64,000 nt of DNA from assembly GCA_002269645.1 (NCBI GenBank), contig NIVC01003660.1:1-64000 (forward strand), written 5' to 3'. Made by a program: the position numbers and the translations under genes. Positions within the stretch are counted from its first letter, which is position 1. Each line of letters begins with the position of its first letter. The stretch comes from Macrostomum lignano. Lineage: Eukaryota. This document shows positions 1 through 64,000 of this stretch, one piece after another. The notes beneath the pieces are model-generated. The model made no database searches and was not told the origin of the DNA. It saw only the letters and a program-made list of their open reading frames with translations.

Positions 1-335
1 CCGAGATTTCACAATGCCAAGCCTCACAAACCCATATTTCACAATGCCAAGCCTCACAAACCCATATTTCACAATGCCAAGCCTCACAAACCACAGATTT
101 CACAATGATAAGCCTCACAAACCCGAGATTTCACAATGCCAAGCCTCACAAACCCATATTTCACAATGCCAAGCCTCACAAACCACAGATTTCACAATGC
201 CAAGCCTCACAAACCCATATTTCACAATGCCAAGCCTCACAAACCACAGATTTCACAATGATAAGCCTCACAAACCCGAGATTTCACAATGCCAAGCCTC
301 ACAAACCACAGATTTCACAATGATAAGCCTCACAA
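1..335. repeat. ~27-bp minisatellite (ATTTCACAATGCCAAGCCTCACAAACC...), intronic
   Basis: About 12 tandem copies are visible directly. The array ends ~95 bp before the splice acceptor at 429-430. Confidence 0.95.
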
Positions 336-430
336 AAAAAGACTTTTTCTTCTTGACACAAAGCTCATCAGCATGCGTTTAAAAGCTAAAGTTGCACTTG
401 AATCAGCACAACTGACCCCGCCTGCTGCAG

Positions 431-1819
431 GTGTCTAAACAGTGCATCGCGCTCGACGTTGCCCGCATGCAGCGAGCCTTCCTGGTCAAGGACCACCTGG
501 GAGACTGGGGCGTAGTGCAGGGCACCTGGATCGGCTTCCGCAAAGGCGTCCCGGGCAAGCCAGGCGTCAAGGGCGTCTCGCGGGCGTCCCCGGCCAGCCG
601 GCAGTCCGGGCTGCCTGCAGCTGCGCTTCAATGGCCTGCGCGCCGCGGAAAATCCGGGGCTCTGCCGGCCATGGAGCAGCGCAACCTGCCGGACGACCTC
701 GGCCACATGAAGATCACTGTGCGCGACATGTCGGTGGACTTGAAGTCCGGCGTCGTGTCCGTATCGGCCAGCTGCAAGGACGTCGGCCAGCTGGTCTGTG
801 CCGCCTTCTGCGCGGCCACGCTGGAGGTTCTGTGCCAGCCGAGAACGGTGAGCCGCAGGCTGCGGTGTTGAACCAAACCGGGACCACCCCAAGGCGCTCT
901 GATGTGCCAGCGGCCCAGGCTCGATTCCAAGTGCAGTCCACATTAATTTGGGGCTAAATTGGAATCTCGGCTTGGCTCTGCTCGTGCAATTAACGACTTT
1001 GAGGGCCAACCCAAGGCTCAGTGACATGTACATGCCCAACGATAAATAAAGTTAGGGCCGCTGTACACTCCTGTGTGTGTGTGCCTGCTCAGGGGAGTCG
1101 GCGGAATGGGCAGTAATGCCTCTCTCCGGTTGTGTGATAATGTCTCTTAAAGTGCGCCAGGGTGCACACAGACCTGTCTCTGGTACTCGTAAAAAGCTGG
1201 AACACCAAAATGATGAATCTCATCAAGACTGAGCGACTACTCAAATATGAAAAGTTTCTATGAAATCAAAAAATGTTCCTGCGGTGTAGGAATCTAGTGG
1301 CTTCTGACTACTGACCAGTAGTAAGATTAGCATGAACAGCAGTTTGAATTCACAATTCAATGGAACTCACATCAGGTGCGCGAGCGCCAGAACCCGGTGG
1401 ACAGCAACGCCCCGGTGCCGGCGGAGGCGCCGCCACCATTCGGCGCGACGGACCAGGCCCGTGTAGTCGGGGTGCCGAAGCCGAGCGCCAGATCGCTGCA
1501 GAATCGCGGGGACAAGCGCGTCAAGAGGGTGGAATCCGACAGCTTCGCGATGTGCCTGGCGGCCGGGTTTCTCTACGACACCTGGGTGCCATCGAATGCT
1601 TATTACAAGTGCGTCATCAACAGCGGCTCCTGCGGCGGTTGCGTTGGCGGCGCTGTCGGCGACGGAGGCGACGCTGGCGGCGACGGGGGCGACGGAGGAG
1701 ACGCTGGCGGTTGCGGCGGCTGCGGAGGCTGCGGCGGTTGTGGCGGCTGCGGCGGTTGTGGCGGCTGCGGCGGCGGCTGTGGCGGCGGTTGCGGCGGCTG
1801 CGGCGGCTGCGGCGGGTGA
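431..1819 (+). CDS. Last two exons of a glycine-rich domain-containing protein (GRDP/DUF1399-like); 5' part lies outside the window
   Basis: Exon 431-847 (ctgcag|GTG...ACG|gtgagc) and exon 1376-1819 (atcag|GTG...TGA) join in phase 0. The product has WGVVQGTW, GVPGKPG and LEVLCQPR segments and a terminal (GGC)n Gly/Cys tail, the hallmark of GRDP-family C-termini. Family assignment is from recall. Confidence 0.7.
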
Positions 1820-3019
1820 GCTGAGCTGTCAATCAAAATTAAAAAGAGCGCGGAACTTTGCGGAGAGTTATTTCGACAAAAAAACACTTTTTTAATCTTA
1901 TTGTTCTTACTTCTTATATATGAGTCACTTTTGTGTATCCAATATAAATACAGATACAAGTTAGAGTTTCTCTTCTGCTCTGTCTATCACTGTGTCCCGG
2001 AGATCTAGTATCCTAAATCATCGCAGCCATTAATTGAAGAAATCTGCTTTCGCGGCTTTGTTATAGTCCTCGTGTAATTATTCAATAAATTTCTGCATTA
2101 AAAAATAAGAAACATGACTTATTGTCTTATTGACAAAGCTTTGCTATCCTGCATTATCAATACTGATATATAAATTGTTTTATTGCACGCATCTGAGAGT
2201 TGCACAAGCTGCTGTAGTGATAATATAGCTAGTAGTTGAACTATTAATTCATATTTATATACACTGTAGATGGTGTTGTTCACAGTTTAGACAATGCAGG
2301 GTCTTGATCGTCTGTTGTCTGTCCGTCTGTCGCTATTTAGTTTTTTCTGCTGATATAAAAAGATCAAGTTGTTTATTCTTTATCCGTTTGTGAATCTTAA
2401 CTGCACAGGCCCCACCTGCACAGTTAACTCTATAAAAATTGGTCCATTTTGTCTATTAGCACCTGCTTACATGATGTCATACTCAGCTGTTATCTAGGCA
2501 TTTTTGTATGTACTTGTAATTATATTCATATTCTGCTATGAGCTCATCTCTGTGCTCATATATTTCTCCCCAATTATCCTGCAGCTCCGTGCTTAACTTG
2601 AATAATCACCAATATTTTAATATCAACAAATTTCAATGCAGATTTACAGAGAGGCGAAGCCTTGCGAGCAGTTCGAAGGAAGTTGATACCCAGCCAAGTA
2701 CTACTCGATCAAAGAGCCTGACAGATCGAATGCAATAAAAACTTTCTCTCGGTACAAAATACTTTTTTTCGTAAGCCTGTCTAGATATGAATTTCTCAAT
2801 CTGTGCTTCATTTATCGATTATTTCAATACTGTTTTTCCTAGGGACAATGCCTGCTGCCTGATTATTTATAGTCAGCAGAAATATTCAGTAGTATTCAGC
2901 GGGCCAGTATTATATCAAAGGATTATGAAACTGCGTACGGACCAGTCGGTAGGTAGGGACTGTGCAATCTGATTCCGCTAATTAGATTTCGTTATCTAAT
3001 ATATCTAACCTCAGATGTG

Positions 3020-3278
3020 CAACCGACAGCTCAGCCGCAGCTATTGCGCGGCGCATCTGAAGGCTGCGTACGGCTGTTCAGTCCAAGGACTGGGGGGTCG
3101 CCACACACAGCCTCAATTACCCCAGCTAATGCTGGCACCCATTTTACAGCTGGGTGAACTGAAGCAATGCAGAGTTACATGTAAGTGTCTTGCTCAAGGA
3201 CATAAATGTTCCGAGTGGGATCGGAAATCGAACCCCCGACCTTCCAGTCGTGAGTCTGACGCTCTGACCACTAGGATA
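3020..3278 (-). mobile_element. tRNA-derived SINE with CORE-like central domain
   Basis: The minus strand reads TAGTGGTCAGAGCG (A box)...GGTTCGATTTCC (B box), then TGTCCTTGAGCAAGACACTTAC...CAGTTCACCCAGCTGTAAAATGGGT, typical of CORE-type SINEs. There is no intact acceptor stem. Confidence 0.75.
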
Positions 3279-3954
3279 AAACCTCTAACCGCTTGTTATA
3301 GAGCTTGACTGAAAAGATGAAGTATGCATATTAACCGACTACCTGTTTCTTAACTTCCTGCATTGAGGGATTAATTAACGAGCTTTTGTTTCTCAACTCT
3401 TTGAGAAAATATAGGGGGTATGCGTAACTTGAGCTGTAAATTTGATATCAACCTTTATCTTTATTCTGGATCTACATCGCGCGTTTTTGTTCCATGTTTA
3501 GTCATCTCTGATTACAGAAGCGCAGTCGAGTTTGCGGACAAACAGAGGAAGCAAATCAGGATTTCTGAATTCCTTTTTGTATGTCAAAACAAGCGCAAAA
3601 TGTGAGTCTTACTGAGACTCGACCGACTGAAAACTGGAGCGGCAGTTTCTGGTTCACTTTCTAGACACTTCTACAGTGAGTTTGCTCAGTTTTTAATAAT
3701 CAACTAAGCCTAATATTTCCATTTGGAGATGATCCGCACTCGATAGTGTAGTGTGGGAGATGATATTTGTGTCTCAATCAAGAGTAAGAACAGTACATAT
3801 TTGAACTTAATTTTACGCGTAGGCGTAATTAACATGAAGTAGCCAGTCAGACAGAGGCACGTGCAGATACTAGAATAACTAGATGGGCCACTCAGCACAT
3901 TTGCGTGTAAACTACTTTCAGTTCAGTAGCAAGTTAAACAGAATCATTTTAATG

Positions 3955-4330
3955 TATTTTTAAAGCCAATGCTCTTTTATTGGCTCTTGCCCCTCAGCCA
4001 AAACCCCCCAACCGCGCCTTTCCACACTACCCACCGCCCCGCCGGCCCCAATTTTTATGGCCTTTCTCGGAATTCCAACCTAAAGCTGCAATGTACATTT
4101 CAGTGGACTGGCTAATGTACATTATTGTTGAACCAATGAGCAAGTTGTTTACGCCTGCAAGCTTGGCTTTTAAACTTATCAAAGTCATTTCAGCCGCCTT
4201 TATTTTTATACTGAAATTTAATCTTCTTTGCTACTGAACTAAAAGTACATGTAAAAAACTGTTTTACTGAGTATATATGCCTGAGCGGCTCATCTAGTTA
4301 TTTTAGTATCTGTGGCCTGAGGAGGCTGAT
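3955..4330 (+). mobile_element. Dispersed repeat, copy 1 (non-autonomous element)
   Basis: Clearly alignable to 37135-37490 (e.g. CCTTTCTCGGAATTC..CCTAAAGCTGC.ATGTACAT..CAGTGGACTGGCTAATGTACATTATTG) and more weakly to 37500-37800. Confidence 0.8.
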
Positions 4331-5413
4331 AAATTTGTTTGTTTGATTTATCGGAGCATACAAGCATGACATTTTTATTGAATTTCGATAAGACGTCTGC
4401 CTCAATCTGTCATGCTGGCTGTCAAAGTTAACAGAAAACCGGCAGGTACACTGCGCAATACTCGCCAACTCTGACTGAGTTTAGTGTAAATAATTGGGAT
4501 GGATTGAATTCATCTGATCAGGTCGTGTTGCTGCATCAATGATGTAGCATGAGCAGGATCCGGTAAAGTCTGGTGAATGGCAAATGTAAGTCGCAAGTTA
4601 GAATTGGAACAAGCATCTGTTAGACTCAGCAAGATACTCGTATTTCCGAAATCATCAAAGATTAAAGTCGCCGCAAATACTCGTACGAGTACATTTATTA
4701 CGAGCTCGCACAAAAAACTTGGGATTATCTAACAAGTTTGAGCACACGATCTTTTAAGTCTTTAAGAAACACCTCTAGAAATCTTGCTTAGCCATGTTCA
4801 TGGGCTACACTCGGGGAAACATGGCTTATGTCGAAGAACTAGCAGAATCACCCATGAATACCGTAGGAAAGTGTCTGCCCAAGATTTTCAAAAAGATGGC
4901 TCCTACGAGTTCTATATCCTGCAGTCCGTCGAACCCTTTCTTATTGTGACCGAAATCCAATAATCTTTATCTACCGAGACCGTGACTGAGTCAATGTCTT
5001 TGATCTGGTATGTGGAGGACTGGAAGTCCAATTGAAACAGACAGATGCCGGTCCTATAAGTTACACCCAGCATAAAGAACATAAGACGGATTATCGGTGT
5101 CGAATTACCTGAATAATTTAGCTCGTATCTTCTTTGCAGCTAACGCAAACTGGTTAAAAACTATATCGATTCCATTCAGGTCAATTAGTTCTGCATTGCC
5201 GGCAGCAGAATTTCGCATTGGTTGGGAGCACTCCTATACCCGAACTGGCAAGTTGTGCAGGAGACTGCTCAAGGTGTTCGGAGATTGGTTAAGGACCTAT
5301 ACCAGCTGCTTAAAATAAGCTAGCAGAAACTAAGAAAGCAAACCCAAGATACGGAACGACACCAGCTGTTTAATTTATTGTTGTTGATTTCAACCAAGCA
5401 AGGCCCAACAGCT

Positions 5414-6631
5414 ATGGCGCAACCAGGCGTGTAAGTCGTACAATGTGGATTTTACAAATCACATCTTGCTGGCGATTTACTCGGGTAGTTTTATTTAAAA
5501 AGACTTGCAACAAATTGCAATTGCAATTGATCGTTTTGAAAGCTGAAAATTATGTCAAAGAACCGAAAAGCTGCTTGTACGAGAGCCAGTTCAGTTGGAA
5601 AGTACACTTAACTGTACGAATAAGATTAGCCAATTCGCTATGAGTCGATAGAGGCATACCTTGTCATGCAATGACTGCAAGGAACAGCCATCAATAAGTT
5701 GCTTAGATCAGCGCAGCCGAAGTAAAAGCAACTAAGCCTATAAGTTATCAATTGCAAACTTCGAGCAGAAATCTGCATTTCAGACTATTTAAACGAAAAA
5801 ACAAAATCTACCTCGTGCTACAGGCTAATCAGTGTCAGCTTTGCCATCCTGGTTTTGATGCTAGTGACAAATGGCACTCACGGACTATTCAATGAGGACA
5901 AGAGAGGCTACTACTGGCCTGGCATGTGGAACTTCAGGAACGCTGACAAGAGAGGCTACTACTGGCCTGGCATGTTGAACTTCAGGAACGCTGACAAGAG
6001 AGGCTACTACTGGCCTGGCATGTGGAAATTCAGGAACGCTGACAAGAGAGGCTACTACTGGCCTGGCATGTGGAACTTCAGGAACGCTGACAAGAGAGGC
6101 TACTACTGGCCTGGCATGTGGAACTTCAGGAACGCTGACAAGAGAGGCTACTACTGGCCTGGCATGTGGAACTTCAGGAACGCTGACAAGAGAGGCTACT
6201 ACTGGCCTGGCATGTGGAACTTCAGGAACGCTGACAAGAGAGGCTACTACTGGCCTGGCATGTTGAACTTCAGGAACGCTGACAAGAGAGGCTACTACTG
6301 GCCTGGCATGTGGAAATTCAGGAACGCTGACAAGAGAGGCTACTACTGGCCTGGCATGTTGAACTTCAGGAACGCTGACAAGAGAGGCTACTACTGGCCT
6401 GGCATGTGGAAATTCAGGAACGCTGACAAGAGAGGCTACTACTGGCCTGGCATGTGGAACTTCAGGAACGCTGACAAGAGAGGCTACTACTGGCCTGGCA
6501 TGTGGAACTTCAGGAACGCTGACAAGAGAGGCTACTACTGGCCTGGCATGTGGAACTTCAGGAACGCTGACAAGAGAGGCTACTACTGGCCTGGCATGTG
6601 GAACTTCAATTACGATTCTCTGTACATCTGA
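5414..6631 (+). CDS. Secreted multi-copy peptide (neuropeptide-like) precursor, 274 aa, 2 exons
   Basis: Exon 1 5414-5430 (ATGGCGCAACCAGGCGT|gtaagt) plus exon 2 5824-6631 (ctacag|G) give the signal peptide MAQPGVLISVSFAILVLMLVTNGTHG. LFNED follows, then 15 KR-delimited copies of GYYWPGM(W/L)(N/K)F-RNAD. AATAAA at 6643-6648. Confidence 0.85.
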
Positions 6632-8087
6632 GGCGGAGGTGCAATAAATGCTACCCAATGTGACAGCTGGTTTTGCATAAATCTGTATGCCGAAGGAAGA
6701 CGACCTGATTAAATAAGGTTGAAAGTGATGCACACTTAACAAGATTTTAATAGGAAAATATACAGTATATTCATGCCATCTATATGACAGTCAGTCAGGC
6801 AATCTAAAAGAACTTTATCATCTCTTTTGATCATAATGTCATTAGATGTGAGAAGCAAACCTACTATTGAAGTACTGATATGAGCAGGTAAAAGTACATA
6901 TCCATCAATAGTTTTCAGACTAAAAAAACATTTCGATCTACTGAAAAAATCGCGCAAAAAACGAAAACAGCCGACTGACTGACTTGATTGATCAGCAATG
7001 CAGTCCGCGCATTGCAGGCTCTACTGACACCTTGACAGCTTCTGCGCCGGCCCGTCCGCTAGCTGTGCTGAATTATTAATTATAGCGAATAAATACAGTG
7101 TCTAAATGCTTGCAATCTATCAATTTAAAACGCGCGGGAAAGCATAAATGAAACACAATCAGTAATGTCTTGCAATTGAATGAGCAGCCGCAGTTATAGT
7201 TCGGCCTAGAGCTCGCTGGATTGACAATCAAGATCGAATCAAACGATTCGAGACTCGAATAAGAAACGGCCAGGAACCGGACGAAAGGAGGCCAGTATAA
7301 ACAGGTAAACTTGGCGGTTGAGCAGAGCAAATCGAACTTCAGTGTTCAGAAGACGGCGTAGTAAAAAGCCAATGAAATTGGCAAGATCAATAAAGGTCGA
7401 ATCGATAAAGGCAATTAACAGCTGCCAACCTGAGGTAGTGAGAGACTGAAAGCCCTGCTAATCCAAATCCGTACTTCGAGTATATAATAAAAGAAGAAAA
7501 AATTGAAAACAAAACGTGTGCCTCTTAAGTAAAATTTGCACACCGTAATCAGTTGATCAGAGACAATTCCGAAAATAAAAATATGCTAATAATTGTAGTA
7601 ATAGTAGTAGTTAATGCACAGGAGCTAGAAATTTGACTTTCCACATTGAAGAATGTATTTGGTTAGCATGATGGGATAGAGAGTTAATTTTTATGAACAA
7701 ACCGGTACACAGCAGTGCAGATCGCAACAATGCGCAGGCTTGCTACTGTAAGTAGATTATATATAATTTCAAGTGCTGCATTTCCGCGAACTTTCCTATA
7801 CAAATACGACTACAAAGAATAATGTAATAAGCAAAGATAATTTTGCACAACTTTGCGCTCGCATATTGCTACTTAACTTTTCGAATTCTTAAGTAGTATC
7901 AATAGCATACACGTAGGATTCGTGCAATCAAACGAGGCCTGTAACTTATTTATATAGATAAGTATTTTAGCTGCTTATTAATAAAATAAAAGGTGACGAC
8001 AGAAAACAAATAGGCATCATACTTGTACAAACCAATTCGGAGGCATAACTCAATGCTCAACTCAGAACTGTACGTGGGCCAGGCCAG

Positions 8088-8996
8088 CTACTGGCCATTG
8101 GTTTCGGATTTGGCGGCATTGCCAGAGACCGCAGCAGCAGCTACAACAGTCGTCGAGTTCACCGACGGCGCCAAAGCCGCAGCGGACGAAGCGGCTGCGC
8201 TGCCCGAACCGCCAGTTGAAGCAGCAGCAGCAGCAGCAACAGGAGGAGCAGCGGCAGAAGAAGCGGTACTCGGCGAGCCGAACAGCAACAGATCGTGCTC
8301 ATCGCGACAGTGCACCAGCAGCTCCCAGGCGGAGGCGAAGCCGGCACCGCAGTAGCTGCAGTCCATGCTAACTGGCTCGCCAGTCTGCAGACAGCGGCAC
8401 ACCAGGCGCAGCCGACAGCCGGCCTGCTTGTGCGCGCTCAGCTTCTCCAGGCTGGGCAGCAGCTCCTTGCAGTTGCCGCACACCAGCAGGTCTTTCACTG
8501 TCGGATCGTTCAGTGTCGGCCGTTTCTCCGGCTGCACCTCCGGCACCGGGTTGGACGGCTTCACCAGCGACACCAGATTGCTGGCCTTGCGGGCCATCAT
8601 CGAACCGGACGAAGACGAGTTCAACGATGGCACAGAGGGCGTTGTTGACGAGGTCAGATCCTGTCTGGCCCGCTTGATGGCTGGCTGGCCGGACATGCTG
8701 CCCCCGCTGGTGCCGCGACGCATCTTCGGCTCGCTGGCGATGTTGGCGTCGATGCGCATGCCGTGGTACACCTGGCCGTCCTCGCCCTGCACGGCGGCCC
8801 GGGCCGACCATTCCTCGGCGAATTGAACGAAGCCGAAGCCTTTGTGCACCGAGATGCCCAGCACAGTGCCGTAGCGGCAGAATCGCTGCTCCAGTTCGTT
8901 GCGGCTCATCTGGGCGGTGTTTAAATTGCCAACGAATACGCGAGACCGCTGCGACTGCGGATCCTGGGCGCTGGTCAGAGTGCCGCTGTTGTCCAT
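8088..8996 (-). CDS. hnRNP C/RALY-type RRM protein with C-terminal BCL11-like zinc fingers, intronless, 302 aa
   Basis: The N-terminal RRM has RVFVGNLN (RNP2) and HKGFGFVQF (RNP1), as in hnRNP C/RALY. The C-terminal half has DLLVCGNC...HKQAGC (CCHC) and CSYCGAGFASAWELLVHCRDEH (C2H2), followed by an Ala/Ser tail. Confidence 0.85.
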   Translation of the reverse strand: MDNSGTLTSAQDPQSQRSRVFVGNLNTAQMSRNELEQRFCRYGTVLGISVHKGFGFVQFAEEWSARAAVQGEDGQVYHGMRIDANIASEPKMRRGTSGGSMSGQPAIKRARQDLTSSTTPSVPSLNSSSSGSMMARKASNLVSLVKPSNPVPEVQPEKRPTLNDPTVKDLLVCGNCKELLPSLEKLSAHKQAGCRLRLVCRCLQTGEPVSMDCSYCGAGFASAWELLVHCRDEHDLLLFGSPSTASSAAAPPVAAAAAASTGGSGSAAASSAAALAPSVNSTTVVAAAAVSGNAAKSETNGQ

Positions 8997-9129
8997 GGCC
9001 GGCTGGGAGGGATGGGAACGCGAGGAAGGCTAACAAGCTAGTTACTAGTAGTTAACTAATTAACTGTAAGGACATGGGGGCAGCGGCGGCATCGGCGTAA
9101 TAGTTGCTTAGGGTATTTATTCAATGGTT

Positions 9130-9710
9130 ATGGAAAGGGTATTCTAGTGGTATCAAATGGGTATTATTGAGGTATGATGATTATATTATTGAGATACGAA
9201 TGATATCCCGGGGGAATTGAAGGGTATGCTTGGGTTATCGGGGGGTATTCTTGGGGTTGTCGGAGGGAAGATAATCTTGATGGGCATTAGAGGGTATTCT
9301 TGACGGGCATTAGAGGGTATTCTTAAGGGGCGTTGGAGGGTATTCTTGAGGGGCATTGGAGGGTATTCTTAAGGGGCTTTGGAGAGTATTCTTGACGGGC
9401 ATTAGAGGGTATTCTTGAGGGGCATTGGAGGGTATTCTTGACGGACAATAGAGGGTATTCTTGACGGACAATAGAGGGTATTCTTGACGGACATTAGAGG
9501 GTATTCTTGACGGGAATTGGAGAGTATTCTTGAGGGGCATTGGAGAGTATTCTTGAGGGGCATTGGAGGGTATTCTTGACGGGCATTAGAAGGTATTCTT
9601 GACGGGAATTGGAGAGTATTCTTGAGGGGCATTGGAGGGTATTCTTGAGGGGCACGGGAGGGTATGCAAGGATATCCTAGCGGGGGTATCTAAAGGTATT
9701 TAGGGGTATC
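9130..9710. repeat. 23-bp minisatellite (GAGGGTATTCTTGACGGGCATTA), degenerate at the edges
   Basis: Tandem copies are visible; the core is 9290-9660. Confidence 0.9.
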
Positions 9711-9965
9711 GAAGGCTCTCGCAGGAGACCAAAAGTCCACATACTCTAACCTCGCATTCTTCAATCAAAAGCTAATCAAATATTTACAATCGCCTAAAGT
9801 CAAAAGAAAAAAAACAAAATCAAAAGAGAAATATTCCAAACGAAAGCAGGCTACAGCAATGCACAATGCATTTTTTTATACAATGCAATGTATATATTTC
9901 AATCGCTTTCTCAAATATTGTCTCCCAGTTTTCATCATCCTTTCAGCAGACTCTAAGCCAGTTGC

Positions 9966-10343
9966 TCAGGCCTTCACCGCGAACCGGCGCATTGGGAAAG
10001 CGCGCGCCTTTCTCTGCTGCTTGGCGCTAGTGGCGCCGGCCTCGCGCGGCGTCAGAGCGCGACGTAGAGCGCGAGTCTTCTTCGGCCTGAGATCCTTAGG
10101 CAGCTGCTTAGCATTCTTGTGAAATCGGCGCAGGTGCTCCTTCTGCTGCTGGTGCGTGACCGTGTGCACCCTGGCGATGGACTTGCGCACCAGCCGGATC
10201 TGCGCCAGCTTGGAGGCGGCGCCGCCGGTCACCTTGGCAACGCGCAGAGTGGACAGTTCCTGCTTGAGATCGGTGAGCTGCTTCTCAAGCTCAGACTTGG
10301 TTTTGGCGCGCAGCTTCTTGGCTGATTCCCTTTTGTTGACCAT
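9966..10343 (-). CDS. RPL35: 60S ribosomal protein L35 (uL29), divergent intronless paralog
   Basis: [24 protein letters not shown] and [11 protein letters not shown] motifs, C-terminal FAVKA, 125 aa. Confidence 0.95.
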
Positions 10344-10379
10344 GGCGACGTGGCATAGGGTGATGCAGACGGATAAAAT

Positions 10380-10880
10380 GGGATTCGAGCTATAAACTGG
10401 GATTCGAGCTATGAACTGGGATTTTTAAATTGGGATTCAAGCTATGAACTGGGATTCGAGCTATGAACTGGGATTTGTAAATTAGGATTCGAGCTATAAA
10501 CTGGGATTTTTAAATTAGGATTCGAGCTATGAACTGGGATTTGTAAATTAGGATTCGAGCTATAAACTGGGATTTTTAAATTGGGATTCGAGCTTTGAAC
10601 TGGGATTTTTAAATTGGGATTCGAGCTATGAACTGGGATTTGTAAATTAGGATTCGAGCTATGAACTGGGATTTGTAAATTGGGATTCGAGCTTTGAACT
10701 GGGATTTTTAAATTGGGATTCGAGCTATGAACTGGGATTTTTAAATTGGGATTCGAGCTATGAACTGGGATTCGAAATATGAACTGGGATTCGAGCTATG
10801 AGCTGGGATTTTCAAATTGGGATTCGAGCTATGAACTGGGATTTTCAAATTGGGATTAGAGCTATGAACTGGGATTTTCA
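10380..10880. repeat. 33/19-bp minisatellite (ATTCGAGCTATGAACTGGGATTTGTAAATTAGG)
   Basis: Tandem copies lie directly upstream of the RPL35 start. Confidence 0.9.
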
Positions 10881-11571
10881 AACTCAGATTTTTTCAAAAA
10901 TTAACACAAGCAAAAGTACACTGTTGAAGAGTAGTATGTGAGCACGTTAACAGATTATTTTTATTTGTCGAATCAATTGTCAAGCAAGCAAGAAGTGTCA
11001 CGAAGGGTCAGTTATTCAATATGGTAGTTAGAATAATCCATTTATATTAAATAGAAGGAAAAGACAAAACAAAACAGAAAGAGACAGTGGGGTAGTTGGT
11101 GCTGTGAACAGTTAGTTATAGCAGGCATTTTCATCATAACAGAATTAGAAGACAAAATGAGTAATAGAAAGAAAGAAACATACAACAAAGGCCCCTTAAC
11201 GAAATGAAAATTCGAAATAGTTTATAGCCAGCAAATCTTAAGTCGTAAATCGTACATTAAGTACATCGTAATTATATGTGGGAAAAATATTCTATAATTA
11301 AATACTCGTATATTAAGTGACAATACAATAGCTGGTCTACTATCTAGCAGAGGTGATTTTTATAGCATTTAAACACCGTAATGCCAAGAAGGATTCCATA
11401 TTTAGGATTAATTGTTGTTAAAGGAGCCAGCTTGGTGCATTTAAATTTATCTCCCGAGGACTTTCTCCTGGAAGAAACAGAGATGAAGCCTCTTTTACAA
11501 GGTAGAACAACCATTAAAAAACGAATGGATTTTTTTGTTTCTTGGGGTCAACTGAACCTCCAGGCTTCATC

Positions 11572-11722
11572 AGATGGGGGGTCAACTGACCCTCTGACTT
11601 TCAGGGAGGGGGGTCAACTGACCCTCCGACTTTCCCGGATGGGGGTCAACTGACCCTCCGACTTTCCTGGATGGGGGGTCAACTGACCCTCCCGACTTTC
11701 CCGGATGGGGGTCAACTGACCC
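11572..11722. repeat. ~33-bp minisatellite (GGGGTCAACTGACCCTCCGACTTTCCCGGATG)
   Basis: About 4-5 tandem copies. Confidence 0.85.
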
Positions 11723-12012
11723 TTGTTGACCCTACTCGAGAGACTACGGGAAAAACTTTGCGATTCGCTAATAAACAAATCGAAGTCTGAAAATTTTCAC
11801 TGAAATCCCTAAGCAGATGGTCTACTTTAATTTCGCCACTCGTACTCCTAACTAGCCGAGCAGCATGTAAATCATAATAAAAATTATAAAGCTACAATTG
11901 AAACACAATGGCACAATAATGAGGTCTAGAATTGGGTTAACCATCAGGGTACAGTAATGCGTGAAAAGTCGCATAGCAACAGATAATGGTTTATATATTA
12001 ATCTAAATCCCA

Positions 12013-12672
12013 TCAGTACACCAGTACCCGCCGTTCTATAGGCTTCCTACAGATCGGACAGACTGTCATCTGGTCGCCGCAGTGCTGACAGGTGCCGTGG
12101 CCGCACAGGAACACCATGTTCTTCAGCCTGTCCAGACACACCGGACAGCTGGTCTGTTCGCGAATGTCCAACAATTGCTGTTGAATCTTCTGCATCTCGC
12201 GCAGCGTGGCAGTCTGATCCGGCTGCCCATTGTTCATCATGCCCTGCTGACGGTTTCGCGGCGGACCGGCGGCGGCGGCGGCGGCGGCAGCTGGCTGGGA
12301 CGTCGAGGCAGACGCTGTGGCGGAATTCAAAGCTGCTGAAACTGCTGCCGCGGTAGAGGAAGAAACTGCGGAAGAAGAAGAGTTCGAAGCAGCTGCAGCG
12401 GAAGCAGTAGAAGCAGCGGAAGTAGAGCCAGCAGCAGATTTTTCAATGCCAAACAGGTGCTCGGCGCAGCAGACGCCGTAGGGCACGGATTCTTGAATAG
12501 GCTGCCGGCACTGCACGCACTTCTTCATCAGGCCTGCGATGCGGGGGTGAAAAAGAGTTAAGTTAATTAACAATACAAACATAATCTCCTCACTCAATAG
12601 ATGCAGCATTAACTGTAGGTACAGCGTTGGCGTTGTTTTTTGTACATCTAAAACGAACCTTTTAACGGCCAT

Positions 12673-12722
<50 letters not shown>

Positions 12723-15700
12723 AATAAATCTACTTTTTCTACTGATTTAACAGATTCGAGTATTATACTCTAACTGAAGTTCACCAATAGTTTAATAAGT
12801 TGCTTAAAAAGTAAAAAACGGCCCTTTTCAGGGCCACAGAAAATCGTGAACTGACCGTCGCGTGTAATTAATTTTCTTATTGCTTAACTATTGCAGAAAT
12901 AGCGACTTTTCATCTGATCTACCAAGATAATTTTAGTCTGTTTTGCCTGGGATTTGCGCACAGACAAAATCTAAAAAATCTAGCTTAAAATTTCAAAACG
13001 GCCCTTTTTAGGGCCATAAACAGAAATTTGCGCACTCACCGGCGCAGCCTTCGCAGGCGCACATGTGACCGCACGGCCGGAACAGCACAGCCGCTGGCCG
13101 GTCGCTGCACACTAGGCACTCTTCAATCTTGGCCCGGCTAGTGATTGGCTCCTTGCAGATGAGGCACTTCTTAGCGCGGGCGGCGCACAGGCAGCAGCAG
13201 GCCACGTGGCCGCAGGGTCCGAATAGGCAGTCGCGCGGCTCGGAGCAGACCAGGCACTCGTCGGCGCCTGAGGATGCGGCAGCGGAGGCTGAGGCTACTC
13301 GGGCGCTGTGCTCGCGCTGGCACTTTGACAGAGCCTTGCACAGGTTGGGATCCGGGCACAGGTCCAGCGGCGTCTGGCCCTTCTTGTTCTTCAGGGTCAG
13401 GTCGGCACCGTTGGCCGCCAGGAAGCAGGCGATGGAGGCCAGGGATTTTTTGTCGCCGCTGTTTAAGCCGAGTCCCATCAGCAATTTGCCAACGTCTTGC
13501 ATGTCTTGCAGTTGGCGCAGCTGCGACAGCGTGTGATGCCGCAGAGCTTCGTGCAACGGCGTGTCGCCGTCTTTGTCGCGGACACTGACGCTGGCGCCTT
13601 CGCGGACCAGCAGACGAACCACCTGGGCGTGCTGGCGCTCCACGGCCAGGTGCAGCGGGGTCTGGGATGGGGGATGCAGTGCGAGTATGTCAGCTTGTCT
13701 CTCTGTCTATTATAAAAACACAGTGTCCTTTTGTCTTAATGTCTTTGTTTCCGTGTCCTACTGTCTTGGTGTCTTTGTGTCCTACTGTCTTGGTGTCTTT
13801 GTGTCCTACTGTCTTGATGTCTTTGTGTCCTACTGTCTTGATGTCTTTGTGTCCTACTGTCTTGGTGTCTTTGTGTCCTACTGTCTTGGTGTCTTTGTGT
13901 CCTACTGTCTTGATGTCTTTGTGTCCTACTGTCTTGATGTCTTTGTGTCCTACTGTCTTGGTGTCTTTGTGTCCTACTGTCTTGATGTCTTTGTGTCCTA
14001 CTGTCTTGATGTCTTTGTGTCCTACTGTCTTGGTGTCTTTGTGTCCTACTGTCTTGGTGTCTTTGTGTCCTACTGTCTTGGTGTCTTTGTGTCCTACTGT
14101 CTTGGTGTCTTTGTGTCCTACTGTCTTGATGTCTTTGAGTCCTACTGTCTTGGTGTCTTTGTGTCCTACTGTCTTGGTGTCTTTGTGTCCTACTGTCTTG
14201 GTGTCTTTGTGTCCTACTGTCTTGATGTCTTTGAGTCCTACTGTCTTGGTGTCTTTGTGTCCTACTGTCTTGGTGTCTTTGTGTCCTACTGTCTTGGTGT
14301 CTTTGTGGCCTTCTGCCTTGGTGTCTGCGTGTCCTACTGTCTTGGTGTCTGTGTCCTACTACCTTAGCGCCTGTGTCCTGTCTTGGTGGCTGTGTCCTAC
14401 TGGTGGTTTTTGTGTTCTGTCTGTCGCAGCAGTCAGCAGGCCTCCCAGTCACGCAGAGCTTACTCAATGCGTACCTGCATATTGACATTCTGTGTGTCCA
14501 GACAGGCCCCGCCGAGTTGTACGAGCAGTTCGCACACCTCCAGATGATTATTCAAAGCGGCCAGATGCAAGGCTGTATAGCCATCGTCTTTTCGCTCATC
14601 AACTAGCCATTGCCGCTGCAGTTTAGTCAGCAGGATCTTCATCGCCCTGCAAACAGAGCAAAGTTAGATAAAAAACAGAGTGCAGGACTAGAGGGTTGGA
14701 ATGGAACGAGAGTTCGTGCTAGGGTAAAGAGGAAGAGACCGACGAATTTTCCCCGACTCGATCCAATGGGATGCAAGGGAGGGAGAACGAGCAGGAGGGC
14801 TCATCCAGAGCAACACATATAACTGTGAGCTCGCATAGCATAGCCATAATATCAGATTTGGCGAAAATACACGCTAGACAAGTCGGTCAGAAGCGGCAGC
14901 ACGGCAATAGGAAGGTAAGGCTAGGACCGGGCACAAGCACTGCAGCAAAGCGCATTCCCTCATTACTCTCTCTTTTTTTGCTTCCTCATTTCTGTCTGTC
15001 GTCTTTGTCCGCTAGCGCAGCCGCATCCCCAGACCCGCGTGAATCAGCAGCAGCAGCAGTTCCACAGAATAGAAAGAATTCCAAAAGCAGATGCTACAAG
15101 ACGGATCCGAAGCCTAACCTTTTCCCCGCGAACACCCCCAGCCCCAGCCAGGGTGAATGGCATCATAAATGCAGCTGGGGAATATGGGGAGAAAGCGAGC
15201 CCCTTTCCCCTTGGGGCGCAGGGTGGATCCTCGCACGGGATGGGTGATGGCCTTTGCTGAATGCCCCGCTGACCCACAAACTGCCGCTCTACCTTTGCCT
15301 ACCTCTGCTGCCGATTCATTCCTAAACTTCCCCATCCCCCCCCCCACGGCGCAATGGACCCCATCACTCCTATCCCTCTCCCAAGTTCCTCTTCCCAACG
15401 CGTTTTTGCGTTTCGACAAAGCGACGGCCATAGCCTGCCATGCAGCTAGACGCAATAAATAGGCAGAACCTAAGCTGGGGCGCGGATCCCCAATACCAAA
15501 GCCCCTCAGCCTCAACCCCATCACCCCCCTTCGTTTCCTCGAATATCAGCCCCCCTCCCCACAGTTCGAAAGTATAAAAGCGGCACCAGCAACCCGGCCG
15601 GTGCCACTTCAGCGCTCGCGGTCCGTCTTACTTATAAGCTAAGCCCATTTTTTGCCTTCAGCAGTTTGGAATCGTTACCACGGGACCATGCTTCTTTGCA

Positions 15701-16526
15701 TAGACATGCGGCCAGCTGTAAGAGAATTTTCCGAACCAAACCTTCGCTTGCGAAGCTCGGAAGTTCTTTTTTTAAATAGCCCGACAACTCAAGCTGGATA
15801 GAGTAGTCCAGATAGGGGACAATTCGCGGCCAATTATAGTCACGAATTTTGTTCCCTTATTTGAGCTACAATATCTACTGTTGCTTTGAGTTTCGGGCCC
15901 AGCATTCAGCAAGCCATGGAATGTAAAGAAGTATGTTCTTTGTGTAACTTCGATCATCAACACGAGAGACCCGGCATGCTTTTGTTCTTGTATGCATCTA
16001 AGTGGAGGATACATACAGTGGGGATTAGGCCAGACGCTAGCTGTAGGGGAGCAAAAATTAGCATCGGCCGAATTTGGGAAGCCAGTTAGCTACCCGGCCT
16101 AGCAGCAAGCAGAGAGCCCAATGTTGAAGAAGCAAAACTTGGGGGATATGCAGATTGGGGATCGACGGCGAAGGGAAGGCTACGATCCGAAAGAAGGGAA
16201 GACAGAGGCAGAGAGAGAGGGGAGGCGAGCGAAGGCCGCGCGCAGATCGATAAAAGGGGATCGGGGCATTCGGACGGGATTTGGGACGAGCAAGCGGACG
16301 AGATGAGGAATAGGAAAATGGGAGCTATAGCTAAGAGTATGCGTCTATCAGGATCTCTCGCAACTGTGTCCAGAAATCGCACCGACCGACAGAACTCCCC
16401 CTCCCGCCGCCTAAGCCTGAAAATTCGCAGCAGCAGCCGCAGCCACCACAGCTGCTTCATCACGCACTCGCCCGCTCGCGCATTCGTTCATTAAGCATGC
16501 CAGCGCCCTCCGTGCCCACCTCCCTT

Positions 16527-16565
<39 letters not shown>

Positions 16566-19500
16566 GTCCATTCCTTTTTCCCTAGAGGCGGCATCTTTCC
16601 CGGGGCAGGAGCCCCCCCCCCACTCCGCAGCCTTCTCCTTAGTCATTCCATACGCCACAGCCTCGGGCCCGGAATATTTGCACATTTCGGTTACCGCTAT
16701 CAATGCTCCTATCTCCAATACACATCTGCGTGTGCCAAGCCGACAGTCTAGCACACGCCGGACAACGAATAAGCGCATGTGTTGGGTTAGGTAGTGGATA
16801 ATAGCAAGATTTGCAGGAAGCCTGCGCTTGACCCTGGCGCAACGCGGCGCTGAGATAATGGGATTATATAAAGGGATAAAGGGACTATTGAGGAAAAATC
16901 ATCCCTTAGCAACCCTGATCAGCTAGATCTCGGGCCGCCCGGGTAAATTCTACAGGCATTTGGAAACAAATTGCATGCGATATGAATTGACCCACTAGAC
17001 CGGATAACAGCTACAAGAGATTGCTCTTTGCGAGCGAAACAAACATTTTATCTTGCTACGCCAGGCTAGAAGCAATGCCTGCTTGATTTATCAATAAAGC
17101 GATTGCATCATCGGCAGCGAGGCGCAGGCGTCCCCTGATAGAAAAATCGAACATTATTACGTAATCATTTACTAGGCCTACTACTATCCTTCCTACTAGG
17201 ATCCTTCCTATCCTTCCTACTTAACCCGAAAAACTTTAGGGTGACTGCATGGCCATCACTTACTAGTTGGAGCCCCCCAGTAACACTTGAAAGAGAAAGC
17301 CAGCTATCTTAGTCATCATTTGTAGATAGGAGAATAAAATAACGGGCCATAGCAACTGCAGCTTCAGAGCTTCATCAGTCAGTTAGCATAGCAGCAATCT
17401 TGCGCATAGCTGATCTATACAAAAGCTATATATATATATATATATATATATTTATACGTACGAAGGCATGCAGCCAGTTGCTGGGCTAGCTGCACCAGTG
17501 CCGATAAGGACGCCCACACACAAGCGCGCATATATTATGAACTCCGATCGCCAGCCTAACCCGCCAGAAACCGGCTCGATTCGAACCGAGACGGGCAGCA
17601 ACAGCAGCGCGGAAGCCATTAAGCAACGCTTTCCCCAACCCGCTCCCATTAGAGAGAACCATAACTTGCCCCCCTACTCCCCTCCCCCCTTAGAAACCGC
17701 ATGGAAACAGCGGACTAGTTTCCATGCGGTTTCAAAATAGGGATTTTGTGGCTATTCATTTCACAGCTCCTCTATACATCCGCACAGGAAGACGTAGTAG
17801 AGATGAAAGATGAGAGTGGAGAGAGGGAAGAATAACCCTCAGACCCCAATGCACTGATGCGGTAACGTAGATGTTTAAGCAAAATAAGTGCCGATATTTC
17901 GAATTACTTTATATTTTTCCTCAGGCTAATGAGAGTAGATGAGAGAGATGAGAGAGAGAGAGATGAGACACGAACCTTAAGCGGGCCGGAGTTTGCTGAC
18001 TAAATATGAAAAATGCTCCACCATTCCAAGTGGTGGATTACTAATTGGAATTTTACTAACTAGAATCTATTCATATCAAATTTACACTACTGTAAGTAGG
18101 AAAAAAGCAAATTATACGCAATACTTACGCTGGATTGCCGCGCAGAGCTGTATGATGCAGCACGTTGAATCCGTCATTGTTGCACACGCTCAAGTCTGCA
18201 CCGTGCTCAAGCAGCAGAGCCAGAACGTCTTCGCGTCGTTTAGAAACAGCGTCGTGCAACGGCGTGTCCCCGTCCGCGTCCTGCAGGCTGGGCAGGGCGC
18301 CGCAGGCTAGCAGGGCCAGGACAACGCCGGCGTGGCCTTTATTAACGGCTATGTGCAGCGGCGTCTGGCGTCGGCGATTGCGCGCATTGATGTCGGCGCC
18401 GCGTCGATGCAGCAGGCGGACCAGCTCGGCCTGGTCGCCGAATGCGGCGTGGTGAACAGCCTGGTCGCCGTCGCGATCTTCGGCCTTCGAAAATTAATGA
18501 AAAAAATTCGTGATTCATTCGAAATGGTGTATGGGGGCTCAGATGACAGTCTGCTCCAACTGACACAGTCTGTTCTGTTCCAGTCTGACTGACAGTCTGC
18601 TCCAACTGACACAGTCTGTTCTGTTCCAGTCTGACTGACAGTCTGCTCCAACTGACACAGTCTGTTCTGTTCCAGTCTGACTGACAGTCTGCTCCAACTG
18701 ACACAGTCTGTTCTGTTCCAGTCTGACTGACAGTCTGCTCCAACTGACACAGTCTGTTCTGTTCCAGTCTGACTGACAGTCTGCTCCAACTGACACAGTC
18801 TGTTCTGTTCCAGTCTGACTGACAGTCTGGTCCAACTGACAGTCTGGTCCAACTGACACAGTCTGACTGACAGTCTGGTCCAACTGACAGTCTGGTCCAA
18901 CTGACACAGTCTGTTCTGTTCCAGTCTGACTGACAGTCTGCTCCAACTGACACAGTCTGTCCTGTTCCAGTCTGACACCCTGACAGTCTGCTCCAACTGA
19001 CACAGTCTGTTTTGTTCCAGTCTGACACCCTGACAGTCTGCTCCAACTGACACAGTCTGTTTTGTTCCAGTCTGACAACCTGACAGTCTGCTCCAACTGA
19101 CAGTCTGTCCTGTTCCAGTCTGACACCCTGACAGTCTGCTCCAACTGACACAGTCTGTTCTGTTCCAGTCTGAGGGTGTCGGGCACAAAATAGCAGACGA
19201 GATAAGTTGGAACATACTGTCAGAAGGAACACACTGTGTCGTCAGATGGATCAGACAATGTCAGATGAAACACAATCCGCCACTAAGTGAGAAAATCTGG
19301 ATTTGGAAGTATTAAGAAAGTTTTACCTGAAGATTGGCGCCCCGATCGATAAGCAGACGTGCGGCAGCAATGTGGCCGTTCTGCGACGCCGCCTGTAGCG
19401 CCGTGTGACCAGCGTAGATGGCGTTCGCATCAGCTGTAGGAGCCGCCGAGACTGCACGTTGCTGCTGCCGCTGCGGCGAGGACGAAGCCGACGATCGTCT

Positions 19501-22500
19501 AGCGCCCAGCAGCTCCTGCAGCCGGGACAGATCACCGTTAGCCGCCGCTTTCACCAGCTCTTCGCTCGGATCAATGACTCGGCCGTCACCGCTGCCATCC
19601 GCGCTGCCGCCGCCGGCGCCTCCGCCGCTGCCGCAGCCGCCGACATGCTCTTGGAATAGCTTCTTCAACAGGTTCGACAGCCGCTCACCAGACTGCGGCG
19701 AGTCGGGCACGCCGCCGCCGCTGCCCGAAGCCGACGAGACGCCGGCGGCGCCACCCGACGACGAGCCGCTGGAAGCAGCGCCGCCGCCATTGAAGTTAAT
19801 GCCGCCGGACTGTGGCGGGCAGGGGGCCAGACAGCCGGGGCTCAGCGTCATCACACTGCCGCACACGTCAACCTGGATTATAGATTAACAAGGGGCAACT
19901 GACAACTGAACACTAGTACCCCGGAACTGAACACTAGCAACCCGGAACTGAACACTAGCAACCCGGAACTGAACACTAGTACCCAGGAACTGAACACTAG
20001 CAACCCGGAACTGAACCGTAGCAACCGGAGAAAGAACCCTAGCAACCAGCAGAAATAGAACCCTAGCAACCAGCAGAAATAGAACCCTAGAAACCAGAAA
20101 TAGAACCCTAGCAACCAGAAATAGAACCCTAGCAACCAGAAAAAAACCCTAGCGACCAACAGAAATAGAACCCTAGCAACCAGAAATAGAACCCTAGCGA
20201 CCAGCAGAAATAGAACCCTAGCAACCAGCAGAAATAGAACCCTAGCAACCAGAAATAGAACCCTAGCAACCAGCAGAAATAGAACCCTAGCAACCAGCAG
20301 AAATAGAACCCTAGCAACCAGCAGAAATAGAACCCTAGCAACCAGCAGAAATAGAACCCTAGCAACCAGAAATAGAATCCTAGCAACCAGAAATAGAACC
20401 CTAGCAACCAGAAGTAGAATCCTAGCAACCAGAAATAGAACCCTAGCAACCAGAAATAGAAACCTAGCAACCCGGAAGCCGGTCATGCCGATTCCGCTGA
20501 CCCTGAGAACGCACACGAAAAAGTACGTTGGCATGCGCTCACACAGGGTGTACAGCGGCGTTGATTTTCTCAACATCAGGCATGTGCACATGTACACCTG
20601 GTGTCTATTAGTGTTGACTCGTGAATCGCACGGAATCGAACCCAGGGTACTTTTTTAACCGCTGAGCTACGGAACTCTGACCCATAGTACTATCAGTAGT
20701 AATAATACGACATACTCAACTAAACAAGGCCCGAACCTGAACGTCTCCATCGGAGCGCACTCGGACAACGCGACCAACCCGACCCCGACCGTTGCCCAGC
20801 AACTGCTGCTGCTGGTCGGAGCCGCTGGACGTCGTCGCCAGCACTCGGACCAAATCGCCTGGCGACAGAGCCAGCGGCACCGACTGCGGCAGATTCGGCG
20901 TCACTGGCAGCAGCGTCGTAGCGTAAACGGAACTGGCGCCTCCACCCGCGCCGCTTCCTCCGCCGCCGCCGCCACCAACTGCGGCGCGAAGCCTTCGGGC
21001 GGAAGCGGACGGGTCCGGGATGAGGCAGAGAGCGGCCGGGTTCAGCGTCCACCGGTTGCCGCTGGGATAAGAGACAACAGCGTCGCCGTCTTCGTCCACG
21101 CCAACGATAGAGCCGACAATGTCGACGCATTCGGACATGGCCGGGGACCAGCCGCCGTGGGTTCGTTGAAGGCGTTGAAACGTATCGGTGGACACGGCGA
21201 CACGTACCCGGTCGCCCGGCTGGAACGCGCACAGCTCCATGTGGGGACAGGCGCCAGGACAACCGGCGGAGCCGCCGCCCAGCTCCAGACTGGCCGAGGT
21301 GGACGACGCTGCCGAGGTGTCCGAGTTGGGCGGCCGGTTTATTTCGCCTATGGAAACAGTTGAATTTAAAATGAGGGATTATATTAGCATCAGACTACTT
21401 TCAGTAGGTATTTTGCATTAAACTTAATTTTCAATACAGTAAGTAAATAAGTGGTAACCGAGGAGGATATACAGGATTCTAAAAATCAATAAATGAGACT
21501 ATTCTTTTGATGGCTAGAGGGAGATTACTGAGATGACTAGAGGGAGATCATTGAGGTGGCTAGAGAGAGATTACTGAGATGGCTAGAAGGAGATTACTGA
21601 GCTGGCTAGAGGGAGATTATTGAGGTGGCTAGAGAGAGATTACTGAGATGGCTAGAGGGAGATTATTGAGGTGGCTAGAGGGAGATTACTGAGATAGCTA
21701 GAGGGAGATTACTGAGATAGCTAGAGGGAGATTACTGAGGTGGCTAGAGGGAGATTACTGAGATAGCTAGAGGGAGATTACTGAGATAGCTAGAGGGAGA
21801 TTATTGAGATGGCTAGAGGGAGATTACTGAGCTGGCTAGAGGGAGATTATTGAGGTGGCTACAAGGTGGCTAGAGGGAGATTACTGAGCTGGCTAGAGGG
21901 AGATTATTGAGGTGGCTAGAGGGAGATTACTGAGATGGCTAGATGGAGATTATTGAGGTGGCTACAAGGGTTCTAGACGTGGCATATACGAGCATATTTG
22001 TTTAAAAAAGCTGAATTGCGATTCTCAATGTTTCCTATTTGCACACATTAGGAGCTACATCTGCCTTACCTAGCAGCGGCAAATGGTCTCTATAATAGGC
22101 GAATGCTTTAGCCTCGGACACCACTCGCAGGTCAACCATGCCCTCGTAGCCAACCCTATAGAGATTTTTAACTCCGCTATCCCAGAGCACGTAGGCGGCC
22201 GACCTCGGCGCATCCGGGCACCAGTCCTGCACCTCGGTGACCTTGCCCCGCTTCCCGCTGCCGCCGTCCTGATCCTCCCATTGCCAGTCGACGCCGCGTA
22301 CAACCCTAGCGCCGGGAACAGGCCTCGGCAGGTGTATTTCTTAGCTCGCCGGCGGGAGTCGCACCAGACTGGCTCGGCTAGCGGGTGCACAAATTGAAAG
22401 AATCTGTGCCTAGTGGAGTGCTTGTCGCCGTGATAGCAGGCTGAGCACAGGGATACGCCGTTGCAATCGGCGCAGGCCCATCGGACGCCATACAGCGGCC

Positions 22501-22801
22501 TGGCGCCGCACTCGTCGCAGCTGAAACAGTCCTCGTGTACAACGCCAGCTGGCCCGTTGTCAAGGACGCGCAGGTCATAGGCGCCTGAGCAGCGATAATT
22601 AGCGGCGGTGCCATTGTCCCAAACTACAACGACTTCTTCTGGGCTTTCGAAATTGCGCACAGTGCCAACGCTGCCCTCGCCGCCGTCCTGTTTGGCCCAT
22701 TTCCAGTGGGGCCCGCGGACAACCCGACTGCCGACGCCCAGCTGCATAGTGGCAGTCAATAGTAGGTCGCCGGAGCCCGACATGAAAGAGGCATGCGACA
22801 T
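12013..22801 (-). CDS. MIB1: E3 ubiquitin ligase mind bomb 1 (MIB-HERC2, ZZ, MIB repeats, ankyrins, 3 RINGs), 7 exons, ~1186 aa after correcting one frameshift
   Basis: Exons (minus strand): 22070-22801, 20737-21347, 19327-19872, 18129-18484, 14475-14646, 13040-13661, 12013-12533. All junctions are GT-AG and phases are consistent once 1 nt is restored near 22314-22316. The sequence follows MIB1 throughout ([51 protein letters not shown]; [24 protein letters not shown]). Confidence 0.95.
12674..12721. repeat. (TCTA)n microsatellite in MIB1 intron 6
   Basis: Seen directly. Confidence 0.95.
13745..14400. repeat. 24-bp minisatellite (GTCTTTGTGTCCTACTGTCTTGGT) filling MIB1 intron 5
   Basis: About 26 near-identical copies. 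They explain the repetitive ORFs at 13561-14488. Confidence 0.95.
18544..19172. repeat. 46-bp minisatellite filling MIB1 intron 3
   Basis: Unit GACAGTCTGCTCCAACTGACACAGTCTGTTCTGTTCCAGTCTGACT with variants. Confidence 0.95.
19905..20472. repeat. 21/24-bp minisatellite (AGAAATAGAACCCTAGCAACC[AGC]) in MIB1 intron 2
   Basis: Tandem copies, preceded by a related CCGGAACTGAACACTAGCAAC unit. Confidence 0.95.
20615..20680 (-). mobile_element. Truncated tRNA-derived SINE head / tRNA relic
   Basis: The minus strand reads GTAGCTCAGCGGTTAA (A box) and GGGTTCGATTCC (B box), with the anticodon arm deleted. Confidence 0.45.
21509..21966. repeat. 23-bp minisatellite (GAGATGGCTAGAGGGAGATTACT) in MIB1 intron 1
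   Basis: About 19 tandem copies. Confidence 0.95.
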
Positions 22802-25800
22802 GCAATAGCATTTTTAATTGCATCCTTAATGCTTAATAAGTCAGTCAACATTTAATTCATTTATGAAAGCAATTAGATATCAATTAATTTGCTAGCCTAT
22901 AATGAAATCTAGGTCTGTGTCAATAGCGCATTATGAAACAACTTTTAAATCTAGCGTCCATATTTTTGTAATTCATAGTTTACATAAAGGATCAATAATT
23001 TTACTCTTGGATTATGGGGAGTACACTTTTACAAGAGGTTTTTCAATTTTCAATTTTTATTCTTCTGTAGACATGGAGTCAGCAGACTTACACACTGTCA
23101 GTCAGTCAGTGCAGGGCAGAGTTATTGACAAAAAAATGAAATTTGACTTTCAATATGGCATCTACAAGTAATCTATTGCTTCCATTCAACTTACAGTATG
23201 CCTTTTTTCACAAGGAGCACATGTTGGTATATGTTCAAGCCCAAGTATTTGATGCATGCTTTGTATTCTATGTCCTAAATCTTGCATTGATAAAGTCCAC
23301 TAGCTATAATACTAGTCTCCTCTTGGTTTCAAATAAAAAACTTTGCCTAGCTATGATAATTAGCCATCAGCAAATAATATGGATGAATTAAGTTTCTTAC
23401 ACAACTAGTGCATTCTATGGTCACAATAATACCATAAGTTTTAGATCTAGAATGCATTGATGACACATTGGGTTAGACCTAGATTTTCTACTTGGATCAT
23501 TACTTAGCACAATATCTATTTCAAAATAGTATAATCAAGGCAATTAACTATAAAAAAACATGAATGGTAGGGCTAACTTTGAGTAAACTATCTTGATTTC
23601 TAAAAAATATTTTCTCTTTATTGACTTGTATGCCTTTTTAAACAGACTTGCATAAAACTTCCATTTGGACATTGCCAAGGATTAGCCACTATGGGTTTAT
23701 TGAATAATATTTTTTTGTTAGAGATTGCATTATCTCTTACAAAAAAGTTTTGATTGTATAATACTAGTAGACAAACAATTCCAATACTCTCATATTAGGA
23801 TTATTTTACTATATATACTTCTTTTAAAGTAGTCTAATACTAATACTATTATGAAAATTTTCTAACTTTTCATATTCTATTAAGTTAGCCTATTGTTTAC
23901 TTGTATTATTTGTAAAATAAATTACTTTATCTATTTAATTCTTAAAATGTTTAATAAGAAAATTGTTGAAATAATATACTATAGGACTATTGCCATAGTC
24001 AAGGTGCCTATATTCCAGAATTTTCTAGCATACATTAGCCCTTTATATTTCTTTGGCATATATATTTGGTATGCTATTACACTTAAATCTTAAAAATCTA
24101 TATTTTGCATACAAAAATAGTATACAAAGCTATTTGAAATTTTGTATATATATCTACTAGTTTCTATAACAAAAGGTAGAATATTTCAAAGAAAAAGATA
24201 GTGGTTAAAAGGTGATAATAATACAAACAAAAAATATTAATTGAATATGACAATGCTATTTTAAAAAAAAGAATTTAGATATTATAACTTTATGTAATTA
24301 TATTAAAAGTTGTTGTAAATGAGAAATAGATACAACAAAAATTTTGTTATAATATACATATAAATATCAAATGTAACAATACAAAAGGGCTTTGATTGTT
24401 GCAATGAAAAAAATGTCCTTTTTTGAAGTTCAAAGGTAAGGTTGTATAATTTTGAAATTTTGGCATATATTGATATATAAAACTCTGGCATATACTAGAA
24501 GTATACACTTTCTTAACAATACAAACAATGGGAGTCTATGGCTATTAGGGGTTGCCCTACATCTTGCTTAGCCATAGGCCTATTGTTTAGATTGTTATCT
24601 AATATACAGCCATCCTACTCCTGCTTTATTATATACATTTTGGCAATTTTGGTTTACTATTAGTAAAAACTGATTTGCCAAAGTTATATACATGGTCACA
24701 TAACCTAAGGCCCATATATGTGCAACAGTTGGCCAAGTCGGCCAATCCGGCCAACCAATTTGGTAGCCAACCAAGGAAGTCGCAAAAATGCCCACCTGAA
24801 AAACACCCAAGTAAAAGTAGTAGTACTATGTACTAAGTAGCTGATGAGCTATTTTGGCTTAATAAGACAGTCATAATTACTCCTGCCGTTTACCCAAAGT
24901 TGCATTAATTTTGCTTTAGGTTTTTTACATGTAAGTTGCATTTTTAGCCAAAAACTATGTTGCATTTTTGTTAAAACTAAGTCGCATGGCCAACTGAATT
25001 TTGGAGGTTGCGCATGTATGCTAGGGCCTATCCTAAGAATATTCTAGGGTATTAATAAAATATTAAAAAATAATTATAGTTTATAGATTCTAGTTCTAAG
25101 ACAGGGGTCAGAAACCTATTTCCACTTAAGGGCCAGATAAGGTTTTTTTCAATTCAAAACTATAAGCCACAGGTTGCAACCCAGTTAGCCTACTTCACTC
25201 TCTCCTAGGTCTTTCTTTACCTTCCAGAATCTACTCCCTGGGTCTTTACCTCCCAGAATCTGCTTCCTAATTCTTTACCCTCCAGAATCTGCTCCCCCCC
25301 TGGGGCCTGGGTCTTTACTAAACTAACATTTGTACTCCCATTAATGGCCTATACTACTACTTTCTCAATTTCCTTTGCCGCAAGTTCCCCTCTTTTTATT
25401 TTATTTGAAATTTTGAACTGATACGCTGTCTGTCTAAAGTTTTTAAACAGTCACTAACGCGACTAGTTTGTGTTTCATTACTAATTTGTCATTAAAAGTT
25501 GGCAATTGAGGAAAGAAATTCCATTTTAGTGCACAAAACTTTTGTAGGAGAAAATATAAAATTACAATTGCCTAAAGGTATGGGCCAGATTATAATAATT
25601 AAGATTAAGGAAGTTTGTAGGCTTCTTTTAGTTAGGCCTAGTTGCTAGTTAGAGGAGGATCCTAAAAAGAGGATTTGACTTCTTTTTAAATGCAACATTT
25701 CCATCAAAATAAAAACAATGCCAAATGCCAATAGCATAGGCCTATTCCATTCCTAAAGTTGACAAAGCTTCAGTATCGCTCTGTCAGTGTTTAGTTGACA

Positions 25801-27019
25801 CAGTCAGTGGAACCAGCCTATGCACTGTTATGCAGTCAGACTGGTGTTGCAGCATTATGAGATCATGAATGAATTAATTAATTTGTGTACGTACGTAACG
25901 TACATCGTTTTTTATAATTAAAGCTGCAGTTTTGCAAAAGACTTCGCTGTTTGAATGTTTGAATAGAAATCACAAGGTTAAACAAAACGTTTTTAGTTAG
26001 TTTATAATGCAACAAGTTAACAGTTTTAAGTTTTCATTTTAGTCTGTATATACTGCAAACAAATATGATTTTAACCAGTTAGAATTGCCTTGAAACTTGA
26101 CTGTAAGTGTACACATATAGATTTGATTTTTGTTAACGATAATTAAAAATTTTACTCACTGGGATCAGCAATGGACCTACTTAATGGACCAACGGTTCCA
26201 ACTGTTCAGTTCAATATGACACCAGCCAAGATTTTATTCACCAAATTCTTGGTCATAATGACGCAAAAAAGTAAATTTTGTACAATCGCATGGCTGGCAT
26301 AGCTATATTATATACACTTCAGACATAAGCATAGTGCTGCATTACAGACATGACATATTGACTTGATTTTCATTATTATAATATTAGAGACATCAGTCAA
26401 ATGTTGCTTTAGCTACTTCATAACCCTACGAATCTACGATGGCAGTGTGTATCAAAATTTAATCTAGGGCTCTTATTGTATATCTATCTAGTAATGTTTT
26501 TTCTGTAGCTTTAATCTTTACATCAGAACCTTAGCTTAGCTTTTTATTTTGTTTGCTCTATTTCAAAAGTTGTGATTTTTTATTCGTTTTGGCTTTCTAT
26601 CTGATCGAACTGACTTTAGACCTAGGCCTACTGCCTTTATTTTTAGATTATTATAACTTTTAATTCATGAATAGACTAATAATATTAAATAATCATCAAT
26701 ACCCCTTACTAATAGACACTTAAAAACACTGTTAGTGATTAACTAGCAATCTACGCCCCCCGTTGGGGAGCCAAAGAAATGCAATACACGTATTTTTAAC
26801 AAGCTACATGTAGCCTTGAAATTTTAAAAAATCTCCTGTCAAAATTCTAACCCTAACCAAAACCCTAAATTCAATATTTTGTCCATGAGTTTTTGCATGA
26901 TCGATGCTTCTATGATTTTTGGCATGACGCTTCCATTGTTTTTGCATGACGCTTCCATTATTTTTGCATGATGCTCCCATGATAAACATTTTTAATAAGC
27001 TAAATGAGCCAAGTTATAA

Positions 27020-27430
27020 GCTACCCTAACCCTAACCCTAACCCGAATCTTAACGCAATAACCCTGAACCTAACCCTAAACCTAAACCCTAATACCAACC
27101 CTAACACTAACCCTACAGCCTGACATCTGCATAAGTTTGTGAAGAGCTAGTAGTATTTTTTAGCTTAGTATCTTAGCGTTAGGGAGCCAAAAATACAATA
27201 CAAGTTTTGTAATAAACTACATGTAGCATCTCTTTGCAATATACCTCAGAAGTCACTTGTAAGCCTTGAAATGTCAGTAATTCCCCCCACAAGCTTTAAC
27301 AAATCAACTCCCCCCTTGACATCTCAGCGATGCCCCAAATAAGCCTTGAAGTCTAAAAAATCTGTCAACCTTCTAACCCTAACCCTAGCCTAACCCTAAC
27401 CCTAACCCTAACCCTAACCTAACCCTAAAG
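27020..27430. repeat. Interstitial telomere-like (CCCTAA)n tracts
   Basis: Degenerate tracts at ~27025-27120 and 27372-27428, with a weaker one near 27800-27840. Confidence 0.8.
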
Positions 27431-28269
27431 CATTGAAATTTCAGTAATTCTGAGTCATTATAGCACTACTACAGCGTTATAGCGATTCCCTGCAAGCCTC
27501 GACATCGTAGGGATTCCCAAATGAATCTCTTCGCTTCGACATGAAGCTTCTTTTATTTTTTACATTATGCTTTTTCTATCAGTGAGCCCTGAGGAGCCAA
27601 CAAAAAAATGTAATAAAAAGTTTTCATTAAACTACATGTAGCTTCTGACTTTAGTCTTGAAATCTCATTTATACCCCGTGAGCCTTGACATCTCAGCTAT
27701 TCCCCCGTAAGCCTTGACATGTCAGCGATGCCCCCATAAATCTTGAAATCTAAAAAAATCCCCTGTTAACCTTGAAACCCGATAAAAAAAACCCTCAACC
27801 CACACCTGACCTAAACCTAACTTTAACCCAACCTAAAGCCTTGAAATCTCAGCAATTCTTCTCCCCTAAGCCTTGGCATTTTAGTGTTTCCTTCTTTAAG
27901 AATCACCAGCACTATAACGATTTCCACCAAGCTTTGACATTGTAGCAATTCCCAAATGAATCTTTTAACTTCGACATGACTTTTCTTATATGTATACATA
28001 GTGCTACTTTTATTTTTTACATGACTCTGCTTCTATCAGCGCCCCCCTGTGGCGAGCCAACAATGAATGTAATAAAAATTGAGTAAAGTACATGAACTTT
28101 GAAGTAGCTTCTGACTTTTGCTTTGACATCTCAGAAACCCCCCCCACCTGTAATCTCAGTTATTCTCTGTGAGCCTTGACGTCTCAGTAATTCTCCCCAG
28201 CACAGCACTGTACTATAGCTTCATTTAATTTTTATATGACACCTTTCATGTCTGACATGGCGCTTCTTT

Positions 28270-31215
28270 TGATTTTTACATGACGCTTCTTTTATTCTTC
28301 CATTATTCTTCTTAATTTTTTAAATGACACTTTCATTAGTTTTTATATGAGGCTTCTATGATTGTTTCCATGACGCTTCTATGATTTTACCATGACGCTT
28401 CTATTATTGTTTGCATGACGCTTCTATGATTTTTACATGACGCAACTATGATTTTTTAAATGACGCTTTTATGATTTTTTACATGACGCTTTTATGATTT
28501 TTTACATGACGCTTCTATGCTTGTTTACATGACGCTTCTATGCTTGTTTACATGACGCTTCTATGATTTTTACATGATGCTTCTATGATTGTTTACATGA
28601 CTCTTCTATGATTGTTTACATGACTCTTCTATGATTGTTTACATGACGCTTCTATGATTGTTTACATGACGCTTCTATGCTTGTTTACATGACGCTTCTA
28701 TGGTTTTTTTATGACGCTTCTATGATTGTTTACATGACGCTTCTATGGTTTTTTTTATGACGCTTCTATGATTGTTTACATGACGCTTCTATGATTGTTT
28801 ACATGACGCTTCTTTGACTTTTACATGACGCTTCTATGCTTGTTTACATGACGCTTCTATGATTTTTACATGACGCTTCTATGATTTTTTACATGACGCT
28901 TCTATGATTTTTACATGACGCTTCTATGACTTTTTCATGACGCTTCTATGATTTTTACGCTTCTATGATTTTTTCATGACGCTTCTATGATTTTTGCATG
29001 ACGCTTCCATGATTTTTTACATGACGCTTCTATGATTTTTTCATGTCACTTCGATGATTTTTTATGACGCTTCTATGATTTTTATGACGCTATTTTGACT
29101 TTTACATGACGCTTCTACGATTGTTTACATGACGCTTCTATGATTTTTTAAATGACGCTACTATGATTGTTTGCATGACGCTTCTATGATTTTTACATGA
29201 CGCTACTATGATTGTTTGCATGACGCTTCTATGATTTTTAATGACGCTACTATGATTGTTTACATGACGGTTCTATGATTTTTACATGACGCTTCTATGA
29301 TTTTTTCATGACGCTTCTATGATTTTTGCATGACGCTTCTATGATTATTACATGACGCTTTTATTATTTTTTCATGACGCTTCCATGAATTTTTCATGAC
29401 GCTTCTATGATTTTTTTGACGCTTTTTTGACTTTAACATGACGCTTCTATGATTGTTTGCATGACGCTTATATGATTGTTTACATGACGCTTCTATGATT
29501 TTTTCATGACGCTTCTATGATTTTTACATGACGCTTCTATGATTGTTTGCATGACGCTTCTATGATTGTTTACATGACGCTTCTATGATTGTTTACATGA
29601 CGCTTCTATGATTTTTTATGACGCTTCTATGATTTTTCATGACGCTATTTTGACTTTTACATGACGCTTCTATGATTGTTTACATGACGCTTCTATGATT
29701 GTTTACATGACGCTTCTATGATTGTTTACATAACGCTTCTATGATTGTTTACATGACGCTTCTATGATTTTTTATGACGCTTCTATGATTTTTCATGACG
29801 CTATTTTGACTTTTACATGACGCTTCTATGATTGTTTACATGACGCTTCTATGATTGTTTACATGACGCTTCTATGATTTTTACATGACGCTTCTATGCT
29901 TGTTTACATGACGCTTCTATGGTTTTTTATGACGCTTCTATGATTGTTTACATGACGCTTCTATGATTTTTTACATGACGCTTCTATGATTGTTTACATG
30001 ACGCTTCTATGATTTTTTACATGACGCTTTTATGCTTTTTTACATGACGCTTCTATGATTTTTTCATGACGCTTCTATGATTGTTTACATGACGCTTCTA
30101 TGATTGTTTACATGACGCTTCTATGATTTTTTACATGACGCTTCTATGATTTTTACATGACGCTTCTATGATTTTTTCATGACGCTTCTATGATTTTTGC
30201 ATGACGCTTCCATGATTTTTTACATGACGCTTCTTTGATTTTTTCATGTCACTTCGATGATTTTTTATGACGCTTCTATGATTTTTATGACGCTATTTTG
30301 ACTTTTACATGACGCTTCTATGATTGTTTACATGACGCTTCTATGATTTTTTAAATGACGCTACTATGATTGTTTGCATGACGCTTCTATGATTTTTACA
30401 TGACGCTACTATGATTGTTTGCATGACGCTTCTATGATTTTTATTGACGCTACTATGATTGTTTACATGACGGTTCTATGATTTTTACATGACGCTTCTA
30501 TGATTTTTTCATGACGCTTCTATGATTTTTGCATGACGCTTCTATGATTATTACATGACGCTTTTATTATTTTTTCATGACGCTTCCATGATTTTTTATG
30601 ACGCTTCTATGATTTTTCATGACGCTATTTTGACTTTTTCATGACGCTTCTATGATTGTTTGCATGACGCTTATATGATTGTTTACATGACGCTTCTATG
30701 ATTTTTTCATGACGCTTCTATGATTTTTACATGACGCTTCTATGATTGTTTGCATGACGCTTCTATGATTGTTTACATGACGCTTCTATGATTTTTTCAT
30801 GACGCTTCTATGATTTTTTACATGACGCTTCTATGATTGTTTACATGACGCTTCTATGATTTTTTACATTACACTTCCATGATTTTTATATAACGCTTTT
30901 ACGATTTTTACATGGCGATTCTATGATTGTTTACATGACGCTTCTATGATTTTTTACATGACGCTTCTATGATTTTTTCATGACGCTTCTATGATTTTTT
31001 ACATGACGCTTCTATGATTGTTTACATGACGCTTCTATGATTTTTTATGACGCTTCTATGATTTTTTATGACGCTATTTTGACTTTTACATGACGCTTCT
31101 ATGATTGTTTACATTACGCTTCTATGATTTTTATATAACGCTTTTACGATTTTTTACATGGCGCTTCTATGATTGTTTACATGACACTTCTATGATTTTT
31201 TACATGACGCTTCTT
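28270..31215. repeat. 22-23-bp satellite (CATGACGCTTCTATGATT[G/T]TTTA), ~2.9 kb
   Basis: Well over 100 tandem copies, with an internal higher-order duplication at a 1203-bp offset. Confidence 0.97.
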
Positions 31216-31979
31216 TTTAAAAAGTCTTTTAGTTTTCCTGACGTTGAAAAGCTTTAATTAAAAAAATTATACTCTATGAAAATTCGAACCATCGTCGCTG
31301 CATTTGGCAGTTCAGTTTGTTCACCTCTAGGCTAGCTCTCATCGTTTTGATAACATCAAATTTTGCACTTATATAATTCAACACTTTAAAATCCAAGCAT
31401 AGAGTAAATCACACGAAGCAGTTATGACATAATCAGTTTCTCAGTCAGTCAGTATCAGTTAACAATATGGTTACGCAATTTAAATCAAGTCTGGTGCTAC
31501 GCTTCCACACTGCATTTTCAATTCAAGTCGGAGTTACAATTCAGTGATTATGCAATCTATTTCAGAATCAGAATTCAACCAGTCAGTTTTTTCTCTAGCA
31601 TTCTTACAATGCATTTCAAGTCGAAAAGTTTGCTTGACCTTTGCAAAAAAGCATGTTTTTCGAATATTTAATCACTTTAACATGGAGCAATTTCTTAGCC
31701 AAGATGCATGTACCGTCACGGGAAAATTTCTGATCGAACAGTGCAAGTCTCATGAAAATCGGTCCAGCCATTTTTTCTCTAATCGATCACATAGACACAG
31801 ACAGACCATTTTTAGTATATACGAGTGGAACTCCTCCTTCGGAGGAGAAAGGGGAAGAACTCCCATCACCGGAATTCTATTCCCTGTAATATCCATCAAC
31901 TGAAATTCCATGTCTTTAACCCTATCTTCCAAATCGTCTCCAAATTTTTTACAAAATCTTTCAAAGACCATAGCTCAAA

Positions 31980-32690
31980 GACTCTCAAGTCTCTCGTATC
32001 TCCTCTCTCCTCTCTCTCATCTCATTTCTACCCCTGCTCCCTTATTTATCTCTTCTCCCTCGTCTTTCGTCTGTACCTTCTCCTGTCTTCTGTCTCCTCT
32101 CTTCACTCTTATCTCTCCCTCTTCTCTCCTCTCTCATATGTCATCTCTACTCACTTATCTATCGTCTCTCTTAACCCTCTCTCTCTCTTCTCTTTTCTCT
32201 TCTCTCTGCTCTCATTTCTCATATTTCATATACGCTCTGACACTACTTTCTTGTCTCCCATCTTTCTTCCTCCTTTTCACTATCCCCTGTCTCTTCTCTT
32301 CTCTCTTTTCTATTCTCTCCATTCTCTCTTTTCTCCTTTCCTTGCTCCTTTTATCTCTCTCCTCTCTCCTCACTCTCTTCTCCTTTCGCTTCTCTCTCCT
32401 CTCTCTCCTCTCATCTTTACTACCTTATTTATATCTTCTCCCTAGTCTTTCGTCTGTACTCTCTCCTGTCTCCTCTCTCCCCTCCTCTCTCATCCCTCAT
32501 CTCCTCATCTCACTCTTTCTTTCTCCTCTACTCTCCCCTCTCTTCTATTGCCTCTGTACGCTCTTATCCCTCATCTATTCTCTCTCCTATCATCTCCAAT
32601 CTGTCATGTCTAATCTCTCCACTCAATTATACTCTGTTTTCTATCATCTCTTCTCTCTTCTCTTTTCAGTCTTCTCTTTACTCTCTTCTC
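31980..32690. repeat. CT-rich low-complexity tract
   Basis: Pyrimidine-rich and without stable periodicity. It produces spurious Leu/Ser ORFs. Confidence 0.85.
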
Positions 32691-32719
32691 TGACTGATTG
32701 AAGATGCCAAATCCATCAA

Positions 32720-33010
32720 GATCCTCTCCGCGAAGCAAAAATCCTGTCTGTGCAACTAAAAACCATCGAAATCCTCTCAGTGAAACTGGACTCCTTCGAA
32801 ATCCTCTCCTTGAAACCTGAATCCATCAAAATTGTTTCCATAAAACAGAAATCAATCATAAATTATCTCAGCGAAACAGAAAGCCTCTCCGTGAAGCTGA
32901 ACATGATCGAAATCCTCTCCGTGAAACTGAACACCATGGAAATCCTTTCGTGAAACTGAACATCATCGAAATCCTCTCCACGAAACAGAAATCTTCTCCG
33001 TCAGAATTTA
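32720..33010. repeat. Degenerate ~30-bp tandem repeat (ATCGAAATCCTCTCCGTGAAACTGAAC..)
   Basis: About 8-9 diverged copies. Confidence 0.7.
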
Positions 33011-33085
33011 AACATTGAAATCGTCTCTGCTAAACTTGACTTAATCGAATTTTTTCCGTCAAACAACTCAACTCGCCAGATTCAT

Positions 33086-33118
33086 TAGGGTTAGGGTTAG
33101 GGTTAGGGTTAGGGTTAG
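33086..33118 (+). repeat. (TTAGGG)5 telomere-like repeat
   Basis: Seen directly; opposite orientation to the CCCTAA tracts at ~27 kb. Confidence 0.9.
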
Positions 33119-34443
33119 AACTACGCACAGCTTCGTGTTAAAAGGCACAGATAAAAATATTGAACTAATTGAATCAATTCATTGCGCAACCGATTTCACA
33201 GTCAGTCAGTATCAGCCTCAGGTAAAGTTAACAAAAACATTGCGCAATCTAAATCAACCCTCCAATACACAGCAGCAGTGAGAAGTTGAACCCTTCCCCC
33301 AACAATCTTTGCAGATTAAAGTACAATCTTTGCAGAAAGTTAAAAGTATGGAAATAGTTTTTCAAATGCTGTGCTTTTTCTTTTCATATTTAAAGCAAAC
33401 AACTTATATCCCCGAACTCAGCGTTGCAAGATCTTTCCAGCAATATAAGTCTCTTCTCTCAAAGTTTAAAACTCGAGGAACAGTTAGCGTTTGAAACTGT
33501 CTGATTTATAGCATTGAAGTATCGAGTGTACGTTCACTGCCTGCTTGCAAGATGATGCATTGAATTTCAATGTCCAACAAATACACAGGACTGCCCATTG
33601 AAAGGCAGGAAAACTTATCAGTAGCCATATCATTGCGCAATTATCTATAAAGTCAGCCAGTGAGCTAGGGTTGACAAATTGAAATCAAGAAATTTTCTAT
33701 GACAAATTGCTCTGATGCAGTTGAGATTTCGGAACAGAAAATTATACCATTCTGTTCAGTTTTTCAAACTCTTTCCAACGGTGTGATTCACTTTTCTGTA
33801 GCTTGAAAATTAAAAGCAGAAATTAAGGTGCAAGTTTTCCCGTTTCTTACTTGCAGAGCGCAATGTACACTCTGTGATGAGTTAAAAAATCAAGCCATCC
33901 ATTCTCGCGCAGTGTGCACCTCCACCCCTTTTTAACACTGAGCAAGTAGGCCGCCAATTCTTAAGTGCCGGCGACCCTCCCCCAGCTGAAATGAAATACA
34001 CTGCAGAGATAGGAGAAAAGTTGTGGCGCAACCATACAAAATAGCGTCAAGTGGGAAGTCCATGGAATGCGATATATAGACATCTGGTCTGGCTGTCTGG
34101 TTTGTGCTGTTTTCTGCTTTTTTGAAGCACTTAAAATTGAAATTTGAAAATGAATTTTAAATTGTAGCATCGTCGGGACATTTGACATGTTTTGGTACCG
34201 GTTTGAAAGTTGAGTTGCAAGAATCCTAGGAGGAGATCGTCGACAAACCCGGCCCACCGGCCCACCCTACCACCGGACCACGACGTCAGCTTTAGTATAT
34301 AGAGGAGAAGGAGATGATTGAAATTTTAAAGTTTAAATTCTAAAAACTTCATCTTTTATGATCTAAAGGTTAAAAATTTATTATCAAATACTTTGAGAAG
34401 TACTTTGAGAAATAGCCTAACCCAATTAATTTTTGTTGCAGTA

Positions 34444-35106
34444 ATGTTGCCATATGGCCACAGCAGTGCCAACACTTCCCAATGGCAAAAAGAGGCACCA
34501 AAGAGGCAACCAGCGCATGTATCATTCTATGCCTGGTTTCTACAGCCTAGCTCAGCCAGTCAACTAGTCCAACTCGCCCAGGCATTTGTTAATAGTGTTG
34601 CACTGACAACTGGATTAGATAGAAATGCTAACCTCACTCCAAGCTCTAGCACTTTGCTTCATATCACCGCTAAATATTGTGGCAAATGTGGTGCCCAAAG
34701 CTACACAGAGCGCTCAGAAGTGGCGGCTTCTATTGGCCGGTCATTTGACATCCGCCTGACTGGCTTGCTGCTGCGCCCCGGCTCCAGCCTGGTTGCCAGG
34801 GCGGAGCTCTCGCCCAGCCAGCTGGCTCTGTGGGACAACGAGCCTACAAAAAGTGAAATGCCATCTGGAAAATCGTTGCCACGCGGCTCGCGAGCCCACG
34901 TCACCTTGGCAACGGCACCAGGCGTTCGACCGTCTCAGGCCGGCTTCGATCTGCTCGATGCACTCGCCATCCTGCAGTCTTCGTCCTCGGCGTCGCCTTC
35001 AAGCGTCCCTGGCGGCGGCCACATCAGTTGGCTCAGTGGCGGGCGAGTCTACCTGACCCTGGCCAAGCCGCTTACTGTTGCAGCTGTGTTCGATGCGCAC
35101 TCGTGA
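34444..35106 (+). CDS. CNP: 2',3'-cyclic-nucleotide 3'-phosphodiesterase-like 2H phosphoesterase (catalytic domain only, ~220 aa)
   Basis: Two HxT motifs (LLHITAKYC, RAHVTLA), plus FYAWFL, ARAELSPSQLALW, LPRGSRAH and GFDLLD segments collinear with the vertebrate CNPase PDE domain. A splice acceptor (ttgttgcag) lies 2 nt before the ATG. Confidence 0.85.
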   Translation: MLPYGHSSANTSQWQKEAPKRQPAHVSFYAWFLQPSSASQLVQLAQAFVNSVALTTGLDRNANLTPSSSTLLHITAKYCGKCGAQSYTERSEVAASIGRSFDIRLTGLLLRPGSSLVARAELSPSQLALWDNEPTKSEMPSGKSLPRGSRAHVTLATAPGVRPSQAGFDLLDALAILQSSSSASPSSVPGGGHISWLSGGRVYLTLAKPLTVAAVFDAHS

Positions 35107-35126
35107 CCTTTTTTGTATACACTGGG

Positions 35127-36356
35127 CCAAGGAATTCTAAATCTAGCTACTGGAATGACAACTGAAATATCAGCTATACAAGATGAGGCCAAGATTAGAG
35201 ATCGCAAGCGTGCGACCTAAACACACAGAGCATTCAAAAAGAAGGATCGTATTTCAAAGTTCTGAAACAATAACAAAATCAGAGGAATGAAACGCGACAT
35301 AAGAAGACGTTGAAATTATATCAATTTCTAAATGTAACACAAGTAGGCACAGGAGTATGTCAAGCAAGCAGAGCAAGAATAAATGGCTTATAAACTGTAT
35401 TGAGAAACTTTACAAAGAGCAAACAAAAAGAAACGAAAACTGTAAGCACAATTCAGAAATGTCTGGCAAGTAAAGAAAGAATACAGCAATAAAACTAAAT
35501 GAATCTCACTTTTGCCAGGCCAGTTACACCAGTCTGGCTATGCGAAAAATTGTTAGTGGGCATCAAAATCAATGCTTCCCACCTGTGAGTTTGTCTCAGC
35601 TTGATTGATCTGCTTTGTTAGCATCTTGGACGTGCAATTGAAAAACCTGTTGATGATCTCGCGGACCAGATCATGGCCAGCGGTGCAGTGTGTCCTACCA
35701 AATAGAAAGTTACCATGATCTGGCAGCACGAGGTCCATCGCGAGATAAAATGTCTCCCTTTGATCGCGAAGCTCGTGGAGTTTTTGTGAAATATGATGGC
35801 ATGCTGGTCGTGCTGTATTGGGGGGGGGGACTGCAATCTCTCTTAATCTTCTTTTTACAAGATTGGCACCTTCTTCGTGTTGTTTCTTTTTCCGATACGC
35901 ATTTGCTGTCCCGATTCTCAGTAATAAAATCTGATTCCGTGAAGTGAAGAGAGCAAATTCGAGTGTGCTTCGATGGCTTGAAAGTTGCTTCTCGGGAAAT
36001 GCTCTTTAACCATTTTTCCAGCAGGTCGTCTCGATTCGGAAACTTGTGGAATGAAATCCTCGCTGACCGTGCCGTTGCCGACTCGCTGCCGGACTTGCGG
36101 CCAAAAACGGCGCATTTATTTGGCATGCAGAGGACGCAGAGACTTGGCTTCAGGAAAGTCACTCTGGCATATTAGTGCTTACAGGCTAAGACAAAATAAG
36201 GCGAGCGAAGCTTCGAATTCTTCTTAGTGGCAATCTAAGTTGATGCGGCAAACAAATCCTATGTCTGTGGCAATCGCAGTAAGCCTCATCTTGTATAAAA
36301 AAGTCCTCACCGCTATTTCAGTTGTCATTCCAGTTGCTGGATTTAGAATTCCTTGG
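35127..36356 (-). mobile_element. Internally deleted THAP-domain DNA transposon (P-element/Galileo-like) with terminal inverted repeats
   Basis: 42-bp inverted repeats at 35127-35168 and 36315-36356 (2 mismatches), plus a further TATACAAGATGAGGC inverted match inside. The interior encodes a THAP domain (MPNKCAVFG[R]...FHKFP...W...P...RICSLHF...AVP in a shifted frame) and a short possible transposase C-terminal fragment (35553-35738). Confidence 0.75.
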
Positions 36357-37134
36357 TGTAGCCCATGGATCTCCTTCATCCATGGTGAAGCCTCCCCTCG
36401 CAAGTAACAGAGCGTTGACTACGGACTGTCTATGGTTATTCAGGTAGAGTGATCCAGCAGAATGGTTCAAAAGTTGACAGCGGCGGAGAGATGGCGAGAG
36501 AATGTTGAGAAAATTAACTTAATTAAGAGAAAACTCTCTAATTTGAGTTTGATACCAAAACAGTCAGTGGGGCTCATGGCTCAAACGGGTTGTCAATAAA
36601 CTAGGGTAGGGGGTTGAGTTCAAGATTAGAAATAATACAGGGTTTAAAAATCTACTAAAACATTGTCACTATTACAAAAATTAAAAATTTCACCTTACTA
36701 CTACCAACGGCCATTGCGATTTTTTTGCTTTTTTGCTAAAAAAGCTGGGTGATTTCAAAATCTGCGCTTCTATATGAGTTTATAGAGTAAAACTTTTAGC
36801 TAGGCCTACTGTCAGTAGTATAAAACATGATTTTCGATTAGGCATATTTTTATCAGTGTTGAATTGCCTTGTGTAAAAATTTTCTTTGTTGGAGTTAAAG
36901 CTGTTTTGAATTCCATAATTCGATATTTTTGATAGTTCATTTGTTAAACTTTTTGATCATTCGATGTTTGTTTTGATTTTTATTACGACCTGCAATATGT
37001 ATCAAACTAATTCAGGTCTATATAGTATATTTAAATACACGTGTCATTTTTTATGGTGATTGGTGACTGAATAGAGTGCAGAATAATATTACAACACACT
37101 GGTCTTTCTTAAAGTTCTTACTCATTTTAACGAA

Positions 37135-37800
37135 TTTTTTAAAGCCAAGGCTCATTTATTGGCCCCACCCCCTCAGCTTAAACCCTCCAACCGCGCCTTT
37201 CCACACAAAACCTACCCCCGCCCCACCCCAATTTTATCGCCTTTCTCGGAATTCAAGCCTAAAGCTGCCATGTACATGCCAGTGGACTGGCTAATGTACA
37301 TTATTGCTGAACCAATTACGAGTAGCAAGTTGTTTACGCCTGAAAGCTTGGATTCTAAACTTATCAGACATTTCAGCTGCCTTTATTTTTAAAGATTAGC
37401 TGATACATTCATTCTTTGCTACTGAACTGAAAGTAGAAAGCTATTTTACTATGTATATATGCCTGAGTGGCCCATCCAGTTATTTTAGTCTGTGCTCTTA
37501 ACCCTAGCTTAAATCCTCCAACCACGCCACGCCTTTCTACACAAAACGTTTAGCCGCGCCTAGCCGTCTTCTAGTTCAGTGGCGCTGGCTATCGTACATT
37601 ACGGCTAAACCAATTAGCAAGTTGTTTACGCCTGCAAGCTTGGGCTTCTAAACTTACGAGTGTATCAAAGTCCAGCTGGCTTTATTTTCAAAAAATAGCT
37701 TATGTATTCTTTTTTGCTACTTAATTAAGAAGTAGAAAGCTGTTGTAACTGCGCATATGCGTAAGAGGCCATCTAGTTTGTTTCAGTATATGTGGTTTGG
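37135..37800 (+). mobile_element. Dispersed repeat, copies 2 and 3 (same family as 3955-4330)
   Basis: Direct sequence similarity to 3955-4330. A second, more degenerate copy follows in tandem. Confidence 0.8.
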
Positions 37801-38461
37801 GCTGGATGCAGGGATGCAGCCCAGCTATAAATCAGAGAAAAAACATTTGAATGAGAAGCTTATAACGATGGAGTAGAAAAAAAGCATATTTTTTGTTTCC
37901 AACTGTCCTTCGGAAGCTCGTCTCTCTCGCTAAATGAATGTACGAGTATGGCTACCGAGTTAAGAATTTTTTTCGAATCCGCTTTGGATACAGATGTTGG
38001 CATTGTGCGCAGGCAATGCCACGCAGGGCACTGAGGGTGTTCAATGAGCCGAGACGGAATGTACAAATTTTAAAAGAAAAATAGTGCATAAAAAACTAAT
38101 AAGTCTATGCTATCTTATAATAAAACGTTTTTGCGGCGATGGAGAGATTCTGCCCTTCAAGTCTGGCTTCAACAGGCGTCAGTCGCAGTTTCTGTTCAAA
38201 AATAGTTTCTGGCTTGAGCAGTTCAGCGGCCACAATACTTAGCTCGTAGTGGCGGCTTCAGTGAGAGAGAGACAGAGAGAAAGATGAAAAGCGAGTCTCC
38301 AGCAGCAGTTGCTTTTTGCGCATAATGAGTCTCTGTTCTCAGAAAGTAAAAAGGCAGCGCGTTTTGGCAAAATATAATTTTCTTTTCACACTGGCAAAAC
38401 TTGCCCCCGAGGTTTTCTCCGAGCGTCGGGGTTAGAGAGAAATCCACCTCTGTGCCACAGC

Positions 38462-43269
<4,808 letters not shown>

Positions 43270-43489
43270 ATCGCCCTAAATTATTTGCTTTTCTTAGTAG
43301 TTGATAGATCATACAATATAGTCCAAACATGAAAAAGGGTAGCTAACGAACTATTCGGCTTAAAGTTCATGCTACGGATATTAATTTTATTGTCAGTTTT
43401 TACTAAAAGGGGAACTTCTGGAAGTGTACTGTGGAAACTTCATTCCATCTCTTATGAGCCTCTGACTTCATGCCCAATCCTGACCTCCA

Positions 43490-44133
43490 CGACCACTTCT
43501 GCAGCCACCTCACTCCCCTGTCCATGCCAACCCCACTTCTGCAGCCACCTCACTCCCTGTCCATGCCAACCCCCACTTCTGCAGCCACCTCAATCCCTGT
43601 CCATGCCAACCCCACTTCTGCAGCCACCTCACTCTTTGCCCATGCCAACCCCACTTCTGCAGACACCTTACTCTTTGCCCATTTCAACCCCACTTCTGCA
43701 GCCACCTCACTCCCTGTCCATGCCAACCCCCACTTCTGCAGCCACCTCAATCCCTGTCCATGCCAACCCCCACTTCTGCAGCCACCTCACTCCCTGTCCA
43801 TGCCAACCCCCACTTCTGCAGCCACCTCACTCCCCTGTCCATTCCAACCCCCACTTCTGCAGCCACCTCACTCCCCTGTTCATGCCAACCCCCACTTCTG
43901 CAGCCACCTCACTCCCTGGCCATGCCAACCCCCACTTCTGCAGCCACCTTACTCCCCTGTTCATACCAACCCCCACTTCTGCAGCCACCTCACTCCCTGG
44001 CCATGCCAACCCCCACTTCTGCAGCCACCTCACTCCCTGTCCATGCCAACCCCCACTTCTGCAGCCACCTCACTCCCTGTCCATGCCAACCCCCACTTCT
44101 GTAGCCACCTCCCTCCCTGTCCATGCCAACCCC
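43490..44133. repeat. ~40-bp minisatellite (CCATGCCAACCCCCACTTCTGCAGCCACCTCACTCCCTGT)
   Basis: About 16 tandem copies downstream of the cGLR stop. Confidence 0.95.
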
Positions 44134-46793
44134 ATTAAGACTCATTTAGTTTTCACTACATGGAACTGCAACGCATAAAGTATGCCAGTCGAATTTTTTA
44201 TGGAATGCTAGAATTCCAAAATTTGAAGGTTTTAAGTTCTGTTCCTGGCTCTTTTTCTGTCTGTATCAGCTCGATGATCAGACAGATGCAGCTATCTTAG
44301 CTAGTCCCATTCTGAAGAAATGTTAGAAGTTTTCATTCATGCTTGTTTGATTCTATTAAATGTGAATTTTTGAAATTTTATTCCAAATTAAATTTTACCG
44401 TTAGTGACGTAGGTGTATTGTTTCTAGTTCGAAAGTCACTATTATTTTAATAGTGACTATTATTTTATTGAAATACTGTAATATAGTAGAAGTTACGGTT
44501 AACGTTATTTCATTGAAACGACGCAAGTTTAAATTGGGTTTAAATTGTCTTACACTTCGCGAAGAAATTTTTCATTTTTACAGTAACAAACAAGCTGTTT
44601 TTAGACTAATTAGACTAATAAAAAATTATTTATATATTTTTGGCACCGATCTAAATTTTCATTGATCTATTCAATCCGAACATACAAAATCGATAACCTT
44701 ACATGTACATAAAAGTAAATTAATATGATTTGTATATCTACGTGTATTTACTAACAAGCAGTGCAGATCTGTTTTTCGCGATCTCATTAATTGGTTGCAA
44801 CAATATTTTTGTGTGGACCGATTGCGTTTTAACAATTATTATTGTTAGTAATTAAAGTTAATAATTATATGACGACCTACTCAAGGAGAATCTCACAGCA
44901 CTTTCAACTTGTGCATGCAAATTTTACGGGGAGTTCGATTTTTCTTTTTAAGTATTTCATTCGTCCGAAGTTGTCCCCTGTTAAGCTGCAGAACTGTTTT
45001 TACCCATTTTCATCATTTTTTACATTGGAATCTTCTAACAACTCTACTGCTAGTAGGATTACAATAAGAAACAAAGTAGAAGAAATAGGACGTAAAATAA
45101 AAAATAGTGCATTTTTGAAGGCCAATTTCCTGGAAACAACACTCTGCGGAGATAGGAAAAACCATTTTTTTCATAACATAATCAATGATTGTGTGACGAT
45201 TATCCGGTGGCCTCGAAAGTAATTAACGAAGACAAACACGGCAGAGGCAAGTTTTGTAGCGGTAGCACTTGATGATAGTAACGGCCGATGCGGGCAACGG
45301 CCGCAGTCTTTGTTTATTGTAACCGTATGAGAGGATAGTTAGGCTTGCTATTATCAATTCCGTCTGGGTGGTCAACAGAGATGGGTCAGAATACTTGCTG
45401 AATCCGTAAGAAATGCACCGGGCGACTACGCAACAATAAGATAGAGATGGTAGACGATAGCGTGAGTCGATGAGCCTGAGGCAATGGTGACGATATGGTG
45501 GCGGTGAACGTGTGGTGGCGGTGCTCGTAGCGAGAGCTCGTACAGACAGTAGAGGTGGCGTGACTGAGACTTGGCAGAGGCGTGGTTTAGAACCGTGGCG
45601 GAGCGAGGCGGAGAGAGAAGGCAAGCAAACAAGGAGTGCCGGGGTGGCAAGGGTCTAAGGGGTCTAAGGGCCTAAGGCGGGGCTAACCCCAAGCGCCCCA
45701 GCCAGACAGGACTGATAAGGAGCAGGCTGGGGGTGGGTGCGCGCGGAGAACTTAATTTCAGGCTAACATAATTTATGCGCGGCTTTTCTATTGGCCGACG
45801 AGAAAAACAGAAATTATCGATCGCCTACTGTACTTGGGCTTTACAAACGTACGCAAGTTGTTTAAAATTCTTTGGGCACTACTTTAGGCGGACGTGAGAG
45901 TACGAGACCATTAAATTAACAATATTATAGATTGGTACCGTATGCTAAAACGGCCCTTGTCGGGGCTACTTAAATTGACAACGTCACAATTGCGTTTGTT
46001 CTGGGGCAGTGAAAATTACCATTATTTTAATGATTTATATGGCTAGCTGTCTAGTAAAAGTTTCATTTTCATATTATTTTTTATTTAAAAAGCCAAAAGC
46101 TGTATGCACTGACTGTGTTGTATGTAGGAACTAATATGCATTGAAATGAAATTATGCCACCAATAATGGCTTAAGAGTACCTGCATACAACATTTTTATT
46201 ACAAATATACTTGTATTTAAGAAACAAAAAACAAAAAGTAAGGCTAATGCCACTTGTGAGCATTTTCAACTTTTGGTTTTGCTAAATTAAAGGAAAACTA
46301 TATGAAAATGAAACTTTCACTACCACAACTATATAAAACACAATTAAGAGAGTAAAATGATTTGCATGCCAAATTAAAAGACTGATAATCTTCACTGCCC
46401 CAGATTAAATGCAATGAATTGATTTTTGTGATGAAAGAATGATTTTCTTAGCTCGTATCTCCGCAGTGTATTTTTCTCCAAGAAATAGGCCTAAAAATTA
46501 CACGATCTTTGTGAGTTTTATATCTAAAGCAAAATATAATTGGATAATTATAGCGCTAAGGGTGCTACACTTTCAAACTTTTGAGCACTATAAATGTACT
46601 TTATTACTTTCTCAAGGGGGTTAACACATTTTTACTATAAGTAGGTTTAGTAGAAAACTAACAATTTTAATGAGAGGGAGAACTTTCATCTGCAGGAGTG
46701 CCTGCAGAAGTTGCCAACAGTTATCCAGGAGATATGCATGCCCTTACATGCATGCCGATGCAATCATTAGTCAAAGGTTGACTGGAACACTCT

Positions 46794-47207
46794 TGGCCAA
46801 CGTATTAAACATTCGCCGACACTTATTCAGACACTTCTACAGACACTCAAGTTTCTGTCGTACGAATCGTAGGAACAAGCATTAAATTTGTTTATTCCTC
46901 ACAAACTACCAGTAAAATGTTTTATTTAAAGCTTTTTTTGCTTTATTTTATTAAATATGAATCATGAAATTTGTTATTCTGCATAGATTCTCTTCACGTG
47001 AAGAAGAATGTTAAATTTGTCCAGGACACTTCCTAATTCCTATTTAATAAAATAAAGCAAAAAAAGCTTAAAATAAAGCATTTTACTGGTAGTTTGTGAG
47101 GAATAAACAAATTTAATGCTTGTTCCTACGATTCGTACGACAGAAACTTAAGTGTCTGTAGAAGTGTCTGAATAAGTGTCGGCGAATGTTTCATACGTTA
47201 TTGGCCA
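46794..47207. mobile_element. Foldback MITE: ~165-bp inverted arms around an ~80-bp spacer
   Basis: 46794-46958 is near-identical to the reverse complement of 47040-47207 (e.g. CATTCGCCGACACTTATTCAGACACTTCTACAGACAC / GTGTCTGTAGAAGTGTCTGAATAAGTGTCGGCGAATG). Confidence 0.85.
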
Positions 47208-47251
47208 GTGGCCGGTCAGATGTTTGTCTCTTCTGCTGTTCTGGTTGCCAG

Positions 47252-48233
47252 GGTTCCGCGGCCGAGGAGCCACCGACTACAGTGGTGACAATGGCCGTCT
47301 CCTCGGAGGCGGCCTCGGGTCCGACGATGGTGGCGCAGGTTCTGGATGTCGACATCAGGTGGATCTAAACGTGGCAAAAATTATTTTTGTTTTAATTTGT
47401 GGTTTTTTCAAATTTAAATTTGAAATTCAAGCAGCAATCAACAATACCAATTGGCGACCTCCAAAGTATAAATATTAGTTTTGATGCCCGGAAATGACGA
47501 TGCACCATTTACATATGGAAGTAAATATGTCCATTCCGCTAATTTGGGCCAGATTTGAGAGAAAAGAAGAAGATAAATAGGAGAGGAGAGGAGAGAAAAG
47601 AGGAGGAGAGGATAGAAGAGCAGAGATGAGAGGAGAGGGGAGAGGAGAGAGCCGAGAAGGGACACAAGCCTTAGGTGTGCTGGATTGCTATTTTGAAGTT
47701 TCAAAGGACCCGAGGGCCGCATAGAGAGGCTTCGCGGGCCGGAGTTCGCCGACCCCTGCTTTAGGGGTTGAGTCAATGACTCTCCTGCTGGGTGTGAATG
47801 GCGTGACAACCTCTGGCACCAAAGGAATGCGGCCGCTCCCAGGATCGAACCAGGGATCGCGACTCGCGAGTCAGGTGCGTTTACCGCTGAGCTGTTTTGT
47901 CTCTCGCATGTCCCTTTCAGAGTGCATGCTCACCTCATCCACAGAGTCGTCAGTGCTCATGTCACGATGCCGACCAGAGGCCAGAAGCCGGGTGCCCCTG
48001 AGCGGCTGATGCAGAACATCATCAGCTTCGGCATCAACGATCGCCTCATCGAAGCTGACTGCCGTTTCGACTACTGCGGCTTCGTTGTTGCGGCGGAGGC
48101 AGCCGAGGTCGCGATTTCTGATGTACAGGCACTGGGTGGAGTGTTTGGAATTGCAATTTATCCCAGTGCTCGATTTTCTACGAAGAAAACACTTGAAAGG
48201 TCAATAAGGGAATGGGATCGGAGAGGACAATAG
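47252..48233 (+). CDS. Putative two-exon fragment of an unidentified protein
   Basis: Exon 47252-47358 (ttgccag|...AG|gtggat) joins in phase to an exon starting at 47921 or 47945. Composition is GC-rich and coding-like. No family recognised. Confidence 0.35.
47725..47762 (-). mobile_element. hAT-type terminal sequence (CAGGGGTCGGCGAACTCCGGCCCGCG on the minus strand)
   Basis: Typical hAT/Charlie-like terminus. A degenerate counterpart lies at ~17975-18000 (GCGGGCCGGAGTTTGCTGAC) and a CAGGGGTC start at ~25102. Confidence 0.55.
47815..47893 (-). mobile_element. tRNA-derived SINE head / tRNA pseudogene
   Basis: AGCTCAGCGGTAAACGC (A box) and GGTTCGATCC (B box). The acceptor and anticodon stems do not pair. 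Confidence 0.55.
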
Positions 48234-49147
48234 GAGAATGGGATTTTTTAGAGGTTAGTGGGAGAATGGGATGTGAGAGAATGGGATTTGAGAGAATGGG
48301 ATTTGAGAGAATGGGATCTGAGAGAATGGGATCTGAAAGAATGGGATCTGAGAGAATGGGATCTGAGAGAATGGGATCTGAGAGAATGGGATCTGAGAGA
48401 ATGGGATCTGAGAGAATGGAAACTGAGAGAATGGAAACTGAGAGAATGGGATCTGAGAGAATGGGATCTGAGAGAATGGAAACTGAGAGAATGGGAACTG
48501 AGAGAATGGGAACTGAGAGAATGGAAACTGAGAGAATAGAAACTGAGAGAATGGAAACTGAGAGAATGGGAACTGAGAGAATGGGATCTGAGAGAATGGG
48601 ATCTGAGAGAATGGAAACTGATAATGGGAACTGAGAGAATGGGAACTGAGAGAATGGAAACTGAGAGAATAGAAACTGAGAGAATGGGATCTGAGAGAAT
48701 GGGATCTGAGAGAATGGAAACTAAGAGAATAGAAACTGAGAATGGGAACTGAGAGAATGGGAACTGAGAGAATGGAAACTGAGAGAATGGAAACTGAGAG
48801 AATGGAAACTGAGAGAATGGAAACTGAGAGAATGGAAACTGAGAGAATGGGATCTGAGAGAATGGAAACTGAGAGAATGGGATTTGAGAGAATGGGATCT
48901 GAGAGAATGGGATGTGAGAGAATGGGATTTGAGAGAATGGGATTTGAGAGAATGGGATCTGAGAGAATGGGATCTGAAAGAATGGGATCTGAGAGAATGG
49001 GATCTGAGAGAATGGGATCTGAGAGAATGGGATCTGAGAGAATGGGATCTGAGAGAATGGGATCTGAAAGAATGGGATCTGAGAGAATGGGATCTGAGAG
49101 AATGGGATCTGAGAGAATGAGATCTGATAGAATGGGATCTGAGAGAG
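48225..49147. repeat. 15-bp minisatellite (GAGAGAATGGGATCT / GAGAGAATGGAAACT)
   Basis: About 60 copies, with blocks of two variants. Confidence 0.97.
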
Positions 49148-49869
49148 CAATGGGAGAATTGAATTCGAGAAGGCAATGGGAGGCTTTTTTTAAGAGTATT
49201 TTTTTTTGCATTTAATAGCGCCTAGGAATACAGGCCCCTCGTAAATTTGAGTTCTGCATCTCGCCTAAGGAAGATGGCGAGCCGATGAAACTTAGTTAAT
49301 CAATTGATTTCCCCCAGGCTATGCCTCTCACCAAAGTCTGCGGTTGCCAAAAGTCCCAACTAAAGAAATATATTGAATTTCGTTCTTTCCGAATCTTAGA
49401 GAGGCACATTACTGAGTAAAACAAACAGCCATCAGATTAAGTTTGAAGTAGGGCAGGGAAGTGTGGGGAGAAAATTTCCCAGAAAAAAAGTCAGAGACCC
49501 ACACGTACAGACAGACTCAGGGAGTGATTGATGAGAATCCAAATTCTGCATAGCTTTTACATACAGTAGCCCACCCTGTACAGCTAATTTCAGGTGCAGA
49601 CAGACTGCAGGGCCGGCCATATTAGGGATGCGGCGTAACTATGGGATGAAATCTCGATTTTTATTGCCTAATGCCGGGTTTGGATTAATGGCGTTGACAA
49701 GCCGTGATACACTAATCCTCTTCTAACAATAATCATGCGATATTATATCACATTTATTCACCGAATATGAAATGCTTCAACTAGAGGTGTCGCCATAGAT
49801 TCAATGGTGAAGGGGGGAAGGGAATAACCAAGAGTTTAAAACAAAAAAATCCTTTCTTGGTACTTAGTA

Positions 49870-50240
49870 CTCATTTTAGCGCCGCAGGCACTCATTTTAG
49901 CGCCACAGGCACTCATTTTAGCGCCGCAGGCACTAATTTTAGCACCGCAGCCACTCATTTTAGCCCCACAAACATTCATTTTTGGTGGCACTCATTTTAG
50001 CGCTGCAGTCAATCATTTTTGCGCTTCAGGCATACATTTTAGCACTGCAGGCACTCATTTTGGCGCCACAGGCACTCATTTTGGCGCCACAGGCACTCAT
50101 TTTGGCACCACAGACACTCATTTTAGCGCCAGAAACACTCATTTTAGAGCCGCAGGCACTCATTTAAGCGCCAAAGGCACTCATTTTAGCGCTGCAGGCA
50201 CTCATTTTAGCGCCGCAGGCACTCATTTTAGCGCCATAGA
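49870..50240. repeat. 21-bp minisatellite (GCACTCATTTTAGCGCCGCAG)
   Basis: About 17 copies. Confidence 0.95.
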
Positions 50241-50853
50241 CACTAACTAGGCGCCCTAAAGCTAATTTGAGGATTTCCATTTAAGCTATGCAGGCTTAAG
50301 AGCTCATTTTTGGTCATTAAAACTTTTTGAACAATCCCGTTTCAAGGTGTCTTGTAAGAGGCATGCCCCCTGTCCCCCGACCGGTGGCGGCACCCCTGGA
50401 TTGAACTGTGTGAAAAAACGACTATGAAACAGAAAAGACAACATGCATGCATGCATATTTCCAAGTGATCACGAGTGACTTTCTCATTTACTCGTAATCA
50501 AGACTCACTCAGAGTGACGCTTTGGTTAGAGAGACACCTATCAGCACATGCATGTAAGTTATGGAACTGGCCCTAATTAACTCGAAAGGTAACGAAGGAA
50601 TCCAAAATTCTAATATTAGGTGGGACTTTATTTTTAGCCAGATTTATCTGGTGCAATAGTTAGATATACTATCAGATTGGAGCCAAGGACTACTCTTAAA
50701 AGGACGCCTTTGAATAGGGGCCCTTTATTCAAGCTCCTATTCTTAAATAATCCAGTTAGTCTGTTGACCAGAATCAGTGAGACAGACTGTGACGTCCTAG
50801 CTTATTGAATTTTGCAATGAATTCATTAATAATTTCTGAATCTCGGAACTCAC

Positions 50854-51057
50854 CCTGGCCAACATGCAGCACATCAGTGACACAATAAGTAGTAGCAGGA
50901 ATGCAATTGAAATGACAATCACTACAGGGTTAATCGCCTCCTTAACGAACACTAGCACTAGCGGAGTTAGTACTAAAGAGATCACCTGAACTACAAAAAT
51001 GACAACTGTCCGGCAGAGATTGCCGTCTGAGCAGCCGCATGCGCGCCGCATGCTGTA
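50854..51057 (-). CDS. Putative internal exon encoding two hydrophobic (transmembrane-like) segments
   Basis: Acceptor ccgtcag|TAC and donor AGG|gtgagt bound 68 codons, YSMRRACG...VVIFVVQVISLVLTPLVLVFV...VVIVISIAFLLLLIVSLMCCMLAR. An upstream donor (gtaagt, ~51102) is present but its phase is unresolved. Confidence 0.45.
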
Positions 51058-52567
51058 CTGACGGCTATTAGGCTGACTGGAATCCGCGAGCTCTCTACTT
51101 ACACAGGGATGCCGATCTCAGCTGTCACACGGTTGCAGTTGATGAAAATATATGGGCGCAATGGGAATGAGGGGAAGGAAAAATACCCCCCGTCCAATCC
51201 AATATTCAGCAGGATCCCAAGCCAGCTCATGCACGGCCAGTGTTGATTTGCTGCGAACGAGTCGATGCGAGCAGCAGGGGTACCAAGCATAATCCCGGAA
51301 GTCTCCAAGGCTTTGAACGTTCAGATTGTCACGAGGGATGCAATCAAAAGAGGCGAGGAGTATTTGATAAAATGCACTTATTTATCGACGCTTCTGACAA
51401 CAGAGATCTGTTTAGCATTTGGTGAAGTATAATTTTAAATAAATCTTAATAAAAGTCATTACTCTATGGGCTTACTATAAGTAGGATGGTACAAACTTTG
51501 CAATGTAAAATTTTGATTCCATAAAAAGTTCAACAATGATTTTCGTTTGTCTTTGATTGTCTTGGCTAGTATTGTTCTAAGTGCTATTGCTTGTTGAATA
51601 TTATTCTATAAATGATTATTAGTTGAGATTTAATATTAAACAAATATTTATTGTTTGATTTAATAAATACACTAAACATATATAATTACCTTTATAATAA
51701 ACTAATATTTTAGAATACATTTTAATGCAACAAATACTCGTATCCTGTATCTTTGATGTCTCTCAGAGTATAAAATTCTGAAAATCAACTATTTCTAAGT
51801 TAGCATCGATTTACCATCTTCATTTCTAAACTGAATCTGAATTTGTAATGTTTTAATCATGTTTGCTATTAAATGAAAAAACCACCTTGAATTTGTAGAA
51901 AATCGAAGCATATTGGACAGTTGTCTAAAATATTTTTCTATTATTTTTGGCTATATTCATTAAACAAAAATTGCTTCAATGCATTTTTCAAAAGTTTATT
52001 TGAAGTAAAGAAAAATATTTTAAATACAAACAGCTGTAAAAATTTATTTTAGTATCATTGATTAATAACTTTTCAAAACAATCTAAATATTAGTGTCATA
52101 ATCCAATAAGCAAGTTTATTTTTAAAATATAAAAAGCACACAAAAACAGACTTTAGATCCAGATTACGCTTGTAATTGTTTGCTTTAGTGAACACTTTTT
52201 CTTTCTAATAGTTTCTGAGAACTGCCTCATACAGTTTTTTGACTAGAGAAATAGGAGAATATCAATGAGTTAATAATACAAAGTGCTGTGTTAATAGCTA
52301 TATATATAATTTTTTCTAAATACATATTAGAAGGCATAGCATCTAAAAACCAAGAATCATTTTTCTATAAATAATGGGCAGCAGAAAAAAAGAAAATATT
52401 TGATAAGAAACTTGCAAATTGGTTAGCTGTATTTGGTTCTTATAATATTGGCTTTTTTAAGAAAAAAACTCTAATAGAAGCACAAGCACAAGGGGCTTTG
52501 TGGAAAGTGAAGTAGAAAATCCTATAATTTAACCTAGTTAAGTCTATCTGAGAACAGTATGAAAGCT

Positions 52568-53644
52568 TCACTTCTCCAGCTGAAGCAGCAGAGGAACAGA
52601 CACAAAACCTTGCAATGGTAGATATAATTCGCAGAAGGTCTTGTACGAGGTTTCAACATAGACTTCGCGCAATGTGGCATGAAAGATCTTCTGCAAATCC
52701 ATCAGATCCTCAATGGTGAGCCGCCTCAGCTTCGAGCGATAAGTCACCCTTTTGAATGGACACTGTTTGGGCAGCAGCAGCATTGGCTGACTGAAGTCCT
52801 GATGAATCTCCAGAGTGAGGCATCTGGTGAGAGTCAGCGCGGCCCACAGCTCGTTTGGACACTGCGTCTCCATCAGTTCTAGTGTGAAAATCTGAGTAAA
52901 TTCGTCCTCGATAGCGCACACTTCGCGCAGTGCTGGAAGGCAGCACAGTGCTCGTATCAGTGGCTCCGACATGTTCAACAGACTGACGGACACGCGCTCC
53001 AGGTTTACCATCTCCAGCAGGGCTGTATAAGACGCGGTGCGAATATCCTTGGTCACGTTGCTAATGTTAAGCACGACTAGGCTGTGCTTGAGGTGGCAGA
53101 AACTATTAAGGAGCATAGATGAGTCATAGTATGACAAGAACAGGTTGCTAAGCTCCAGCCTGCGAACCGAACTTGGAAGCTTTCTGACAGTTTTAACCAA
53201 AACTTCCAGCATTCTGCCGCCAGATCCGAAAGTCACATTGCCATCAAAGATGCAAAAGAATGCGTATTCAAAGCTGCGCAGCAGTGGCATCGCTTCAGTG
53301 CCGAAGTCATCAAAGTATTTAGAAATCATGAATAGAAATTCATACAGATTGAAATAATTATCAAAAGGTTCGAAACGAATTCCTCGGATCTTCGAGCCGA
53401 AGCAGTGAAGGTAACTCTCGAAGAACATATGCTTAACATCCTTTTGTGGTCCCATAAACATGTCTTTTCGCTTTTTTGTAAAAACTTTTCCATCAATAGT
53501 TAAATATGACCACAAGCTCGGACAGTAAAAGGCGTCGTACCACTGGAAACATACCTGGGATGCGTGGTATCGGTCGCGAAAGCCGAGGTATTTAAAAACA
53601 TTTTCAAGAATGGTTATTGGCGCTGATTCCCATTTGATTTTCAT
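52568..53644 (-). CDS. F-box/LRR-type protein (FBXO39/FBXO33-like), 358 aa
   Basis: N-terminal F-box (WESAPITILENVFKYLGFRDRYHASQVCFQW...W) followed by LRR-like repeats (LRRLELSNL, LVVLNISN, LERVSVS, LREVC). The C-terminus may be incomplete. Confidence 0.8.
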   Translation of the reverse strand: MKIKWESAPITILENVFKYLGFRDRYHASQVCFQWYDAFYCPSLWSYLTIDGKVFTKKRKDMFMGPQKDVKHMFFESYLHCFGSKIRGIRFEPFDNYFNLYEFLFMISKYFDDFGTEAMPLLRSFEYAFFCIFDGNVTFGSGGRMLEVLVKTVRKLPSSVRRLELSNLFLSYYDSSMLLNSFCHLKHSLVVLNISNVTKDIRTASYTALLEMVNLERVSVSLLNMSEPLIRALCCLPALREVCAIEDEFTQIFTLELMETQCPNELWAALTLTRCLTLEIHQDFSQPMLLLPKQCPFKRVTYRSKLRRLTIEDLMDLQKIFHATLREVYVETSYKTFCELYLPLQGFVSVPLLLQLEK

Positions 53645-56199
53645 AAGTAAACGTCTTTTCGACGACTAAAAACAATTGTATTCTTTTAGAATACTTGCCT
53701 CAAGAATATTTGGAAGTGTTTTTTTATAGATTTGAATCTGCTACATAATCATTCAATCGTTTCAGTGATTCCGGGACATCCAGTATAGCTTCTTTGATTA
53801 GAATTCAACTCAAGAGTTTCTACTCCACCCTGTAACCTTGGTATTTCATTTGATAGCTAAAGTTCACGAATTACGCATTTGGAACTCTCTTTAAAAAGCT
53901 TTTAAGTCGCCAGCCAATGTGCTCATCTCAAATTAGTACCTCAATATCCACGAAAACTCAATTTAAGTTGCGGAAAGAGAGTGAGAAGGCAAGAAAGCAG
54001 ATACAGAGTAATATTTTTTATTTTAACAATAAAAAACACAAATAAATATCTTAAATAAATACCTTACCCTCTTAAAATAACGTTTTGTTTATGTATGTGT
54101 ATTCATTAGAAAAAATCCGGAAAATTATAACTCATTTTTTATTACTTAACAGTTTGAATTTTTTAAGAACGAAATTTTTACCCAGAGTAATAAATGCCAC
54201 ATAATACGATATTTTAGCAGTTAACTATGCACCCAAATAATATACTCGTTTTTTATTTCACATGCTTTTTAATTTCCATAGATAAGATACATACAGCATC
54301 GAGCTAATTTATTAATGTTAAAAATGATTTTAAACGAAAAGCATACCATAAATGTAAAATACGTTGGAATACAGTGGAATACGGTGGTTTAGCTAATGAC
54401 GACTTGAGCAAAGAGTAGGGAAACCTCAGCTTGTTTCTTCGAAAACTTTTAAAGGGCTTATATTATAGCGCGCTGTTTTGCGCGAAAATTATACTACGGA
54501 GAAAAATTTTATTTCTTTTTTCCTGCAAAGAATGTGTAAAGTTATACGAATATCATTTATAAAAAGTTTTGCCAAATCAATGAGCAATGTTATACTAAAA
54601 ATATCAGCCCCTTCGATCTACTTCCCATAAAAAACATATGGCAATTTCTGTGCCTAAAATACTTTAAATGTATATGTACATGTGTACATGTAAATACTTT
54701 ACACATGTACAAATGTACATGTACGTATCTCCGTAGTGTCTTTTAGGGAAATCCCAGCCTCAAAAATTTCTAAGAAGTTCCTAAGTTCTAATTCCTAAGT
54801 TCTTCATAATTCCTAATTCCTAATTTCTAATTTCTAAGTTCCTAATTTCTAAAAAGTTCCTTCGACTTAAGTCACCCTTTAGATCCTAGCTAGTTTCTTC
54901 GCATTACTGTAAATTGGTGCACGTAGTTTAGTATTTGTGCTTATACACTGATATCTTTAGCTGTTAATACACGTAAACGTACTCTATTTAAAACACCTCG
55001 TCACCAGAAAAATTACATACCTTAACACCAAAACATGTATAATTGTCTGTGCTTTAGAAGCTGCTTGAGCTTGTAAAAGTATATTATCTTTCAGCGTACA
55101 CACGTCGTTATTCGTGCATTACATCGACGGATATGACAACGTCATACGTCGGCTGAATATACAGGTGTAATTAAAGTAACATATACATATATTATCGAAT
55201 AAATATTTAAGTAGCAACCCTTCATAATCCCGTCTGATTATTGTTGTCTATCTAGTATAACGGAGTGAGAAAGAGCATTAAGACAGATATTACTCGTAGT
55301 TAATGTATCGGTGAAGCTCACAGGGTTGTTATTGAGAGTAAAATGGGAGCAGCGTTGCCTTAGGGTCAGTAATTCTGTCTATAAGCACCCCGGCCTTTCA
55401 GCTGCATCGTGTACCAGAGTAGCCGCGAGCAAGCCCGAGGTCCATGCAGCCCAGTCGATCGCCGTTATCCAGCAACTGCAGAAACCAATGGCCATTCGTT
55501 GCCAGAGGTAATTAAGCGCGGAATCTGAGTGGCCGAAGTGACCTACTCTATGCATGTAGAGAGTTACTGAGACGAGTGTCGAAGCGCATATAGTAGTCTT
55601 ATATGCATTTATTGCAAAGCTCGCATTGGTCAACGGTTGTAGCCAAATTGGAACAAAATTTCATGATCAAACTTAACAGAGCAACAGGTTTCCTGAGTGA
55701 CAGAAAAGTTTTACGTCAGCGAAAGCGCCTTGAAGGCTTTGGCACAGCATGCAAATGCATTGGAAGCATCATCATTTATAATGCAGCGTGGTGTATTCAA
55801 ATGCGGCGATTTGTGAGCGCAATCGAATTTGTTCGCAGCGTCAGCTGTAGCCAGCAGCCGACTCCCACAGATGCCGCTGATGGCCAGCAGCATGAGCCGT
55901 TTCGACTGGTCTGGTCGCGTAGCATCGACAATCCGACTCGGTCGCAGTCGCGGTCGCAGTCGTCGTGCGCTTCAGTATGCGAGGTCATACCCGAGTACCG
56001 TCTGTTTCGCGAATTCTGCCGACCAGCCAGGCCGCTCAGTCACGGCTTCTTGCACAGGAACTACGAGCTGCATAGTGTGAGTTCTTAATTAGCAAGATGG
56101 TTCATGTGTTCAATAGGCTTTTATCAGCTGTTGAAGCTCTATTATAGCGTTGAGGTCTGATTACTGTTAGCCAATGTTGATCAGTGCGTCAGATTGATT

Positions 56200-56295
56200 A
56201 GCAGGTCAGATTGATCAGCAGGTCAGATTGATCAGCAGGTCAGATTGATCAGCAGGTCAGATTGATCAGCAGGTCAGATTGATCAGCAGGTCAGA
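56200..56295. repeat. 17-bp minisatellite (CAGGTCAGATTGATCAG)
   Basis: About 5-6 copies. Confidence 0.9.
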
Positions 56296-59200
56296 TTATA
56301 AGTCAGATAAGTAGGCCAGATTATCGCAGCAGGTGGAATTGTAAGTAAAAGTGTAGGTCAGTCTGTCAGTCCATACAGTCAGGAAATGGTTGTCAGTTAA
56401 AGGGTGAAGCTTTGTCGACGTACTATAAGATCTTAATGTAGTCTAGGAGCTATATTACAAATTCAATGTCAATTTTACAGCGTTAATTCTTATATGAGTA
56501 TTCACTCACAAGCCGAAAGCAATTAAAATGCAGTGCAACGTACAGTGTAGACGCTGATCACCAGGGAAGAAAGAACTGAAAGTAACATTCATGTACGAGC
56601 TAGAAACAAAATATACCGACTCGATTGATGACGCGAAGGGGGAATTTGGGAGGACTGCGGACTGGGCAGAACTGGGAAAAATAAAATCAAGAAAATGTTG
56701 ATGACGACAACCACGGGTCTGGCAATCAATTTCCCGTCGGCTGCTCCCGCCCTCCCCTCTTCTCTCCTCGACCGATTCCACCAGTCTGCAGCCTCATCCC
56801 CGATCCCCCAGGAGGAATTTGGGGATGCTGAGCAGGCGGGCGGATGGAGGCAAAGCGGGGGGCTGAGGGCCTCGTGGACTTTAAATATAGAAAGTAGCCG
56901 TCGAGTTTCAATCAAGATTGGGGAGCAAACTATTACAGAAAGCAAATGCTTCGCCTTCTCGGGTCTCGCGATTTCATCTCAATCGAAATTATAATTTTTT
57001 CCGCGATGCTCTTTACCCAATCTGCTTCGTCCAGACTTGAAACATCAATATGAATATTGGAATTTGACACGCTCCATTCTGGCATAGCCGAAGTTTTTTC
57101 TGCACCTTTCCATGAATTACCTGCACAGTTTATCCAATAAGTAGATTTTACGAGCGTATGTATGTACTTTTACGATTGCAGTATAAGTTGTTGTGTAAAT
57201 TGTGTAAGTGTTGCAAAAACTTCAAAGACTACTTGAATTAAGCTGACAATGTCTTTTGGCTCAAAATTTATATGCACAAAAATTCGATGCACCTTGCAAC
57301 GGTAATTTCTGCGCTGCGCCTTTTTAAACGAAGATCTGCATGCGCGTTTCCACTCCCCCAGACCGTTGAGACATTCATGATTCTGCCAGAAGGTCTGATT
57401 TTTTCCATAAGCGCTACAGTAATTTGATCAGTACACGACCAGATGTTAATTATGAATACATGCACTCGTACATGTAGTAAATGTGACCTCGATCAGTGCG
57501 GCCTTTGTCAACCCAATTCATACTTCATCAGCGCCATGCTGACTTTGTTCATGGCCTCTGACATTCACCTTGGCGGAGCTGCTATTGATCTGAACCTACC
57601 GGTACATATAACAGCTGGATGAAACCATCAGACTATGGACTCTGTTGCGAATATGTTCGATTTGCGATATCGCTGCCGGTCAATTGACTTGGGGGAAAAC
57701 CTGAGCTACTTGTGAATCCTCAACTCGTCTCTTCCAGCATTCGATCATGATGCAGTCATCATCCTGACGCCGTTAATTGGAAAGATTAAATAGGAAGGCA
57801 CCATACACCAGGTGACAATCGAGTACCGATCGCGGGTGCAGAGCATCAACTCCGCTGATGTAAAGTCAGCGCGTGCGGTGTCAATCATGTACGCTCTGTG
57901 GATTTTTATTGCACAGGGGGCTCCCAGGGAATGGTCGTAACCGTTTCTGAGAGCGATCCATAGGGACTCCATCAACTCGACCTTCGATTACTTCAGCGAG
58001 ATATTAGAGTTGCTTGAGAATGGTAAAATTGAAACTGTCAATGATCGATGCCATTCGCCTTCACTAAGTCTTCGAAAACCCTTGAGACGAAATTGGCCGA
58101 GTCGACTGTCGTCGGTGCTGTTCGAGAGATATCCAAAGAAGAGAACAACGCTCTTTGGGGCTCTATGATCGAACGTCGCACTGAATAGAGGAAGACGAAC
58201 TCTTGACTAAGAATGATTTAAGTGAAAATCTTTCTTATTAGAATGTTTAGAAAATAATCTATTTAATTTGTCGATGTATAGTAATAGGCAGAACTAAACG
58301 CTATTAATTTTTTGCGAATAATCGACGCGTTGTGAGGTGTTGTAAGACAGGTACGTGTACACAGTAAGCCTCAATCAAACAGTGTTACTTTTTTATGATA
58401 AGCATGTTTATTCAGCAAAATTAAATTAAATTAAGAAAGTAAGAAAGTATTTAGGACTTCTACCTGATTGAAATAAAACAGGAATTCTTAATTAAATTAG
58501 AAATGATGAATCCTTACACTGCATACTAGTGTGTTTTAAAAAGGCCTATTTAAGGAGTTGTGCTGAACATAATAATAACTAATACTACGAGCGTATTACA
58601 AAATGTAGTTTAGTAGTAATAATAGTACCTATTACGAGCTACTAATACTATTTTTGCGACAAGGTCAAGTGTGACGAAGATTTTGCTAACCTTTATTGAG
58701 AATCGTAATTTACGACAATAAAGTGATAACTCGCAAAATCAGATAATTTGAAAATCTGTTTTTTTCCTCGAAAGATATTTTAAATATCGCCAATATCGGG
58801 CTAGTCTAGGGCGTGGGGCTTTTTATTTCTAGAAGTTTTCTAGATATTGCAATATTACCATTGCAGAATGTTTAAAAATTCAAATAATTTTTCTCGTCAG
58901 CAAATTATTCACAATTTAAAGTCGTATTTAAACACAATACAATGCTTCTTCCCGAGGGTTTGAAGTTGGGTTAGCCGGGACCCGGGAGGGAGGAATCAAA
59001 ATCAGGCGCCTAAATCATAATTAGGTTTCAGTTCATTTAGTTCATTTTAATTAGTTCTTTAAATTTGCTTTGGTTGATTCAAATAACAAATAAATAAAAT
59101 AACTTTTATTAATTAACCAATACCTTACTTGATACTTGTTATTATACTTGATCATTACCTAAGAAGCACTTGTCGCTTGTTTGATAATTTAAATGAATAT

Positions 59201-60309
59201 TTTTTGCAATAAATTTAAGTTCATAGGAATTGAACCTCCTTTCTAACTATTGAACTAACTATTAAGGTGAAGTTTAAATAAGAATATTGCAATTTAACAT
59301 TTTCTATCAAAAGAATTATTATCATAAAATTTTTATGTTAAAATTGCTTTTACTGCTTTTGAAAAAAGTTTTTGTTCAAGAATCAAGTGAATCTATGAAT
59401 ATCTTTGGGAATTTATTAGTACAAAATACAATTCAATGCAAAAAATATTATAGCCAAATTGCTAAAATAGTTACCATATTGATAGAAAAAACTTATTCCA
59501 AATTTCAATCTTTAAATTTAGATTTTTTACAATCAATAGAAATGATAATTTTATTAAATAGAGATATATTTCAAATGAAAAAATATTTGAATTATGCTAT
59601 ATTTAAATCAAACTAATATTCTAATTTTTATAGGAATATACCAATAACAATTTAGTTCATAAAACTTTTTGTTTGATTTGTAATGCAAAACTAAAGAATA
59701 TTTATAAGACAAACATGAACTTAAGCTTATATCTTATAAGCATATATCTTATGATAGTCTTCTGATAATATTGACAAGAAATATATAATGAATATATTAT
59801 AAAGGTAATTGCTATAAACAAATTGAGACTATTAAATAAGCAGTAACCATATAATGGGTTGCTTTTAGTTTGAAACCCTTTTTTTCTTTGTCTTATATAG
59901 ATTCATATAATAAATTGATACTATGACCAATTAGATCTTTACATCCTAGCTGAATCACTAATTGGACTTGATTTAATAAGAATTTTTTAACAAGAATTAT
60001 CTCAAGAAACATCAATTATTTAAAGAGATACAAGTCATGATAGTAATAATAATAGATAAAAGTAAGTTGGATAAGAGCTAAATTGTCTAGATTTGGATCC
60101 CAATACAACAATAGGACTAGGAATTTGGATCCTATCCAACCTTTAATTTTTTATAAAGACAGATTTTGAAATTAAGTAGAGATATAGTCATATGTGTAGA
60201 TAATAGTGGCTAAAAGCAAAAAGTTTATAGAGATTTTTTTCGGTATGATAATTAAGCCATATTTTATAACTTTTTATAACTGATTTAATTTTAATGTTCT
60301 GCATCCCAG

Positions 60310-63300
60310 GAGGAACCCCAGCTTCAGGCCAGCGGCAGTAGCGAACCCGCTGTTCAGGCAGCTCAGGCCACAGAAAATGACACTGAAGAAGTGCAGCCTC
60401 GTCATCCTCAGCCTCAGCAGCCGCCGCCGCCGCAGCAGCAGCAGCAGCAGGTGCTGCCTCACAGCGATAGCCGAGTCGGCGAGGCGGACACGATCTCCAA
60501 GCGAGATTATTACACACTGCGCGACCAGGGCGCCACTATGCAGCCGACACTGCAGAGGCAGTCAGAGGGAGGCGGCGGCGGCATTCGGCGCCTGGGTTCG
60601 GTGAAGATGCGCGAGTGTCTGGTTGTGATGCTGGACGGATCGGTTAATTCCTTTGAAGTTGACGTGAGCAATAAAATGCTTTTCTAATTATTCAGTATGC
60701 AGTTTTTTAGATTGCCTAATTTAACAAAAGAAGTTTCCCAGGAAATTGATCTATTTCCGTTTACCCAATATTTCATTGATGGATTTTTTCTTGCCCTCTT
60801 CTTCTTTCTATTCGATCGCAGCCGGCCTCCAAAGCGCAGGATTTGTTCGACGAGACCTGCAAGTTTCTCTGTCTGCGCGAGAAAGAATACTTCGGCCTGT
60901 GCTATCGGGACTCTACGCACATTTTTGTGAGTTGGGCATTGCTTGTTAACTATATAATAGTACATTTGCTTTGCATCCTGCCGCACACTTTCTGGCGCCT
61001 CCCTCCGCTCCCTTTCTTTTAGAGGAAGGTATCTCCTTTATAGCCTTTCTTGGCGCCACCTTCCCATGCCTTAGCGCCTCCTTCTGCTCCCTTCCTGGTG
61101 CCCTATTAGTGTCCGTTTGACGCCCCTTCCACACCCATCCTGGCGCCGTCTTGTCTGTTTGGCGCCCCCTTCGATACCCACCCTGGCGCCCCCTTGGTGT
61201 CTTTTTGGCGCCCCCTTCCATACCCACTCTGGCAGCCCCTTGGTGTCTTTTTGGCGCCCCCTTCCATACCCACTCTGGCGCCCTCCTGCGCTCCCTCGGG
61301 TTTCCAAATCAATTTTTATTTCTCGTTTATGCAAAAGTACATAATCTCCCTCTATCTGAGCAAACGGACTGTAAAAAGGAAACGGACAGATCTGGCGGCA
61401 CTTTCAATGCGATATTTTTGGGAGTTGGTTCTATAATAGATTGACGAGCGCCATTGGCGGGGAAGGAAAGAAGCAGAGAAACCCTCTCGCCACTGCCCTC
61501 TGGTCCCCCTCTTTTGAACTTTTTTCCATTCCCCTCTCTCTCCACCGTGATTGCCAATTAACGGGCAAACTCCCCCAAAACTCTGCCTCAAGCCGCCCAA
61601 TCTCCCCTGATGAGGCCAACCCAGCTGCAGGTCACGTGACCCCTGACCGCATATATATATGCGGAAATATAAATATTTCCTGGCGTCAGTCTTTCTTCCT
61701 TTTTATTCGAGCATTTTTTAAGCCCAGCGCGAGTACGCTGACTTCCTGGTGGGATTTTTCTGGCCTAATAGAGGTGTGGGATAATTATATTGGCTGTCAG
61801 GTGGCGCGGGGCGGGGTCGAAAAAAATTTGAGTTGATGAGGAATATTATTAATCTGACCGGATATTGGTAGGTGGGATTCGCCCATTGTTTGCCGGGGGT
61901 TATTCATTGGCTCGCTGGGATGATTCCCAGGGCTTCAGATAGCGGGCACTGAGATTTACCACTCTGGGAAATTCCCCCATACACACTGAGATTTACCACT
62001 CTGGGAAACTCCCCCATACACTGAGATTTACCGCTCTGGGAAATTCCCCCATAAACTGAGATTTACCGCTCTGGGAAACTCCCCCATACACTGAGATTTA
62101 CCGCTCTGGGAAATTCCCCCATACACTGAGATTTACCGCTCTGGGAAACTCCCCCATAAACTGAGATTTACCGCTCTGGGAAATTCCCCCATACACTGAG
62201 ATTTACCGCTCTGAGAAATTCCCCCCATACACTGAGATTTACCGCTCTGGGAAATTCCCCCCATACACTGAGATTTACCGCTCTAGAAAATTCCCTCACA
62301 CACTGAGATTTACCACTCTGGGAAATTCCCCGATAAACTGAGATTTACCGCTCTGGGAAATTCCCCCACACACTGAGATTTACCACTCTGGGAAAATCCC
62401 CCATAAACTGAGATTTACCACTCTGGGAAATTCCCCCATACAAACTGAGATTTACCGCTCTGGGAAATTCCCCCATACACTGAGATTTACCACTCTGGGA
62501 AATTCCCCGATAAACTGAGATTTACCGCTCTGGGAAATTCCCCCATACACTGATATTTACCGCTCTGGGAAATTCCCCCATACACTGAGATTTACCGCTC
62601 TGGGAAATCCCCCATAAACTGAGATTTACCACTCTGGGAAATTCCCCCATACACACTGAGATTTACCGCTCTGGGAAATTCCCCGATAAACTGAGATTTA
62701 CCACTCTGGGAAATTCCCCCATACACTGAGATTTACCGCTCTGGGAAATTCCCCCATACACTGATATTTACCGCTCTGGGAAATTCCCCCATACACTGAG
62801 ATTTACCGCTCTGGGAAATCCCCCATAAACTGAGATTTACCACTCTGGGAAATTCCCCCATACACACTGAGATTTACCGCTCTGGGAAATTCCCCGATAA
62901 ACTGAGATTTACCACTCTGGGAAATTCCCCCATACACTGAGATTTACCGCTCTGGGAAATTCCCCCATACACTGAGATTTACCGCTCTGGGAAATTCCCC
63001 CATACACTGATATTTACCGCTCTGGGAAATTCCCTCATACACTGAGATTTACCGCTCTGGGAAATTCCCCCATACACTGAGATTTACCGCTCTGGGAAAT
63101 TCCCCCATACACTGATATTTACCGCTCTGGGAAATTCCCCCATACACTGAGATTTACCGCTCTGGGAAATTCCCCCATACACTGATATTTACCGCTCTGG
63201 GAAATTCCCTCATACACACTGAGATTTACCACTCTGGGAAATTCCCCGATAAACTGAGATTTACCGCTCTGAGAAATTCCCCAACACACTGAGGTTTATC

Positions 63301-63625
63301 AGTCTGGGAAATTCCCCCACACATGGAGATTCACCACTCTGGGAAATCCCCCCACGCTGAGGTTTGTAGATTTACAATGAGATTGTACACTGAGATTTAC
63401 AACTAAGAAATTCCCTCACACACTAGAGCATCTCCTGGTTGAGATTCGAGAATATTCCTATTAAGATTCGATCGTGAAGCATATCTTCTACAGGGTAAAA
63501 TATTCAAAGATATACTGACGCTGTCGCACCCAATAAAATAATAATTTATTAAAAGCACTTCTTTTGCTTTTCCAATTTGCAGCACTGGCTCTACAATGAC
63601 AGACGGCTGAACAAGCAGATTGGCA
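60310..63625 (+). CDS. FERM-domain (band 4.1/EPB41/coracle-like) protein, three exons; both ends incomplete
   Basis: Exons 60310-60663 (...ECLVVMLDGSVNSFEVD|), 60822-60926 (PASKAQDLFDETCKFLCLREKEYFGLCYRDSTHIF|) and 63583-63625 (HWLYNDRRLNKQIG) are GT-AG and in phase. Together they spell the FERM F1 lobe. Confidence 0.85.
61100..61285. repeat. ~44-bp degenerate tandem repeat (TGGCGCCCCCTTCCATACCCACTC...) in FERM intron
   Basis: 3-4 copies. Confidence 0.75.
61946..63355. repeat. 35-bp minisatellite (CTGAGATTTACCGCTCTGGGAAATTCCCCCATACA) in FERM intron
   Basis: About 40 copies over 1.4 kb. Confidence 0.97.
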
Positions 63626-64000
63626 GTAAGCAGCTCGTCATTTTCTTCTTTTATTATTCAAAACCCATTTTTCTGTTTACGAATGCTTGCAAAATTCCAT
63701 TGGGACCCACGTGTGTCACCTGGGATTCAGTTTGGCGCATTTACGGCATCACCGTCAGGATCTTTCCTCTCCGCTGCTAGCATTTTTCCCCTTAATTAGT
63801 CCCTGCCTTATCCTACATGACCTGTGTATACACAGTGTGCGGTCCATGCAGTGGTGGAGCGCACACCTGGCCTAGTTAGTGGATGCAGCCCTTCAGTTTA
63901 GTAGTTCCTTTATGGATATGGCGGTGCATGCATATTCCGCATCCATCACTTTCTAATGCCAAGTTAGACACGCGCACACAGGGCCACGTAATACATGGCT

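Follow-up and report, generated by a model that had tools for sequence, protein, structure and literature searches.

The contig NIVC01003660.1 of the flatworm Macrostomum lignano carries, within the 64,000-nt stretch analysed here (the window), a tandem array that reads as many copies of one short aromatic peptide, each opened by the dibasic pair KR. This raises three linked questions: whether the array belongs to a genuine gene, what would become of its product, and whether the peptide falls into any of the known families. A first-pass annotation, made from the nucleotide sequence, had proposed a secreted multi-copy peptide precursor of no recognizable family.

Gene structure and transcript evidence

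The locus is shown to be a transcribed and spliced M. lignano gene, the 274-residue product of which starts with a hydrophobic leader and continues into 15 units arranged back to back (Table 1). The two coding segments, 5414-5430 (17 nt, ATGGCGCAACCAGGCGT) and 5824-6631, join in frame into a coding sequence of 825 nt, which specifies the 274 residues and the stop; the donor GTAAGT lies at 5431 and the acceptor CTACAG is followed directly by the G with which the second coding exon begins. The ATG at 5414 is the first of the inferred mRNA. This short first coding exon, with its in-phase junction at 5430/5824, had been proposed before and is identical to that of the transcript-derived public call: GenBank has a hypothetical protein of 274 residues at exactly 5414-6631, and since this span measures 1218 nt, exactly 393 nt must be removed from it to obtain a protein of that length. 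The splice is thus supported by an annotation that was built from RNA-seq assemblies with TransDecoder, with the exclusion of repeat-overlapping transcripts (PMC5730564). An independent older model, the UniProt fragment P0001, has the same coding junction and additionally an intron in the 5' UTR. It represents a fragment of a variant copy, and its UniProt name, 'Salivary secreted protein', is automatic and uninformative. Accordingly, the earlier label 'unassigned' holds for the peptide family but not for the gene, which was already annotated in GenBank and, as the variant-copy fragment, in UniProt.

The product begins with MAQPGVLISVSFAILVLMLVTNGTHG. Its leader has a 15-residue hydrophobic core, the best 12-residue stretch of which (VLISVSFAILVL) has a mean Kyte-Doolittle value of 3.0, and the predicted cleavage site shows the small residues T and G at -3 and -1, ahead of Leu27; both features agree with the signal peptide that had been predicted earlier. 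The AATAAA previously noted near 12 nt past the stop is present, but another poly(A) signal may be in use, because the sister copy described below has AACAAA in its place. The neighbours of the gene on the contig are RRM and RPL35 genes; the public call of the latter begins two codons 5' of its ATG (VAM...), which fits with transcript-derived ORFs.

Table 1. Features of the M. lignano gene, in positions of the window
Feature	Position	Strand	Basis
Possible TATA box, TATAAG	5055..5060	+	pattern; the older model starts about 30 nt further downstream (P0001 maps from 5088)
5'UTR exon 1, minimum extent	5088..5273	+	P0001 matches at 100% identity; no ATG inside
53-nt 5'UTR intron, GT..AG	5274..5326	+	P0001 junction RRLLK/KLRKQ maps to 5273/5327
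Exon 2, 5'UTR part	5327..5413	+	no upstream ATG; start context CAGCTATGG
First coding segment, 17 nt (MAQPG + 2 nt), then phase-2 intron	5414..5430	+	read directly; equal length and phase in P0002
393-nt intron, GTAAGT...CTACAG	5431..5823	+	read directly; gene-call span; 99% identical in sister copy
Predicted signal peptide, remainder, to Gly26	5824..5884	+	hydrophobic core; cut after Gly23 also possible
N-terminal propeptide LFNED, preceding first KR	5885..5899	+	translation
Fourteen 48-nt units KR-GYYWPGM(W/L)(N/K)F-RNAD	5900..6571	+	translation, repeat reading
Fifteenth unit KR-GYYWPGMWNF, unique tail NYDSLYI and stop TGA (6629-6631)	6572..6631	+	translation
AATAAA	6643..6648	+	starts at 12th base past stop; AACAAA in sister copy
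ATTAAA, alternative poly(A) signal	6708..6713	+	conserved in both copies

The repeat array and its sister locus

Direct reading confirms the fifteen KR-opened units, which start at 5900, 5948 and so on up to 6572, with every unit opening with AAGAGA at a spacing of 48 nt. Three types can be distinguished: nine units with MWNF (eight identical 48-nt units and the terminal one, which continues into the tail NYDSLYI), three with MLNF (TGG to TTG) and three with MWKF (AAC to AAA). The units are otherwise identical, as had been stated, with just two variable nucleotide positions among them; along the array they follow one another as N L K N N N N L K L K N N N N, with a 96-nt L-K block occurring three times. 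Tandem Repeats Finder (TRF) describes the array by a period of 48, 14.8 copies, 98% matches and a score of 1382. Glycine (33), tyrosine (32), tryptophan (27) and phenylalanine (17) are conspicuous among the 274 residues. The substitutions in the core (W to L, N to K), which affect 6 of the 15 units, suggest some relaxation.

An open frame across such an array is by itself no evidence of coding, since the 48-nt unit can be read without a stop in three of its six frames and TRF returns 98 rows for the window; what argues for coding is the combination of signal peptide, splice, public gene call and relatives. An ORF of 285 codons running across the array on the minus strand was rejected as coding: it has neither start context, signal peptide nor gene call, and is open merely because the unit has no stops in that frame.

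A second genomic copy in M. lignano (L006) has 21 units against the 15 of the window copy, while intron and near flanks match those of the latter at 99% identity. This difference upholds the recent expansion or homogenisation that had been proposed for the array. The units of L006 measure 48 or 51 nt; each of them is in frame and has GYYWPGMWNF as its core, and the first dibasic site of this copy is KK instead of KR. The two copies also have about 1 kb of sequence upstream of 5088 in common. With unit steps of 48 or 51 nt all variation from copy to copy remains in frame, and no out-of-frame variation in copy number is seen between the two loci: the sole unit-length change between them is a 3-nt insertion. 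Neither copy has lost its signal peptide, start context, intron phase or stop.

Low-copy relatives and conservation of the core

Two further proteins are true relatives of the window gene, having the same peptide core in the same register after KR or RR. The first, P0002 (BOX15_Mlig013514g1; A0A267G6W2), is an uncharacterised M. lignano protein with three genomic copies. It has a hydrophobic leader, followed by RR-ASYWPGMWQFDR, KR-GYYWPGMWNFDR and KR-AYYWPGMWRYQQRR, and its first coding exon is the same 17 nt as in the window gene, likewise with a phase-2 intron. The second, L004 (protein P0003), is an orthologue-like, intron-free transcript contig from run SRR30276804, which has a hydrophobic leader and four copies of the motif. 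The E-values are 1.1e-4 for the window protein against P0002 and 7.5e-23 for P0002 against P0003. In place of the near-perfect array, these two precursors show 3-4 diverged copies at irregular spacing, separated by long unrelated spacers: those of P0002, a protein that also has a YYYYYD tail, are Tyr-rich, whereas those of L004 are acidic, unrelated and not Tyr-rich. Both also carry a conserved C-terminal two-Cys module, YWLGKACGETGDxxACSxLNG, which the window gene lacks; the latter, unlike them, is an amplification of one unit (15-21 copies) with a short unique tail.

The motif shared across the family is x-x-[YF]WPGMW-x-[FYH]. In all seven units of P0002 and L004, KR or RR lies two residues ahead of [YF]WPGMW, and across 10 distinct aligned units from the family R2, W6, P7, G8 and M9 are invariant. 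A basic residue (Arg) follows 2-4 positions past the core in the aligned units, the exception being the terminal unit of the window gene with its tail NYDSLYI. The spacers of P0002 and L004 cannot be aligned, and the precursors are 48% identical; over the 50 codons of their conserved blocks we counted 17 synonymous versus 4 non-synonymous codon differences, with the block RRASYWPGMW alone showing 6 and 0, respectively. As judged from these codon comparisons, purifying selection is shown to act across this small gene family on the x-x-[YF]WPGMW-x-[FYH] core as well as on the dibasic site directly before it.

Searches for further relatives and comparison with known peptide systems

A phmmer search with P0002 against 1.84 billion representative proteins recovered only P0002, P0003 and P0001; a profile of P0002 and L004 recovered just those two from a large protein set, and no other relative emerged from 1.8-5.8 billion proteins. 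A 48-column profile of concatenated units gave zero matches and missed the known members too, and is hence uninformative. Pfam had nothing at E <= 10 except for a sub-threshold chance match to Neil1-DNA_bind, and a PDB sequence search gave nothing meaningful. The strings WPG, GMW, YWP, FWP, WPGM and PGMW are absent from eight supplementary prohormone files of the Schmidtea/Schistosoma catalogue, a text in which the positive control YIRF/GKR was found and from which motifs split across lines could escape. In full-text literature the strings YYWPGM and WPGMW were unmatched, with an earlier mention among M. lignano ESTs still possible, and no dedicated survey of the M. lignano neuropeptidome surfaced in literature searches. 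The [YF]WPGMW peptide family thus appears, from these sequence and text searches, to have no earlier description, in line with the first-pass annotation.

Several known systems resemble the window gene in layout. The closest in form are Smed-ppp-1 and Smed-ppp-2 of Schmidtea mediterranea (pedal-peptide/orcokinin type; PMC2953531 supplement), which similarly have a signal peptide and many back-to-back non-amidated peptides of 10 to 14 residues; an aromatic pair near the N-terminus is found in the Smed-ppp peptide GAYYDPIGGGLL as in GYYWPGMWNF. However, the Smed-ppp peptides are separated by KR or KRR only, whereas the window units add a short RNAD spacer, and the signatures differ: [FY]D.IG..LL for pedal peptide/orcokinin versus [YF]WPGMW.[FY] for the window family. 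An hhalign comparison of the unit profiles of the window family and Smed-ppp (A1 vs A4) gave a probability of 4.6% over 4 aligned columns.

The Wamides (cnidarian GLWamides such as xPGLWamide; protostome MIP/allatostatin-B, W(X6)Wamide) and planarian (V/T)PGWamide share with the window gene a Pro-Gly-(Leu/Met)-Trp element in multiple copies with dibasic sites, and a planarian prohormone with ...PGWGKR copies occurs in the catalogue supplement (PMC2953531). In the window family, in contrast, N/K/Q/H/R, F/Y/H and R come in this order after the second Trp, with neither Gly-KR nor a C-terminal Trp-amide; its W-P-G-M-W has a spacing of three residues, as against W(X5-8)W in MIP, and three of the window units have Leu for that Trp. 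The Wamide resemblance is a lead, with one supplement line behind it, and not a demonstrated relationship. The flatworm FMRFamide-like, NPF and YIRFamide precursors likewise encode short KR-flanked peptides in multiple copies after a signal peptide and are PC2-processed; but the C-terminal R-F/Y or M-D-F followed by Gly and a basic site, which would be expected of FMRFamide-like, NPF or CCK-sulfakinin peptides, is absent from the window gene, and there is no sequence similarity.

Predicted processing and evolution of the precursor

The gene probably encodes a multi-copy peptide prohormone that is processed by convertase, yields non-amidated peptides and belongs to a lineage-restricted family; the peptides would act as diffusible signals on a receptor, most likely in a neuronal or endocrine context. 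The prohormone-convertase substrate architecture recognized earlier is real with respect to the signal peptide and the KR-delimited repeats, with cleavage being predicted from it. The leader would be removed in the ER; thereafter, a convertase of the PC2/PC1 type would cut after each KR within the regulated secretory pathway and a carboxypeptidase would trim the K/R. This would release 14 copies of a 14-mer, namely eight of GYYWPGMWNFRNAD, three of GYYWPGMLNFRNAD and three of GYYWPGMWKFRNAD, along with one C-terminal 17-mer, GYYWPGMWNFNYDSLYI. A free C-terminus is expected for these peptides, as the first-pass annotation had it, because no unit has a Gly before a basic site; the peptides have no other hallmark modification site either.

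A second cut at the Arg 2-4 residues past the core may give the 10-mer GYYWPGMWNF. For this shorter product, also suggested earlier, the evidence is divided: the family comparison gives it some support, while the mammalian monobasic cleavage rules, which reportedly disfavour an aromatic residue at P2 and expect a basic one at P4, P6 or P8, argue against it. As the F-R/N site has an aromatic P2 and no basic P4, P6 or P8, the exact product is uncertain. M. lignano has a PC2 homologue (RNA815_2403.2), an essential gene with expression in the nervous system (PMC4490696), and for Smed-ppp-1 of another flatworm mass spectrometry has confirmed multi-copy peptides that are non-amidated and delimited by KR (PMC2953531 supplement).

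The computed [M+H]+ values are 1776.76 for GYYWPGMWNFRNAD, 1703.76 for the Leu variant GYYWPGMLNFRNAD, 1790.81 for the Lys variant GYYWPGMWKFRNAD, 2188.95 for the C-terminal GYYWPGMWNFNYDSLYI, 1320.55 for GYYWPGMWNF and 1476.65 for GYYWPGMWNFR; for the sister-copy peptide GYYWPGMWNFRNADD the value is 1891.79, and for the predicted P0002 products 1387.58, 1435.58 and 1648.74. The intact precursor is of about 29 kDa.

The high-copy gene probably arose from a precursor of the ancestral type with 3-4 copies via tandem amplification of one unit, with the copy number still shifting by unequal exchange (15 versus 21 units at two near-identical loci). A more specific proposal, which we advance tentatively, is that [YF]WPGMW represents a previously undescribed, macrostomorph-restricted, non-amidated aromatic-core signalling family with its own receptor: the ancestral 3-4-copy precursor would have additionally carried the conserved two-Cys C-terminal peptide, and the derived 15-21-copy gene would still be changing between the duplicated subgenomes or haplotypes of M. 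lignano.

Alternative explanations

The same processing might instead take place in exocrine gland cells (prostate/seminal fluid, pharyngeal or epidermal), with the peptides acting outside the body as a pheromone, mating allohormone, or defensive or feeding secretion. High copy number and fast turnover, as between 15 and 21 units, are common in exocrine and reproductive secretions, and the restriction of the family to three proteins in 1.84 billion representatives, the absent amidation signal and, for what an automatic name conveys, the 'salivary' label of the UniProt fragment point the same way. We nevertheless consider this unlikely: the core is under purifying selection at 48% precursor identity, thereby evolving more slowly than typical seminal-fluid proteins, and the units of the low-copy paralogue are irregularly spaced and its spacers acidic, as is typical of neuroendocrine prohormones. 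Still less probable is an uncleaved, secreted, aromatic-rich repeat protein serving as structural material (eggshell, adhesive, rhabdite or cuticle-like matrix), in which KR would be part of the repeat, for example for Lys cross-linking. Flatworm eggshell precursors are Tyr/Gly/Lys-rich repeat proteins, and both the aromatic-rich composition of the window protein and the Tyr-rich spacers and YYYYYD tail of P0002 recall such material. AlphaFold2, too, returned for the array a beta-solenoid-like stack in one of five models, the best of them (pLDDT 76.7, pTM 0.69). However, pLDDT ranged from 36 to 77 across the five, Foldseek with the best model found nothing below E = 0.1, and P0002 is predicted to be disordered (pLDDT 47.5); regular stacks being a familiar artefact of perfect repeats, we took the beta-stack to be probably one as well. 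Moreover, in P0002 and L004 a discrete motif, fixed two residues past a dibasic site, recurs 3-4 times at irregular spacing between non-conserved spacers, which is the pattern of excised peptides rather than of a scaffold.

Finally, the array could be a minisatellite that expanded within a transcribed region of a young or decaying gene, the product having no function of its own. Minisatellites crowd the window, half of the unit's frames are open by chance, 6 of the 15 units have core substitutions, and, the units being identical at synonymous sites, the array itself gives no signal of selection. Yet the unit copies a peptide that is under purifying selection in the paralogue and L004; the elements of the gene model that flank the array are preserved in both genomic copies, which differ in unit length by no more than the 3-nt insertion; and the gene survived a transcript-based annotation that dropped repeat-overlapping transcripts. 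We therefore regard this explanation as very improbable, and retain the peptide prohormone as the preferred reading.

Significance

The architecture of the precursor is textbook, and current concepts are unchallenged by it. Its interest lies in the organism: M. lignano is a flatworm model, open to transgenesis and RNAi, in which regeneration, stem cells and sexual conflict are studied, and an orphan, highly expressed-looking precursor with 15-21 copies of one peptide offers an easy entry into its peptide signalling. With their masses predictable, the peptides could be confirmed by peptidomics; knock-down by RNAi can produce a phenotype, and orphan flatworm GPCRs, a group of interest for anthelmintic drugs, could be screened with the peptide. 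Should the product prove exocrine or structural, the gene would still define an uncharacterised secreted product of M. lignano. The near-identical loci with 15 and 21 units show how fast peptide dosage may shift after genome duplication; and if the [YF]WPGMW peptides do constitute an undescribed family, they would provide a live example of neuropeptide dosage evolution by unequal exchange, in an animal where it can be tested by RNAi and transgenesis.

Gene structure and transcript support

The multi-copy peptide precursor gene of the window is real, its model is correct, and it has a classical prohormone architecture (see the table of features). Its 274-aa product, MAQPGVLISVSFAILVLMLVTNGTHG-LFNED followed by 15 units each opening with KR, combines a hydrophobic leader with KR-delimited units. 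Eight of the 15 units are identical 48-mers coding KRGYYWPGMWNFRNAD, three have TGG>TTG (W>L), three AAC>AAA (N>K), and the 15th continues into the tail NYDSLYI; the L and K variants stand side by side as pairs three times, and TRF reports a period of 48 with 14.8 copies, 98% matches and a score of 1382. The ATG, splice signals, 15 KR units, tail and AATAAA described in the first-pass annotation match the sequence exactly. The use of that AATAAA as the poly(A) signal is however uncertain, since the sister locus (L006, contig NIVC01002387.1) has AACAAA in its place and both genes have ATTAAA ~77 nt after the stop.

The spliced product matches two Macrostomum lignano proteins. Its two neighbours, the RRM protein gene and RPL35, locate the window at positions 1-64000 of contig NIVC01003660.1 (assembly GCA_002269645.1, Mlig_3_7), and the public gene calls there include a 274-residue product, without a Pfam domain, at exactly 5414-6631. 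This span of 1218 nt against a CDS of 825 nt means that 393 nt are removed, which is the proposed intron. The public annotation derives from genome-guided RNA-seq assemblies (StringTie/TACO) with ORFs called by TransDecoder, its transcript boundaries being set by trans-splicing and poly(A) reads (PMC5730564). The call for the neighbouring RPL35 begins at a non-ATG codon two codons 5' of the ATG (VAMVNK...), as is characteristic of ORFs extended to the 5' end of a transcript, and is thereby in keeping with transcript-derived ORFs. The same junction, MAQPGM|LISV..., is found in P0001 (UniProt fragment A0A1I8HFB1), an independent older model of a variant copy with the automatic name 'Salivary secreted protein'. 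The 5430/5824 splice, originally read from sequence, is thus backed by both the transcript-based call and P0001, and transcription and splicing of the gene are supported by the transcript-based annotation. Per P0001, the 5'UTR comprises 5088-5273 and 5327-5413, joined over a 53-nt GT..AG intron; this 273-nt leader has no ATG, which makes the AUG at 5414 the first in the mRNA. A TATAAG with a putative role lies ~30 nt upstream of 5088.

Features of the peptide gene, its relatives and the surrounding window (window coordinates unless another stretch is named)
Feature	Position	Strand	Remark
First coding segment ATGGCGCAACCAGGCGT, 17 nt	from ATG at 5414	+	GTAAGT directly after
Acceptor CTACAG	last base 5823	+	in-frame continuation from 5824
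Stop TGA	6629-6631	+	end of frame from 5824
AATAAA	6643-6648	+	3' of the stop
RRM protein gene	8088-8996		neighbour of peptide gene
RPL35 (Ribosomal_L29 family)	9966-10349	-	public call, neighbour of peptide gene
Sister gene (L006)	14221-15751	-	read from contig NIVC01002387.1
Two-Cys module (L001)	10925-11039		stretch with a genomic copy of P0002
Two-Cys module (L004)	565-647		transcript contig
Peptidase_M13 gene (L001)	20360-21042		downstream of P0002
Peptidase_M13 gene (L003)	15985-17863		downstream of P0002
Mind bomb-like gene	12013-22801	-	some minisatellites in introns
Minisatellite, 24 nt x25	13753-14360
Minisatellite, 23/45 nt	28255-31214		~3 kb
Minisatellite, 34 nt x27	38983-39898
Minisatellite, 15 nt x59	48262-49146
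Minisatellite, 35 nt x40	61947-63354
CNPase-domain ORF	34393-35106	+	single exon, E = 9e-28
THAP-domain ORF	35710-36162	-
720-aa ORF without Pfam domain	41107-43269	+	in-frame (ACAG)58 at 42077-42307

Repeat-rich surroundings

Taken alone, the ORF across the array is no proof of coding, because the 48-nt unit is free of stops in three of its six frames, the opposite strand has a 285-aa ORF across the array, and the window is dense in minisatellites, many of which yield long ORFs. Several of the five very large arrays in the table give long spurious ORFs on both strands. The microsatellite within the 720-aa ORF is read as (TDRQ)n, and this ORF is either a real exon tolerating the repeat or an artefact. 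Short interstitial telomere-like repeats (27023-27115, 27373-27428 and 33085-33118), first as (CCCTAA)n and then, 6 kb beyond, as (TTAGGG)n, sit within an AT-rich, repeat-dense stretch. Near the ORF with the CNPase (2',3'-cyclic nucleotide 3'-phosphodiesterase) domain is a THAP-domain ORF, possibly of transposon origin.

A sister locus and rapid copy-number change

L006 has the gene order of the window (Mind bomb, RPL35, RRM protein) with a 378-residue gene at the equivalent place. This gene codes for the leader of the window gene with the change V6M, followed by 21 units: 12 of 48 nt (RNAD), eight of 51 nt (RNADD, GCGGACGAC, with an extra Asp in the spacer) and a final one with the tail HYDSLYI; its first site is KK, and the core GYYWPGMWNF is found in all 21. 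The 99-100% identity of the intron, 330 nt upstream and 1.4 kb downstream indicates that the two loci are very recent duplicates or haplotypes of a partly duplicated genome. The array has undergone rapid copy-number change: despite the near-identical flanks, the two differ in copy number and in the variants carried, and P0001, with M6, a first site KR and four consecutive RNAD units, represents a third arrangement. Out-of-frame variation in copy number had been named beforehand as an observation that would speak against the gene; every difference among the window gene, L006 and P0001 keeps the frame, and this check therefore does not refute it. The preserved frame is weak evidence, since gaining or losing whole units can never shift it and the extra 3 nt of the 51-nt units probably arose in a single event that then spread.

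Low-copy relatives and selection

P0002 (BOX15_Mlig013514g1), a low-copy paralogue with three genomic copies, is a 160-aa protein in which a signal peptide is combined with three units (RR-ASYWPGMWQFDR, KR-GYYWPGMWNFDR and KR-AYYWPGMWRYQQRR), Tyr-rich spacers and the C-terminal module YWLGKACGETGDPAACSILNG. Its gene starts exactly like the window gene: the first coding exon (ATGACAACTCTTGGAAA|GTAAGC) is 17 nt long and the intron is in phase 2. A phmmer search with P0002 against 1.84 billion representative proteins recovered P0003 as the only further relative; its source is a 926-nt intron-free contig (L004) assembled from run SRR30276804, whose full ORF codes for a signal peptide, RR-ASYWPGMWHFNR, KR-GYFWPGMWHFSRNRK, KR-GYFWPGMWQYRR and KR-ATFWPGMWRHR. 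The L004 spacers are acidic and unrelated to those of P0002, but P0002 and this counterpart from another species share the same two-Cys C-terminal module.

Across ten distinct family units, neither W-P-G-M nor the dibasic-site Arg varies, [YF]W follows the dibasic site at a constant distance of exactly two residues, and a basic residue always lies 2-4 residues past the core. The alignable blocks of P0002 and L004 have 17 synonymous and four non-synonymous codon differences; in the block RRASYWPGMW, six of the seven silently changeable codons have changed with no amino-acid change. On the evidence of these codons, purifying selection on the core and the putative N-terminal cleavage (dibasic) site is shown. 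Conservation of the predicted excised peptides beside free spacers is the classical prohormone pattern.

The C-terminal module, YWLGKACGETGDxxACS(I/V)LNG, is strongly conserved and comes after a basic site; the window gene lacks it. The module has no match in Pfam or PDB and may be a separate disulfide-looped peptide of the same precursor. Two of the three genomic copies of P0002 have, 5-10 kb to their downstream side, a gene of the Peptidase_M13 type (neprilysin/ECE-like). M13 enzymes degrade secreted peptides; the proximity may be coincidence.

Alternative readings of the array

The product might instead be an uncleaved structural repeat protein, in keeping with its aromatic-rich composition and with an AlphaFold2 model (single-sequence mode, 5855-6628) in which the perfect 16-residue repeat forms a regular beta stack at pLDDT 76.7. 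This was one of five models, however, the other four going down to pLDDT 36-60, and Foldseek with the array model returned nothing below E = 0.1; the model illustrates that confident-looking solenoids can arise from perfect repeats. The low-copy relatives, with their irregular spacing and, in L004, spacers that are not Tyr-rich, are unlike a scaffold, and AlphaFold2 gave no confident fold for P0002 (pLDDT 47.5). The family evidence, together with a gene structure that is intact in both the window and L006, contradicts the reading of the array as a functionless minisatellite ORF.

Comparison with known peptide families

The first-pass annotation did not recognize the core from the FMRFamide, MIP/Wamide, pedal-peptide or NPF families, and no known family matched in the resources searched: there was no Pfam match at E <= 10 and no matching PDB chain; the Schmidtea/Schistosoma prohormone catalogue contains the positive control but none of WPG, GMW, YWP and FWP; and profile comparison with planarian pedal-peptide-like units gave a probability of 4.6%. 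A literature full-text search found neither YYWPGM nor WPGMW, the survey of McVeigh et al. 2009, which reportedly mined M. lignano ESTs, being outside its scope. The gene is a member of a small peptide family that is lineage-restricted and had not been described so far. The closest architecture is that of the pedal-peptide/orcokinin type, such as Schmidtea Smed-ppp-1, with non-amidated KR-delimited peptides of similar length detected by mass spectrometry (PMC2953531 supplement). By motif the closest, no more than a lead, are Wamide-group peptides with PG(L/M)W and the planarian xPGWamide precursor, a Schmidtea prohormone with several copies, ...VPGWGKR...TPGWGKR... (PMC2953531 supplement file 6); the window gene lacks the Trp-amide site that defines both. 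The P-G-(M)-W motif common to the latter and the Macrostomum peptides is a lead to a possible distant relationship.

Proposed processing and role

By the signal peptidase, PC2/PC1-type convertase and carboxypeptidase E-type steps of the regulated secretory pathway, the leader would be removed after Gly26 (or Gly23), the chain cut after each KR, and the K and R trimmed off. The predicted products are 14 fourteen-residue peptides and one 17-residue C-terminal peptide, none amidated. A second cut at the single Arg after Phe could release GYYWPGMWNF, a 10-mer; the presence of an Arg 2-4 residues past the core throughout the family favours it, whereas the aromatic at P2 and the lack of a basic residue at P4/P6/P8 go against the usual monobasic rules. 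M. lignano has an essential PC2 homologue with expression in the nervous system (PMC4490696). Of the possible roles, signalling by neurons or endocrine cells ranks first and an exocrine role second. The family would gain in interest should these peptides turn out to act as signals and to have a phenotype in the tractable model M. lignano.
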